Assembly (NCBI GenBank): GCA_015711755.1
Contig: JACVIY010000002.1
Location: forward strand, 1-50,867
Direction: 5' to 3'
Length of the DNA stretch: 50,867 bases
DNA from: Candidatus Geothermincola secundus
GTDB taxonomy: Bacteria > Actinomycetota > Geothermincolia > Geothermincolales > Geothermincolaceae
In this document: positions 1 to 50,867 of the stretch, piece by piece
Layout of the letters: each line of letters starts with the position of its first letter
Position numbering within the stretch: the stretch's first letter is position 1
Notes under the pieces: model-generated
What the model saw: the letters and a program-made list of their open reading frames with translations, nothing else
Told to the model about the DNA's origin: nothing
Database searches by the model: none
Translations under genes and position numbers: made by a program

Positions 1-260
1 TCCTTGAGCCTGTCAAGCTCCTCGAAGGAGTATCCCAGAACATCCAGCACCGCCTCGAAAAGGGGCTCCGGCTTCAAGACCATCCCCGGCCCTCCCCCAA
101 AGGGGGCATCATCCACCGTTCGGTGCCTGCCTGAGCCCCAATCCCTTATGTCGTGGACCTCCAGGCGCAACAGGCCACGCTCCCGCGCCTTTCCCAGAAG
201 GCTCTCTTCAATAAAAGGCCGTATCATCCCGGGGAAGATGGTGAATATGTCGATCCTCAA
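1..260 (-). CDS. trmD: tRNA (guanine37-N1)-methyltransferase, N-terminal part (runs off window)
   Basis: Not in ORF track. Manual translation from TTG at 260: MRIDIFTIFPG...LEVHDIRDWGSGRHRTVDDAPFGGGPGMVLKPEPLFEAV; lies directly downstream of rimM. Confidence 0.95.
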   Translation of the reverse strand, partial: MRIDIFTIFPGMIRPFIEESLLGKARERGLLRLEVHDIRDWGSGRHRTVDDAPFGGGPGMVLKPEPLFEAVLDVLGYSFEELDRLK

Positions 261-302
261 AGGTCGGGCCCTCCTCTTTCCGCCGCACTTCAGCGGCGCT
301 TA

Positions 303-857
303 TTAAGTTCCCTCATCGCCCGCGGGCTCTTCGTCCTCGAGCATGCCGGGCAGGGGCTCTATATACATCCTGCCCCCCTCCAGGTCCACTCGCCTGACCA
401 CTTCCCGCAACAGGGGGACCAGCACCTCTTCCTCCCCTCGCACCACCAGAACGTCGTTGGATCCGGTCACCAGTATCTCCATTACCTCGCCCAAACGGCT
501 GCCCCGCGAGGTGAACACCTCCAGTCCGATGAGCTGATGCTCCCAGTAGGTGCCGGGCGGAGGAGGGCCTACCTCTTCCTCGGTCACCCACAGCTCCCTC
601 CCCTTGAGGGCGGCGGCCTGATCGCGGTCCTCTATGCCCTCGAACTTCACCAGCAGGCACCCCTGCACTGGCCGGGTGTTCTCCACCTTCAGCTCCCGGA
701 GCTCGCCCTCGAGGAGCAGAGTCCCTCCCACGCGGAAGCGCAGCGGGTTCTCGCTGGTGACGGCGACCTTCACCCAGCCCTTGAGGCCGTGGGGTTGGAT
801 CACTTTTCCGCTGATGATATAGCGCAACCGAGGCACCTCCGGGAACCGCATCCCCAT
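303..857 (-). CDS. rimM: 16S rRNA processing protein RimM
   Basis: GKVIQPHGLKGWVKV, KFEGIEDRDQAAAL, TGSNDVLVV motifs; rpsP-khpA-rimM-trmD order. Confidence 0.95.
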   Translation of the reverse strand: MGMRFPEVPRLRYIISGKVIQPHGLKGWVKVAVTSENPLRFRVGGTLLLEGELRELKVENTRPVQGCLLVKFEGIEDRDQAAALKGRELWVTEEEVGPPPPGTYWEHQLIGLEVFTSRGSRLGEVMEILVTGSNDVLVVRGEEEVLVPLLREVVRRVDLEGGRMYIEPLPGMLEDEEPAGDEGT

Positions 858-881
858 CCCGGCAGGCGGTCCCCGGGACGG

Positions 882-1115
882 TCAGTCCTTGACGTCGACT
901 ATGGTGTTGGTGTAGCCCTTCTTAACCGCCGCCGCCTTTATCAGGGTGCGGATGGCGTTGATGATGCGGCCGTTGCGGCCGATGACTTTGCCGGTGTCCT
1001 GCGGGGCCACCTGCAGCTCCAGGATGAGAGACTTCTCTCCTTCCCTGACGCTGACCTCCACCTGATCGGGGTTGTCAACGAGATGTCTTGCGATGTACTC
1101 GAGCAGTTCTTTCAT
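882..1115 (-). CDS. khpA: KH-domain RNA-binding protein KhpA
   Basis: 77 aa, LVDNPDQVEV...GKVIGRNGRIINAIRT; between rpsP and rimM. Confidence 0.93.
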   Translation of the reverse strand: MKELLEYIARHLVDNPDQVEVSVREGEKSLILELQVAPQDTGKVIGRNGRIINAIRTLIKAAAVKKGYTNTIVDVKD

Positions 1116-1418
1116 CTAATCCTCCCCTTGCTGCGCTTCCTCTTCCTCCGCTGCTCCGCCGCCCTCCCGGAAACGCTGCCAGATGCCCTTTAACTGGAGG
1201 AGCTTCTTTACCGGTTCGCTGGGTTGGGCTCCCTTCCTCAGCCATTCCAGGGCCTTCGCCTCGTCTATCTCGATGAGGGAAGGTTCGGGGCGGGGGTCGT
1301 ACTGGCCCAGGGTCTCGATGAACCTGCCGTCGCGCGGACTGCGGGCGTCCGCCACCACTATTCGGTAGAAGGGCCTTTTTTTAGTGCCCATCCGGCGCAA
1401 CCTGATCCTCACTGCCAA
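1116..1418 (-). CDS. rpsP: 30S ribosomal protein S16
   Basis: [35 protein letters not shown]; TTG start at 1418 after AAAGGAGG RBS. Confidence 0.97.
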
Positions 1419-1561
1419 GTGCTCAATCCTCCTTTCGGCCGCCGTTCGAAGCGACCTCTCGCGGACGTGCCGGGATGTAATGATATCGACCCGACTTTCG
1501 GTCTTCAAGCGACGGCTCGAAGGAACCGCACGAGATCGCCAGATAATTATACATCTTCGCC

Positions 1562-2887
1562 TTACAACTGGAAGGGGAAGCTCTTTCCCAGCTGGCGCGG
1601 GGAGAGCTTGCCCAGCTGCTTGATCATCTTCTGCATCTGCTGGAACTGCTGCAGGAGCCGGTTGACGTCCTGTATGGAGGTTCCGCTTCCGGCGGCTATC
1701 CTGCGCTTGCGGCTGGCCCCAAGGATATGCGGGTTGCGCCGTTCCTCAGGGGTCATGGAGAGGATGATGGCCTCGATGCGCTTTACCTGATCCTCTTCCA
1801 CCTTAAGCCCTTTGAGCTTCGAGGATACGCCGGGGATCATCCCCAGGATCTGGTCCAGCGGCCCCATCTTCTTCAGCTGCTGCATCTGTTCCAGGAAATC
1901 CTCCAAGTCGAACTGCTGGCGCCGCAGCTTCTCCTCCAGCTTCCTGGCCTTCTCCTGATCGTAGCTCTCTTGCGCTTTGTCGATGAGGGTGAGGAGGTCT
2001 CCCATGCCCAGGATGCGGGATGCCATGCGGTCCGGATGGAAGGGCTCCAGGTCCTCCAGTTTCTCCCCCACGCCGGCGAACTTGATGGGCTTGCCGGTGA
2101 CCGACTTGATGGAGAGGGCGGCGCCGCCTCGAGAATCCCCGTCCAGCTTGGTGAGGATGACCCCGTCGAAGTCCACCGCATGAAGGAAGGACTCGGCCAC
2201 GTTCACCGCGTCCTGGCCGGTCATGGCGTCCACCACCAGCAAGGTCTCGTGGGGGTGCACGCGCTCTTTCACTCGTACCAGCTCGTCCATCATCTCCTGG
2301 TCTATGTGCAGCCGCCCGGCGGTGTCGATGATCACCGTGTCGTATCCCTCTCTTCCCGCCCGCCTCACCGCCTCGGCGGCGATGTCCTCGGGTGCCGCCG
2401 CCCGGTCAGCGTGCACCGGCACCTCCACCCTCTCCCCCAGCTTCTCCAGCTGATCGATGGCGGCGGGGCGGTAGATGTCCGCCGCCGCCAGCAGGGGGCT
2501 GCGGCCTCCCGACTTCAGGTGGCGGGCCAGTTTGGCCGCGGCGGTGGTCTTCCCCGAACCCTGCAGGCCCACCAGCATTATCACCGTAGGCGGGTGCCCG
2601 GCGAAGTTGATGGAAGCGTTGGTCGAGCCCAGCAGCTCGGTGAGTTCCTCGTCCACGATCTTAATGACCTGCTGGGCGGGGGTCAGGGAACGCAGCACTT
2701 CCTGCCCTACCGCCCTCTCCTTGAGGTGGTTGGTGAAATCCTTGACCACGCGGAAATTGACATCCGCCTCTAAAAGGGCCAGGCGTATCTCCCTGGCCAC
2801 CTCCTCCACATGCTTCTCCGTTAGCTTGGCATGGCCTCGCAGGCGGCGGAAAACCTCCTGCAGCCTATCAGTCAGACTGTCAAACAT
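1562..2887 (-). CDS. ffh: Signal recognition particle protein Ffh
   Basis: [20 protein letters not shown], Met-rich C-terminal M domain. Confidence 0.98.
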
Positions 2888-2989
2888 CCCTTTCGTGCAC
2901 CCCTTCCGTCCAAAGAGCTCTCAGGGGTTAAAGTATCGGAAGGAGAGCCCCCTGTCAAAGCCGGGGCAACCGGGATGGAAGGAGGCAAT

Positions 2990-3101
2990 GGGGTCGGGCC
3001 TCTTCGTATGTCCGGGACACCATCCTTTCCCTTATGGAGCGCAACTCCGGGGTCGTGCAAGAAAAGTTGAAGGTTTGGGCCTGGCCCCAAAATGAAGGTT
3101 T
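2990..3101. repeat. REPIN/MITE-like dispersed intergenic element, copy 1
   Basis: GGGGTCGGGCCTCTT...AAAAGTTGAAGGTTTGGGCCTGGCCCCAA; 3062-3090 is identical to 49724-49752; the ends are imperfect inverted repeats. Confidence 0.75.
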
Positions 3102-4263
3102 AGGGGAAGAGGGCACGGGCGAAGGCCCCGGGGTCGAAGGCGTAAAGGTCGGTGAGCTTCTCTCCCACCCCGATGAGTTTTATGGGAACTCCCAGGGCAT
3201 GCTGGATGGCGATGACGATGCCGCCCTTGGCGGTGCCGTCCAGCTTGGTCAGAGCCACTCCCGTCAGCTCCACCGCCTCCTGGAAGAGGCGGGCCTGAAC
3301 CAGGCCGTTCTGGCCGGTGGTGGCGTCCAGCACCAGCAGGGTCTCAGTGACCGGGGCCTCTTTCGCGGCCACCCTCTTTATCTTCTTCAGTTCCTCCATG
3401 AGGTTTACTTTGGTGTGCAAACGTCCCGCCGTGTCCACGATGACCACGTCGACGTTCCTGGCTTTAGCCGACTGGACGGCATCGTAAGCGACCGCCGCGG
3501 CGTCCGCTCCCGGCCGGTGCTTGACGGTATGCACCCCCACTCTTTCTCCCCATATCTCCAGCTGCTCTATCCCGGCGGCCCGGAAGGTGTCTCCGGCCGC
3601 CAGCAGCACCTTCCCCCCCTGGCTCTTTATCATGTGGGCCAATTTGGCGATGGTGGTGGTCTTGCCGGTTCCGTTGACCCCGACCACCAACCATACACTG
3701 GGCCCCTCGGGAGCGTACCGCAGAGCCCTTCCCTCCATCCGCAGGACCGACTCTATCTCCTCCGCGAAAGCCCGCATGGCCTCGTCGGCCTCCCTGATCC
3801 GGTCGCGGGCTATGCGGTCTCTCAGCCTGTCAACCAGCAGCGCGGTCATCTCCAACCCCACATCGGCCCCGATGAGGATCTCCTCCACCTCTTCCCAGAA
3901 ACCCTCATCGAAGCGGCGCCTGGCGATGATCCTGGCCAGAGGGCTCACCCAGCCCCGGCGGCTCCTGGCCAAGCCCTCTCGCAGCCGCTCCGCCTCAGCC
4001 GAGGTCTCCTTTCCGTCCACCCCGGACTCACCGACCCCGCCGATCGAAACGGCTGCCGCTCCCGCCGTCCGCTGATCACCCGGTTCCCCTGCTTCTTCAG
4101 GCAGAGCAGCGTCGCGGGGCTCCTCTCTCTCGGGAGCAGCCCCCGCAGCGGCCTCCCCGATGCCTATCTCGACGGGTTTTGTGCTGCCGGCGACCGCCGC
4201 CTCCGCAGGCGCCTTTTCCGCGGCCCTTTCTTTCCTTCTCTCTTTCCTGCTCCGCTTGCCCAT
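3100..4263 (-). CDS. ftsY: SRP receptor FtsY
   Basis: GVNGTGKTTT, DTFRAAG, DTAGR, TKLDGTAKGG; acidic/Ala-rich N-terminus; start uncertain. Confidence 0.97.
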   Translation of the reverse strand: MGKRSRKERRKERAAEKAPAEAAVAGSTKPVEIGIGEAAAGAAPEREEPRDAALPEEAGEPGDQRTAGAAAVSIGGVGESGVDGKETSAEAERLREGLARSRRGWVSPLARIIARRRFDEGFWEEVEEILIGADVGLEMTALLVDRLRDRIARDRIREADEAMRAFAEEIESVLRMEGRALRYAPEGPSVWLVVGVNGTGKTTTIAKLAHMIKSQGGKVLLAAGDTFRAAGIEQLEIWGERVGVHTVKHRPGADAAAVAYDAVQSAKARNVDVVIVDTAGRLHTKVNLMEELKKIKRVAAKEAPVTETLLVLDATTGQNGLVQARLFQEAVELTGVALTKLDGTAKGGIVIAIQHALGVPIKLIGVGEKLTDLYAFDPGAFARALFP

Positions 4264-4368
4264 ACCTTTCCCCTCGGGGTCCCTGACTGGAATACCTTTA
4301 CCTGAGAAATGATACATCACGGATATGGCGCCCGGAATACGCCGCGCCCCGGGAATGCAGAGCCCCGT

Positions 4369-7300
4369 TCAGGCCGGAACGGCGTCCTCCTCCCGCTCCC
4401 TCCGGAAACGCTGGGAGATGACCCGGGAGATTCCTCCCGCCTGCATGCTGACCCCATAGAGCACATCGGCTATCTCCATGGTGCGTTTCTGGTGGGTTAT
4501 GATGATGAGCTGGGAACCCTCCTTGAAATCGTCCAGCATGCGCAGGAAGCGGTGCAGGTTGACGTCATCCAGCGCCGCTTCCACCTCATCCAGGAAATAG
4601 AAGGGGCTGGGCCTGGTCTTGAAGATGGCGAAGAGAAAGGCCAGGGAGGCCAGGGCGGTTTCCCCCCCTGACAGCAGCGAAAGCTTCTTCAGGCGTTTGC
4701 CGGAAGGTTGCGCCTCTATCTCCACCCCCGTGTTCAGCAGGTCCTCCGGGTCGGTGAGGACCAGCTCCGCCCGCCCCTGGGGGAAGAGTCGGGAGAAAAG
4801 CTCCTGAAAGTGCAGGTTGACCTGGTCGAAGGTCTCTTTGAAGATGCTCATGATCTCGCGGTCCACCGCCCGCACCACCCTGGCCAGCGCCGCCTTGCTC
4901 TGGCGGAGGTCCTCCACCTGCTCGGTGAGGAATCGGTGGCGTTCCTGGGCGCTGCGGTATTCCTCCTCGGCCAGCAGGTTTACCTGACCCATGGCTTCCT
5001 TTCGCTCCCTCAATCCCTCCTCCAGCGACCGCAGCTCCTCCAGGGGGCGGTCCGGCATATACTCCTGCAGGGCCTGCTCCACCGGGATGCGGAACTCGTC
5101 CACCAGCTTGCCGGCCAGCATGTCCACGCGGGACCTCAGCTGCACCACCACCAGGTCGCGGTTATGCACCATCTCCCGCAGTTCTTCCACCCTCGCCTCG
5201 CAGGCCTCCAACTCTTGACGGTCCGCGGCGTTTTCCTGCTCCAGGGAGGACAGCTCTCCCTGCCCTCTGGCGTGTTCTTCCTTGTAACGACGCAGCAGCG
5301 TCTCGCCCCTGATCCCCAATCTCGAGAGGACCTCGATGAAGCGGCGTATCCCCTCTCTCTCGTCGGAAAGGCGGCTCTCCAGGCTGTCGGCGTCCCCGGG
5401 CAGCTCGGTCAATGAGGCACGCAGCTCCTCCAGGCGCTCCCGCAGATGCCTGACCCGCTCTGACGCCGCGGCGTGCTCTCGGTGAGCATGCCTCACCGCT
5501 TCCTCTTTTTCCTCCAGGAGGGATTTGGCCCGCCGCAGCCGCTCCTCCGCTTCCCTCAATAAGGGCCGCAGCCCCTCCATCTCGGCGGCATATCCGGCCG
5601 CCTCTCCCTCCACCGCCTCGGCCTGTGCTATGAGCTCGGCCATGGAAGCCCTCGTCTCTTCCAGCAGCTTGGCGTTCTCCTCAACCGCCGTCCTTAGGCC
5701 CTCCTCCCTCAAGGAGACCTCTCGTCCCTCGAGTTCCATGCGGTGCAGCTCTTCCTCCAGGCCGCGCCTTTCCTCCTCGGCCTCCCTGAGGTCCCTCTCC
5801 AGGCCCCGCAGAGCCTCCTCCACCATCTTCGATTCAGCCTCAATGCGCATGCCGTCCTCGCCGCGGTCCTCCAGCGCCTCCCGCAGCTGCTCGATCTCGC
5901 GGCGCCTCGCCAGGAGGTGGAAGGGAGAGGGGGATTGCCTTCCCCCTTTGAGGGTGCCCCGCGGGGCCACCATCTCCCCCTCCCTGGTCAGGAAGGTGAC
6001 CCGGTCGTATATATCCGCCAAGGCCAGGGCCTCCTGCATGCTCTCACACAGGACCACGTCCCCCAACAGATGCCGGAGCAGGGGCATGACCGGTTCCTCT
6101 CCCTCCACTGCCCGCAGAGCGGGAATGGCTCCCTGCACATGAGAAGCGGCACCGGCATCGTGTTCGGCCCCGCGGCGGAGCTCTTTCAGGCACAGGAACA
6201 GGGCCATGCCCGCCTCTTCCCTTCTAAGAAGCGATGCGGCGCGCTCCGCGTCTCGGGCGCTCTCAACGACCAGGGAGAAGAGCCAGGGGCCCAGGAAGGA
6301 CTCCAGGGCCCTCTCCCAAACCGGATTGATTTTTACAAGATGTAACAACATACCTTTTATCCCGGGAAGTCGCTCCCCTTCCTGCAGGATTCGGGCCGCC
6401 GCCGCCGCATAATCCAACCGTCGGCTGAACAGCTCCTGCAGGGCCTGCAGCCGAGCCATCAGTTGGAGCTCGTCCCCTTCGCAGGCCTTGCGGCGCTCGG
6501 CTATCTCCGCGGCTCTCTCCCTGATCTCTTCCAACTGCTCCCGCAGCTCTTTCCGCCTCGATTCCACGGCGGCCAGATCGCGCCGGCAGTGGCGCATCCC
6601 CGTCTCCAGCCGTCGGGAGAGCTCCCGGGCCTTCCGCAGGTCCTCCTCCGCCTCCCGCAAGCGTCCGTTCAAATCCTCCATTCGCGCGGACTGACGCGTG
6701 GCGGCCGCTCTCAGCTCCTCCGTCTTTTTCTTGGCCAACTCGGCCTCCCTGCGGCAGCGCCTCATCTCCTCAGCCAGCCGACCCCGCTCGCGTTCCGCGG
6801 CGGCCATGTCCCCCGCCGCCCGGAAACGCTCCTCCTCCGCCTCTTTGAGGGCGCGCGACGAAGCTTTCTCGCGCTCTCGCGATTCATCAGACTTTTCTTC
6901 CAGCTCCCGGATACGCCTCTCCAGTTGATTGCGGCGGCGGAGCAGCATGGACGCGACATCTCCAGGTGCCGCGGAGGTGGAAAGGTAGAGCCCCAACCGC
7001 TCCTCCAGAAGACCCTTCTCGCCGAGGACGCGCTCCAGGCATGACGAAAGGCGATACAGGCCCTCCTGCCGCCCTGAAAGCGATTCGCGCAGCCCCCGCG
7101 CCGCCTCCTCGTTTTCGCTCAGGCGCTTGCGCAGCTCCCTCAGTAGCGCCTGCCTCTCATCGAACTCGACTCGGACGCGCTCTTCCTCCCGCGCCCGGTT
7201 CTCCCACTGCTGCTGCAGATCCCGCAGCTCCGCCACCACCATGCCGATCTGCACCCGCCGCAGCTCCCGTTCCACCTCCCGGTAGCGCTCGGCCACCGCT

Positions 7301-7926
7301 GCCTGCCGCTCCAGGGGCTTGAGGGTCCTCCTCACTTCGGCTATCACATCCCCCAGACGCACCATGTCTTTGTCCACCGCGTCCAGCTTGCGAAGCGCCT
7401 TTTCCTTGCGGCGGCGGTGTTTCAGCAATCCCGCGGCCTCCTCTATGAACGACCTCCTCTCCTCGGGTCGGCTGCTGATGACCCGGTCCAAACGGTTCTG
7501 GCTGATGACCGCGGTGAGCTCCCTTCCCACCCCGAAATCGGAGAGTAGCTCCTGTATGTCCAGCAGCCGCGCCGGGGCCCGGTTCAGCAGATACTCGCTC
7601 TCCCCCGAGCGGAAGAGCTGGCGGGTCACCACCACCTCGTCGCAGTCCATGGGGACAGCGCGGCCGGTGTTGTCGAACACCAGGGAGACCTCGGCCATAC
7701 CCAGGGGCCCGCGAGAGGCGCTGCCGGCGAAGATGACGTCCTCCATGCGGCTGCCGCGGAGGTTGCGGGGGCTCTGCTCCCCCATGACCCAGAGCACCGC
7801 GTCGGCGATGTTGCTCTTGCCGCTGCCGTTAGGGCCCACGATGACCGATATGCCCGGCTCGAACTGCAGCGAGGTGCGGTCAGCGAAGGACTTGAAGCCC
7901 TTCAGCTCCAGTGACTTGAGGTACAT
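4369..7926 (-). CDS. smc: Chromosome segregation protein SMC
   Basis: GPNGSGKSN Walker A, long coiled coils with hinge, LSGGE signature, FYFLDEVEAALD. Confidence 0.98.
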   Translation of the reverse strand: MYLKSLELKGFKSFADRTSLQFEPGISVIVGPNGSGKSNIADAVLWVMGEQSPRNLRGSRMEDVIFAGSASRGPLGMAEVSLVFDNTGRAVPMDCDEVVVTRQLFRSGESEYLLNRAPARLLDIQELLSDFGVGRELTAVISQNRLDRVISSRPEERRSFIEEAAGLLKHRRRKEKALRKLDAVDKDMVRLGDVIAEVRRTLKPLERQAAVAERYREVERELRRVQIGMVVAELRDLQQQWENRAREEERVRVEFDERQALLRELRKRLSENEEAARGLRESLSGRQEGLYRLSSCLERVLGEKGLLEERLGLYLSTSAAPGDVASMLLRRRNQLERRIRELEEKSDESREREKASSRALKEAEEERFRAAGDMAAAERERGRLAEEMRRCRREAELAKKKTEELRAAATRQSARMEDLNGRLREAEEDLRKARELSRRLETGMRHCRRDLAAVESRRKELREQLEEIRERAAEIAERRKACEGDELQLMARLQALQELFSRRLDYAAAAARILQEGERLPGIKGMLLHLVKINPVWERALESFLGPWLFSLVVESARDAERAASLLRREEAGMALFLCLKELRRGAEHDAGAASHVQGAIPALRAVEGEEPVMPLLRHLLGDVVLCESMQEALALADIYDRVTFLTREGEMVAPRGTLKGGRQSPSPFHLLARRREIEQLREALEDRGEDGMRIEAESKMVEEALRGLERDLREAEEERRGLEEELHRMELEGREVSLREEGLRTAVEENAKLLEETRASMAELIAQAEAVEGEAAGYAAEMEGLRPLLREAEERLRRAKSLLEEKEEAVRHAHREHAAASERVRHLRERLEELRASLTELPGDADSLESRLSDEREGIRRFIEVLSRLGIRGETLLRRYKEEHARGQGELSSLEQENAADRQELEACEARVEELREMVHNRDLVVVQLRSRVDMLAGKLVDEFRIPVEQALQEYMPDRPLEELRSLEEGLRERKEAMGQVNLLAEEEYRSAQERHRFLTEQVEDLRQSKAALARVVRAVDREIMSIFKETFDQVNLHFQELFSRLFPQGRAELVLTDPEDLLNTGVEIEAQPSGKRLKKLSLLSGGETALASLAFLFAIFKTRPSPFYFLDEVEAALDDVNLHRFLRMLDDFKEGSQLIIITHQKRTMEIADVLYGVSMQAGGISRVISQRFRREREEDAVPA

Positions 7927-8313
7927 CCGCCATCATCTCCGTCCCGTCTTCTCAGCTTCCCGAGCGCTTACCCGCTTCGCTTTTTCTTCACCGCGCCGCC
8001 CAAAAAATCCTGCAAAGCCGGGCCCCCGCGGGCGGCATCGAAGAGATGATAACCCCGGCGGGAGACAAGCGGGAGAAGTCCGCTCCGGGGGCGCTTCAGG
8101 GGCGGCTGACCTCCGGCGCCGAGGGGCGGCCCTTTCTCGCCGTTCCCGACGGTTATTCCGCCGGTCGCCGGCATCCCTACCTAACTGACCGTCGGTCCCC
8201 TATGACAGTGGTTGCCCGCGTCCTTTGCCGGCAATATAATAGGCCTGTCCTCTGCGTGATATGCCTGCATCGAGGGCGGCAATGGAGATCCGAGGCCGGC
8301 GAGAGGAGGAGTG

Positions 8314-9270
8314 ATGTTCGCCGAGGTGGTTATCGAGGTCCGGGACCTGGTGAAGGTGTACGGGGACCGACGCGTCCTCAAGGGCATCGGCTTCGAGGTA
8401 CGGCGGGGGGAGGTCTTCGGGCTCCTGGGTGAGAACGGGGCGGGAAAGACCACCACCCTGGAGATAATCGAGGGCCTGCGCGCCCCCACCTCCGGGACGG
8501 CCACCGTCCTGGGCATGGACGTCGGCCGGGACATCTCCCGCATCAAGGAGAGGATAGGCGTGCAACTGCAGGCCTCCTCCTACTTCGAGCACCTCACCCT
8601 CCTGGAGATATTGGACCTCTTCCGCAGCTTCTACGACAGGGGACTGGAGCCGAGGGAGCTGCTCTCCCTGGTGGGGCTGCAGGACCGTGGCGGGATGAGG
8701 GTGGGTCAGCTCTCGGGAGGCCTCAGGCAGCGCTTCTCCATCGTCGCCGCCCTGGTCAACGACCCCGACGTGGTCTTCCTGGACGAGCCCACCACCGGTC
8801 TCGACCCGGTGGCCCGCCGCAATCTCTGGGACCTGGTGAGGAACATCCACGAGAAGGGCAAGACGGTCATCCTGACCAGCCACTACCTGGAGGAGGTGGA
8901 GGCGCTCTGCGGGAGGGTGGCCATCATCAAGGAGGGGGAGATCATAGCCACGGACACCGTGGCCGGCCTCATCCTCCAGCAGGAGAACCCCGTGCGCCTG
9001 GACTTCCTGCCGCGCGGCGGCCTCAGCGGCGATGCCCGTTCCCGCCTGTCGGCCATGGGAGTGCTGCAGGAATCGAGCGCCAGGGCGGGAGAGCTGACCC
9101 TTTTCCTCAAGGACATGGAAGGGCTCAAGGCGGCCCTGCGGGAACTGGAGCCGGTGGGCCTGGAGCGCATGGCCGTATCCACCGCCAGCCTCGAGGACGT
9201 CTTCGTGCGGCTCACCGGAGGCCGCATCACCGGAGAGGAAATGGAGCCGGCGGGGAGGGCCGCGCGATGA
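8314..9270 (+). CDS. ABC-2 type exporter ATP-binding subunit
   Basis: GENGAGKTT, LSGG, FLDEPTTGLDP. Confidence 0.93.
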   Translation: MFAEVVIEVRDLVKVYGDRRVLKGIGFEVRRGEVFGLLGENGAGKTTTLEIIEGLRAPTSGTATVLGMDVGRDISRIKERIGVQLQASSYFEHLTLLEILDLFRSFYDRGLEPRELLSLVGLQDRGGMRVGQLSGGLRQRFSIVAALVNDPDVVFLDEPTTGLDPVARRNLWDLVRNIHEKGKTVILTSHYLEEVEALCGRVAIIKEGEIIATDTVAGLILQQENPVRLDFLPRGGLSGDARSRLSAMGVLQESSARAGELTLFLKDMEGLKAALRELEPVGLERMAVSTASLEDVFVRLTGGRITGEEMEPAGRAAR

Positions 9271-10454
9271 AGCTCGGGAAGATATTCTCGGCCAGCGTCA
9301 AGACCATCTACCGGGACAAGATAGCCCTCTTCTGGGCCCTCGCCTTCCCCCTCATGTTCATCGCGCTGTTCGGCCTCTTCAGCATGGGCATGTCCGGCAA
9401 CAACCTGGGCAAGCTGGCCTGGCTGGACCGGGCCGGCGACGAGGCCTCACGGCAGCTCAGGCAGGCGGTGGCCGAATCCGACGTCTTCACCATCACCGAG
9501 GACTACACCGACCTCGAGGAGGCCAAGGAGGCCATGCGCAACAACAAGATAAACTTCGTCCTCCTGGTGGAGGGGCCGGACGGCCCCGACGGCGCCGCGG
9601 AAGGCGGCCGCATCTTCCCGGAGGTGACCCTGTTCACCGACGTGAAGAACCAGAACATCAACGCGGCGGCGGTGAGCTTCTTCGACGGGCTCAAGAAGCA
9701 GTTCTTCGCGGCCTCCATGATCGCCACCGTCGACGGCATCCTGCAGATACCCGACCTCGACCAGAACGCGCGGCAGTTCTACTCCTGGCTACGCGGGCAG
9801 CTGGAGGAATCATCGGAGCCGGTCCGCAGCCAGGAGGGCGGCAGGAATCCCGTGAAATACTTCGACATGGTCTTCGTGGGCCTGGTATGCATGGGGATCA
9901 TGAACTACGCGGTTACCGGGTTCGCCATCAACCTCGCCGCCATGCGCGAGCAGAAGATACTTAAGCGCCTGCTGACCACCCCCCTGCCCATCCACCGCTT
10001 CATGCTGGGGGAGATCCTGGCCTTCCTCGTCCTGGCCTTCGTCCAGCTGGGGATAATGCTGGCGGTGGGCATGGGCATGTTCGGGGCGAAGATCTACGCC
10101 GGCTGGTGGTTCCTCTTCCTCTTGGTCTTCCTGGGCGCCCTGCTCTTTCTCTCCCTGGGCTTCTTCCTGGCGGCCTTCGCCCGCACCGCCAACGCCGCCT
10201 CGGGCATGGCCAACGGCATAGCCATCCCCCTGATGTTCCTGGGAGGCGTCTTCTTCCCCCTGGAGGTGCTCCCCGGACCCTTCTACCAGACCTTCCGCTT
10301 CCTGCCGCTGGCCCCCATGATCCAGGCCATGCGCTCGGTCTGCCTGGAGGGCGACCCCGTCGCCGATCAGCTGCCGCGCATCATCATCATGCTGGTCTGG
10401 CTGGCGGTCATCGCCGGTCTGGGTCTCTACTTCTTCCGTTTCGGCGATGAGTGA
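9267..10454 (+). CDS. ABC-2 type exporter permease
   Basis: N-terminal TM helix, extracytoplasmic loop, several C-terminal TMs, REQKILKRLLTTP; ATGA overlap with the ATPase. Confidence 0.9.
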   Translation: MKLGKIFSASVKTIYRDKIALFWALAFPLMFIALFGLFSMGMSGNNLGKLAWLDRAGDEASRQLRQAVAESDVFTITEDYTDLEEAKEAMRNNKINFVLLVEGPDGPDGAAEGGRIFPEVTLFTDVKNQNINAAAVSFFDGLKKQFFAASMIATVDGILQIPDLDQNARQFYSWLRGQLEESSEPVRSQEGGRNPVKYFDMVFVGLVCMGIMNYAVTGFAINLAAMREQKILKRLLTTPLPIHRFMLGEILAFLVLAFVQLGIMLAVGMGMFGAKIYAGWWFLFLLVFLGALLFLSLGFFLAAFARTANAASGMANGIAIPLMFLGGVFFPLEVLPGPFYQTFRFLPLAPMIQAMRSVCLEGDPVADQLPRIIIMLVWLAVIAGLGLYFFRFGDE

Positions 10455-11397
10455 GCCGGCGTTCATCGGCCTGGACGCCGGCGGCACCCGCACCCGCGGC
10501 GTGCTGCTGGTGGGAAAGGGCAGGGTCACCTCTCTTGCCCGTCCCACCGACGGGCGAAGCGAGGAGTCGGTGCTGCGCGCACTCCTCGACGTCATCCGAG
10601 ACCTCCGCGAGTACGCCGGGCGGCTGGGGGTGAGCCCTCTGGGGCTGGGGGTGGGAATCGCCGGATACATCGACCACGAAAGGGGGGTGGTCACCGAATC
10701 CCCCAACCTGCCCCTGCGCGACCTGCCCCTGCGCGACCTGCTGGGCCGGGAAACCGGACTGCCGACGGTGGTGGACAACGACGCCAACTGCGCGGCCCTG
10801 GCGGAGAACCGGCTGGGGGCGGGGCGGGGCTGCCGGCATCAGGTCCATCTCACCCTGGGGACGGGCATCGGCGGGGGCATCATCATCGGCGGCGAGCTCT
10901 ACCGCGGTGCCAGCGGCTCCGCCGCCGAACTCGGGCATATCATCGTCCTCGAGGGAGGACCTCAGACCGCCTGCGGCCACGGCGGATGCCTGGAGGCGCT
11001 GGCCTCGGGCAGCGCGGTGGAGAGGGAGGCCAAGCTGCTAATGGAAGAGGGATGGATGCCTTTGGGAGTGAAGGTGAAGGGCTCCGAGCTCAATGCCGCG
11101 GACGTGGCCGCGGCGGCCCGCGCGGGAGACCCCGCGGCCCGGACCCTGTGGGAGCGCATGGGTCATTTCCTGGGGGTGGGGATGGCTTGCATCATCAACG
11201 CCCTCAACCCCGAGAGGCTGACGCTCTCGGGTGGTCTCACCGAGGCCTGGGACCTCTTCAGCGAGCCCATGATGGAAGGGGTGTCGCGCCATGCCGTGCC
11301 CTTGAGCTTTGAGGCCGTGCGCATCCTCACTTCGGAGCTCGGGGACTGGGGCGGGGCCATCGGCGCCGCCATCCTCTCCGCCGAAGCGGCGCATTGA
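10447..11397 (+). CDS. ROK family sugar kinase (glucokinase-like)
   Basis: GLDAGGT, DNDANCAALAE, LGTGIGGG, ELGHI, CGHGGCLE. Confidence 0.9.
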   Translation: MSEPAFIGLDAGGTRTRGVLLVGKGRVTSLARPTDGRSEESVLRALLDVIRDLREYAGRLGVSPLGLGVGIAGYIDHERGVVTESPNLPLRDLPLRDLLGRETGLPTVVDNDANCAALAENRLGAGRGCRHQVHLTLGTGIGGGIIIGGELYRGASGSAAELGHIIVLEGGPQTACGHGGCLEALASGSAVEREAKLLMEEGWMPLGVKVKGSELNAADVAAAARAGDPAARTLWERMGHFLGVGMACIINALNPERLTLSGGLTEAWDLFSEPMMEGVSRHAVPLSFEAVRILTSELGDWGGAIGAAILSAEAAH

Positions 11398-11513
11398 CGC
11401 CTATCTACTTTTCGCACTCACGGATAGGGTTAAATCGGTTTCAGGCGGTCTTGACTCGTCTTTCAAACACAGGAAAAGAGGACGAAGACAACACGGACAG
11501 GGTGAAGCCGGTT

Positions 11514-12341
11514 TCAGGCGGGCTTCACGGCCCTCACCCTGACGCTCTTGATCACAGGGGCCGCTTCCCTCAGGGCATGCGAAGCCATCCCCGACGGGGC
11601 CGCCGGAACGGTGCCGCAACACCCTTCATCCGAGGACGACTCCAGCGGGTAATCGCTCTCCTCCGCCACCTCGACCCTTTCGAAGCCGGCATCGCGGATG
11701 GCCTCCAGGTAATCCTCGACTTGCAAGGCGCCCGCGACGCAGGCGCACCAGGCCTCCTTGGAGGAGGCTACCTCCGGCGGCAGCGGCGCCCTCAGGGCCA
11801 TGTCGGAGACCATCAGCCTGCCGCCCGGCCTGAGCGCCCGCCATGCCTCCCTGAAGACCCGCCTCTTATCCGGTGAGAGGTTTATCACGCAGTTGGATAT
11901 GACCACATCCGCCTCTCCGTCCCGCACCGGGAGGTTCTCGATCTCCCCCAGGCGGAACTCCACGTTGGAGAACCCCCCTTCCTCGGCATTGCGGCGGGCC
12001 CGCTCCAGCATCTCGGGGGTCATGTCCACCCCGATGACCCGGCCCTGAGGGCCCACGCGGCGTGCGGCGATGAAACAATCCAGCCCCGCTCCGCATCCCA
12101 GGTCCAGCACGGTTTCGCCCTCCCGCAGGCCGGCCAGGGCCACCGGGTTGCCGCAGCCCAGTCCGAGGTCGGCCCCCGAAGGCACCGCGGCGAGATCCTC
12201 CTCGCCGTAACCGACCACCCGGCTGATCTCCGCGGGAGATCCCCCGCAGCAGGGGGAAGCGGAGCCGCAGCAAGATCCGCCGCCTTTGGCGACCTCCGCG
12301 TAACTGCCACGCACTTTCCCGCGTATCTCGTCCCCCTTCAT
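11514..12341 (-). CDS. arsM: Arsenite S-adenosylmethionine methyltransferase
   Basis: SCCG repeats, LGLGCGNP, LDLGCGAGLD, ISNCVINLSPDK, WCACVAGAL. Confidence 0.9.
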   Translation of the reverse strand: MKGDEIRGKVRGSYAEVAKGGGSCCGSASPCCGGSPAEISRVVGYGEEDLAAVPSGADLGLGCGNPVALAGLREGETVLDLGCGAGLDCFIAARRVGPQGRVIGVDMTPEMLERARRNAEEGGFSNVEFRLGEIENLPVRDGEADVVISNCVINLSPDKRRVFREAWRALRPGGRLMVSDMALRAPLPPEVASSKEAWCACVAGALQVEDYLEAIRDAGFERVEVAEESDYPLESSSDEGCCGTVPAAPSGMASHALREAAPVIKSVRVRAVKPA

Positions 12342-12658
12342 CCTCTATCCTCCTTACGCGCATGCCTGCCGGAACGACTTACCGCCATCTCCCGCGAGGA
12401 GAACAGGGGCTCCAGGCTCTCCCGCACCATCTCGGCCAGTCCCTCGGCCCTCATCAAGACCAGGCAGCAGACGTCACTGTCGCGTTCCCAGCTGACCAGG
12501 GCGAGCTTTTCGCCCGCTCTGAGGCCGATGCGGTCGCGCAGCTCCTTGGGGAGGACCATCTGACCCCGCTCGTCCACGCCGATCAGCCCCTCCAGCCTGC
12601 AAACAGTCCCTGCCTCATCACCTTTGCAGCAGGACTTGCCCTGTTTCGCGGCGGCCAT
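12338..12658 (-). CDS. AbrB/MazE/SpoVT-fold Cys-rich protein (HgcAB-associated HgcC-like)
   Basis: SCC...C-RLEGLIGVDERGQMVLPKELRDRIGLRAGEKLALVSW...VCCLVL; RBS AAAGGAGG; stop overlaps arsM start. Confidence 0.75.
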   Translation of the reverse strand: MAAAKQGKSCCKGDEAGTVCRLEGLIGVDERGQMVLPKELRDRIGLRAGEKLALVSWERDSDVCCLVLMRAEGLAEMVRESLEPLFSSREMAVSRSGRHARKEDRG

Positions 12659-12679
12659 CTTTCCTCCTTTCAATTCTAA

Positions 12680-12724
12680 TCTGATATTTCTGATAATTCT
12701 CAATATTCAGATTATCATGATGTT
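12680..12724. repeat. Five imperfect 9-bp tandem repeats, candidate operator array
   Basis: TCTGATATT TCTGATAAT TCTCAATAT TCAGATTAT CATGATGTT, spanning from the promoter to near the RBS of the AbrB-fold gene. Confidence 0.6.
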
Positions 12725-12736
12725 TGTGCATGTCAA
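12709..12736 (-). promoter_or_regulatory. Candidate sigma70-type promoter of the hgcC-like/arsM operon
   Basis: TTGACA-N16-TAATCT on minus strand. Confidence 0.6.
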
Positions 12737-12820
12737 GCGGACATCGCCATCGGAAGGCCGGCCCTATGGCGCGGATGAAGCGGAGCTTTTGCCGAGCTGA
12801 CTCGGAAAGAGCCTGCGGAC

Positions 12821-13351
12821 TCAATCGCTCCCCCGCTGCACCGCCGCATCGCGGGCCAGGCGCATGGCCTCCTCCAGCTCCTCCGCCCGCTGGGATCCGA
12901 TGAGCAGGCGGCGCCCGTCGCGCAGGACCAGCTGCAACCCGCGGTCCCCGCGCACATTGTAAGCCCTTCCGCTCCTGCCCCAGCGGATTCCCCATCCACC
13001 GAACTCCCTGATGGGGCGGTAGCGGCGTGCCCGGAACTCCGCGATGTCCTGCCAGAGGAATACTCGGGGGCGTCGGTGGAAGGGGGCGAAACGCACGTAC
13101 AGGCCGTCCCGGCGCACCTCCACGACAAGCTCCATGGTGAGGAAGAGGAGGGGCACCCCCATCCCGACCAGGACCCAGGTGAAAGCGAGCAAGGCGTCAT
13201 CCACCGTCCCGGCTCCTTGCGGGCGGTGGAAAACGAACCGGGACAGGGCCATGGCCCAGATCCCCAGCGCCATCAGCGACACCAGCACCGCTATCCACCT
13301 CTGGGTGAAACGCTGGGTCTCGCTGAACGCGACCCCGCCGCCTTCTTGCAT
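12821..13351 (-). CDS. Membrane protein, DUF6141-like
   Basis: FSETQRF, two TMs, YRPIREFGGWGIRW, AYNVRGDRGLQL, LLIGSQR. Confidence 0.7.
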   Translation of the reverse strand: MQEGGGVAFSETQRFTQRWIAVLVSLMALGIWAMALSRFVFHRPQGAGTVDDALLAFTWVLVGMGVPLLFLTMELVVEVRRDGLYVRFAPFHRRPRVFLWQDIAEFRARRYRPIREFGGWGIRWGRSGRAYNVRGDRGLQLVLRDGRRLLIGSQRAEELEEAMRLARDAAVQRGSD

Positions 13352-13581
13352 GAGCACCTTCTCAGCCAACCTCTCCGAGCGCCGCATCGCCTCAACTGTC
13401 ATTATGCCATAGGGGACATGGCCTCGCTGCCCGGAGGATAGGACCGGTCGCATTACTCCTCGAGCATGGCCCCGACGGTCTTGGGGCATCCATGGGCATG
13501 AGCGAGATCATGCCCGCCTGCCGGCAAGCGGATAGAATGCTATAGCGTAATAACGGAGCGGGCTCCCGGCCGGGCGCCCCT

Positions 13582-14754
13582 ATGGTGGTGAAGGAGGGCC
13601 GTTTGCTCAAATACATCGTACGCAACATGTGGAGGCGCAAGGCGCGCACCTTTTTGACCGTCTTCGGGATCGTGGTGGGCATCTTCGCCCTAACCGTGCT
13701 GGGCGGGCTGTCGGCCCGTCTTACCCAGCAGGTCAACGGGGCCCGCTCCTGGTTCACCAGCAAGATATCGGTGGTGCCGGAGGGCTCTTCCCTCTTCGGG
13801 GGCGGCGAAGGTTACCTGCCCCTTTCCAAGGTCGCGGAGATCGAGGAGGTCCCCGGGGTGAAGAGCGCGGTGGCCGGGTTCGGGTTAACCCTCACCAACG
13901 AGAGTTCGGGCTTCGGATCGCCCGAGCTCATCGTGGGCGCCGACCTCACCAGATCAAGCGACCTCCTCAATCTGGTGGACATAGGGCGGGGGCGCATCCT
14001 GGAGGAGGGCGACCGGGGCAAGGTGGTGCTGGGCTCCGTCCTGGCGGAGAAGTTCTCGGCCGGGCCGGGCGACATCGTGGATCTCAGGGGTCGCGCCTTC
14101 GAGGTGGTGGGCGTTTACCGGCCCACCCTCTCCGCGGTGGACGGCTTCGCCTTCATATCCTACGAGGAAGCGCTGGACCTCTTCCGCGCCGCTAACCCTT
14201 ATTTCCAGGTAGAGGACATCGCCGCCACCATAGACGTCTTGCCGCAGCCGGGGGTGGACATGGAGGAGCTGGCGGAGAGGATACGCGGCGAGGTGCAGGG
14301 GGTCAGGGTCATATCGCCCCGCGAGGCGGAGAAGCAGATAGGCCAGTTCAGCCTGATCTTCAACGCCATCCTGCTGGGCATCGCCTTCATCGCCCTGGTG
14401 GTGGGCGGGCTCTCCATCATCAACACTATGGTCATGTCGGTCTCGGAACGGGTGAGGGAGATCGGACTGAAGAAGGCCATCGGCGCGGAAACACGCTCGG
14501 TGCTCTCCGAATACCTGCTGGAATCGTCGCTCATCGGCCTCTCGGGGGGGACGGTGGGGACGGCTCTGGGCGTAGTGGCCATCGTGCTGCTCAACCGGGC
14601 CACCGCCTCCAGCAACGTAAGCGTGTTCGCCGTCACCCCGACGGTGGTGGCGGGTCCGGTGCTCTTCGCGGTGGTCCTGGGGACCCTGGCCGGGGTCTTC
14701 CCGGCGCTGCGGGCGGCCCGTCTCAAGCCGGTCGAGGCGCTCCGGGAGGATTGA
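13582..14754 (+). CDS. MacB/FtsX-family ABC permease
   Basis: RNMWRRKARTFLT, INTMVMSVSERVREIGLKKAIGA, PALRAARLKPVEALR. Confidence 0.9.
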   Translation: MVVKEGRLLKYIVRNMWRRKARTFLTVFGIVVGIFALTVLGGLSARLTQQVNGARSWFTSKISVVPEGSSLFGGGEGYLPLSKVAEIEEVPGVKSAVAGFGLTLTNESSGFGSPELIVGADLTRSSDLLNLVDIGRGRILEEGDRGKVVLGSVLAEKFSAGPGDIVDLRGRAFEVVGVYRPTLSAVDGFAFISYEEALDLFRAANPYFQVEDIAATIDVLPQPGVDMEELAERIRGEVQGVRVISPREAEKQIGQFSLIFNAILLGIAFIALVVGGLSIINTMVMSVSERVREIGLKKAIGAETRSVLSEYLLESSLIGLSGGTVGTALGVVAIVLLNRATASSNVSVFAVTPTVVAGPVLFAVVLGTLAGVFPALRAARLKPVEALRED

Positions 14755-15485
14755 GGGGTGATGAGCCGATGATCGAGACGCGTTCCGTGAGAAAGACATA
14801 CCGGGTGGGCGAGCAGGAGATACGGGCGGTCGACGGAATAGACCTGTCCATAGGGGCGGGGGAGTTCCTATCTATAGTGGGGCCTTCCGGTTCCGGCAAG
14901 ACCACCCTGCTGCATCTGCTGGGCTGCCTCGACGCCCCCACCTCGGGGCAGGTGCTCATTGACGGGACCGACACCTCCACCCTCACCCCCACGGAACTGA
15001 CCCGACTCCGCAGGGAGAGGATCGGCTTCGTCTTCCAGGAGTTCAACCTGCTGCCGGTGCTGGACGCGGCGGAGAACGTGGAGCTGCCCCTCCGCTACAT
15101 GAAGGTCCACCCCGCCGAGAGGCGGCGCCGCGCCCTGGAGGCGCTGGAGCAGGTGGGCCTGGCCGACCGGGCCCGCAACCGGCCCTCCCAGCTCTCCGGG
15201 GGGGAACAGCAGCGGGTGGCGATAGCCCGCGCCCTGGTCACCCGGCCCTCGCTGGTGCTGGCGGACGAGCCCACCGGCGAGCTGGACACCCGCAACACCT
15301 GCCTGGTCATCGAGCTCATGCGGGACCTCAACCGGGAGACCGGCCAGACCTTTTGCATCGTCACCCACGATCCCCTGGTGGCATCGTACACCCGCAGGGT
15401 CATCACCCTGAGGGACGGCCGCATCGCCTCCGACCTGCCCGGCGAGGAGGCCGAGCTGGCCTGCGAGGGACGTCCGGAGGTGTGA
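14751..15485 (+). CDS. LolD/MacB-like ABC ATP-binding protein
   Basis: [33 protein letters not shown]. Confidence 0.92.
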
Positions 15486-15509
15486 GGCAAGGGTTCGCGC
15501 CCGCTCTGC

Positions 15510-17888
15510 TCAGACGCATGTGCGGGAGATTATCTCCTCCTTGACCCCGTCGGGCAGGTCGTCGAAATAGGCGCAGTATCCCGCCACCCTGACCACCAGC
15601 CCGGGATGCTTCCCGGGATGGCGGCGGGCATCCTTCAGCAGTTCCGGGTCCAGCACGTTGAACTGCACCTCCATGCCCCCCGCAGCGCCGTAGGCCTCGA
15701 TGAGCGCCGCCAGCCTGGAGACTCCCTCCTCCCCCCGCAGGGTTCTCGGGTCGAAGCTGAGGTTGAGGGCGTAGCCGTTGGGCGCGAGAGGGGGAGGGAC
15801 CGAGCAGACCGAGCGGATGACGGCGGTGGGACCCTTACGGTCGCAGCCGCCTGCCGGGCTCAGGCTGGAAGCGAAGGGCTCCCCCGATCCCCTTCCGCTG
15901 GGAAGCGCCCCGGTTCGCCTGCCGAAAGCCACATGGCATGTCACCGAGTAAAAGCCGGCCACATAGGGCCCTCCCCGCTCGCTCCGGTAAGGCCGAAGGC
16001 AGCGGTTGAACATCTCGGCGGTCCACCGGGCGTAACCGTCGGGGAGGGGATGGTCGTTGCCGAACTTCGGCGCTTGCTTGAGTTCGGCCCGCAGGCGCGC
16101 GCGCTCGGGAGAGCCGCGAAAATCGCAGCGGAGCGCCTCCGCCACCTCTCCCATGCTGTGGCTCTTCCTGCGGAAGACCACCTCCTCCAGGGCGGCCAGG
16201 GAATCGGCCACATCCGCCAGTCCCACCCCCTGCACCCCGCTGGAAACGTAGCGGGCCCCTCCCTCGGTGAGGTCCCTGCCGCTCTCCGGGCAACCCTCCA
16301 CCAGGAGCGAGGAGAAGGGGGTGGGGTGATATTCGCGGTTTCCCCTCTCGATGAGCCGGAAATCCTCCATCATGCGTCCCAGCTGATACCGCACCTGGGC
16401 CTCGAATGCATCCAGCACGTCCTCCATGCTGCGGAAGGAAGCGGGGTCGGGCGTCGCTGTCCCCTCCCGGCGGCGCTTACCGAAGCGCCTGCCCCTGTTG
16501 AGCGCCAGTTCCAGACAGACGGGCAGGTTGAAGAGCCCGGCATCGGTGGAGAAGAAGCTCTTGCCGGGCAGCGACAGCTCCACGCATCCCACGATGCCGT
16601 AATCTCTCGCTTCTTCCAGCGGGTAACCCGATGAGGTGAGCGCCTCCACCGCCGCCTCGTCGCAATAGACCGCGGGCATGCCCTTCCCCTCCTGGGCCAC
16701 CTCGGCCACCCTCTCCAGGTAGCGGCGGGGAGAGCCGGCATGCACCCTCGCCTGGAAATTGGGGTCGCGCAGGCCGTATCCCTCCATGGCCTCGAGGAAG
16801 AGCATGGTCAGGTCGTTGACCGCGTCCCCGCCATCGCGGTCCATCCCCCCGATGGTAACCGCCTGGACCACCAGGTAACCGCCGTGGTATTCGCTTATGC
16901 GCTGCGAGAGCAGGAAGACGTGCTCCACCGCCTTGGCGGAGAAGCAGCGCAGTAGCTCCAGGGCCCGCTGTCGGGTGATGCGGCCCTCCTCGAGATCCCT
17001 GCGGTAATAAGGGTAGAGGTACTGGTCGGCGCGCCCGAAGGACACCGCGGAGTTGAGCCCCTCCAGTATGACCGCCAGGTGGGTGAGCCACAGCGACTGC
17101 AGGGCCTCATGGAAGGTGCGCGCCGGGCCGGCGGGGACTCGGCGGAGGATGCCCGCCATCTCCTCCAGTTCCTCCCTTCGCCGGCGATCCCTTTCCGCCC
17201 GGGCCTGCCTCTCCGCCTCCCGCGCCAGCCGCTCCGCGTAGGAGACGAGGCCCTCGAGGGCGATGCGGGCAGCGGCGTGAAAGGGGCCGTCCATCCCCTC
17301 GATCCTCTCGAGGAATCCCTCCGCCCCCAGGCGCAGCATCTCCGGATAACCCGGGATGAAGTGGCCGATGCCTCCCGCCTCGTTGATGAGATAGTAGGTG
17401 GGGTCGAGCTGTTCCCTCACGTATCCTGCCAGGCGACCGCTGCCGGCCAGGGCGCGCCAGGGCAGGTTGCGTCGGGCCCAGTAAGGGAAGACCCGAAAGA
17501 CAAGGTCGGCCCGCTCCCGCAGGGAAATCTCCAAAGGGGTCACCTTGCGCCGGCCTATCCAGAGAAGGTCCTCGCTCATCCACAGGGAGGCGAGCTCCGG
17601 CTGCAGCAGGGCGGAGACGCGGTGCGAGCCGGGGTTGCCCGCTATGAGCTCGTCCGGCCAGATGCGGGCGGACTTGTTGCAGAGAAGGTGGCGCAGGGCG
17701 CGGGCCCTGCGCAACGCCATGGGCGCTTCGGGTTCATCGTGGTGCCGGAAATAATCGGTGATAAGCGCGGCGCGTTCGGTGTCGAGGCAGACCGGCTCCC
17801 GTAGGAGCGCTTCCCTGATGCGGGAGAAGCGGTCGGAGCCGCGCTCTCCCTCAGTGACCCTCATGACCGAAGCCGTCTCCCGGGTCAT
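15510..17888 (-). CDS. Glycyl-radical enzyme of unknown substrate (PFL2/dehydratase-like)
   Basis: Cys loop IVGCVE, Gly loop [23 protein letters not shown]; start probably ATG 17888. Confidence 0.88.
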
Positions 17889-18165
17889 CCTCTCCACCAC
17901 CTCTCGGCGTACCGCCCACCTCAGCACCAGCGGCTCTTTCGCGCAAACGCAGCAGTAGGCCACGGGCTCCCTCCAGCTCCTCCGGCGGCACCAGCACCCT
18001 GCTCAGGCCCACGCTGCCGAAATAGGGGCGGGGGACATCGGTTAGCTCGTAAGGGTGGAAGCCCTCCTCCTCGAGGATTCCCCTCACCAGCTCGGCCTCC
18101 ATGTACTCCCCGGTGAAGACCACCGGGAGTTCCCTGCCGCGCCGCAGGCAATCGAGCCAGCCCAT
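17851..18165 (-). CDS. DUF2007-like small protein
   Basis: MEAELVRGILEEEG...RVLVPPEELEGARGLL pattern. Confidence 0.6.
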   Translation of the reverse strand: MGWLDCLRRGRELPVVFTGEYMEAELVRGILEEEGFHPYELTDVPRPYFGSVGLSRVLVPPEELEGARGLLLRLRERAAGAEVGGTPRGGGEDDPGDGFGHEGH

Positions 18166-18306
18166 ACGTCAATAATCCCTCATGCGCCCGTGGATGTCCA
18201 CGACATATGCCGGACGAACGGCATCCCGTCGCTTTGAGGGAAAGCCTCTGTGGTATATTCATCACGGGACCATCGCCGACTCGCGTGACTGAAGGAGGCA
18301 TCGAAC

Positions 18307-18678
18307 ATGAACGGCAGTGGCGGGAGTAAGCGCAGGGAAAGGTCGGTGAAGGTGGCGGGGATCCCCGTCCTCAGCGCCGGCGAGGGTTTCCGCTGGGGCC
18401 TGGTGGCGGCCGGGGAGACATCGGTGGGGCTGGTGGCCTCGGGCAATATCGCGGTGGGGCTGGTGGCCTCGGGAGCCCTCGCGGTGGGGCTGGTCACGAC
18501 GGGAGCCCTGAGCGTGGGGCTCATCAGCGCGGCGGGCGCCGTGGCCGTGGGGCGGAAGGCGGTGGGGGCCATCGCCATCGGCCGCGAGACCAAAGGGGCC
18601 ATCGCCATCGGCCGCCGAGCGGAAGGGGGCCTCGCCCTGGGGCTGGGCGGAAAGGGGGCGGAGGCGGATGCTGGATAA
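18307..18678 (+). CDS. Small Gly/Ala/Val-rich protein with 10-aa repeats
   Basis: RBS AAGGAGG; repeats GLVASGNIAV/GLVASGALAV/GLVTTGALSV/GRKAVGAIAI/GRETKGAIAI. Confidence 0.65.
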   Translation: MNGSGGSKRRERSVKVAGIPVLSAGEGFRWGLVAAGETSVGLVASGNIAVGLVASGALAVGLVTTGALSVGLISAAGAVAVGRKAVGAIAIGRETKGAIAIGRRAEGGLALGLGGKGAEADAG

Positions 18679-19123
18679 GGTACTCCTGTGCACCGACGGC
18701 TCCGAGGCGGCCGGCAGAGCCGTGGAGTTCGCGTCCCGCCTCCTGGCGGGGAGCCGCACCACCGTGACCCTGCTCATGGCGCTGGAGCGGGAAGCCCTCT
18801 ACCCCCCGGCATCCGCCGACGGGATGCTCCTTCCCGAGATGGTCCTGCCGCCACCCGCCGAGCTGGAAGAGGCGCTGGAGAACAGGGCCCGCGGCATCCT
18901 GGACAAGGCGGCGGCGACCCTTCGCGGCGAAGGGGTCTCCGTGGAGACCTCCATCGCCTGGGGCTCGGCAGCGCGCGAGATCATCAGGGAGGCCGGCGAG
19001 GGCTCCTACGACCTGATCATCCTGGGCCGCCACGGCCATGGGGTCCTGAGGGGATTCCTCATCGGATCGGTGAGCGACCGGGTGGTCCGCCACTCACCCT
19101 GCCCGGTGCTGGTGGTCCACTGA
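18668..19123 (+). CDS. Universal stress protein (UspA family)
   Basis: KVLLCTDGS, DLIILGRHG...LIGSVSDRVVRHSPCPVLVV. Confidence 0.93.
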   Translation: MLDKVLLCTDGSEAAGRAVEFASRLLAGSRTTVTLLMALEREALYPPASADGMLLPEMVLPPPAELEEALENRARGILDKAAATLRGEGVSVETSIAWGSAAREIIREAGEGSYDLIILGRHGHGVLRGFLIGSVSDRVVRHSPCPVLVVH

Positions 19124-19145
19124 AGGGCGCTCTCGCGGAGGGGCC

Positions 19146-19433
19146 CTAAAGCTCCCCCTCTATCTCCTCGACCTCCTTGCGCCCCGCCTCCAGCTCCTGG
19201 CCCTGCTCATCGTCCAGCCTGAGCAGCAGGGCCTGGAACTCGCCCATATGGGTCTTCTCCTCCCTGGCGATGTCCAGGAAGACCGCTCTTATCAGAGGGT
19301 TGTCGGTCATGGACGCCAGCTGCTCGTACAGGCTAACCGCGTCCAGCTCGGCGATCATGCCCACCCGCACCAGCTCGCGGTCGAGTTGCTCGCCGCTCAG
19401 CCTGTCCAGGTCGAAGGGTATCTCCGAGAGCAT
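19146..19433 (-). CDS. Ferritin-like/rubrerythrin-family half-bundle protein
   Basis: IAELDAVSLYEQ...DIAREEKTHMGEF. Confidence 0.8.
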   Translation of the reverse strand: MLSEIPFDLDRLSGEQLDRELVRVGMIAELDAVSLYEQLASMTDNPLIRAVFLDIAREEKTHMGEFQALLLRLDDEQGQELEAGRKEVEEIEGEL

Positions 19434-19582
19434 CTCTACCTCCCCATATCCTTTTCCGGTTTCCCGCGAAAACGTTATTCCCGGCACTCCCGCTCCTTAA
19501 ACAACGTACCCGACCATCGCTCTCGCTCGCGCCTATTGACGTGTGTCATCGCGAACTGCCCTCCGTATGCCGTTAACTCGAG

Positions 19583-20233
19583 TTGATGGACAAGAGGAAG
19601 TTCACCATGGCCCTGGCGGCGGTCCTCCTGCTCGCTTTGGCATACCTTGCCTGGGCCAGGCAGAGAGGAAGTGACACTCCCGTCGTCACCGCTCAGTCTG
19701 AGAGCGGGGAGACGGTGGAGGTCACCCCGGTGGAGAGGATGAGGGTGCGCACGGCGGAGGACGCCCCGCCGCTGGACGCGGCCACCTGGAGGCTGGAGGT
19801 TTACGGACTGGTGGAGAGGGAACTGACGCTCACCATGCGGGATATGCTCGCCCTTCCCGCGGAGGAGCGGCTGGTCGAGCTGCCCTGTGTGGAGGGCTGG
19901 AGCGAGACGGCTCTCTGGAAGGGGGCGCGCCTCTCCCTGCTGCTGGAGCGGGCCCGCCCCCTCCCGGAAGCGGAAACGGTGGTGTTCATCTCGCCGGGCG
20001 GCTACACCACCTCCCTGACCCTCGAGGACATAAGGGAGACCGACCCCCTGCTGGCCTGGCAAGTCAACGGGGAGCCATTGCCGCAAGAGCAGGGATTCCC
20101 CCTGCGGCTGGTGGTCCCCCACCGCCTGGGGTACAAGTGGATAAAATGGGTCACCGGGATACGGCTGATCGAGGGTGATTACGAGGGATACTGGGAGAGC
20201 TACGGCTACTCCAACGAGGCCAGGGCCGATTAG
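19583..20233 (+). CDS. Membrane-anchored molybdopterin oxidoreductase (sulfite oxidase/MsrP-like)
   Basis: WRLEVYGLV, LPCVEGWS, GFPLRLVVP, GYKWIKWV, GYWE. Confidence 0.85.
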   Translation: MMDKRKFTMALAAVLLLALAYLAWARQRGSDTPVVTAQSESGETVEVTPVERMRVRTAEDAPPLDAATWRLEVYGLVERELTLTMRDMLALPAEERLVELPCVEGWSETALWKGARLSLLLERARPLPEAETVVFISPGGYTTSLTLEDIRETDPLLAWQVNGEPLPQEQGFPLRLVVPHRLGYKWIKWVTGIRLIEGDYEGYWESYGYSNEARAD

Positions 20234-20373
20234 GCCGCCTCAGCGCAGTAGCCCGTCATGCTGATGGAGGCAACCATCCATATCCCGCACCTTTTAAAAT
20301 GTCAATGGGTGGCATCCCGGACCTCTCGAGACCTCATCATCTCACGCCTTTACATGAGATCGGATCTGTGGGC

Positions 20374-21759
20374 TCACAGGAGAAGCGAGGATATGGCGCG
20401 GTCCAGGTCCTCCAGGTTGCGGCATACCCGCGCCTCCTTGAGATGGGGCATGTATTCCCCCATCACGCTGTCCCCGGTATCCCAGAAGGGCCGCGGCTCG
20501 GGGTTGAGCCAGATGATGCCGCGGGAACGGCGGGCCATGTTCTCCAGTGCTCCCGCGCAGGGGTCGTTCTGGTTGTTGCGCGCGTCCCCTATTATCAATA
20601 TGTAGGTGCGGTACCCCACGTCCTGCAGGTATTCATCGCAGAACTGGCGGAAGACGCTGCCGAAATCGGAGCGTGCGTAGTAGACGATGTCCGCCTCCTG
20701 CAGGGCCATGCGCACGCCCTCCTCGATGCTCTCCTCGTCGAAGAAGGAGGTCACCTCGCCCAGCTCGTCCACGAAGACGAAGGAGCGCACCCGGGCCAGG
20801 CAGTCCTGGATGGTATATACGAACCGCAGCATGAACTGTGATACCCTGGCCACCGAGCTGGATACGTCGCAGAGCACCAAGAGCTCCACCTTCTCCCGCC
20901 GGCGGCGCCTCATCACCAGGCGGAAGGGTATGCCCCCGTGCTGCATGTTGCGCCGCAGGGTGCCCTTGACGTCCAGGCGACCGCGGCTCGAGCTCTTCTC
21001 CCGCAGGGCCAGCTTGTTGCGCAGCCGCCGCGCCAGGGCGTAGACGGCTTCCCGCATCAGCTGCAGCTCGGCCTCGTCCAGCTCCGACAGCGGCCTTCCC
21101 ATCAGGCGCTTCATCCTCTCGGACCGCGAAGCCCCGCCGGCTCGCCTGGTCTGCTCCCTTTCCACGAACCGCCGCACCGCCGAGCGGAACTCTTCCCGCA
21201 GCTCTTCGAAAATCCGGCGCAGCTCCTCAAGAGAGCCCTCCTCCCATCCCGCTTCCCGCAGGAGCTCCAGCAGTCGCGCCAGCTCCGCCTCCGCTCCTTC
21301 CCAATCGAAGGAGTCGAAGATACGCCGTGTGTACATGCCCACCTGCTGCCGTGTTTGGAGCTGAGAGGTCCCCACGCCTCGGGCACCCTGCCTGATGAGG
21401 GTCTCCCATTCTCCTCCCTGCCCCGTCAAGAGCGTCATCAACAGGAGGGCACCCGCCGCTTCGCCTTCCCGGGCCGCGAGCTCCAGCTCTTCCTCGAGCT
21501 TCCTTTTGAGATCATCGTCCAGCGCCCCGTCATCCTCGGGGCGAGGGAGCCCGTAAAAATAGAGGGGGAACAGCTCCTCGAAGACGGAGAGGTCCCGCGA
21601 GCGCTTGATCAGGGTGGACCGCAGGGCCGTTTTGAAGAAAACGAGGTCGGTCAGGTCCACTGCCCTCAAGGCCCGCAGCGCGTCCATCACCTCAGCCGGC
21701 GACACAGGTATCCCGGCGCCGCGCAGTCCTTCGATGAAATCCATGACCCTATCCTGCAA
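20374..21759 (-). CDS. VWA domain protein, CoxE-like
   Basis: LCDVSSSV MIDAS, SDFG, IGDARNN, WLNPEP. Confidence 0.88.
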   Translation of the reverse strand: MQDRVMDFIEGLRGAGIPVSPAEVMDALRALRAVDLTDLVFFKTALRSTLIKRSRDLSVFEELFPLYFYGLPRPEDDGALDDDLKRKLEEELELAAREGEAAGALLLMTLLTGQGGEWETLIRQGARGVGTSQLQTRQQVGMYTRRIFDSFDWEGAEAELARLLELLREAGWEEGSLEELRRIFEELREEFRSAVRRFVEREQTRRAGGASRSERMKRLMGRPLSELDEAELQLMREAVYALARRLRNKLALREKSSSRGRLDVKGTLRRNMQHGGIPFRLVMRRRRREKVELLVLCDVSSSVARVSQFMLRFVYTIQDCLARVRSFVFVDELGEVTSFFDEESIEEGVRMALQEADIVYYARSDFGSVFRQFCDEYLQDVGYRTYILIIGDARNNQNDPCAGALENMARRSRGIIWLNPEPRPFWDTGDSVMGEYMPHLKEARVCRNLEDLDRAISSLLL

Positions 21760-21791
21760 AGCCCGCCTCCCCGGTCTTCACGCAGTCTCCG

Positions 21792-22745
21792 TCAGTCCGC
21801 AAGCAGGCGCGCGCTCTCTGCTACTTTAGCGATGTCCTTCTCGTATTTGAGGATGACGTTGAGCGTACCCCTCAGTGTATCCCGGTCGAGCTTCTCCGCG
21901 TTGAGGACCAGCAGGGCCCGTGCCCAGTCCAGGGTCTCGCTGATGCCGGGGGGCTTCTTCAGGTCCAGCTTGCGTATGCGCTGCACCGCCTCCACCACCT
22001 GCGCGGCCAGCTCCTCCCTGATGCCCGGCACCTTGGCCAGCACGATGGCGGTCTCCCGTTCCCTCCCGGGGAAATCCAGGTAGAGATGGAGGCAGCGCCT
22101 CTTCAGGGCGTCGCTCATCTCCCGGGAGTTGTTGCTGGTGAGCACGACCATGGGGATATGCCTGGCGGTTATCGTGCCTATCTCGGGTATGGATACCTGG
22201 AAATCGGAGAGCACCTCCAGCAGGAAGGCCTCGAACTCCGGGTCGGATTTGTCCACCTCATCGATGAGCAGCACCGCCGGCTCATCGGAGATGATGGCCC
22301 GCAGCAGAGGCCGGGGGACCACGAACTTCCGGGAGAAGAAGACCTCGTCCTGCCGGGCCACTCTCTCCACCGCCTCGGCCAGGGAGCTGACCCCGGCCAG
22401 CTCCTGCGCCAGCACGTCCTTGAGGATCTGGGTGTAGAGCAGCTGCTTGGCGTATTCCCATTCATACAGCGCCTTGGACTCGTCAAGCCCCTCGTAACAC
22501 TGCAGGCGGATGAACTCCCATCCCAGGGCGGCGGCGACCACCTTGCCCAGATCGGTCTTGCCCACGCCCGCAGGGCCCTCGACCAGCAGGGGCTTTCGCA
22601 GCTGCTGCGCCAGATAGATAACTGTCGCCGTTTCCCGGCTGCATATATACCCCTGTTCCGCCAGCCGCTCCACGACCTCCTGCGGATCGCCGAACATCTC
22701 GCCGCTCCCTTCCCGGCCCGGGGGACCGCCCTCCCGGCCGCTCAT
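21792..22745 (-). CDS. MoxR-family AAA+ ATPase, CoxD-like (possible AssE/BssE-type chaperone)
   Basis: EGPAGVGKT, RLQCYEGLDESKALYEW, LLIDEVDK, DALKRRC. Confidence 0.9.
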   Translation of the reverse strand: MSGREGGPPGREGSGEMFGDPQEVVERLAEQGYICSRETATVIYLAQQLRKPLLVEGPAGVGKTDLGKVVAAALGWEFIRLQCYEGLDESKALYEWEYAKQLLYTQILKDVLAQELAGVSSLAEAVERVARQDEVFFSRKFVVPRPLLRAIISDEPAVLLIDEVDKSDPEFEAFLLEVLSDFQVSIPEIGTITARHIPMVVLTSNNSREMSDALKRRCLHLYLDFPGRERETAIVLAKVPGIREELAAQVVEAVQRIRKLDLKKPPGISETLDWARALLVLNAEKLDRDTLRGTLNVILKYEKDIAKVAESARLLAD

Positions 22746-23488
22746 CGCTCCAGTTCCCCGCGCAGCCTGCGGTAGATGCGCATGCCTATATCCAACCCGC
22801 GGTCGATGAAATCCGGACCATAGCGGCGGCCGGTGCCGGTCCTGAAAGTGGACTTGATGCGCTCTATGCCCCCCATCGAGGGGAGGAAATGATCGAGCAA
22901 GACCGCCAGAGATATGTCGAACGGCGCCGCCATGGACCAGACCGTGCTGATGAAGTTGTCGGGGCCCCAGCGGAACTTATCCGCATCATAAAGCGAGTCG
23001 GAGAGCAGGCGGCAGGCGGGTTCTTCCAGCGCCTCGGTCTCCCGGAAAGCCTCATGGTTGCGGATGGCCGCGGCCACCGCCTCTATCTCCCATGCTTCCA
23101 ATCCCCTCTGAAACAGTATTCCCGCCGCCTCCTCTGCCCCGCGCCTGGCGTGATCGCTCTCCTCGCGCTTGACGTCATGCAGGGTGCCGGCAAGATGGGC
23201 CAGGCGCACCAGGCCGCGCACTTCGCCATCCGGCCGCCCGGCGGCCTCGATGATGATGACCGCCCCGGCATCAACGGCCACTTTGCGGACGTGGTCCAGG
23301 CCGTGCCCCAGCCGGTCGTAGCGCTCCCCCACCAGCCGCAGGCAATCCTGCACCAGCGTGTCCCTCTCGAAGCGGAGGCGCGATTCCCCCACCTCAGCCG
23401 CCCTCTCCCGGTAGAACAGAGGGGGCAGCACGGTCGCGGCTATCTCCTCGGAGACGCTGCGTGCCCATTCCAGCTCGCGCCGCTCCAT
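22742..23488 (-). CDS. HD-domain protein
   Basis: GHGLDHVRKVA, LHDVKR, DHARRG, NHEAF, YDADKF; ATGA overlap with MoxR gene. Confidence 0.8.
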   Translation of the reverse strand: MERRELEWARSVSEEIAATVLPPLFYRERAAEVGESRLRFERDTLVQDCLRLVGERYDRLGHGLDHVRKVAVDAGAVIIIEAAGRPDGEVRGLVRLAHLAGTLHDVKREESDHARRGAEEAAGILFQRGLEAWEIEAVAAAIRNHEAFRETEALEEPACRLLSDSLYDADKFRWGPDNFISTVWSMAAPFDISLAVLLDHFLPSMGGIERIKSTFRTGTGRRYGPDFIDRGLDIGMRIYRRLRGELER

Positions 23489-23775
23489 CACCGTCTCCCG
23501 TCCGTGACCCTTTCCGGCTCGGCTCCGATCCCTCCAAAAGGCGGGCCCCATTCTGGAGCGAGCGCCGCCGCGGGGGATGCGGCCATTAGATTTTATCGGA
23601 TGAGGCGGGTTCCAGCTTCATGCGGTCAGCGCCTCTCCGCCGGCCAGAGAAAAAGAAGCCGCGGACGGCAGGCGTCGGTGAAGGGCAGACTCCTCGTTTT
23701 CAACCTGAGCCTTTCGCCTGCTGCCCGCGGCAGTGGGGCATGTTTCCGTTTTCCGCCGCGTTGGCTTTGCCGCCG

Positions 23776-24123
23776 TCAGGAGGACGGGGCTCCCGCCCTC
23801 TTGATGCGGCGCCTCGCCATTCTGATGAAGTCATCCAGCGGGGCAAGGTTCAGACAGCGGTTGAGCTCCGTCAGCTCCCGCAGGATAACCTCCGCCTCTC
23901 CCGTCATCCCCTTCCCCATGGCTTCTTCCAAGCGTCTGGCCATCTCCCTGGCTTTTTCCTCGTATCCCTCCTGCATCTCCTGGCGGTCGCAGATGACTTT
24001 GTTGCCGCAGCGGGGGCACGCCCGAAATACCAGGGGACCGCAGCACATAACATTGCCGATCATGCGGAAGAGCGCGGCCTCCCCCTGAAAGCCGCATCCG
24101 TCGCAAGTGATCATGGGATCCAT
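23776..24123 (-). CDS. MasE-like rubredoxin/zinc-ribbon protein with helical C-terminal extension (paralogue 3)
   Basis: CDGCGFQGEAALFRM...FRACPRC; same pattern as 26249-26416 and 26413-26646. Confidence 0.65.
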   Translation of the reverse strand: MDPMITCDGCGFQGEAALFRMIGNVMCCGPLVFRACPRCGNKVICDRQEMQEGYEEKAREMARRLEEAMGKGMTGEAEVILRELTELNRCLNLAPLDDFIRMARRRIKRAGAPSS

Positions 24124-24169
24124 GTCCCGCGCTCTCCTGCAGCTTTCCGCCTGAGCCCGGCGGGAGCCC

Positions 24170-24334
24170 TCAGCGCGCCTGGAAGGAGGCGCACTGGTCC
24201 GCGGCCTTGTCCGCGCTAACCGGCTTGGCCGTCCAGTACTGACTCTTTCCGTCATCCTCCCGCTGAACGCAGTCCCCACGGCCGGGGTCCTCTTCCAGGG
24301 GGAAGAACCATTTGCACTCGCTGCAGCTGGCCAT
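24170..24334 (-). CDS. assC: Fumarate-adding enzyme gamma subunit (BssC/AssC/MasC-like), 54 aa
   Basis: Not in ORF track. MASCSECKWFFPLEEDPGRGDCVQREDDGKSQYWTAKPVSADKAADQCASFQAR; GGAGG RBS; matches the BssC-type pattern CxxCxxFF...GDCV...YWxxKPV...C. Confidence 0.88.
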   Translation of the reverse strand: MASCSECKWFFPLEEDPGRGDCVQREDDGKSQYWTAKPVSADKAADQCASFQAR

Positions 24335-24349
24335 TTTCCCTTTCCTCCC

Positions 24350-25273
24350 TCATCCGCCTACGGTCACTTCAAGGTCCCGCAACAGGAAGACCTCCACGAT
24401 CTCGCGCAGTCTTTCCTCGGGGTATCCCTCACCTTGCGGGAAGGGGTATTCCAATCCGAACACGCGGTATTTGGCTCCCGCATAGGGGTGGTATGGGAGC
24501 ACGTCCACTTCCAGGCCGCCTGCCGCCTGTTGCCGCAGCCCGGCCACGAAAGCGGCGGTGGCCTTCAGGTTTTCCTCATCATCGTTCACCCCGGGTATGA
24601 GCGGCACCCGCACCCGCATGGCCACTCCCGACTCCGCAACCCTGCGGGCGTTCTCCAGGATGAGGCCGTTGGAGCGCCCGCAGAAGGCGCGATGCCTGTC
24701 AGGGTCCATGTGCTTGATGTCGTAGAGCACGAAATCGGCGCCCTCAAGGGCCTTTTTCAGCTTCTCCCAGGGCGCGTGCCCGCAGGTATCCAGGGCGGTG
24801 TGTATGCCCCTTTCCTTTGCCGCTTTCAAGAGGGCCGCCGCGAACTCCGGCTGGGCCAGGGGCTCACCTCCGGAGAGGGTCATGCCGCCCCCTGAATTGC
24901 GGTAGAAGGGCTTGTCCCGCTCCACCTCCGCCATTATCTCCTCAACGCCGGCCTCCCTACCCCAGACCACCATGGCCTCATGGGGGCAGGCCTCGGCGCA
25001 AGAAAAGCAATCGATGCACCTGCCCTTGTCGATGCGCGGCCTGCGTTCCCCCGCCATGGATATCGCCCCCGCCGGACAGATCTCCATGCAAGTTCCGCAA
25101 CCCTCGCAGTTGGGCGAGTAGGGGAAGACCTCCGGGAAGCGCCGATTTCCCTCGGGATTGTGGCACCAGCGGCAGTTGAGCAGGCATCCCTTGAGGAAGA
25201 CGGTGGTGCGGATGCCCGGTCCGTCGCATAGGGAATATGTCTGTATGTCGGTGATGTACCCCTTGATGTCCAT
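24350..25273 (-). CDS. Glycyl-radical enzyme activating enzyme (radical SAM, AssD-like) no. 2
   Basis: DGPGIRTTVFLKGCLLNCRWCHNPE, 2x CxxCxxCxxxC ferredoxin insert, SGGEP. Confidence 0.93.
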   Translation of the reverse strand: MDIKGYITDIQTYSLCDGPGIRTTVFLKGCLLNCRWCHNPEGNRRFPEVFPYSPNCEGCGTCMEICPAGAISMAGERRPRIDKGRCIDCFSCAEACPHEAMVVWGREAGVEEIMAEVERDKPFYRNSGGGMTLSGGEPLAQPEFAAALLKAAKERGIHTALDTCGHAPWEKLKKALEGADFVLYDIKHMDPDRHRAFCGRSNGLILENARRVAESGVAMRVRVPLIPGVNDDEENLKATAAFVAGLRQQAAGGLEVDVLPYHPYAGAKYRVFGLEYPFPQGEGYPEERLREIVEVFLLRDLEVTVGG

Positions 25274-25282
25274 TTCCGCTCC

Positions 25283-26230
25283 CTATCCCCCGATGGTGGT
25301 CTTGATGCCCCTGCCCTCCAGGATCTCCCGGAAGTCCTCAACGTCGTATTCGGAGAGGCTTTCCGTCTCCTCATAGTCCCATTCCCTCCCCAGCCAGCGG
25401 TACTTGTCCTGGCACCAGTTGTGGAAGGGCAGTATGTCCACCTGAAGCAGGGCCGGTTTGAGCGTTTCCAGGAACTCGGCTATACGCCCCATCTGCTCGG
25501 TGGAGTCGTTGAAGCCGGGGATCACCGGCACCCGCACTATGATGCTCTCGCCCTCACAGGCAAGCCGGGCCAGGTTGGCGAGTATGGGCGAGTTGCTCAC
25601 CCCGGTGCGCAGAAGGTGCAGCTTTCCGCTCAGGCACTTGATGTCGTAGAGAAAGATGTCCACGTAGGGCCGGAGGGAATCCAGTACCTCCCAGGAGCAG
25701 AACCCGCTGGTGTCCAGGCAGGTATGGATGCCGCGGCGCTTGGCCTCACTCAGCAGCGCCAAGGTGAAGCGGGGAAAGCTGGTCGGCTCACCGCCGGTCA
25801 GCGTGAGCCCCCCCTCCGAGTTGTTGTAGAAAGGGATGTCCCGCTCAACCTCATCCAGTATCTCTTCCACGGTCATCCTCTCGCCCACCCGCAACAGGGC
25901 TTCATAGATGCACGCTTCCACGCATTTCATGCAGCGGTCGCACTTCTCGCGGTCTATCTTGTGGTAATGACGGCCCTCGTCATCGGGGTCCAGTTCCACC
26001 GGAGGTTGTACGGCACCTTGCGGGCACGCGTCGAAGCAGCGTCCGCACTGCCGGCAGAGGCTCTGCTTCCAGTAGATCTCGGGCCTGAAATCGATGCACT
26101 CGGGGTTATGGCACCAAGCACACTGCAGGGCGCATCCCTTGAGGAAGACGGTGGTGCGGATGCCCGGCCCGTCGTTTATGGAGAACCTCTGGATGTTGGT
26201 GACGTAGGCCTTCTCGCCGTCCTCGTGCAT
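25283..26230 (-). CDS. Glycyl-radical enzyme activating enzyme (radical SAM, AssD-like) no. 1
   Basis: DGPGIRTTVFLKGCALQCAWCHNPE, ferredoxin insert CRQCGRCFDACP/CDRCMKCVEAC, TGGEP. Confidence 0.93.
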   Translation of the reverse strand: MHEDGEKAYVTNIQRFSINDGPGIRTTVFLKGCALQCAWCHNPECIDFRPEIYWKQSLCRQCGRCFDACPQGAVQPPVELDPDDEGRHYHKIDREKCDRCMKCVEACIYEALLRVGERMTVEEILDEVERDIPFYNNSEGGLTLTGGEPTSFPRFTLALLSEAKRRGIHTCLDTSGFCSWEVLDSLRPYVDIFLYDIKCLSGKLHLLRTGVSNSPILANLARLACEGESIIVRVPVIPGFNDSTEQMGRIAEFLETLKPALLQVDILPFHNWCQDKYRWLGREWDYEETESLSEYDVEDFREILEGRGIKTTIGG

Positions 26231-26248
26231 GCCCGCCGCCCCGCCGCC

Positions 26249-26416
26249 TCAGGCCTTCGCCGCCTTCTCGCGGCGCTCCTCCTCCAGCTCGTTGCAGACC
26301 ACCCAGTTGTAGCATTTCGGGCACTCGCGGTATGCCGTCTCCGCATCCAAGGTCGTGTTGTAAAGGTAGCGGAATTCGGACTTGTGCCCCTCGAAGCCGC
26401 ATTTATCGCATCTCAT
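26249..26416 (-). CDS. MasE-like small subunit (paralogue 2), 55 aa
   Basis: MRCDKCGFEGHKSEFRYLYNTTLDAETAYRECPKCYNWVVCNELE; ATGA coupling to the upstream gene. Confidence 0.8.
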   Translation of the reverse strand: MRCDKCGFEGHKSEFRYLYNTTLDAETAYRECPKCYNWVVCNELEEERREKAAKA

Positions 26417-26646
26417 CTCGCATCCTCCGTATCCTCCCTGATGAACTTCTTCCCGAACACCGGCGAAAGCCCCCAGGGGCGCGCCGGCTCCCGCAGTTCC
26501 CGCTCCTCCTCCACCTCGTTGAAGTAGTTGATCTCGCGGCAAACGGGGCAGCGCCGCAGGGAGACCGCCCCGATGCCCTCGGCCGGCCCCAGGTAGCGGA
26601 ACTCCGCCAACGACCCCCTGTATCCGCAGCGCACGCAGCCCGCCAT
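26413..26646 (-). CDS. MasE-like small subunit (paralogue 1), 77 aa
   Basis: CVRCGYRGSLAEFRYL...LRRCPVC...NEVEE...PWG. Confidence 0.75.
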   Translation of the reverse strand: MAGCVRCGYRGSLAEFRYLGPAEGIGAVSLRRCPVCREINYFNEVEEERELREPARPWGLSPVFGKKFIREDTEDAR

Positions 26647-26650
26647 GCCT

Positions 26651-26953
26651 CTACTTCTCCTCGATTTGCCTCTGGGGACGGAAGGTGGGGTCCCACATGA
26701 ACTCGCTGGTGTCGGTGCGGATGCGGTCTATCTCCTTGTACTGGGAGCACTGAGAGGCGTCGGTGTTGTCGAAGACCACCTTGTTCAGCTCGTTCTCCAC
26801 GATCACCGCGCAGTGGCCGTCGCCCGCCGCAGAGGCGGAGTGCTGGCGGAAGTGCTCGCACTTGCCGCAGGCTTTCTCGGGCATCGCCTGCCTGCCTTTC
26901 TGCACCCCCCCCATCACGAACTGATCCCGAAGCTTGGCCCAATCATCGCTCAT
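26651..26953 (-). CDS. assB: Fumarate-adding enzyme beta-like Fe-S subunit (AssB/MasB-like)
   Basis: CGKCEHF...GHC...C four-Cys pattern; immediately downstream of the alpha subunit. Confidence 0.7.
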   Translation of the reverse strand: MSDDWAKLRDQFVMGGVQKGRQAMPEKACGKCEHFRQHSASAAGDGHCAVIVENELNKVVFDNTDASQCSQYKEIDRIRTDTSEFMWDPTFRPQRQIEEK

Positions 26954-26999
26954 CTCCCAGACCTCCTCCCGCCTTCCGGTACTCGAGCCCGCTCCCGCA

Positions 27000-29504
27000 T
27001 CAGCTGCCCAGCGACTGCACGTTGCGGGCGATGATGGTGTCCTGGGTCTTCTTGTTGAGGTCGATGAAGTGAGCCGAGTAACCGGCTATGCGCACGATGA
27101 GCTCGGGGTACTTCTCCGGCTCCTTCTGGGCCGCCTTAAGCGTCTCGTTGTCCACCATGTTGAACTGCACGTGGTCGATGCCCAGATCCGCCCAGGTCTT
27201 TATGTAGGAATGCCAGATCTGGAAGCCCTTCTCCCCCGCCAGCTGGGTGGGATTGAGCCGCTGGTTGAGCAGGGTGGCTCGCACCGCCCCGATGTGGTCT
27301 ATCTTGGCGACAGAGCGGAGCACTGCCGTGGGCCCCTTCTTGTCCAATCCCGCCCCCGGCGAGCAGCCCCCATCGTAAAGGGTATCGCCCAGCCGCCTCC
27401 CGTTAGGCAGCGCCCACACTTTGGTGGCATTGGTAACGTAGGCGGCGATATTCTCCGGAAGCGGCGGCCAGGGGTTCCCGGTGGGATCCTTTATCTCCCA
27501 CGAATGGGCGGCCACGTCGTTATGGCAGCGCACGTGGATTTGATCCACATAATCGTCATCGTTGCCCCACTTGGGAGCGCGCACGAAATCCATGCGCATC
27601 TCCTCATAGCCCTCCCAGTTGTTGCGGAGGGCCTCGATGAGCTGAGCCATGGTGTATTTCCTCTCATCGAAGACGAGCTTTTTCACCGCGGCCAGGGAAT
27701 CCCCCGTCTCCATCCAAGCGAAGAAGGTAATCCAGGAGTTGCCCCGCTCGCTGGGGTGAGCGGAGTCCACCCCCAGGTCCACGCAGCGCTCGTAGATGGC
27801 CGAGAGGAATGGCCGCGGGTCCAGCTCGGAGGAGTTGTAACGGCCCGCCCCGGTCACCTTGGTGAGCGTGTCCATCATCCACTTGATCTGGGTGTACCAG
27901 GCTTGATAGAGCTCCTCGAAGCTCTCGAACTTGGAAGCGTCCCCGGTGTGGGGGCCGAACTGCATCTGCAGCACCTGATCGAACCCGTCGAAGAGCGCGT
28001 ATTCCATGGCCTTGGCGGCGATGATGGTGGCATTGGCCATGCGGAAAGGCTGACAGCCCCATTTGGTGTCGGGGCAGGGGGACATGCAGGCCTGATGCAC
28101 CCAGCGCCTTGCTTCCTTGAGGGGATGGCGGTGCCAATGCATGGCGTTGGCGATGAGGATGGGATCGTTGCGCATGGAGGGATAGCCCAGCCCCTGGCGG
28201 ATGCACTCGAAGACGTTGCGCAGCGTCTGCATGCGCACCTGTGGATGGTAACGGAAGGCGAAGGTGGGGTTGGCCACCCTCACCAGCCGCGCCGCCTCCA
28301 GCAGGCAGTCGGTCATGTCGTTGCAGGCGTCGGTCCCGTCCTCGTTGACCCCCCCCAGGGTCCATACCCAGGTACCGGTGATGCCCTGCAGGGTGTCTCT
28401 CGCCAGCATCAACCAGAACCAGCCCACTTCGTAGCAGCGGATGAGGAACTCTCCGGTGAGGTCGAGGGCCTCTTCCTTCGTCAGCACCTTGTCCTGATTG
28501 ACATCCTTGTCGTAGAAGGGCCCGTGCCAGTAGTCGGGCCGGGCGGGCCAGGCCCCGTCGCAGGCCTCGTAGCGGGTTAGTATCTGTACGAAGTGGTCGA
28601 ACTGCAAGGATTCCCACAGATGCTCCGGCGGTCTTGCCGGCACCTTCCAGCAGGTCTCGGCGATGCGTTCCAGCTCCTGCTTGCGCTGCGGGTCGGTCTC
28701 GAAGTTCTCGGCGATTATGCGCGCCAGCCGGCTGTAGCGGCGGGCCCAGCGCACGGCCGCCTCCAGGGTTATCTTCATGGCCTTCCAGATGTCCAGCTTC
28801 TTGTAATACTCGTAGTCCTCAGGCTCGGGCACCCTGCGGTATATCCTCTCCTCCGCCTCCGCCATTTTCGCGTCGATCTCGGCGATGATACCCTCGAAAC
28901 CCAGGCGGAACATGTAGTCCCACTGCTTGGTGCAGTAGCCGATGCGGTGTATGGGAAGCCCCCAGCCTATGGCCCCGGTCATCAGCTTGACTATCTCCTC
29001 AGGGGGCAGCTTGGAGAACATCTTGGTCCCGGCGGTCTGGGGGTTCCAGTAATCGCAGATCTCCCTGATGATGCGCAGGCTCCGCTCCTCCGGCTCGGGG
29101 ATGACCGTGCGGTCGTTGTAGAGGTCCTCGTTGAGGAGGAAGAGTATCTCGGGGTGCCAGACGATGGTATGCGGGCGCGAGCCGAGGTAGCCCATTATCT
29201 GAGCGTGGTCCTGGATGAAGATGGTTATGTTGTCCCATACGTGGGCCAGGGCCTTGGCATGCCTGATGATCAGGGGGTCATGTTCGTTGGCCTGAAAGGC
29301 CTGGGTATAGAGGATGGGCCTTTCCAGATCCACTTTCACCCCGGGCTGATAGCCCGAGCCCTTGGCCCCCTTCTTCCAGACCGCCTTTCGCAGGTAATCG
29401 AGGCGTTTGGATCGCTTCTGCTCGGCCCACCACCACCATTGCCCGCTCTTTTCGATCTCCTCGATGCTCCTCATCTCCACAGCCGACATCTTTGGACCCC
29501 CCAT
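27000..29504 (-). CDS. assA: Alkylsuccinate synthase-type glycyl-radical catalytic subunit (AssA/MasD)
   Basis: WW-AEQKRSKRLDYLRKAVWKKG N-terminus, Cys loop WVHQACMSPCP, Arg 15 residues after the catalytic Cys (BssA Cys493/Arg508 spacing), Gly loop VRIAGYSAHF. Confidence 0.9.
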   Translation of the reverse strand: MGGPKMSAVEMRSIEEIEKSGQWWWWAEQKRSKRLDYLRKAVWKKGAKGSGYQPGVKVDLERPILYTQAFQANEHDPLIIRHAKALAHVWDNITIFIQDHAQIMGYLGSRPHTIVWHPEILFLLNEDLYNDRTVIPEPEERSLRIIREICDYWNPQTAGTKMFSKLPPEEIVKLMTGAIGWGLPIHRIGYCTKQWDYMFRLGFEGIIAEIDAKMAEAEERIYRRVPEPEDYEYYKKLDIWKAMKITLEAAVRWARRYSRLARIIAENFETDPQRKQELERIAETCWKVPARPPEHLWESLQFDHFVQILTRYEACDGAWPARPDYWHGPFYDKDVNQDKVLTKEEALDLTGEFLIRCYEVGWFWLMLARDTLQGITGTWVWTLGGVNEDGTDACNDMTDCLLEAARLVRVANPTFAFRYHPQVRMQTLRNVFECIRQGLGYPSMRNDPILIANAMHWHRHPLKEARRWVHQACMSPCPDTKWGCQPFRMANATIIAAKAMEYALFDGFDQVLQMQFGPHTGDASKFESFEELYQAWYTQIKWMMDTLTKVTGAGRYNSSELDPRPFLSAIYERCVDLGVDSAHPSERGNSWITFFAWMETGDSLAAVKKLVFDERKYTMAQLIEALRNNWEGYEEMRMDFVRAPKWGNDDDYVDQIHVRCHNDVAAHSWEIKDPTGNPWPPLPENIAAYVTNATKVWALPNGRRLGDTLYDGGCSPGAGLDKKGPTAVLRSVAKIDHIGAVRATLLNQRLNPTQLAGEKGFQIWHSYIKTWADLGIDHVQFNMVDNETLKAAQKEPEKYPELIVRIAGYSAHFIDLNKKTQDTIIARNVQSLGS

Positions 29505-29670
29505 CTCGTCCTTGCCTCTCCAGCGTTTCGGAGAGGATCCCGCCTCCCGACCGATATGCCCGGACGACCGGGCTTTGACATGCAGGGAACGCCGTCACTG
29601 GGTGCTCAGATGTTATCTTCGGGTGCTGCGAACTTTGGTGAAAAAACTACGGAATGAAATCTCTGAACTC

Positions 29671-29700
29671 ATCTTATGGATGGCCTCTCCATACAGTCAA
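29671..29700 (-). promoter_or_regulatory. Candidate sigma70 promoter for the assA operon
   Basis: TTGACT-N18-TAAGAT on minus strand. Confidence 0.55.
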
Positions 29701-29774
29701 GACGGGTGTTTGTTCATTTATGCGGCATTATTGAGGGCCGATTCACCCTGATTTTCCAAGAAACGGTCGAGGTC

Positions 29775-29800
29775 TGAACATATCAAGCCGATAATGTTCA
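29775..29800. promoter_or_regulatory. Palindromic operator TGAACA-N14-TGTTCA (copy 1)
   Basis: TGAACAtatcaagccgataaTGTTCA; same geometry at 31385-31410. Confidence 0.65.
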
Positions 29801-29882
29801 ATAAGCTTCCCTTAGAAGGGTTAGTGGAACACGAACCTGGTTCTTCGGCGACGCATCGGATTTGGAATCCGGCGCGCTGCTG

Positions 29883-31247
29883 TCATGAGCCGTAGAGGGC
29901 CATCAACTCCCCCAGATCCTCAAGCCGCTCCAGGCCCTTGAGCATATCAAGAGTCCTCTCCGCCACCTCGCGGCTCTTCAGCAGCTGTACGCATTCCAGG
30001 TATTTATCATGGATCTGCTCCTCGCTCATGGCATTGCCCGGCTCGCCCAGCGGTCTTTCCACATCCGCCTCGAAGACCGCCCCGTCCTTCATGGCCACGG
30101 TCAGATGGGCGGCGAAGGGGCTGACGGCCTCCCCCTCCAGGTCCTGCCAGACAAAGCGGGATATGGCCTCGGAGATATCCTCGCCGACAACCCTCTCATC
30201 GGTGAATTGGCGCACCCCCACCTTTCCGTCCAGGAGCGCGGCGCTCACGCAGAACTCCAGACTGAACTTTCCCTCCAGCCCGGAGCGGGGGCGGTGGTAA
30301 GTCAGCACGCCCCTCAGCCAGGAAGGAACCCGGCACTCCACGCGCTCCAGCGACGCTGGGTCCATATCGCCCCTGTCCTCGAGCACCTGCCGCCTTACCA
30401 GCAGCGCAGCGTCTATCGCTCCCTGGGGACCGCGGCAGCAGGGGTAGGGCTTGAAGCTCAGACCGGGGTCGAGCAATTCCCAAGGTCGTCCCAGAGAGGA
30501 GGCCATCTCGGCCGCCCGATGAGTATCCCCGGACAGGCAGCGGGCCAGGCCGTTCTCCCCGAAGAGGCAGTCGGGGTTGGCGGTGAACCTTTGTTCCGCG
30601 AGCTGCGCCGCCATGACCCCCTGCATGGCGGCGAGTCCCGCGTGCAGGGGTTTGGTCATGGTCCCGAAATTGGCGCGCACTCCGTTGGCCATGGAGCAGG
30701 CAATACCCAAAGCGTGGGCGGCTTCTTCCTCCCCAAGGCCCAGCAGCCTGCTGCAGGACGCCGCTGCTCCCAGCGTGCCCATGACGCTGGTCATATGCCA
30801 GCCGATGGCGTAGGGGTTGCCCCCCAGAGCCTGCCCCGCTTTGGCGGCGACTTCCAGCCCCGCTATGTAAGCGAGGATGCAGTCGCGCCCGCTTCTGCCC
30901 CTCTCCTCGGCTATGGCTATCACCGCCGGCACCAAAGCCACCGAGGGATGGCCGAGCATGCGGAAGCACACGTCATCGTAATCCAGGGCATGCGCCGCCG
31001 TCCCGTTGGCCAGGGCCGCCCAAGGAGCCGAGGTCTTCGAGCCGTTCAGGAGCAAGGTCGAGGACGGACGCCCCCCCAAGGCCACCGCCCACCGCGTCGC
31101 GATGCGCGAGGATTCGTCCTCCAGTCCCGCAAGGGCCACACCCATGCAGTCGATGATGGGCAGAACGGCGGCCCTCTTCGCTTCCTCCGGGATGTCCCCA
31201 TAATCCAGCCCGCATACCCAACGAGCAACATCCATCAATTCATCCAT
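29883..31247 (-). CDS. MmgE/PrpD family protein (candidate alkylsuccinate epimerase)
   Basis: NGTAAHALDYDD, HPS, NFGTMTKPLHAG, KPYPCCR, KFSLEF. Confidence 0.88.
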   Translation of the reverse strand: MDELMDVARWVCGLDYGDIPEEAKRAAVLPIIDCMGVALAGLEDESSRIATRWAVALGGRPSSTLLLNGSKTSAPWAALANGTAAHALDYDDVCFRMLGHPSVALVPAVIAIAEERGRSGRDCILAYIAGLEVAAKAGQALGGNPYAIGWHMTSVMGTLGAAASCSRLLGLGEEEAAHALGIACSMANGVRANFGTMTKPLHAGLAAMQGVMAAQLAEQRFTANPDCLFGENGLARCLSGDTHRAAEMASSLGRPWELLDPGLSFKPYPCCRGPQGAIDAALLVRRQVLEDRGDMDPASLERVECRVPSWLRGVLTYHRPRSGLEGKFSLEFCVSAALLDGKVGVRQFTDERVVGEDISEAISRFVWQDLEGEAVSPFAAHLTVAMKDGAVFEADVERPLGEPGNAMSEEQIHDKYLECVQLLKSREVAERTLDMLKGLERLEDLGELMALYGS

Positions 31248-31384
31248 CCTTCATCCCCCTTTTCACCGTGCCTTAATTGAACACTTCCCATTTAATTTGT
31301 ATGGATACGGAAAACGATTATCCCCCCAATTACCTTGGACCTCGCGGGCATCCGACCCAAAAACCGGGAAAGTGACCCTCTCGC

Positions 31385-31410
31385 TGAACATTGCGCCTTC
31401 GATTTGTTCA
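31385..31410. promoter_or_regulatory. Palindromic operator TGAACA-N14-TGTTCA (copy 2)
   Basis: TGAACAttgcgccttcgattTGTTCA in the AT-rich divergent intergenic region. Confidence 0.65.
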
Positions 31411-31446
31411 AAAATGATGAAGTTGTATAAAATAACTCGCTGATGC

Positions 31447-31476
31447 TTGACGCCTTGCCGAATCGATGCTTAATAT
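31447..31476 (+). promoter_or_regulatory. Candidate sigma70 promoter for the mutase operon
   Basis: TTGACG-N18-TAATAT. Confidence 0.55.
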
Positions 31477-31662
31477 ACGTCTTGATGCGGCCCGATCATA
31501 ACACAGCCACACGGCACTGTAAAGAAGTTCCTTTTGCGGCTATGTTTCAGCAATACAGGCAAATCTGAAGGCCAGATATATTCTTTTCCGTCACACAAAT
31601 GACGTCGCGGGGCTCCGCCTCGAAAGGCGGGACTGTGACTCGGATGAAAAGGAGATGGTGCC

Positions 31663-32079
31663 ATGGCGCGGAGTTCAACCGAACCCGGAAAGAGGGTGAG
31701 GGTCATGGTCGCCAAGCCGGGGCTGGACGGCCATGACCGAGGCGCGAAAGTCCTGGCTCTGGCTCTGAAGGATGCCGGCATGGAGGTCATCTATCTGGGA
31801 TTGCGCCAATCACCCGAGAGCATCGCCCGCAGCGCGGTGGACGAGAATGTGGACGTGGTCTGCCTCAGTTGTCTTTCGGGAGCCCACAACCACCTCTTCC
31901 CCGAAGTGGTGAGGAAGCTGCGCGAGATGGGGGCGGGGGATATCCCCGTACTGGGAGGAGGCCTCATACCGGAGGAGGACCGCGATTTCCTGAGGAGCGA
32001 GGGCGTGGCCGAGGTCTTCTCCCCCACCGTGCCGATGAAGGAGGTCGTCAGGCGTATAGAGGAGTTGGCGCAGCGATGA
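31663..32079 (+). CDS. Cobalamin-binding small subunit of acyl-CoA mutase
   Basis: AKPGLDGHDRGAK (DxHxxG), LSCLSGAH, GGGLIP. Confidence 0.93.
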   Translation: MARSSTEPGKRVRVMVAKPGLDGHDRGAKVLALALKDAGMEVIYLGLRQSPESIARSAVDENVDVVCLSCLSGAHNHLFPEVVRKLREMGAGDIPVLGGGLIPEEDRDFLRSEGVAEVFSPTVPMKEVVRRIEELAQR

Positions 32080-32133
32080 GCCGCGGCTCCCGACCGCCTC
32101 GGATGACCTTGGTCGGTGATATGGAGGTGACGG

Positions 32134-33804
32134 ATGACCAAGGATAATGATCCCGCGACGCTTCGCCAGGCTTACGAGAACTGGCGCAATGAAGTGCTGG
32201 CCCGAACCGCCGCCAAATGGGGGCGCAGCCTGGAAGACATGCCCAAGAGCGTCTATACGCCCCTTGACCTGGAGGATCACGATTACCTGAGGGATCTGGG
32301 CTTCCCCGGGCAGTATCCTTTCACCCGCGGAGTCTACCCCACCGCCATACCCGGCGGGCTCTTCGGCGTCCGCCAGTACTCCGGTTTCGGCACGGCCGAG
32401 GAGACCCGCGATCGGCTGCGCTACCTCATCGGCAGAGGCCAAGCCGGGTTCAGTCTGGCCTCAGACCTTCCCACCCAGATCGGCTACGACTCCGACCATC
32501 CCCTGGCCCGGGGAGAGATAGGCCGCATCGGGGTGGCCATCGATACATTGGAAGATTTGGACACGATCCTTGAGGCCTTCGAAGATAAGACGCAGCCCTT
32601 CGTGAGCCGCCCCTCTTTCACCGCCAACTCTCAGGCCGCGGTGATCATCGCCATGTTCGTCGCCCTTGCCGATAAATACGGGGTGCCCCTGGAGAACATC
32701 ACCGGCACCATACAAAACGACATCCTCAAGGAGTACGTGGCCCGCGGCACCTACATCTACCCGCCGCGTCCCTCGCTGAAGCTGGTGGGCGACACCATCG
32801 AGTTCTGCGCGAAGCGCATGCCCCGCTTCAACTTCATCAGCATCTCCGGCTACCATATCCGCGAGGCGGGCGCCTCACCCGCCCAAGAGATAGCCTTCAC
32901 CCTTTCCAACGGCATAGCCTATGTCGAGGAGGGCCTGCGCCGCGGCCTCTCGGTGGACGATTTCGCCCCGCGCATCTCCTTCATCTTCGCCTCGGGCATC
33001 CTCTTCTTCGAGGAAGTGGCCAAGTTCCGCGCCTGCCGGCGCATCTGGGCCAGGACCATGAAGGAGCGTTTCGGGGCATCCAAGCCTGATTCCCAGAAGC
33101 TCCGCTTCGCTTCCGGCTTCGCCGGCTCCACTTACACCTCCCGCCGCCCGCTCAACAACATCATACGAGCCACCATCGAGTGCTTCGCTTCCATAGCCGG
33201 GGGAGCCACCGGCAGCGCGGTAGCCCCCTATGACGAAGCCATCTGCCTCCCCACCGAGGAAAGCAGCCTCATCGCTCTGGACACGCCGCGCATACTGGGG
33301 TACGAGGCCAAGGTCACCGACGTTAACGACCCCCTGGGGGGGTCCTACTACGTGGAAGCCCTCACCGATCAGCTGGAGGAGGAGGCTCTCTCCATCATGC
33401 GCGTTATCGAGGACATGGGAGGAGCGGTCGCGGCAATCGAGAACGGCTACATGCAGGGGGAGATCGCCAAAGGGGCTTACGAGCAGTTCAAGCAGATGGA
33501 GTCGGGGGAGAAGACGGTGGTGGGTGTGAACCGCTTCGAGACCGAGGAGTTCACCGTATGCGAGACCTTCCGGCTGGACCCCCAGGTGGAGGAAAAACAA
33601 CTGAAGCGTCTGGCTGCGGCTAAGAAAAGGCGCGATCCCGCCGCGGTCAGGGATTCGCTGAAGCGCTTAAGGGGAGCGGCCGAGAGGGATGAGAACGTGA
33701 TGGAGCCGCTCCTGGATGCGGTCAAGCGCAATGCCACGGTGGGCGAGATATGCGACGTCTTCCGCGATGTATGGGGGGAGTACAGGCCGCCTCAGGGAAT
33801 CTGA
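32134..33804 (+). CDS. Methylmalonyl-CoA mutase-family large subunit (candidate alkylsuccinyl-CoA mutase)
   Basis: PGQYPFTRG, RQYSGFG, DLPTQIGYDSD, QNDILKEYVARG, SGYHIREAG, DPLGGSYYVE. Confidence 0.92.
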   Translation: MTKDNDPATLRQAYENWRNEVLARTAAKWGRSLEDMPKSVYTPLDLEDHDYLRDLGFPGQYPFTRGVYPTAIPGGLFGVRQYSGFGTAEETRDRLRYLIGRGQAGFSLASDLPTQIGYDSDHPLARGEIGRIGVAIDTLEDLDTILEAFEDKTQPFVSRPSFTANSQAAVIIAMFVALADKYGVPLENITGTIQNDILKEYVARGTYIYPPRPSLKLVGDTIEFCAKRMPRFNFISISGYHIREAGASPAQEIAFTLSNGIAYVEEGLRRGLSVDDFAPRISFIFASGILFFEEVAKFRACRRIWARTMKERFGASKPDSQKLRFASGFAGSTYTSRRPLNNIIRATIECFASIAGGATGSAVAPYDEAICLPTEESSLIALDTPRILGYEAKVTDVNDPLGGSYYVEALTDQLEEEALSIMRVIEDMGGAVAAIENGYMQGEIAKGAYEQFKQMESGEKTVVGVNRFETEEFTVCETFRLDPQVEEKQLKRLAAAKKRRDPAAVRDSLKRLRGAAERDENVMEPLLDAVKRNATVGEICDVFRDVWGEYRPPQGI

Positions 33805-33895
33805 AAAACGAGGCTTGAGGCGCCGGAGTGCCGTGCCCTGCGTGGACTGCCTTTGCCGCCGTCCGTCATAGATCTTTGTAAGATGAGAACAGGGG

Positions 33896-35443
33896 GTGTT
33901 CGAGATGAACGTGGGGGAGTGGGCTTATAAGCGATCCATCAACCCTCTTTCCGGGAACAAAGTGGCCTTCGTGGCCGAGGGCAGGGAATACACTTACCGC
34001 GATTTCAACAAGAGGGTCAACCGCCTGGCCAACGGCCTTCTTTCGCTGGGGCTGCGCAAAGGGGACCGCGTGGCCGGACTCTTCTTCAACTGCGTCCCCT
34101 TCATGGACGCCTATTTCGCCTGCGCCAAGTGCGGCTTCATCTGGGTGCCGCTGAACTTCCGCCTCACCGCCTCCGAGCTGGCGGGCCTCTTCGAGGATAC
34201 CCGGCCCCGCGCCTTTCTCTTCCATTCGGAGTTCAACGACCGGGTGACCGAGCTTCGGGGACTGTACGACAAACCGCTTGAACTATGGGCGGTAGCGGGC
34301 GAGCCGGTGCCCGACTTCGCCGAGGACTACGAAGCGTGGGCAGCCGGTTTCGACGATTCGGAGCCGAGGGCGCCGGAGCCGCCGGACATGGAGGACCCCC
34401 AGATGCTCATGTTCACCTCCGGTACCACCGGCAAGCCCAAAGGCGCGCTGCTGCCCCACCGCAAGACCTTCTTCAACACCTTCAACGACGTTCTCGAGCT
34501 TCTCTTCGATTCCAACGCCGTATCCCTGGTCTCCATACCCATATTCCACTCGGGGGGCATCAACATCATCACCATGCCCACCTTCTACTGCGGGGGCACG
34601 GTCATCTTCCAGAAGTTCTGGAACCCCCAGGAGGCTCTCCAGATCATCAACGACCGCAAGGTGACCCATTTCGGGGCGGTGCCCACCATGCTGCAGATGA
34701 TGCTGGACGTGCCCGACTTCGAGCGCTATGACCTGAGCTCCCTGCGGGGAGTGGGCATCGGCGGCTCTCCCGCCTCCCGGGAGCTCCTGGAGAACATCCG
34801 CGACCGCATGAAAGTGCCCCTGGTGGCCCAGGTCTTCGGATGCACCGAGACCTCGGTGGTATGCTACTGCACCAACATGGAGAAGATAGGCAGCGCGGGG
34901 CTGCCCCAGTTCCTGGGAGACGTCAAGGTGATCAAGGAGGACGGGAGCGAGGTCACTCCAGGTTCCGGTGAAGTGGGGGAGGTCTGCGCCAGGGGGCCCA
35001 TGGTCATGTTGGGTTACTGGAACAACCCCGAGGCCACCGCCGAGGCCATCGTCGACGGCTGGTTCCACTTCGGCGACCTGGCCACCGTGGACGAGGACGG
35101 ATACATCTACATAGTCGACCGCAAGAAGGACATGATCATCAGCGGCGGCGAGAACATCTATCCCGCCGAGGTCGAGAAGGTGCTGTCCACCCACCCCGCC
35201 GTCGCCGACGTGGCGGTGATCGGCGCGCCCGATCCAAAATGGGGCGAGGTGGGGCTGGCCCTGGTGGTCCCGCGGGAGGGGCGGGAAATAACCCTTCAGG
35301 AAATAGAGGATTTCTGCGAAGGCAAACTGGCCCGCTATAAGATACCCAAGCAGCTTTTAAAGGTGGAGTCCATCCCCCGCACCCTCACCGGTAAGATACT
35401 GAAGAAGGAGCTGCGGCAGGCCTACCTGGAACAGCGGAGCTGA
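33896..35443 (+). CDS. AMP-forming acyl-CoA synthetase (AssK-like)
   Basis: FTSGTTGKPKG, FGCTE, GDLATVDEDG, IVDRKKDMIISGGENIYP, TGKILK. Confidence 0.92.
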   Translation: MFEMNVGEWAYKRSINPLSGNKVAFVAEGREYTYRDFNKRVNRLANGLLSLGLRKGDRVAGLFFNCVPFMDAYFACAKCGFIWVPLNFRLTASELAGLFEDTRPRAFLFHSEFNDRVTELRGLYDKPLELWAVAGEPVPDFAEDYEAWAAGFDDSEPRAPEPPDMEDPQMLMFTSGTTGKPKGALLPHRKTFFNTFNDVLELLFDSNAVSLVSIPIFHSGGINIITMPTFYCGGTVIFQKFWNPQEALQIINDRKVTHFGAVPTMLQMMLDVPDFERYDLSSLRGVGIGGSPASRELLENIRDRMKVPLVAQVFGCTETSVVCYCTNMEKIGSAGLPQFLGDVKVIKEDGSEVTPGSGEVGEVCARGPMVMLGYWNNPEATAEAIVDGWFHFGDLATVDEDGYIYIVDRKKDMIISGGENIYPAEVEKVLSTHPAVADVAVIGAPDPKWGEVGLALVVPREGREITLQEIEDFCEGKLARYKIPKQLLKVESIPRTLTGKILKKELRQAYLEQRS

Positions 35444-35485
35444 AAAGCGGGTAAAGGGGCAGAGGGGCGAGGAGGAGGAACGGTG

Positions 35486-36286
35486 ATGACCGAAGGGAAC
35501 GAGCTGTTGGTGGAGAGAGACGGGCCGGTGGCACTGCTGACCCTGAACCGCCCGGAGAAGCGCAACGCCCTGTCCTCTTCCCTTCTGGTGTCGCTGGTCG
35601 GGGCCCTGCGGGACCTGGAAGCGGAGGGCGAGGTGCGCTGCGTGGTCCTGCGCGGGGCCGGCGATAAGGCCTTTTCCGCCGGGATGGACCTCTCCGCTCT
35701 GCCGGAAGGCATACCCGCCGACATACAGTCCCTCATCGAGGAGAAGGGGCCGCTGGCCTACGGCCTGGACGCGGTGGAGGAATGCCCGCTCCCGGTCATC
35801 GCCATGATCCGCGGTTGGTGCCTGGGGGCGGGCTGCGAAACCGCCATGGCCTGCGATCTGCGGGTGGGCGCCGCGGGGTGCCGCATGGGCATGCCGCCGG
35901 CGCGCCTGGGCATCGTCTACCCGCCGGAGGGCCTAAACCGCTTCTTACGCGCCGTCGGGCCCTCGGTGACCCGCAAGATATTCCTCACCGCGCGCTACTT
36001 CGAGGGCGAGGAGGCGCTGGCCGGCGGGATGCTGCACTACCTGGTGCCGGACGACCGGCTGGAGGAGTTCACCATGGATCTGGCGCGTGAGGTGGCCGGG
36101 CTCGCTCCCCTTTCCCTGGCCGGGCATAAGCGCTCCCTTTTCCACCTCACCCGCCCGTCCCCTCTTTCCGCGGAGGCGCGGTCGGAGATCGACGGGCTGA
36201 TGGCCCGGGCCCTGGCCAGCGAGGATGCCCGCGAGGGCCTGGCCGCCTTCGTCCAGAAGAGGGAGCCGCGTTTCACCGGAAAGTAG
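35486..36286 (+). CDS. Crotonase-superfamily protein (AssJ-like; possible acyl-malonyl-CoA decarboxylase)
   Basis: LNRPEKRNAL, FSAGMDL, CLGAGCE, MPPARLGIVY, EDAREG. Confidence 0.88.
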   Translation: MTEGNELLVERDGPVALLTLNRPEKRNALSSSLLVSLVGALRDLEAEGEVRCVVLRGAGDKAFSAGMDLSALPEGIPADIQSLIEEKGPLAYGLDAVEECPLPVIAMIRGWCLGAGCETAMACDLRVGAAGCRMGMPPARLGIVYPPEGLNRFLRAVGPSVTRKIFLTARYFEGEEALAGGMLHYLVPDDRLEEFTMDLAREVAGLAPLSLAGHKRSLFHLTRPSPLSAEARSEIDGLMARALASEDAREGLAAFVQKREPRFTGK

Positions 36287-36315
36287 CAGTGGGGGCCCCT
36301 TCCCATCACGAGAAG

Positions 36316-36340
36316 AGGCGGGGCCTTAAAACCCCCGCCT
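36316..36340. terminator. Hairpin between convergent genes
   Basis: AGGCGGGG-loop-CCCCGCCT; no long U tract. Confidence 0.4.
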
Positions 36341-36367
36341 TGCTAGGAGATAAGCCCGGTCGCCTTT

Positions 36368-36745
36368 TCAGCTGCTCTTCCAGAGCCCGTGGAGGTTGCA
36401 GTACTCGCGGGCGGTGACACCCTCTCGGGGAACCGCGAACCTGCCCTCGGGAGCTATGCCCGGCTTGAGGAAGATGCGGAAAGAAGAGTCGCCGGCGACG
36501 ATCTGCACCCACTCGATATAATGGTCGTCCTGCATGGGGTGAGCCACCTCGCCCACCTTGACCAGCACGCCGTCCTCGGCGACCTCCACCACGGGTACGT
36601 GTTTCTCCACCGCGGCGTCCACCATTCCCTCGACCTGCAGCGCCATGGGCTGCCCGCAGCAGACCAGCTCGCCCTTGCCCGCGTGCAGCACTTCCACGAT
36701 GTTCCCGCAGATCTCGCACTTGTAGACCTGTAGCCTTTCCGTCAT
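36368..36745 (-). CDS. dfx: Desulfoferrodoxin (2Fe superoxide reductase)
   Basis: YKCEICGNIV...CCGQPM, EKHVP, HPMQDDHYIEW, YCNLHGLW. Confidence 0.96.
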   Translation of the reverse strand: MTERLQVYKCEICGNIVEVLHAGKGELVCCGQPMALQVEGMVDAAVEKHVPVVEVAEDGVLVKVGEVAHPMQDDHYIEWVQIVAGDSSFRIFLKPGIAPEGRFAVPREGVTAREYCNLHGLWKSS

Positions 36746-36867
36746 CGACCGATACCTCCTTCGCTCCGTTATATCCACGCGCCTGCGATACCGGGTTTTC
36801 TTATACCCGGTAGGGCGAGGCGGTAAACGATAGGGGCGGACCCGCGGAAGGCAGGGAAAGGAGCGCT

Positions 36868-37215
36868 CTACCCCTGTTCTTTGTTGAACATCTCGAAGAG
36901 CATGTGGGGGGATATGGCATCCTCGCGGTGCTCGCTGGCGTAATCGTCGATATAGGGGACCGCCAGTTTGTTCCAGGTCTCGTGATCCCAAGGGTTGTCG
37001 TTTAGGATGAGGGCCACGGCGTAACTCTCCCCGTCATTGGTCATGGCCTGTATCTCGCAGGCGGAGATTTTCTCCTCCAACATGCGCGTCAAGGCGTCGC
37101 GGAGGATGGTCAGAGCCGCGCTGTTGCCAACGATGCTTGCCTTATCGTGGTAGAAGAACTGGGAGAATATATGTAGAAGGGGATACTCCAATCTCTCACA
37201 CCTCCTCGAGGGCAC
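36868..37215 (-). CDS. Hypothetical protein
   Basis: Protein-like ORF (HDKASIVGNSAAL...NDGESY...LAVPY); start uncertain. Confidence 0.6.
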   Translation of the reverse strand: MPSRRCERLEYPLLHIFSQFFYHDKASIVGNSAALTILRDALTRMLEEKISACEIQAMTNDGESYAVALILNDNPWDHETWNKLAVPYIDDYASEHREDAISPHMLFEMFNKEQG

Positions 37216-37407
37216 CCGTGCCCCGCTCCATGTGCCTCTTTCCCGCTACCCTCGCCTCACGCGACGATCATTTGCCGAATCTCCTATCGGCAGAATCCGT
37301 TCATTTCTTCAGCCATGGCCTCGACGACAAGATTTTACGACCTGAAGCGGATCCGTAGCAAGATGAGCGGAGGCCCAGCTACGGTCTTCCGCCATTCGCC
37401 GACCCCC

Positions 37408-37448
37408 TGAGGAAAAAGCCTTTCCGCCGAGAGCGGGCTTTTTCCTCA
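37408..37448. terminator. 13-bp inverted repeat, possible bidirectional terminator upstream of the tRNA
   Basis: TGAGGAAAAAGCC...GGCTTTTTCCTCA. Confidence 0.5.
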
Positions 37449-37489
37449 ACGTTGCGGAGGGTTCGCCGCTGATGGTTTATAATCCTGAT

Positions 37490-37565
37490 GGGCCGCTAGC
37501 TCAGTCGGCAGAGCACCGGACTTTTAATCCGGGTGTCCTGGGTTCGAGCCCCAGGCGGCCCACCA
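37490..37565 (+). tRNA. tRNA-Lys (UUU)
   Basis: GGGCCGC acceptor stem, TAGCTCAG, CCGGA-CT-TTT-AA-TCCGG anticodon arm, GGTTCGAG T-loop, encoded CCA; TATAAT at 37478-37483. Confidence 0.97.
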
Positions 37566-37793
37566 GCAAAACCGCGCTTGAGAGGCTCGATTGCCTCCCC
37601 GCACCGATCTCTCCGTAAGGATGTTCCTTTCCTTATGAGCGCTTTCCTAACCGTAATCATTGAACCACTTCCGAAAATACATGCTATCCTATAATGATGA
37701 AAAACATGGACCGCAAGGCCCGCTCGATGCGGAAGAGGCCGCGGCAGCGGGGCTGTGATCGGAGGCGGGACGGCTCGAAGGAGGTCGAAGCGG

Positions 37794-38750
37794 ATGGACG
37801 TCACCGGCGGAGAGAAGTTATGGTTGAAGAAGAGGCGCTCACGGGTGCTCTGGGAGATAACCGCTCTGGTAGCGTTGGTATATGTAGTAGGAGGGCTGGC
37901 GGCGTTCTTCATCGCCCGGACTTCCTACAACCGCCTCTCTCGCAAGAGCACCGACAGGCTCATCGAGGAGAAGGCGGAGACCATCGCCTCCAGCTACGAT
38001 TACCTCGCCGACATGGAGATGCAGCGTCTGTCCCGTGAATACGGTTACGAGAACATCGACCGCCCCAAGCTCTATGAAAAGCTTCTTAAGAAGGACCCCG
38101 ACGACCTGGACCCCCTTCAGGAATACCTGATCAATATGTTGCAGAACATGGAGCGATCCGAGCTGCTGGACCTGCAGTATATCTTCATGATCATTCCGCC
38201 CAATCCCTTCACTCCCAAGCCCGTCAACTTCGCCTCCAACGACCGCTCCCTGCTCTATGCGGATCTGCCTGAGCCCATCAGCCGGGCCATCGAAGAGGAG
38301 AAGTCTTGGATCATCATGGAGGAAGGCCTACCCGAGCTGGGGCTTGAGGGAGAGCAGCTGGTCACCTTCACCAGGATCCCCTCTCCCGTGTCCCCCGACG
38401 TGCTGGTTACCTTCACCGGCATCACCCCCATGGCCCAGGACGTGGCCGAGATCAAGAGGTTCTACGATGACGAGAAGGGCAGCACCATGGCCAGGTTCGG
38501 CCTTGCGGTGGTCATCGGGGTGGTCCTGGTCATCTTCATCACCTTCTTCCTGCTGCGTTATCTCATCAGCAAGCGCATCACCGAGCCCATCGACCTCCTC
38601 TGCGGCGAGGCCGAGGAGGTGCTGGAGGGCAACCTCGACATCGAGGTGGTGGTGCACCGCGGCGGTGAGTTCGAGGGGCTGGAGACCGCCTTCCGCAAGA
38701 TGGTGGAGAGCTTCCGCAAATACATAGCCAAGAGCATCGGCGAGGGATAA
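37794..38750 (+). CDS. Two-TM membrane protein ending in a HAMP domain, with no output domain
   Basis: TM - extracytoplasmic domain - TM - ITEPIDLL...GNLD...EFEGLETAFRKM, then stop. Confidence 0.75.
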   Translation: MDVTGGEKLWLKKRRSRVLWEITALVALVYVVGGLAAFFIARTSYNRLSRKSTDRLIEEKAETIASSYDYLADMEMQRLSREYGYENIDRPKLYEKLLKKDPDDLDPLQEYLINMLQNMERSELLDLQYIFMIIPPNPFTPKPVNFASNDRSLLYADLPEPISRAIEEEKSWIIMEEGLPELGLEGEQLVTFTRIPSPVSPDVLVTFTGITPMAQDVAEIKRFYDDEKGSTMARFGLAVVIGVVLVIFITFFLLRYLISKRITEPIDLLCGEAEEVLEGNLDIEVVVHRGGEFEGLETAFRKMVESFRKYIAKSIGEG

Positions 38751-38854
38751 GAGGCAGCGTCGAAAGGGCCGGGGGAAACTCGGCCCTTCATCCAGCTCCT
38801 CTTTTCCGTTCGATCGGAGATGAGGGCGCGGCAGATAAAGGAAGGTGGCCGTGG

Positions 38855-39787
38855 TTGTCTGAAGAAGGGGTAAGGCATTACAGCCGCGGGCTTTTCCATG
38901 TCGCCAAACTCATCTGGGCGCTGGGGGAGCGAGTCCTCCGAACCCTGCTGCTCAACCGCTGCGCGCCTCGCATCGGCGGCATAGAGAGGAATATCCGCTA
39001 CCGTTTTGGCGGAAGCCGCCTGCAGTCCCTGGACGTCTTCAGGCCGCGGGGCGAGCCACCCTGGCCCGTGCTGGTCTATATCCACGGCGGGGGCTTCCAT
39101 TTCGGGGACAAACGCACCTATGACCGCGTCTGCCGCCGTTTCGCCTCAGGAGGGCACCTGGTCTGCAACATCAATTACCGCATGGCCCCCCGCTGGGGAT
39201 ACCCCGAGCAGGTTCAGGACGTAGCCGCGGCCATCGCCTGGGCCGCCGATAACGCCTCCTGGTTCGGGGGCGACACCGAGAGGATCTTCATCGCCGGCGA
39301 TTCGGCCGGCGCCTACTTCGCCGCGGAATACGCCGCCCTGATGCTGGACGAAGGACTGGCGAGAAGGGTGCCTGTCGGGGGGTGCGTGCCACCGGAACGG
39401 CTGCGGGGCCTGCTCCTGTTCTACGGCGCCTTCGACTTCGAGAGGGTGCAGCGCACCTCCTTCCCCTTCGTAAGGGAGATGGCCACCGGCTTCCTGGGGC
39501 GGGATCCCGCCGTCTTCGCGGAGAGGGCAAGTGAGGCTTCTCCGCTTCGGCATATATCTCCCGGGTTCCCGCCATGCTTCATCGCCACCAGCGAGATAGA
39601 CCCGCTCCACCCCGAGTCGCTGGAACTGCGGAACAGGCTCTCGGAGGAGGGCCTTCCCTTCCGGCTCCTGACGCTTCCGGCCGCGCAATATCCATTCACC
39701 TGGCACGGTTTTCTCAATTTCTGGTGGTGCAGGGGTGCCCGCCGGACCATGCGGGAGGCCCTGGCCTTCCTGGAAGAGCAGCGCTGA
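38855..39787 (+). CDS. Alpha/beta hydrolase (HSL-type esterase/lipase)
   Basis: IHGGGF, NYRMAP, GDSAG, DPL, HGF. Confidence 0.9.
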   Translation: MSEEGVRHYSRGLFHVAKLIWALGERVLRTLLLNRCAPRIGGIERNIRYRFGGSRLQSLDVFRPRGEPPWPVLVYIHGGGFHFGDKRTYDRVCRRFASGGHLVCNINYRMAPRWGYPEQVQDVAAAIAWAADNASWFGGDTERIFIAGDSAGAYFAAEYAALMLDEGLARRVPVGGCVPPERLRGLLLFYGAFDFERVQRTSFPFVREMATGFLGRDPAVFAERASEASPLRHISPGFPPCFIATSEIDPLHPESLELRNRLSEEGLPFRLLTLPAAQYPFTWHGFLNFWWCRGARRTMREALAFLEEQR

Positions 39788-39844
39788 GGAAGCTATCGGT
39801 CCATTCTCGAGCTCGCCCTCGCCCAGGCGCCCCGCGGGTTGCAC

Positions 39845-40300
39845 TCAGTCAACATCGACGGAGTTGCCGCAGCGGTTGCACCGCTTGGCCCCCCTGAACA
39901 GGGTATTGCCGCAATCGGGGCAGTGATACCTCCTCTCCTCTTCCTCCACCCACCGCTCCGTGCCCCACTCCCGCCACTGGGGTATGGCTCGCAGCATGAC
40001 CTTCCTTCCAACCGGCATGATGAAGCCCTCCACGTGCTCGCAGGGCCAGTCCGGGCACTGATGGCAGCCCTCGTAGCCGCGCTCCCGCGTGCAGGACTTG
40101 AAGGGGCAGACCCTGCAGTAGAGGAAGACCCTGTCCTCCTCGGCGTTGCATCCCTCGCAGCGTATCTCCTCCGGCGGCACGTTGTAGACGGTGGACAGGC
40201 GCTCCTTGAACTTGAGGTTGCCGTCGCGATGGGCGATGAGGATCCCGCAGACCCCGCAGTAGAGCCCGCAGGGCGAGAGCCATTCCCTTTTCGCTGTCAT
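39845..40300 (-). CDS. DUF3795-like Cys-rich protein
   Basis: PCGLYCGVC, CEGC, CRVCPFKSC, CHQCPDWPC, CPDCG...CNRCG. Confidence 0.8.
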   Translation of the reverse strand: MTAKREWLSPCGLYCGVCGILIAHRDGNLKFKERLSTVYNVPPEEIRCEGCNAEEDRVFLYCRVCPFKSCTRERGYEGCHQCPDWPCEHVEGFIMPVGRKVMLRAIPQWREWGTERWVEEEERRYHCPDCGNTLFRGAKRCNRCGNSVDVD

Positions 40301-40433
40301 GCCCGTCCTCCGGGAATGCAGCCGGCGCTTCTTGCCGGCGCCGATCCGCAGCGCAGGCCGACAGGGGCGCAGCTTCGCTTTCCCGCGGTCCGGCGGCGGC
40401 TCCATCCAGTTTGGCCGAGGGCCGACGGTCTAT

Positions 40434-41720
40434 TCACCATTCGAGGACCTCCCCTTCCTCCTCCGCCTCCAGCTCCCCGTCGTCGCCCGCCGCTATGGCC
40501 TTGAGGTCCAGGCTCTTTATCTCCGGCAGGGAGGCCCCGATGATGCCCTGAAGCTCCCCGTACATACCGGATGTGCTCGCGATGACCCTCTCTATCTGCT
40601 TCTCCCGCTTCTTCCAAAGTCTCTGCATGGCCTGCCTCTCTTTGTCGAGGTCGGCCTGCATGGCCTGGAAGGCCTCCACTATGGCGGCCACCTTCTGGCG
40701 GAAGGAGGGGCCGGACAGGTAGTCGTAGAGCATTTCCATCTTTTGCTCCCGGCCCTCGGCGGCGGCCCTGGCCCGGGACACCTCTCGCAGCTGCATCCTC
40801 AGAGCGAAGGCCAGTCCCTCCAGGGAGGAGCGGTCGCACACCCATATGCCCTGGATGTTCCCCATGCCGCTCAGCCCCCGAGGCAAGGCCCGGCTCACGA
40901 TCACGGCTATGTCCGCTCCCGCCTCCCGTTGATCCGTCTTGAGCTTGTCAATCCATCCATCGCTCCAGTTGCGGGTGTTCTTGGCCTCCCAGATGATGGT
41001 GCCGCAGGGGCGGCCGATCTCGTCATTCACCTTTTGAAGCAGGTCGGCGCCCCGCTGCCCTATCTTCACCGCCTCGAAGTCGTCCTCCGGGCAGAGTCGC
41101 CGCAGCACGTCCTCCAGCACTTCCTCCAAGGCCTCCCCGTGATCGCGGCCGGAGCCGCCCTCCGCCCTCCGCCTGGCCTCATCCAGCTGCTTCGTCAGCG
41201 CCTCCAGCTTGCCCTGGTATTCCTTTTCCTTCAGCTCGAACTGCTGGGCCAGTGCCGCGTGGAGCTCCTCGGTCAGCTTCTTCCTCTCTTCGTCCAGGCG
41301 CCTCTCCATCTCCAGCTGCTGTTCCTGCCGAGCCCGCTCCAGCTCCCTCTCCCTGCGGCGCAGCTCCAGCTCGTGTTTCCGCAGTTCGGCGAGGTTGCGG
41401 TCCCTCTCTTCCAGCTGCCTTTGCAGATCCTCCAGCTCCTGCTGCTGGGCCTTTCGGGCCTCAGCCGCGGCTTCCTTCTCCAGCTCGGCCCGCGCCTGCT
41501 CCAGACGCCTGCCCAGCTCCTCATCGAAGGACCGCAGCCGCTCCTCCAGCTCTCTCTCCCTCTTCTCCATCTCGTCCTGTCGGCGTTGCATCTCCTTTTC
41601 GCGCTTGGCCATCACCGCTCTGAGCTCCTTCTCCAGCTCGCTCCTCATCCGAGCGGAGATGGCCTCGGTCAGGGGTATCTCGCAGCCGCATTCCGGGCAT
41701 ATTATCACCTGTTCGGACAT
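40434..41720 (-). CDS. DUF2130-like coiled-coil protein with N-terminal Zn ribbon
   Basis: ICPECG, long coiled coil, GEALE, GADLLQ, IIWEAKNTRNWSDGWIDKLKTDQ. Confidence 0.8.
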   Translation of the reverse strand: MSEQVIICPECGCEIPLTEAISARMRSELEKELRAVMAKREKEMQRRQDEMEKRERELEERLRSFDEELGRRLEQARAELEKEAAAEARKAQQQELEDLQRQLEERDRNLAELRKHELELRRRERELERARQEQQLEMERRLDEERKKLTEELHAALAQQFELKEKEYQGKLEALTKQLDEARRRAEGGSGRDHGEALEEVLEDVLRRLCPEDDFEAVKIGQRGADLLQKVNDEIGRPCGTIIWEAKNTRNWSDGWIDKLKTDQREAGADIAVIVSRALPRGLSGMGNIQGIWVCDRSSLEGLAFALRMQLREVSRARAAAEGREQKMEMLYDYLSGPSFRQKVAAIVEAFQAMQADLDKERQAMQRLWKKREKQIERVIASTSGMYGELQGIIGASLPEIKSLDLKAIAAGDDGELEAEEEGEVLEW

Positions 41721-41827
41721 GTCTTTCCCCTTTCCTTTCCCGATAATAAGCCCTTACCATGATCATTATAGGGGGAGGCGGTGACATCGCCTCCCGGATG
41801 CGATGCCGGGCCGCCCGACGCCCGGCT

Positions 41828-42832
41828 TCAATATACGATGAAACCGCGGCGCGAGCGGAAATCGCCCATTCGGCCCGGCCCCCATCCGCCGTTCCCTACC
41901 GCCTCCTCATCCGCGCGGAAAAAGGCGGCGTGGATGACCCGTTTGCGCCAGACCAGGGCGGTCCCCAGGGCCCGCGGGGAACGGAAGCGGTGGTCCGGGC
42001 CCAGTCCCGTGGACTTGAAGACGCTCTCCGAGCATCCCTTGAGGTCTTTAAGGAAGGCCCGCGCCTGCTTGATGCCGGGCTTCCGGCCCCCCGCTCCGTT
42101 CCGAAGCACAAGCGCCTCGACGGCATAGCCGCGCAGCAGCTTGGGATGCAGGGCGGAGTAGGCCCCGAGGCGGGAGAGCATATCCAGGCCGGCCGGCTCC
42201 CCGCCCAGGAAGACGAGAAGGCCTTTTTGCCCCGGAACCGGCTTGAGGGATCTCACGAAATCCTCCAGCTCGGCGCGGCGGCCGTCGAAAATCTCGCGCA
42301 TGGCCTCGGTGCGCGAGCCAGTTCCCAGGTCGGCGGACATCATCCTGACGGAATCCCAGACACCGTCCTGATCGGAGCGGAAGCCCATCCTGGCCTCAAG
42401 GCTGCCGTGAACCGACAGGTTTTTCTCCCGCCTGCAGCTGCGCGGCATCACGTAGGGCGAGGCCGAGAATCTCTCCGAACGGCAGCTCCAGCGTCCCGCC
42501 TCGGTGGAGCTCACCGGGATCTTCAGCTCCGCTCCCGCCGCCACCAGCACGCTCGTGTTGAGCACGCGGTTCTGCCTGGCGCCCACCACCTCCTCGCCGT
42601 CGAGCACGAGCACCGGCCTCTCGCCGCCGTTGGCCACGAGCAGTTCGGGCACGGAGCCCTCTTCGCTCACCTCCCTGACCTCCAGGGTCCCCCGATGAAG
42701 GGCCTCATCCAGGGTGACGCAGAGCGGCCTCGGCTTCTGCGGATGATGCAGGGGGAACACGGTCAGCCCGCCGTACGCCCTGCCCTCCCCCACCATGATG
42801 CCCTCGAGGAACTCGGCCACGATGCCTTCCAT
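41828..42832 (-). CDS. DUF6569/ARPP-1-like protein
   Basis: EVSEEGSVPELLV, LDGEEVVGARQNRVLN, EAGRW, DQDGVWD. Confidence 0.7.
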   Translation of the reverse strand: MEGIVAEFLEGIMVGEGRAYGGLTVFPLHHPQKPRPLCVTLDEALHRGTLEVREVSEEGSVPELLVANGGERPVLVLDGEEVVGARQNRVLNTSVLVAAGAELKIPVSSTEAGRWSCRSERFSASPYVMPRSCRREKNLSVHGSLEARMGFRSDQDGVWDSVRMMSADLGTGSRTEAMREIFDGRRAELEDFVRSLKPVPGQKGLLVFLGGEPAGLDMLSRLGAYSALHPKLLRGYAVEALVLRNGAGGRKPGIKQARAFLKDLKGCSESVFKSTGLGPDHRFRSPRALGTALVWRKRVIHAAFFRADEEAVGNGGWGPGRMGDFRSRRGFIVY

Positions 42833-42981
42833 TTCCTTCGACCCCCTTTTCCTCTTTTCGCGGATCCGACACACGCGCTTGACTTTCTCTCTTTTAAAGA
42901 AATATCATAAGCGTGTAAAGTTAATTTATAGTATTATTATAGTGCTATAAGTGACATAATAATTTCTATCAAGGAGACTTT

Positions 42982-43626
42982 TTGGAGAAAAAAGATTATT
43001 CTCGGCTGGAATGCCGCATAAAGCGGCGAAACCGCATGATCCCCTGCGTCTTCCTCATCGACGCCAGCAGGGAGCCGGCCATGGCCTGCATATTCGACCC
43101 GCGCACCCGCGAGTCCCTGGACCATGCCAGGATCTACGGGCCGCGGGCGCTGAAGACCCACGCCTACAATTTCGCCTATATCGAGTCCCGAGACGGAGGG
43201 CCCCTGCTGGAGAAGCGGCCCTCCAACCGCCACGAGGCCGAGGCCTTCACCCGCGCCATACTCGAGAACGCCGAGGCCATCTCCAGGGAGGAGTATTTCC
43301 GGGAACTGGAGCTGGTGATCTGGCCGCCGCAGCGCGAGTGGGAGATACCGCAGGGCGGGGTGAAGAGAGCGGCCTTGAGCAGGGATCCCGTCTCCGCTCC
43401 GATCAGCGCATTTCGCACGGCACTAGCCGACGAGGGCGGGATGTTCCTCACCGCCTTTTCCCCTCAAGAAGGCCCGTCTCCCCGATTCGAGGGCCCCGCG
43501 CGTGAGGGAAAGCGGGGGAGCGAACGCAAGGCGATCATCAGGGAGATGGTCCGCCTGATGGAGTCGATGGAGCTGGAGGACCTGAGGGAGCTTCTGCGGT
43601 TCTCCCGCATGCTCCTCGAGGATTGA
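42982..43626 (+). CDS. Hypothetical protein
   Basis: AAGGAG RBS before TTG; divergent from the DUF6569-like gene. Confidence 0.6.
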   Translation: MEKKDYSRLECRIKRRNRMIPCVFLIDASREPAMACIFDPRTRESLDHARIYGPRALKTHAYNFAYIESRDGGPLLEKRPSNRHEAEAFTRAILENAEAISREEYFRELELVIWPPQREWEIPQGGVKRAALSRDPVSAPISAFRTALADEGGMFLTAFSPQEGPSPRFEGPAREGKRGSERKAIIREMVRLMESMELEDLRELLRFSRMLLED

Positions 43627-43683
43627 CCTCTTTACCCCCTCCCCCGCCGATCTGCCCTTGCGCCCCGCGGTATAATCTGCCGG

Positions 43684-44448
43684 GTGCGTGTAGACGCCGA
43701 GCTCTTCTTTTCCCGGCGGACAGGTCACCGAAAGGGTGGGAGATCGTTGAGCGGAGCCGTTTTCTCCTTTCTCATCTTCGCCCTTTATGCCGGCATGGGC
43801 GCTTATCTGGCGATGCTGGACGGCAAGAGGGGCGGGGAACGCGCGGCCCAGCTCGCTTTCGGGCTGACCTTCGCGGTGGTCTCCCTGGTCTATCTGCTCA
43901 CCGGCCTCCAGCAGGTCTTTCACCGCCTGGGGCATCCCCTGGCCGACCGCTCCTTCGCCCTCTTCTCCATGTACGCGGCCTTCTCCGCCACCATCCCCGC
44001 CAGCTACTTCGCCTCCTGGATAGCCCACCTCGACCGGCGCCGCGCCCGCCTGGTCATGATCTGCTTCGTCGCCCTTTCCTGCATATCCTACGGCATCATC
44101 AGCACCGCGCCCACGCGCCCTCTGGAATATTCCTGGGGCTCCACCTGGGACTTCGACTCCACCGCCCTGCGGCTCTACTTCCAGCTGGCCGGCGGCCTGC
44201 CCGCCTTGGTGGCCTTCTCGCAGTTCGTCCTGCTCTCCCTCTCGCCCATCAGGCCCCGGAGGGTGAGGCGCCGCATCATACTGGTCACCGCTTCCTTCCT
44301 GTGCATCATAGCCGGCTGGATGGTGATGCCCACCGGAAGGGAGATCCTGGTGGCGGGTTCGCGGGCGCTGTTGCTCCTGGGCGCCCTCCTGGCCATGGCC
44401 GCCTACTATCCGCCGAGTATCCCCCGCGGGAGAGGGACGTCGCCGTGA
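43684..44448 (+). CDS. Multi-pass membrane protein
   Basis: About 7 hydrophobic segments; start uncertain. Confidence 0.65.
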   Translation: MRVDAELFFSRRTGHRKGGRSLSGAVFSFLIFALYAGMGAYLAMLDGKRGGERAAQLAFGLTFAVVSLVYLLTGLQQVFHRLGHPLADRSFALFSMYAAFSATIPASYFASWIAHLDRRRARLVMICFVALSCISYGIISTAPTRPLEYSWGSTWDFDSTALRLYFQLAGGLPALVAFSQFVLLSLSPIRPRRVRRRIILVTASFLCIIAGWMVMPTGREILVAGSRALLLLGALLAMAAYYPPSIPRGRGTSP

Positions 44449-44489
44449 GCGAGGCGCGTCACTGCCGCGGAGGGGGCTGCGCGAGGCCT

Positions 44490-45101
44490 GAGTTTCAGGC
44501 GCTCCCTGCCCCTGGGCCGCTGCCGCCTCCATGGCCGCCTGCAGCTCCTCCATGGTCATCCCCGACTCCTTCTTCAGGCGTCTGTCAGGATATACGCGGG
44601 TGAAGAGGATGGCGCTTCCCAGGAAGGCGGCGGCAGCGGCCCAGGTCACCCATTTTGGCACCTGGTCTATGAAAACGGCGCGGAGCAGGGAGGCGGCGAC
44701 AAGCCCGGCCATGGCCGCGGCCCATACCCAGGCGATGATCGTGTTATGGAGATGAACAGGGGCTGCTCCCATTGCTCCCTGGGCACCTGCTCCCGGGCGA
44801 ACCGCAGGGTGAAAGGCCTGCGGATGGCCAGGGAGACCAGGATGATGGCCAGCAGGGCGAAGTCGGCGATGACGAAGGCCCAGCGGTCCATCCAGGCCTC
44901 GCTCACGCTGAAGGATATGGCGGACAGGAAGATGAAGAAGGCCAAGGTCCCGATGTCCGGTATCTTGCCCCGGCGGCGCGCCAGGCGGTAGGCGTTGACA
45001 GCAGCGCACACGCCCAGGGCCGAAAAAGCACCCGCGACGCGGTTGAACGGGGCTATGACCCAGAAGACAATCCACGGCCCGAAGCTCAGGAATACCTGCA
45101 C
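44490..45101 (-). pseudogene. Frameshifted membrane protein gene
   Basis: ...RRPFTLRFAREQVPREQWEQPLFISI continues as NTIIAWVWAAAM... only after a 1-nt frame change near 44745; 3' end approximate. Confidence 0.6.
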
Positions 45102-45657
45102 CTTTCCCCCCTTCGCCTGACGTCTCCGTATAGCATGCCTTTCCCCTCCTCACCCTCACGCGGCGCGGAAGCGGTTCGGAAAACCACGCGTGACGCCTAT
45201 TATCCAATGGGACCGTTGCGACATCAATGAAATCGCGGCGAGGCGCGAGGTCGGCCTCCAGGACCCCCATCCTGAAAATGTGGAGCCGTGCCCATGTCAT
45301 CACGAGGAGCGCCCGCATCAGGCACGACATGCCTACTGCGGCAGGCGACCGGAAGAGGCACCGCGACTTGGCGATCCCGGCACTCTCATGCGGGTGGCGG
45401 TTTGCGCTGGGACGGAGATCGCCGCGCAACGGCCTTCGGCCTCCGCTCGCGATGACTGTTGGAGATTGGGGGGATGACCCGAACTGGAGTCGAAATTTTC
45501 ATCGCCTGTGGTGCCGCGCCCGGGCGGCGTGGGGGACTGCAAGAAAGGAGCTGACCTGGATGATGATCGAGCTGTAAAGTCTTTATCGGCGAGAGCGGGT
45601 CTTGCCGGCATGGCCACGAGGTCATCCGTTCCAGAAATCATGGAGGCGGAGAGGGAG

Positions 45658-46143
45658 ATGGACTGGGTCTTCTGGGCGCTGGCGGCGGCGGGAGCGGCGC
45701 GCGCGGCCGAGGAATGTTCGGGCAGGTTCCCGGGACTGAACCGCCTCGCCGGCGGAAGTAACCGGCCGGCGCGTTCCCGACCGGCCCCGGCCTTATGTCT
45801 GGCGATCAACGCGGCTTCCGTCGCCCTGATGGTGGTGGTGGCGATGCTCTGGCCCCGCCATCCCCTCCTCTGCCTGTCCGTCCCCGCATGGCTCACGGTG
45901 AGCGCCATCCTGCACCTCATACCCGCGGCGGCCACGCGGCGATGGGCGCCGGGCTCCCTCTCCGCCCTGCTGCTCCAGCTGCCGCTCTCCATATACGCCT
46001 TCCACGTGGCGGACGGGGCGGGGCTGGACGGGACCGTCAACGTCCTGGCCGCCTTCGCCCTGGGTTCCCTGTGGATGCTGGCGTCCTTCGCCTCCTCCCT
46101 CCTGCTCTGGGTGGTGGAAGAACGGTTCTCAGGCCCGAGCTGA
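45658..46143 (+). CDS. HXXEE-like membrane protein (degenerate motif)
   Basis: ARAAEE replaces HxxEE; ILHLI...RRWAPGSLSALLLQLP. Confidence 0.5.
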   Translation: MDWVFWALAAAGAARAAEECSGRFPGLNRLAGGSNRPARSRPAPALCLAINAASVALMVVVAMLWPRHPLLCLSVPAWLTVSAILHLIPAAATRRWAPGSLSALLLQLPLSIYAFHVADGAGLDGTVNVLAAFALGSLWMLASFASSLLLWVVEERFSGPS

Positions 46144-46239
46144 AGTAAGGCGGAGGAGCCAGCAAGCTCTGTCCCTCGGCATCACAAGTGGAGGGGGCCG
46201 GGGTCCCGGTCCCCTTTCCGCCGGCAGGGCGCGCATCAA

Positions 46240-46668
46240 TCAGAACTTCATCAGGCCGGCGAAGCCCAGGAACAGTCCCGAGCCGAGGACGAGCACCGGG
46301 CTGTATTCCGGCTGATACCCGCGGTAACCCATCACCAGGGCCAGGATGGACATGATGACCACCACGCTGGCCGCGGTGCTGTAGGCCCAGCCGGGGCTGC
46401 GGGAGAGCCGGAAGTCGTCATTCACGAACTTGGCGCCGAGTACCGAGAGAGCGAAGACGGCGCAGGCGGCCCCGACCACGAGAGACACCATGCCGTAGGG
46501 AGTCCGGTAGCCCCTCACCGGGTCTCCCCCCGCCGTCCGGAAGAAGCTGAGCCAGGTGAAGATGGCGACTGTCGCCGAGCTCACCATGGCCAGGAAATCT
46601 CCCGTTGGTTTGGATGCCTCCTCCTTCTCTCCCGCGACCAGAGAGAGATCCCGATTCTCCGAAAGCAT
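46240..46668 (-). CDS. Small membrane protein
   Basis: AAAGGAGG RBS, four hydrophobic segments. Confidence 0.6.
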   Translation of the reverse strand: MLSENRDLSLVAGEKEEASKPTGDFLAMVSSATVAIFTWLSFFRTAGGDPVRGYRTPYGMVSLVVGAACAVFALSVLGAKFVNDDFRLSRSPGWAYSTAASVVVIMSILALVMGYRGYQPEYSPVLVLGSGLFLGFAGLMKF

Positions 46669-46866
46669 CTTTCCTCCTTTCCTCATTCGTTTCCGCATCC
46701 TCCGGTCAGAAAGATAAGCGGGCAGATGTTCCATTGGGGTTTATTCGTGGTTAATATTCACTCACTTTCGGGAAATTTTCGGTGTAGGACATGTCGCGGG
46801 AACGGCGGACGGCCATCATGCCGACACAGCTATATCCGAGGCCGGACACGACCTGGAGAGATGTCC

Positions 46867-48030
46867 TCAACCACTTCCCGGGTCTTCTTCCCCGGTGAGC
46901 ATGTCGTGAACCCGGGGCATCCACTCGCTGATGGAGATGGACTGGGGGCACCTGGTTTCGCATTCACCGCATCCACAGCAGCGGTCGGCTCTCTCGTCCC
47001 CGGGGAAGAAACGCCGGTATCGCAACCGGGAGGAGCGCAACCCATCATACATGGCCGCGTAGTTCACCAGGTCGAAAAGGCCGGGGATGTTCACGCCGGA
47101 GGGGCAGGGGAGGCAGTACCCGCAGTTCGTGCAGGGCACCTCGCGCCTCGCCTCCAGGGTCTCGCGGACGCGCCGGATGAGCTCCTCCTCCGCCGGAGAG
47201 AGAGGATCGCGGCCCGCCCTGTCCGCGGAGGCCAGGTTCTCCTCCACCTGTCGGAGGTCGCTCATCCCGCTCAGGACCACGCTCACCTCGGGTTGCCCCC
47301 ACAGCCACTGCAGGGCGAGGTCCGCGGGGGCGCGGCGCACCCCGAGATCCTCGAAGAGGCCCCTTATCTCGGGGGGAGGGGAGGCCAGGCAACCCCCCAG
47401 CAACGGCTCCATCACCGCCACCGCCAGACCCTTACGAGCGGCGTGTCTCAGTCCCTCCGTGCCCGCCTGGTTCTCGACATCCATGTAGTTGTACTGGATG
47501 AGGGCCACCGTCCAGCCGTCGTAATCGTCCACGATGCGCCTGAAAGAGGCCAGGCGGTCGTGGAAGGAGAAACCCAGGTGTCTGACGAGGCCCTCCCTTA
47601 CCGCTCGCTCCGCCTCCTCCAGCAGTCCGAGACGGAGGACCTCCTCCCAGCGGCGTCGGTTCAGGCCGTGGAACATGTAAACGTCGAGGCGGTCCGTCGC
47701 CAGGCGGCGCAGCTGCTCTTCCAGGAACCGGCGGAAGTCGGCTCTCTCCTTTACCATCCAAACCGGGTTCTTGGTGGCCAGCATGACCCGCTCCCGGTAG
47801 CCCCTGGAGAGGGCGCGGGAGAGGAAGGGCTCGCTCATCTCCCCGTGATAGGTGTAGGCGGTGTCTATGTAGTTCAGCCCCCCGTCTATGGCCCGGCGCA
47901 ACATGGCGGTGGCCGCCGCCTCGTCTATGTTCGGGCTGCCCGGAAGCCCGTCTGTGGTCGGGAGGCGCATGCAGCCGAACCCGAGCGCGGAGACGGACAG
48001 CCCCGTCTTTCCGAAAGGCCTGTATCGCAA
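46867..48030 (-). CDS. Aldo/keto reductase with C-terminal Fe-S domain
   Basis: SALGFGCMRLP, YIDTAYTYH, GFSFHD, MEPLLGG, CTNCGYCLPCP, CCGCGECETRCP. Confidence 0.92.
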   Translation of the reverse strand: MRYRPFGKTGLSVSALGFGCMRLPTTDGLPGSPNIDEAAATAMLRRAIDGGLNYIDTAYTYHGEMSEPFLSRALSRGYRERVMLATKNPVWMVKERADFRRFLEEQLRRLATDRLDVYMFHGLNRRRWEEVLRLGLLEEAERAVREGLVRHLGFSFHDRLASFRRIVDDYDGWTVALIQYNYMDVENQAGTEGLRHAARKGLAVAVMEPLLGGCLASPPPEIRGLFEDLGVRRAPADLALQWLWGQPEVSVVLSGMSDLRQVEENLASADRAGRDPLSPAEEELIRRVRETLEARREVPCTNCGYCLPCPSGVNIPGLFDLVNYAAMYDGLRSSRLRYRRFFPGDERADRCCGCGECETRCPQSISISEWMPRVHDMLTGEEDPGSG

Positions 48031-48089
48031 ATCCGCATCACCTTCCCTTATGCGGTCTTCCATCCGTATTCTAAACAGATGGAACATCT

Positions 48090-49545
48090 CGCCCGGATTT
48101 TCAAGATAAATTCTTAGTGCCTCACCTCATAGACCCTCCCCTCCTTCTGCATGCTCCAGATCACCCTCACCAGATGCCTTCCCAGGGACCGCACCGCCTG
48201 GTTGTGCCCCCTGCCCTCGGAGCGCTTGCGCTGGTAGTAGGAGCCGGAACGGCTGACCATGCGGGAGTTATGCCAGGAGGCGGCCATCATGGTCACCTTG
48301 GCCCTCTTGTTCACCTGGCGGGGGACTCTGGTGCCCCGCCAGGACCCGGACTGATGGTCCAGGGGACACATGCCCAGAAAAATGGCCAGGGAGGCCTCAC
48401 CGGAAAAGCGGGAGAAGCTCCCCATCTCCCCGGCCAGCTCGCACGCCAAGATAAAGGAGAACCCGGGGATGGCGGAGAGCAGGCTGGTCTCGGCGAATCG
48501 CGGCAGCAGCTCGCCCCTCCTGGCCTCGAGAAGGGAGATCTCCTCCTTGAGCTTAAGCAGGCGGGCGGCATCGGAGGAGACCATGGGGCCAACGCAGGAC
48601 ACCTCCTCGGAGAAGGTGGCGCCCCTCTGCCAGGAGCGGATGGCCCCGCAGTAGGTCTTGCCCACCCCCGGGGATCTTCAGGATGCTCTCGGGGCGCATG
48701 CGGCCAGGGAGGAAAGATCGGGGCGGGAGCAGAGGAAGCGCAGGTTCTCCACCGATCCGGTGATGCGCGGCAACTCTGGACATAACGAGCGCAGGTCACA
48801 GGTCAGGCGGCAGGCCACCCTGACCTTCTCCCGCACCAGCTCTCTGCGGCGGCGGGTGAGCCTCTTGAGCTGCCGGTTGGACCTGGGGCACCTCCACCAC
48901 CGGGGCCAGCACTCCCCGGGCGGCGGGGTGCTTTCCCTTGAGGGCCAGAAGGGTGGAGATGAGCCAGGCGTCCCGGCGGTCGCTCTTGGCCGGAGCGGAG
49001 AAGATCTCCCGGAAGCGGGCCATCTTGAGGTTGTTCACGTTGAAAAGGGCCCGGCCCCGGGAGAGGATGCGGCCGTCCAGGGGGCGGGCGTGTCCCCCGT
49101 ATCCCTCCAATGGCCACGGCCACCGGACCTCCTTTGCGGTGATGCTCCACCCGGCGGAAGAAGTGCCGGAAGCCCTCCTCGTCGTGGGGTATGGCGAATT
49201 CCTCCAGGATCTGCCCCTCGGGTGAGGCGATGCAGACCTGGTGGGAGATCGCCCCCCATATCGATGCCCACACAAAGTGAGGATCGCAAAGGCCGCCTCC
49301 TTCTCTCTTTTGGGGGAAAGGGGGAGTTACGCCCGTCAGTTCACGTCTACCGTCAGAGCCGCTTGAGGCATCATCTCGTCTGACCCATGCGGGCATATGA
49401 GGGGGCGGGGGCGGCGATTCAGCCCGGGCGGCATCAGCCTTAAGAGGCAGATCTACTGACCTCGGAAGCCACACCCCCGCCATATCTTGAGTCTGCCCTT
49501 CCACCCCTATCTCAACAACAGCATGATTCTACTCCGGAAGGGATG
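48090..49545 (-). mobile_element. Degenerate IS110-family element including an upstream non-coding region (ends approximate)
   Basis: Transposase remnants plus about 250 bp non-coding leader; no terminal inverted repeats seen, as expected for the IS110 group. Confidence 0.65.
48114..49289 (-). pseudogene. IS110-family transposase/recombinase, at least 5 frameshifts
   Basis: DEDD pieces across frames (VGIDMG, EGYGG, AKSDRRDA), RQLKRLTRRR, LSAIPGF, GMCPLDHQSG, YYQRKRSEG. Confidence 0.88.
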
Positions 49546-49661
49546 GTCCCTGGAAACACCAAGCCTCAGGGAGTCATCCTTCAGGACAATCCCTTCAATG
49601 CCGGATCCGGGCAAAATTAGATGGTAGACCCGCTGAACCGCGTGAGTATCCACTGGGCAGG

Positions 49662-49763
49662 GGGGTCAGGCCTCTTTGTCGTTCTGGGTGCCTTTGCATG
49701 CGCATCTCCAGGGCAGTGCTGAAAAAAGTTGAAGGTTTGGGCCTGGCCCCAAGTTGAAGGTTT
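49662..49763. repeat. REPIN/MITE-like dispersed intergenic element, copy 2
   Basis: GGGGTCAGGCCTCTT...AAAAGTTGAAGGTTTGGGCCTGGCCCCAAGTTGAAGGTTT. Confidence 0.75.
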
Positions 49764-49844
49764 TTGGAAAAATGTGCAATGTGAAGGGCTGATCCCATGT
49801 GGTAGACTTTTCGGCAAGACATCGGGCCGCGCAAAGGAGGAGAG

Positions 49845-50489
49845 ATGAACGGTGGGCGGATGAAGAGGGGGTTGTCATTGTCAAGCTTCCTGGGGATGGC
49901 CCTTACGGTTTTGATCCTCCTGGGAGCTGCGGGATGCGGAGGGAAGGGGGCCGACCAAGCCAAGCAGGCCTTCGTCGACGGGATCATCAGCATCCTGGAG
50001 GACAATCAGTCCCACCCGGAGATAATGGAGGAGGGACAGAAAGCTTTCATCGCCTACTATCAGTCCGGCTTCGGCGACCTGGAGAAAGCGGCGGCGGCGG
50101 CGGAATCCTTCGAGAAGAGCAACGAGAAGGACGCGGGGACCCTGCGCGAGCTGGGCGAGCTGGAGAAGCCGGATGACCGAGCTTCGGCCATAGCAGCCGG
50201 ACTGGAAGAGGGCATAAGGACCATGGATGAAGGGAACTCCCGCTACGCGGAGGAGCTGCGCCGGGCTGCGGGGCAGAGCCAGGAGCAGCGGGCGGGCATA
50301 AACGAGGCGGGCAAAGCGATCATGGAGCGGCACTACCTGCCCGGTCTCGACGCCATCATCTCCGCCCTGGACGGTCTGTCCGGTTACGTGAGGGATCACG
50401 GGCTGCAGGGCGAAAAGCGGCTGCAGGAGATGCTGGACAAGTTCAGGCAGGAGCGGCGCGAGACGGAGATGAGCCTGAAATACATGTAG
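49845..50489 (+). CDS. Putative lipoprotein
   Basis: Signal peptide ending LLGAAG-C; helical body; AAAGGAGG RBS. Confidence 0.75.
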   Translation: MNGGRMKRGLSLSSFLGMALTVLILLGAAGCGGKGADQAKQAFVDGIISILEDNQSHPEIMEEGQKAFIAYYQSGFGDLEKAAAAAESFEKSNEKDAGTLRELGELEKPDDRASAIAAGLEEGIRTMDEGNSRYAEELRRAAGQSQEQRAGINEAGKAIMERHYLPGLDAIISALDGLSGYVRDHGLQGEKRLQEMLDKFRQERRETEMSLKYM

Positions 50490-50561
50490 CGGTGGGGGCC
50501 TAGGATAAACGGCACGACCATCTCAAGAGACCGCGGGCTCTTTCGGGTTCTCGCTATTTTC

Positions 50562-50867
50562 ATGAGCAGGCCTATTCGCAAAGCTCTTTTGCTAGCCCTC
50601 CTCCTGCCTTTGTCCGCGGCGACCCTCGGCCGGGGCTTATCCGCGGAATCCCGGCCCCTAACGGCGGGCGCCTGTACGGGGTCGGCGTTTAAGCGGGCTC
50701 ACAGGGACCTTAACCGCGACGCGACCCGAGTAACTTCCGTTCTTTATGCTGCGGCCACATCGGGGCAAGGCCGCTCCTTCGCCCACGACTCCGCGGGGGT
50801 GACTTCCCCCTCCACCCTGTGGTATCTGGCGGAGGGATGCACCGAGGGCGGCTTCGAGACCTGGGTG
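50562..50867 (+). CDS. Secreted/surface repeat protein, N-terminal part (DUF5719-like)
   Basis: Not in ORF track. MSRPIRKALLLALLLPLSAA signal peptide ... AHDSAGVTSPSTLWYLAEGCTEGGFETWV, open to the window end. Confidence 0.7.
   Translation, partial: MSRPIRKALLLALLLPLSAATLGRGLSAESRPLTAGACTGSAFKRAHRDLNRDATRVTSVLYAAATSGQGRSFAHDSAGVTSPSTLWYLAEGCTEGGFETWV

Follow-up and report, generated by a model that had tools for sequence, protein, structure and literature searches.

A probable chromosomal locus for an alkane-type X-succinate synthase from an uncultured, anaerobic member of the Actinomycetota

Genes at the locus

The analysed stretch of DNA (the window) comprises 50,867 nucleotides of a Candidatus Geothermincola secundus contig. 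A sequence-only reading had described a fumarate-addition locus of 13 genes in its central part, and an ORF and profile check found all 13 at the coordinates and in the order and strands claimed. The features are as follows:

23776-24123, minus: MasE-like paralogue 3, 115 aa (alignment)
24170-24334, minus: gamma, MasC/BssC-like, 54 aa, four Cys (PF08201, E 1.8e-16; 9o8u_C, E 2e-10)
24350-25273, minus: activase 2, glycyl-radical activating enzyme (TIGR02494, 342 bits)
25283-26230, minus: activase 1, glycyl-radical activating enzyme, radical SAM (TIGR02494, 345 bits)
26249-26416, minus: MasE-like paralogue 2, 55 aa (identity to relatives; same Cys knuckles)
26413-26646, minus: MasE-like (delta) paralogue 1, 77 aa, CxxC...CPxC (9o8u_D, E 6.8e-5; alignment)
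26651-26953, minus: beta, MasB-like, 100 aa (9o8u_B, E 3e-9)
27000-29504, minus: GRE alpha, MasD/AssA orthologue by sequence, 834 aa (PF02901, 436 bits; PF01228)
29883-31247, minus: MmgE/PrpD-family protein (PF03972 and PF19305)
31248-31662, no strand: divergent intergenic region between the prpD-mas and the mutase-ligase-crotonase operons
31663-32079, plus: B12-binding small subunit of an acyl-CoA mutase (PF02310; TIGR00640, 157 bits)
32134-33804, plus: acyl-CoA mutase large subunit (PF01642, 604 bits)
33896-35443, plus: acyl-CoA ligase, putative AssK-like role (PF00501 and PF13193)
35483-36286, plus: crotonase-fold protein (PF00378)

Position 23776 is the stop of the MasE-like 3 ORF, the start of MasE-like 2 overlaps the stop of MasE-like 1, and an alternative gene-caller start (P0001) shortens alpha to 829 aa. 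Promoter-like sites were found in the divergent intergenic region at 31523-31495 (minus) and 31447-31476 (plus); their count in this region was not above chance (3 versus 3.1 expected).

The predicted fumarate-adding enzyme

In a structure-sequence search, the alpha subunit scored 1126 bits against MasD (PDB 9o8u_A), compared to 542 bits for BssA and <340 bits for all other GREs. The alignment with MasD covers residues 11-833 and places Cys473 (thiyl), Arg488 (fumarate-binding) and Gly808 (glycyl radical) at MasD C477, R492 and the radical Gly. The motifs quoted in the sequence-only reading are present: QACMSPCP at 471-478 (containing Cys473), the Arg at Cys+15 (Arg488), and RIAGYS at 805-810. 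By these alignments, alpha is an orthologue of the (1-methylalkyl)succinate synthase subunit MasD. Five of the six alkane-type pocket residues are kept (Trp181, Tyr190, Thr593, Phe595 and Glu684, equivalent to MasD W185, Y194, T598, F600 and E690), the exception being Ile188 at the F192 position. BssABC of T. aromatica (4pkc/5bwe) shares the GRE fold, the Cys/Gly/Arg fumarate-addition core and the gamma family PF08201. However, BSS has neither MasB- nor MasE-type subunits, and where it carries Gln707, Ser199 and Asn615, MASS has Glu, Tyr and Thr (PMC12358834, section 9), the residues also found in the window alpha.

In the solved MASS complex, the counterparts of the small subunits are chains B, C and D; PMC12358834 (sections 7-9) sets out what each of these does. 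All four cluster cysteines of beta (C29, C32, C48, C69) align with MasB (9o8u_B), in which the ligands are Cys32/35/51/86 (PMC12358834). Gamma also matched BSS gamma (E 4e-8). Judged from these matches, beta (MasB-like) and gamma (MasC-like) are predicted [4Fe-4S]-type subunits, and the three MasE-like paralogues are predicted rubredoxin-like delta subunits. MasE-like 2 is the most conserved of the three (75-81% identity in relatives); it is 80% identical to its counterpart in the Peptococcaceae locus L055 and 39-45% identical to the single masE of L011, L025 and L057, and is probably the canonical delta subunit. MasE-like 3 combines a rubredoxin-like knuckle domain with additional invariant cysteines and is extended by a long C-terminal stretch.

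The HxN1 enzyme (MasBCDE of Azoarcus/Aromatoleum sp. HxN1; 9o8u, PMC12358834) has the same four kinds of subunit, and all four Cys of its beta and of its delta subunit are conserved in the window. The two systems differ in (i) the Ile at the F192 position, (ii) the length of beta (100 aa in the window versus 120 aa, with the cluster-wrapping loop of MasB gapped), (iii) the number of delta-like paralogues (three versus one) and the presence of two activases in the window, and (iv) the host, an actinobacterium as opposed to a betaproteobacterium.

Both activases exceed the TIGR02494 cut-off of 174 bits and are 45% identical to each other. Activase 1 (69-74% identity in relatives) scored 297 bits against the BssD model, which is under the model cut-off. 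Activase 2 is present in loci L004, L005, L006, L054 and L076, and absent from L007, L010 and L053.

Host lineage, phylogeny and substrate

The host is an anaerobic Actinomycetota lineage related to Ca. Solincola, in the class Ca. Geothermincolia; among named records, Ca. Solincola and further Actinomycetota MAGs come closest, in agreement with the earlier assignment. MasD orthologues with 73-92% identity were identified in 13 of the 51 genomes of this class, all in one order. Of 401 Actinomycetota genomes sampled, 11 carry an orthologue, and these belong without exception to the same two families. Among four relatives, MasD identities (92, 88, 87 and 84%) rank in the same order as those of Ffh (82, 77, 76 and 75%). 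The trait is probably old in this order, with vertical inheritance accompanied by losses.

Phylogeny of alpha had been proposed as a check. The tree, built by a quick search from 53 rows (36 of 95 locus ORFs and 17 of 120 listed proteins), had no BssA, NmsA, IbsA, HbsA or HxN1 MasD rows; within it, the window alpha grouped with canonical AssA (support 100). The actinobacterial sequences formed a monophyletic clade of 11 rows (support 100), nested in a 41-row clade (support 100) with AssA of Desulfoglaeba, Desulfothermus, Smithella and Desulfatibacillum, and outside the Peptococcaceae-SCADC-type and Chloroflexota clades. In the literature searched, no paper tying this lineage to fumarate addition was found. 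The novelty is the host lineage; the gene set itself is already known.

The locus could in principle be a mis-binned or chimeric piece of Thermodesulfobacteriota, or a very recent transfer, rather than an actinobacterial trait, and the next-closest sequences outside the clade (71-79%) do include Thermodesulfobacteriota and 'Deltaproteobacteria' MAGs. We consider this highly improbable: the contig also carries smc, ftsY and ffh, the named Ffh relatives with at least 74% identity are all Actinobacteria/Actinomycetota MAGs, GC content is even across the window (0.60-0.68), and, besides the monophyly of the clade, the order has 12 further genomes with orthologues, whose identities track Ffh. The contig was accordingly not seen as chimeric, a condition that the sequence-only reading had named as a risk. 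Another reading accepts a genuine X-succinate synthase and assigns it a natural substrate other than an n-alkane, with candidates including short-chain gaseous alkanes, iso- and cyclo-alkanes, and other compounds with unactivated C-H bonds that are present in hot-spring or deep-subsurface fluids. It draws on the separation of the actinobacterial clade in the tree from every AssA that comes from a cultured alkane degrader, on the F192 position, which is Ile in 12 of 12 sequences of that clade and varies widely in other AssA, and on the named records with close orthologues, which, judged by their titles, come mostly from non-oil systems. However, the remaining alkane-type pocket residues and the fumarate-binding residues are all identical to MasD, and known n-alkane degraders themselves differ at position 192 of AssA (Desulfoglaeba and Desulfatibacillum have Tyr, Smithella has Ser), so that we regard a non-n-alkane substrate as unlikely. 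The substrate itself (chain length; linear, branched or cyclic) is not readable from the sequence. Overall, this uncultured anaerobic actinobacterium probably has a complete alkane-type X-succinate synthase (MASS/ASS) encoded in its chromosome, together with a putative downstream pathway. The proposed MasD/AssA-type fumarate-addition locus was thus upheld, with the full subunit set and with CoA-ligase, mutase and crotonase candidates.

Partner genes and the proposed route

In Syntrophaceae, Desulfatibacillaceae, Desulfobacterales and Peptococcaceae loci, assA likewise has PrpD-family, mutase, ligase and crotonase genes, tandem activases and several MasE-like genes on its flanks, and the same partners also lie beside assA in Thermodesulfobacteriota and Chloroflexota loci. 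These partners are described in PMC13685792 for ass locus I of AK-01 and for 'family B' of Smithella, and shared partners with the islands of Desulfatibacillum alkenivorans AK-01 and Smithella were observed directly in L011, L014, L025 and L055. The gene content and subunit set are therefore not unusual, contrary to the earlier suggestion of an unusual subunit set. Compared to the AK-01 and Smithella islands, gene order is permuted, alpha is 58-65% identical and in a separate clade, and the mutase is a different paralogue (43-47%). No AssE-type match was found, the AAA protein of the window being matched in 0 of 72 loci.

As to the claim of an unusual gene order, only the order differs from the window's own relatives. 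In L004 (Ca. Solincola quzhuomuensis), L005, L006, L010, L053 and L054, alpha shows 83-88% identity, the genes follow one another as in the window (alpha-beta-E1-E2-AE(-AE)-gamma-E3), and the PrpD-family protein, ligase and crotonase are 60-75% identical. In these relatives, the ligase and crotonase genes share the strand of alpha and are located upstream of it, prpD is divergent, the mutase is of the ass type and has a radical-SAM/PDZ gene between its two subunit genes, and a biotin-enzyme cluster follows downstream. The window has prpD at the head of the mas operon, and another mutase forms the divergent operon with ligase and crotonase.

For the product of 29883-31247, PrpD proper was rejected (47 bits against the equivalog cut-off of 950). 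Its PDB matches (B. subtilis IRG1, 224 bits; IDS-epimerase, 212; cis-aconitate decarboxylase, 157) assign it by sequence similarity to the IRG1/iminodisuccinate-epimerase branch of the MmgE/PrpD family, and homologues occur in 17 of 72 assA loci. The ligase scored 498 bits against NF004837 (cut-off 476) and is 68-75% identical in relatives; for the assA loci of Thermodesulfobacteriota the identity is 38-41%. The crotonase is a candidate decarboxylase: it has no second hydratase glutamate, matched 4k2n (143 bits) and MMCD 1ef8 (131 bits), and scored 181 bits against the MMCD model NF008506, under the cut-off of 257. The motif MGMPPARLG is common to all 15 ass-linked crotonase homologues aligned.

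In the proposed route, an activase would install the glycyl radical on alpha, Cys473 would take hydrogen from a saturated hydrocarbon, and the alkyl radical would add to fumarate to give an alkylsuccinate. The probable role of the PrpD/IDS-epimerase-family protein is to epimerise or isomerise the substituted succinate. The neighbouring ligase would form the CoA thioester. The B12 mutase could then convert the succinyl-CoA skeleton to a malonyl-CoA derivative, the glutamate-deficient crotonase being the candidate for the decarboxylation step. The published route (PMC6776118) runs from the AssK ligase through the mutase to a carboxyl transferase; a full-length carboxyl transferase was not found in the 83%-complete genome (two short pieces only).

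The earlier claim of rearrangement needs a qualification: a mutase candidate is present, but it is by sequence a near-orphan, lineage-restricted paralogue and not an orthologue of the ass-linked mutase, and it could instead serve fumarate regeneration. As the sole MCM-like (Tyr/Arg) mutase found, it may simply act in the conversion of propionyl-CoA through methylmalonyl-CoA and succinyl-CoA to fumarate, without rearranging alkylsuccinyl-CoA. This reading, which we hold to be possible but somewhat doubtful, fits the RQY and ARGTY motifs seen in MCM structures; Tyr82 and Arg204 align with the carboxylate-binding MCM Tyr89 and Arg207, with Ala where HcmA has Asp. Among the four mutases of the genome, this one alone carries these motifs and the MCM-type Tyr and Arg. 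The reading also fits the 43-47% identity to ass-linked mutases, a family 55-73% identical across phyla, and the distribution of that family, which accompanies MasD in G025 and G033, is missing from the MasD-less G022 and G024, and was not found in the window's genome (83% complete). Yet ass-type mutases have the same Tyr and Arg, so these residues are compatible with either role. Moreover, the large subunit reached 512 bits with the MCM equivalog model, whose cut-off is 876, and its best PDB match is HcmA (488 bits) rather than MCM (400 bits). Unlike a housekeeping MCM, it has one relative at 90% and then none above 56%. Across 50 genomes of the class, no orthologue exceeds 50%, and the mutase gene is co-oriented with ligase and crotonase beside the mas operon. 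Activase 2 might similarly work elsewhere, on an orphan GRE (15510-17963) that lies 9 kb away and has no neighbouring activase, with the extra MasE-like genes as spare paralogues outside the complex. Related loci with a single activase (L007, L010, L053) are consistent with this, but the Desulfatibacillaceae locus L014 likewise has tandem activases and three MasE-like genes, and MasE-like 3 keeps eight invariant Cys (C7, C10, C27, C28, C36, C39, C45, C90) in six relatives at 49-60% identity, which makes such an arrangement improbable.

Following the predicted rearrangement and decarboxylation, the product would enter beta-oxidation, for which the genome has many acyl-CoA dehydrogenases (23 domain matches). 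The gene dsrA was not found in the 83%-complete genome. A single family-III CoA-transferase/racemase-type gene was found in it, away from the locus. The genome also encodes AcsB/CdhC and one SdhA/FrdA-type flavoprotein. A desulfoferrodoxin gene adjoins the locus.

Gene inventory and the synthase subunits

The ORF listing and domain scans recovered every gene named in the sequence-only reading, in the order and on the strands proposed there. The minus- and plus-strand operons diverge from a 415-bp intergenic region and comprise the following genes:

29883-31247, minus strand: MmgE/PrpD-family gene
27000-29504, minus strand: glycyl radical enzyme (GRE) of 834 aa, the alpha subunit
26651-26953, 26413-26646, 26249-26416 and 23776-24123, minus strand: four small Cys-rich genes
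25283-26230 and 24350-25273, minus strand: two radical-SAM activases (mutual identity 45%)
24170-24334, minus strand: BssC/MasC-family gene
Plus strand: B12-binding subunit, mutase large subunit (32134-33804), AMP-forming ligase and crotonase-fold protein

No riboswitch or other known RNA was found in the locus; the sole RNA match was a tRNA gene (37490-37562, plus strand), which flanks the plus-strand operon together with a desulfoferrodoxin (superoxide reductase) gene (36368-36991, minus strand). A promoter and terminator scan of the locus gave counts at chance level. The sequencing runs listed for this DNA include no RNA run and four DNA runs with shares of at most 0.17.

The motifs quoted earlier for the alpha subunit were confirmed: a QACMSPCP loop with Cys473, an Arg at Cys+15 (Arg488), and RIAGYS with Gly808, which aligns with the radical glycine of MasD and BssA. 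With 436 bits for PF02901 and 101 bits for PF01228, the protein belongs to the GRE superfamily, as defined by a PFL-like barrel and a C-terminal glycine-radical domain with an RVxG motif. X-succinate synthases (XSS) are defined by a catalytic Cys in the Cys-loop and a fumarate-binding Arg 15 residues on (C477/R492 in MasD, C493/R508 in BssA), and Cys473 and Arg488 of the alpha subunit correspond to this pair. The best match among all PDB sequences was MasD of the solved HxN1 alkane-type synthase (9o8u_A; 1126 bits, residues 11-833), compared with 542 bits for benzylsuccinate synthase and less than 340 bits for all other GREs.

Residues distinguishing alkane-type XSS (MASS) from BSS, including E690, Y194, T598, F600 and W185, are named in excerpts of PMC12358834, and were mapped via pairwise alignment with MasD and then in a 53-row alignment. 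The alpha subunit is identical to MasD at Cys477, Arg492, Glu690, Tyr194, Thr598, Phe600, Trp185 and the radical Gly. Its Glu684, Tyr190, Thr593, Phe595 and Trp181 represent the alkane-type set, and are identical in all 12 actinobacterial-clade rows as well as in the canonical AssA rows. The only mapped MASS residue to differ is Ile188, at the position of MasD Phe192, which according to an excerpt of the same source lines the distal end of the alkane pocket (PMC12358834). In other AssA-clade rows, cultured alkane degraders included, this position holds Y, F, S, G, V, L, A or N; since it takes nine residues across the AssA-clade rows, Phe192 is not family-defining. A BssA-type enzyme or an aromatic substrate was also considered, and was rejected on the PDB scores and the residues. 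PMC12583861 describes a limonenylsuccinate synthase that is Bss-like, sharing 61% identity with BssA, and has no bearing on this locus.

The accessory set comprises beta and gamma subunits with four cysteines each, delta-type proteins with a CX2C...CX2C pattern, and GRE activases. Comparison with the corresponding 9o8u chains gave E values of 3e-9 for the MasB-like (beta) subunit, in which all four cluster cysteines are conserved, 2e-10 for the MasC-like (gamma) subunit and 6.8e-5 for the MasE-like (delta) match. All three MasE-like proteins carry CxxC...CPxC knuckles. Of the three, paralogue 2 is the most conserved (75-81% in relatives and 80% to a Peptococcaceae locus) and best resembles the masE that canonical loci have in single copy, so it is probably the working delta subunit. 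The third (23776-24123, minus strand) has eight invariant cysteines in six relatives and a long C-terminal extension. Four of the invariant cysteines, a CC pair among them, lie beyond the rubredoxin-like four in alignment A2, and a C-terminal region of ~65 residues is conserved. These extra features suggest that the protein binds a second metal or has another partner.

Comparison with known ass islands

Judged by its sequence, the locus is a genuine MASS/ASS operon accompanied by the customary island genes. The 16 proteins of the window were compared by tblastn with 72 assA loci of other genomes (E of 1e-3 or better, at least 60% query coverage). Homologues of the PrpD-family protein, the mutase small subunit and the ligase were each found in 17 of these loci, those of the mutase large subunit in 20 and those of the crotonase in 14. 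Of the 34 loci that are 15 kb or longer, 12 have the PrpD-family homologue, which occurs in, among others, Syntrophaceae, Desulfatibacillaceae, Desulfobacterales, Dehalococcoidales and Peptococcaceae. A Desulfatibacillaceae locus (L014) resembles the window in having tandem activases and three MasE-like genes, and the same partners occur in AK-01 ass locus I and Smithella family B, according to excerpts of a 2026 comparative study (PMC13685792). Because these partners recur in other ass loci, neither the compactness nor the subunit set of the window locus is unusual, contrary to what had been proposed from the sequence alone; the part of that proposal that holds is the gene order, which is unlike that of relatives.

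Like the AK-01-type ass island, the window has a PrpD-family gene, an AssK-type ligase and a crotonase beside the synthase. However, the B12 mutase large subunit of that island belongs to an ass-linked family, whereas the window mutase falls outside it. Six actinobacterial relatives (loci L004, L005, L006, L054, L077 and L078) share the order mutL, rSAM/PDZ, mutS, prpD (reverse), ligase, crotonase, and alpha onward, followed downstream by a biotin-enzyme cluster, which is not next to the window's locus. In the window, prpD instead heads the mas operon and the mutase-ligase-crotonase operon is divergent. In the closest relative (G025; alpha identity 92%), none of these accessory genes was found within 7 kb of the synthase.

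In the Ca. Solincola quzhuomuensis locus (L004), the gene between the ass-type mutase subunits (2193-4217, plus strand) encodes a 674-aa radical-SAM protein with a PDZ domain, as in other relatives. The cluster downstream of its mas operon (16311-21304) contains a biotin ligase-like gene, BioY, a PycB-type carboxyltransferase/biotin-carrier protein and biotin carboxylase; it resembles a two-subunit pyruvate carboxylase and could feed fumarate formation.

Directly downstream of the window's mas operon (20374-23551, minus strand) are genes for an HD-domain protein, for an AAA ATPase of MadB-like type (352 bits, cut-off 475) and for a MadC-like VWA protein, and just past them lies a molybdopterin-oxidoreductase-domain gene (19583-20233). 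A role of the HD, AAA and VWA proteins as AssE-type chaperones gained no support, with matches in 0 of the 72 assA loci and none at the loci of relatives; these genes are probably unrelated to the synthase.

Candidate enzymes for epimerization, rearrangement and decarboxylation

The PrpD-family protein is not 2-methylcitrate dehydratase PrpD, as it scores 47 bits against an equivalog cut-off of 950. Among solved structures, the closest to it are an IRG1 homologue, iminodisuccinate epimerase and cis-aconitate decarboxylase, which all have substituted succinates as substrates. For the epimerization step a racemase has been proposed, which an excerpt of PMC6776118 reports to be missing from Smithella and Atribacteria. 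Given these relatives and the missing racemase, the PrpD-family protein as a candidate epimerase is a testable idea.

The crotonase scores 181 bits with the methylmalonyl-CoA decarboxylase (MMCD) model, under the cut-off of 257, and in the PDB it is about equally close to MMCD (131 bits) and to hydratases (143 bits). Assignment as an enoyl-CoA hydratase (ECH) was rejected: the first Glu is kept (GAGCETAM), while the second position (MGMPPARLG) lacks Glu. The motif assignment rests on Glu144 and Glu164 of rat ECH, which we take to be its catalytic pair. The second Glu is missing, with a motif MPPxxLG, in all 15 aligned ass-linked crotonase homologues. Because of this, and because the window's 83%-complete genome yielded no full-length carboxyl transferase, the protein is a reasonable candidate for the decarboxylase.

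The mutase distinguishes the window from other ass loci. The large subunits linked to ass genes in actinobacterial, deltaproteobacterial and Peptococcaceae loci share 55-73% mutual identity, compared with 43-47% between the window subunit and this family. The ass-type mutase is present in two MasD-bearing genomes (G025, 82%; G033, 88%), and was not found in the MasD-less G022 and G024, nor in the 83%-complete genome of the window. No orthologue of the window large subunit above 50% identity was found among the 50 other class genomes, and in a collection of 5.8 billion proteins it has one relative at 90% (P0122), the rest being at 56% or below.

Among PDB entries the window subunit is closest to HcmA (488 bits), followed by methylmalonyl-CoA mutase (MCM; 400 bits); with the MCM equivalog NF006944 it scores 512 bits, against a cut-off of 876. 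It does not qualify as the 2-hydroxyisobutyryl-CoA mutase HcmAB, since it has Tyr for the Ile of HcmA, Ala for Asp and Arg for Gln, where Ile90 and Asp117 are presumably the substrate positions of HcmA. Its Tyr82 and Arg204 align with Tyr89 and Arg207 of MCM, assumed here to be the carboxylate-binding positions. This Tyr/Arg pair is common to the ass-type mutases and absent from the three other mutases of the genome. The residues fit a substrate with a free carboxylate, so that rearrangement of alkylsuccinyl-CoA and an MCM activity for fumarate regeneration are equally compatible with them. The window mutase is provisionally classed as a lineage-specific replacement in the ass island. Elsewhere in the genome, contig C103 (3363-7838) carries a family-III CoA-transferase/racemase-type gene 2 kb away from a further acyl-CoA mutase large subunit without the MCM Tyr and Arg, and CoA esters might also be processed at this second site.

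Host lineage, distribution and physiology

A quick maximum-likelihood tree was built from 53 rows (36 of 95 full-length locus ORFs and 17 of 120 listed proteins) and rooted with the other GRE of the window. The window alpha falls in an 11-row actinobacterial clade (SH-aLRT 100). Together with a few Thermodesulfobacteriota/'Deltaproteobacteria' MAG sequences (71-79%), this clade stands beside the canonical AssA clade, which holds Desulfoglaeba alkanexedens, Desulfothermus naphthae, Smithella and Desulfatibacillum. The phylogenetic check called for at the outset placed the alpha subunit with the AssA of these four alkane-degrader genera, within a clade of 41 rows (support 100), in a tree whose rows do not include BssA, NmsA, IbsA, HbsA or HxN1 MasD. 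A Peptococcaceae-SCADC-type clade and Chloroflexota sequences (41-47%) fall outside the 41-row clade.

A chimeric contig, which would have undermined the assignment to this host, was rejected. The smc, ftsY and ffh genes are on the same contig as the mas locus and the GC content is even; every named relative that shares at least 74% identity with Ffh is an 'Actinobacteria/Actinomycetota bacterium' MAG, and among the named matches the first from outside the actinobacteria are Firmicutes at 65%. In four relatives, MasD identities of 92, 88, 87 and 84% are paralleled by Ffh identities of 82, 77, 76 and 75%. The common ranking is in line with vertical inheritance accompanied by losses, and speaks against mis-binning.

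The closest named records of the alpha subunit are Ca. Solincola quzhuomuensis (88%), assigned to class Ca. Geothermincolia in NCBI, and other Actinomycetota MAGs (83-88%); the sources of the close named records are MAG studies, of hot springs and deep mines among others. Judging from these neighbours, the window's genome probably falls in Ca. Geothermincolia or a close sister group. In a species-level genome set, alpha orthologues (73-92%) were found in 13 of 51 class genomes, own genome counted, all in one order, and four more class genomes carry a GRE at only 35-37% identity. Among 401 evenly sampled Actinomycetota genomes, 11 have an orthologue, all from the same two families. The host clade of this alkane-type synthase is apparently new, and the complete, well-conserved operon is apparently ancestral in this uncultured order of actinobacteria. 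In one related genome (G027), three contigs (C22, C26 and C28) each match a portion of the N-terminal region of alpha (73-80%), which points to several alpha copies or a fragmented assembly.

The genome of the window (2.39 Mb, 83% complete) encodes AcsB/CdhC, 23 acyl-CoA-dehydrogenase domain matches and one SdhA/FrdA-type flavoprotein; no dsrA was found in it. This gene content, together with the desulfoferrodoxin adjoining the mas locus, fits a strict anaerobe capable of beta-oxidation.

Fumarate addition is the main known oxygen-free attack on alkanes. To our knowledge, its cultured representatives belong to Thermodesulfobacteriota, Betaproteobacteria and a few Firmicutes. The literature searched contained no link between Geothermincolia/UBA1414 and XSS or alkanes, although the class-naming paper lay outside this search and a prior mention is possible; the sole co-mention of Geothermincolia and alkane was in a general review. 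The excerpts covered by the search did not tie alkylsuccinate synthase to Actinobacteriota, and none of six hydrocarbon terms occurs in the paper on Ca. Solincola uaceae. Jiao et al. 2021 (ISME J) reportedly named the class and a species 'oleiphilus', which may bear on novelty.

A far-reaching reading, which we regard as rather unlikely when taken as a whole, would make the entire Wood-Ljungdahl-bearing, deep-branching order anaerobic alkane oxidizers of hot springs and the deep subsurface, with a non-textbook alkylsuccinate route. The PrpD/IDS-epimerase-family protein would then be the long-missing alkylsuccinate epimerase, replacing alpha-methylacyl-CoA racemase, the glutamate-deficient crotonase a biotin-independent (2-methylalkyl)malonyl-CoA decarboxylase, and the rearrangement step would have been taken over by a newly evolved mutase paralogue in this genus.

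The operon as an ancestral trait of this order would add one more phylum to the anaerobic hydrocarbon degraders, and point to alkane turnover in geothermal and deep terrestrial fluids by otherwise acetogen-like anaerobes. The conserved PrpD-family and crotonase genes make the epimerization and decarboxylation steps directly testable, and the locus offers thermostable candidates for MASS biochemistry, which has become tractable only recently.

The second GRE of the window (15510-17963, minus strand; 817 aa) is of the PFL2/glycerol-dehydratase family, scoring 615 bits where the cut-off is 678; in the PDB it matches a choline TMA-lyase best (498 bits). It has Ser in place of the fumarate-binding Arg and no adjoining activase, and might be served by one of the two activases of the mas operon. 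A third GRE of the genome is located on contig C41.

Follow-up and report, generated by a model that had tools for sequence, protein, structure and literature searches.

Three small MasE-like proteins from separate delta subfamilies in a predicted alkane-type succinate synthase operon

Introduction

Why should one operon carry three small proteins of a kind of which the solved relative has one? In the 2025 MASS structure paper (PMC12358834), the masA-G set of Azoarcus (Aromatoleum) sp. HxN1 is described with one delta subunit, MasE, and one activase; delta lies on alpha beside beta, at the site where the activase must dock, with a single Fe bound in its knuckle domain and with a PWGKS-containing tail that holds the glycyl radical domain like a clamp, and the complex as a whole is asymmetric, alpha2-beta-gamma2-delta. 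What delta does is a stated open question both there and in a 2026 review of glycyl radical enzymes (GREs; PMC13450708), the puzzle being why a rubredoxin-like protein occupies the activase docking site.

The window analysed here, a stretch of 50,867 nucleotides from Candidatus Geothermincola secundus, has in contrast to HxN1 an operon with three delta-like genes (d1, d2 and d3) and two activases. An initial annotation took the three to be an enlarged set of accessory subunits, which might give an asymmetric complex, tune substrate access or supply adaptors for the two activases, and knew of no description of such a triplication; no paper on these paralogues was found in the literature search either, the SI appendix of PMC12358834 being outside its scope.

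Results

The operon and its synthase genes

The genes lie on the minus strand in the order alpha, beta, d1, d2, AE1, AE2, gamma, d3. The catalytic alpha subunit (27000..29504, 834 residues) is of the AssA/MasD type with Pfam PFL-like and Gly_radical domains, and by the Pfam and PDB searches is nearer to MasD, its best solved relative (9o8u_A, E 0, 1126 bits), than to BSS alpha (1.5e-161; TutD 542 bits); it is 58-66% identical to AssA records from Desulfatibacillum, Desulfoglaeba and Smithella. The beta subunit (26651..26953, 100 residues) is of the MasB type, matching 9o8u_B over residues 3-97 (E 3e-9) and no Pfam family, and the gamma subunit (24170..24334, 54 residues) is of the MasC/BssC type (Pfam BssC_TutF 1.8e-16; 9o8u_C MasC 2e-10). 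Two glycyl-radical activating enzymes, 46% identical to one another, are encoded: AE1 (25283..26230, 315 residues; TIGR02494 345 bits) falls in the common ass clade of the activase tree, and AE2 (24350..25273, 307 residues; TIGR02494 342 bits) in a separate, long-branched clade of 12 rows (SH-aLRT 99, stem 1.29). Judged by these matches, and in line with the initial annotation, the genes form a predicted operon for a succinate synthase of the alkane type, with two activases.

As to the small genes, d1 (26413..26646, 77 residues, Cys4 knuckles followed by a tail containing PWG) stands in the ORF list as an ATG ORF, and d2 (26249..26416, 55 residues, no C-terminal tail) and d3 (23776..24123, 115 residues, in which a Cys4 knuckle domain with a CC pair on a hairpin precedes a three-helix tail) begin at internal ATGs of longer ORFs (26249-26542 and 23776-24279), both starts agreeing with the orthologues. 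The spacing of the small ORFs is operonic, the start of d2 and the stop of d1 overlapping by 4 nt, and an SD-like AGGAG lies about 10 nt 5' of the d3 ATG at 24123; a scan for promoters and terminators gave counts not above those for shuffled sequence. Among sequencing runs listed for the DNA none was of RNA, and two DNA runs share just 0.06-0.07 of its words. All three genes, in the same order, are present in all four nearest relatives, the Actinomycetota MAG loci L007, L008, L009 and L012. Measured against these relatives dN/dS is 0.05-0.27 for d2, 0.07-0.27 for d3 and 0.30-0.91 for d1, values which are rough because dS exceeds 1 in most pairs, and d2 and d3 are under purifying selection. No additional delta-like copy was found in the window's own genome, an 83% complete MAG.

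Relation of the three proteins to MasE

A three-way alignment leaves C4, C7, G8, G11, F16, R17, R31, C33, P34, C36, E44 and E47 invariant, bearing out the common Cys motif that the initial annotation had seen, and pairwise BLASTP gave 41% identity for d1-d2 (E 5e-11), 40% for d2-d3 (E 1e-13) and 37% for d1-d3 (E 4e-7). The best PDB match of every one is MasE (9o8u chain D), with d2 at E 4.9e-9 across residues 1-47 and d1 at E 6.8e-5, its PWGLS aligned to PWGKS; for d3 the match is weak (E 0.15) yet still the top one, and so its membership comes via transitive and structural similarity. Like MasE all three are small, have at the N-terminus a CX2C followed after some 25 residues by another at matching positions (Cys3/6/32/35 in MasE, C4/7/33/36 in d1, C3/6/33/36 in d2, C7/10/36/39 in d3), and are encoded together with alpha, beta, gamma and activase in an ass/mas operon, the same context as in the fetched loci. 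The PWGKS-type C-terminal tail of about 20 residues is limited to d1, because d2 stops 8 residues past the domain and d3 goes on as a helical bundle.

In d3, the one protein of the three that was modelled, a rubredoxin-like knuckle fold common to MasE is predicted. The AlphaFold2 model (29-row alignment, mean pLDDT 81.4) has strands within residues 4-46 and helices at 47-70, 74-91 and 94-111, and Foldseek aligned it with 9o8u_D at prob 0.98, rmsd 2.2 Å and 31% identity over 45 columns, with a weak E of 0.36 for what is a very small domain. The earlier claims of homology, among the three and to MasE, are upheld by the BLASTP, PDB and Foldseek comparisons, as is that of a CC pair and a helical tail of some 60 residues in d3 (C27 and C28, with a tail of about 65). 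No Pfam or NCBIfam family was over cut-off for d1, d2 or d3; a search of proteins of 206-2000 residues with a mixed 31-row delta alignment found no fusion of delta to a longer protein, which is weak evidence, and a word-based homologue search with d2 gave 10 close relatives only. The d3 model set against 48,161 chains with VIA-align drew generic three-helix bundles and designed miniproteins only, at Z up to 11.1, below the caution line for helical bundles, and so yields no functional clue from the tail. The ESM Atlas gave a best score of 0.87 and no informative cluster.

Three delta subfamilies across ass loci

The locus sample comprised 76 fetched ass loci and the window, the best 80 of 476 confirmed assA loci having been kept, and gave a tree of 87 delta-like proteins over 78 columns, with long branches and many forks left unresolved. 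A branch with support 91 sets apart the 44 rows of type I, the canonical MasE group, and d2 groups there with 38 canonical proteins (SH-aLRT 91), its tail-less orthologues being in four Actinomycetota loci and one Peptococcaceae locus. Type II, with the Cys/Sec hairpin and three-helix tail, has 30 rows (support 86) and includes d3. Type III, with the PWG tail, has 13 rows, and here the free search did not join the Actinomycetota d1 proteins to the others; a tree constrained to a single clade had the higher likelihood (+17 lnL, p-AU 0.81). In the alignment of d1 with 12 other type III proteins C4, C7, F16, G26, R31, C33, P34 and C36 are invariant and W58, G59 and G65 nearly so.

Among the 35 loci well flanked (5 kb or more to each side of alpha) within the best 80 of 476, at least two types are found in 24: types I, II and III together in nine, I and II in 15; type I alone occurs in three, type II alone in one, and seven, L010 and L011 among them, have no delta-like gene. 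The triple set occurs in five Actinomycetota loci (window included), three of Desulfomonilaceae and one of Desulfatibacillum. The alphas of L010 and L011 are, among the loci kept, the next closest after those of Actinomycetota (76% identity).

This survey of copy number, which the initial annotation had proposed, takes away the reading as a triplication peculiar to the operon, each copy grouping with a different multi-phylum subfamily. Whether triplicates are routine in known ass clusters, which the annotation held would count against it, has a partly affirmative answer: two or more types are the rule (24 of 35), and all three occur together in 9 of 35. By their sequences the three small proteins are true MasE relatives, each from a separate old subfamily that recurs in ass clusters.

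Type II proteins and the Cys/Sec position of d3

Within the alignment of 29 type II proteins, and in that set only, the C27 column is invariant, with TGA in 8 rows. All 11 in-frame stops in type II, from 11 loci, are TGA and fall in one alignment column, that of the first Cys of the d3 CC pair; since d3 aligns gap-free with the Peptococcaceae form, its first Cys falls on the predicted Sec. A hairpin of at least 6 bp starting 3-12 nt past the codon is present in 9 of 11 TGA forms versus 2 of 21 Cys forms, and folding energies differ likewise (Mann-Whitney p 4e-5). The sequences behind these hairpin counts are not phylogenetically independent, and some of the hairpin sequence codes for conserved residues as well. 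SelB was over cut-off in three of four TGA-bearing genomes tested. The window's genome gave no selB over cut-off and the d3 codon is TGC (Cys), so that the marks of a bacterial selenoprotein (aligned TGA, SECIS-like hairpin, selB) are seen in the type II relatives and not in the window's d3. The relatives are candidate selenoproteins in which Cys and Sec would alternate at one position, Sec insertion being predicted. The TGA forms appear in public protein sets as truncated, miscalled ORFs.

The pair is predicted to take the forms Sec-Cys, Sec-x2-Cys and Cys-Sec in other lineages. Thermodesulfobacteriota type II proteins have three extra Cys in the pattern C-x3-[C/U]-x2-C, in those of the window, the Actinomycetota and the Peptococcaceae CC or UC is all that is kept, and across the type II set only [C/U] and one neighbouring Cys are kept. 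In about half of 20 full-length wider relatives fetched (P0131, P0137, P0141, P0143, P0146, P0153, P0154 and P0171 among them) the CC/UC motif is missing, and hence the pair cannot be a requirement of the fold or of all members. By the strand order of the AlphaFold2 model the d3 pair would be placed at the tip of the 26-30 hairpin, with the length of strand 31-35 between it and the C36/C39 knuckle.

Type III proteins and the second activase

The activase tree and locus survey (best 80 of 476) pair AE2 with type III in 12 loci and show AE2 without type III in none, and type III is absent from all 20 loci that have AE1 only. The 12 loci come from just three lineages and the pairing therefore does not represent 12 independent events; in Thermodesulfobacteriota, moreover, the type III gene is upstream of AE1 and not beside AE2. 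One locus, L012, has type III without AE2, and there the protein has lost the PWG motif and the pairs that include it have the highest dN/dS (0.49-0.91). A frameshift behind its divergent tail was considered and rejected, the other frames having no PWG. Of the earlier suggestion of adaptors for the two activases what survives is the part concerning d1, and that circumstantially through this co-occurrence. A complex predicted for AE2 (12-row alignment) with d1 (13-row alignment) scored 0.14 against a mark of 0.32, in a run without controls, and the literature search found no paper tying a second activase to a MasE-like protein.

Discussion

The three ORFs probably encode true accessory subunits of a synthase forming alkylsuccinate or (1-methylalkyl)succinate, rubredoxin-like Cys4 modules of the MasE kind from three old delta subfamilies with the roles proposed below. 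The comparison with MasE brings out that the PWG motif of its tail, which contacts the glycyl radical domain, is kept in d1, that d2 differs in having no such tail of about 20 residues, and that d3 has in its place a three-helix bundle of about 65 residues plus a Cys-Cys pair (predicted Sec-Cys in relatives). Other small Cys-rich subunits of this enzyme class, BSS beta and MASS beta and gamma, influence the glycyl radical domain and the access of substrate, and beta- and gamma-type subunits are encoded in the window operon too, but they differ in fold and cofactor (HiPIP-like, [4Fe-4S]), have no sequence relation to d1-d3, and the beta and gamma HMMs hit other ORFs than the delta HMM did. Two activase genes per ass cluster are familiar from Desulfatibacillum alkenivorans AK-01 (assD1/assD1'), as in the window and 11 fetched loci.

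That the small ORFs might encode zinc ribbons of a generic sort that happen to lie in the operon, or arise by chance from its GC-rich DNA, could be argued from the wide spread of CxxC...CxxC ribbons and from the failure of all three to reach a Pfam or NCBIfam cut-off, but the top PDB match to MasE in each case, the synteny in four of four nearest relatives, the purifying selection on d2 and d3, and the operonic spacing with an SD-like motif before d3 contradict it and leave it hardly any credence. A recent lineage-specific triplication of masE, with redundant or asymmetric copies of one subunit, would sit well with the presence of three paralogues in a single operon, d1 and d2 side by side with a 4-nt overlap, and with the asymmetry of the solved complex (PMC12358834). 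However the paralogues share only 37-41% identity, in the tree each has its nearer relatives in other phyla and not among its operon neighbours, and the same three types recur in another gene order in Desulfomonilaceae and Desulfatibacillum loci; contradicted by the delta tree, local triplication is rejected as very improbable, barring long-branch artefacts in the subfamily groupings.

Two further alternatives concern single members of the set. Sec can serve as a metal ligand, and the Thermodesulfobacteriota pattern would with one more ligand suffice for a metal site, so that type II might be merely structural or metal-binding, its extra Cys/Sec providing a second metal site or cluster ligands and not a redox couple. 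All other GRE small subunits carry metal centres, according to PMC13450708. Yet what is kept across type II is only [C/U] and one neighbouring Cys, and the CC or UC of the window, Actinomycetota and Peptococcaceae proteins gives too few ligands for a separate site; by the strand order of the model the pair would also be far from the knuckle, and a metal site seems on the whole unlikely. AE2 and d1 might instead serve a different GRE, such as the orphan GRE at 15510-17963 or a second assA elsewhere, given that the window's genome has three GREs and three activases, that this orphan has no adjacent activase, and that two assA occur in five of eight Thermodesulfobacteriota-type AE2 loci (L018, L019, L023, L037 and L056). 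But the L012 genome, whose ass locus is without AE2, has an orthologue of this orphan GRE (61-66% identity), none was found in the AE2-bearing L008 genome (a MAG, in which absence is weak evidence), and in L030, L043 and L007-L009 the 22-kb locus has one assA alongside AE2 and type III, all of which makes service to another GRE quite unlikely.

If the three are accessory proteins of the synthase itself, the solved MASS complex suggests by analogy how the roles may be divided. The tail-less d2 (type I) would be the structural delta adjoining beta, and d1 (type III), with its PWG tail, would act on the glycyl radical domain in steps involving AE2. In d3 (type II) the knuckle scaffold would present a redox-active Cys-Cys pair on its hairpin, with the three-helix bundle as a docking module, making d3 a putative thiol/selenol-based redox or radical-control subunit and not a fourth copy of the clamp. 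Where Sec and Cys alternate beside or close to a partner Cys, a redox-active site is usually indicated, as in the vicinal Cys-Sec centre of thioredoxin reductase, and type II would alternate likewise (U-C, U-x2-C, C-U); such selenoproteins, though, have no sequence or fold relation to the type II rubredoxin-like knuckle, and the window protein has Cys. A bolder and unlikely extension is that in most lineages the alkane-activating synthases would work with up to three delta types, which act by turns on the glycyl radical domain: type III with AE2 installing or re-installing the radical, type I clamping after activation and type II donating a hydrogen atom or electron from its selenol/thiol pair (here thiol/thiol), in order to quench, protect or redox-gate the radical. 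Were that true, glycyl radical enzymes would have in type II their first selenoprotein subunit, and with it a built-in "deactivase".

Most ass operons have two or three diverged delta proteins, at least two types being found in 24 of 35 well-flanked loci. The survey also exposes an annotation gap, in that delta-like genes have no Pfam or NCBIfam model and the candidate Sec forms are miscalled as truncated ORFs. One delta tied to a second activase clade, and another with a Cys/Sec position, give concrete handles on the role of delta and bear on the choice of delta for in vitro activation and on the residues to mutate, and a single HxN1-type set may not transfer to the reconstitution of other alkylsuccinate synthases.

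The operon and its setting

Eight genes are tightly packed as one operon on the minus strand of the window, running from the alpha subunit gene (27000-29504; PFL-like and Gly_radical domains) through beta (26651-26953; MasB match, 3e-9), d1 (26413-26646), d2 (26249-26416), the activases AE1 (25283-26230) and AE2 (24350-25273), both of which pass the glycyl-radical activase model TIGR02494, and gamma (24170-24334; MasC match 2e-10, Pfam BssC_TutF) to d3 (23776-24123), with intergenic gaps of 4 to 46 nt and a 4 nt overlap between d1 and d2. By sequence, alpha is much nearer to MasD (9o8u_A, 1126 bits), from the (1-methylalkyl)succinate synthase with a solved structure, than to the benzylsuccinate synthase alpha subunit (542 bits). 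The surrounding genes encode MmgE/PrpD, a B12-binding domain protein, methylmalonyl-CoA mutase, an AMP-dependent ligase and enoyl-CoA hydratase, together with a MadB-like AAA ATPase (352 bits, under the cut-off of 475) and a MadC-like VWA/CoxE protein immediately downstream of the operon (20374-22745, minus strand), a set that is typical for ass islands. A 269-aa ORF (22742-23551) comes after this last pair, and the three may be of the 'AssE chaperone' type found in such islands.

The genome, a 2.39 Mb MAG, has a completeness of 83%. Among the best 80 of 476 assA places the closest relatives of alpha are in Actinomycetota MAGs (83-88% identity, same gene order), one carrying the name Candidatus Solincola. 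The whole alkylsuccinate synthase island is present in Actinomycetota MAGs (the window and the fetched loci L007-L009 and L012), a phylum not, to our knowledge, usually linked with anaerobic alkane activation.

Three delta subfamilies

The initial annotation had seen in d1, d2 and d3 three divergent MasE-like paralogues and read them as a triplication, and the observation itself and the homology to MasE, the delta subunit, are upheld by motif, pairwise BLASTP and PDB matches. Alignment confirms the shared motif (C4, C7, G8, G11, F16, R17, R31, C33, P34, C36, E44 and E47 invariant), the three proteins are 37-41% identical pairwise (E 5e-11, 1e-13 and 4e-7), and in a search of 177,635 distinct PDB sequences 9o8u chain D (MasE) tops the matches for all three, at E 4.9e-9 for d2, 6.8e-5 for d1 and a weak 0.15 for d3. 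The structural comparison with MasE is for d3 only, using an AlphaFold2 model made from 29 relatives (mean pLDDT 81.4) in which five strands between residues 4 and 46 make up the knuckle domain and helices follow at 47-70, 74-91 and 94-111; Foldseek sets the knuckle on 9o8u_D with probability 0.98 and rmsd 2.2 Å over 45 columns at 31% identity, the E value of 0.36 being weak, as is to be expected of a domain this small. No Pfam or NCBIfam model exceeds its cut-off for d1, d2, d3 or 31 relatives. The order of d1, d2 and d3 is the same in all four nearest loci (best 80 of 476 places), and dN/dS is 0.05-0.27 for d2, 0.07-0.27 for d3 and 0.30-0.91 for d1, values to be taken as rough, since most dS estimates are greater than 1.

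In contigs representing one genome per species, 476 assA places were confirmed; the best 80 of these yielded 76 distinct loci, and iterated HMMs of alpha, beta, gamma, delta and activase were run over all six reading frames of each. Delta-like ORFs occur in 43 of 77 sources (these loci and the window), many of the sources with none being short contigs. Type I proteins (about 73 aa) adjoin alpha or beta and end in a tail that contains a PWGKSAGIEGLAED-like sequence, a motif also visible in MasE in the PDB-match alignments of d1 and d2; type II (about 112 aa) has additional Cys residues in the inter-knuckle loop and a helical tail; type III (73-94 aa) has the tail PWG..LRG..F. The tree has 87 proteins, after exclusion of two type II pieces truncated at the 5' end; in it a branch with SH-aLRT 91 sets off type I (38 canonical rows and six tail-less ones, including d2) and type II comprises 30 rows, including d3, with SH-aLRT 86. 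The unconstrained search split the type III proteins into the five d1 proteins of Actinomycetota and the remaining eight, and a tree with all 13 forced together has a log-likelihood 17 units higher (p-AU 0.81); G26 is invariant across the 13, and W58, G59 and G65 are almost invariant. With only 78 columns and long branches the groupings are supported rather than proven, and so is the membership of the three window genes in three old subfamilies. A local triplication of masE is rejected, d1, d2 and d3 falling in subfamilies found across the ass loci scanned (best 80 of 476 places); the copies represent a conserved three-subfamily accessory set, and the operon is therefore ordinary for its kind.

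How often the set occurs was counted in the 35 loci (best 80 of 476) in which 5 kb or more of sequence flanks an alpha gene in each direction. All three types occur in 9, types I and II in 15, type I only in 3, type II only in 1 and no delta type in 7. The notion of an unusually expanded set is thus partly refuted, several delta types being routine (at least two in 24 of 35, so an ass locus normally has more than one delta gene) and the full three being in 9 of 35. These nine are the window, four further Actinomycetota loci, three Desulfomonilaceae loci and one Desulfatibacillum MAG; the window order is alpha-beta-III-I-AE1-AE2-gamma-II, and the other order seen is III-AE1-AE2-(beta)-gamma-alpha-I-(beta)-II. 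In contrast to the three delta-like genes of the window, the HxN1 operon is described with a single delta (PMC12358834), and by comparison looks the minimal one. Another route to three copies is seen in two loci with I+II+I in tandem, where the third delta (L063:13580-13885, L069:8737-9042) belongs to type I again and is extended at its C-terminus by about 30 residues. One Deltaproteobacteria MAG (DeMMO5_3) has three assA genes (L010, L011, L082), each adjoined by a beta-like gene only, with no delta, gamma or activase within 10 kb of assA; two of these alphas are 76% identical to that of the window.

A probable selenocysteine site in type II

In 11 loci of the best 80 of 476 (L013, L016, L023, L024, L025, L030, L043, L058, L065, L066 and L073; for example L030:13331-13666) the type II frame is broken by a stop, always TGA and always in one alignment column, and when read through these proteins match the Cys forms from end to end. 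In the 29-row type II alignment this column is invariantly Cys (21) or TGA (8). A Peptococcaceae form aligns gap-free to d3, and so the first Cys of the d3 CC pair is the Sec position and the second its neighbour; on this alignment the pair corresponds, with Cys in place of Sec, to a probable selenocysteine site. Hairpins of 6 bp or more begin 3-12 nt past the codon in 9 of 11 TGA forms versus 2 of 21 Cys forms, and mean folding energy is −14.3 versus −8.3 kcal/mol (Mann-Whitney p 4e-5, the sequences being non-independent). SelB exceeds its curated cut-off in three of four TGA-bearing genomes tested; none does so in the window's own 83% complete MAG. The 11 TGA-form genes, with a SECIS-like hairpin following the codon in 9 of them, probably encode selenoproteins. 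When all 1.84 billion representatives were scanned with HMMER and the type II profile, only 81 matched at E <= 1e-3 (30 at E <= 1e-10). Of the 81, 42 are pieces starting past the Cys/Sec position, and one of these pieces, P0149, is identical to the tail of a TGA-form locus, so gene callers evidently truncate these genes in public protein sets. Of 20 full-length wider relatives fetched, about half have no Cys at the site, which counts against a universal role for it.

The second activase and type III

The activase tree separates a common clade from a long-branched clade of 12 that includes AE2 (SH-aLRT 99). Among the best 80 of 476 places a type III delta accompanies all 12 AE2-clade loci and none of the 20 AE1-only loci; the 12 come from three lineages and so represent a few independent events. 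The single type III case without AE2 is L012, the only Actinomycetota relative in this sample lacking the second activase; its type III delta (L012:12871-13095) has lost the PWG tail motif, which a frameshift does not explain, and the d1 pairs with the highest dN/dS are those including L012. AE2 could instead serve an orphan glycyl radical enzyme of the window (15510-17963, minus strand; 817 aa, PFL2/glycerol-dehydratase-type, under every equivalog cut-off, 30% identical to AssA), which has no activase beside it. However, in a small comparison its orthologue is present in the L012 genome, whose ass locus is without AE2, and a search of the L008 genome, which has AE2, gave none, so that a pairing of AE2 with the orphan is not favoured. 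A third glycyl radical enzyme, with its own activase, is on contig C41 of the same genome.

Possible roles of the three deltas

MasE and its fold are already published (PMC12358834), a 2026 review calls delta unique to MASS with its role undefined (PMC13450708), and genome papers write of 'masE' or 'a MasE-like protein' in the singular (PMC7180275, PMC13685792). Full-text literature searches gave nothing relevant on MasE paralogues, MasE-like proteins or selenocysteine with alkylsuccinate synthase, and 'paralog' is absent from the main text of the structure paper (PMC12358834); as far as could be found the three-subfamily delta set is undescribed.

In the solved complex MasE binds one Fe by four Cys and sits on alpha beside beta, within space the activase must occupy, its C-terminal tail holding the glycyl radical domain, and the authors do not decide between an action of delta during activation and one that follows it (PMC12358834). 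By analogy d2, though tail-less, may be the structural delta. Because its PWG tail is kept, the type III protein d1 would act on the glycyl radical domain at steps in which AE2 takes part. Secondary structure and strand order in the d3 model would place its CC pair at the tip of a hairpin, with the metal knuckles at the other end of the domain. Alternation of Sec and Cys next to a partner Cys usually signals a redox-active centre, and for that reason d3 may be a redox or radical-control subunit of the synthase.
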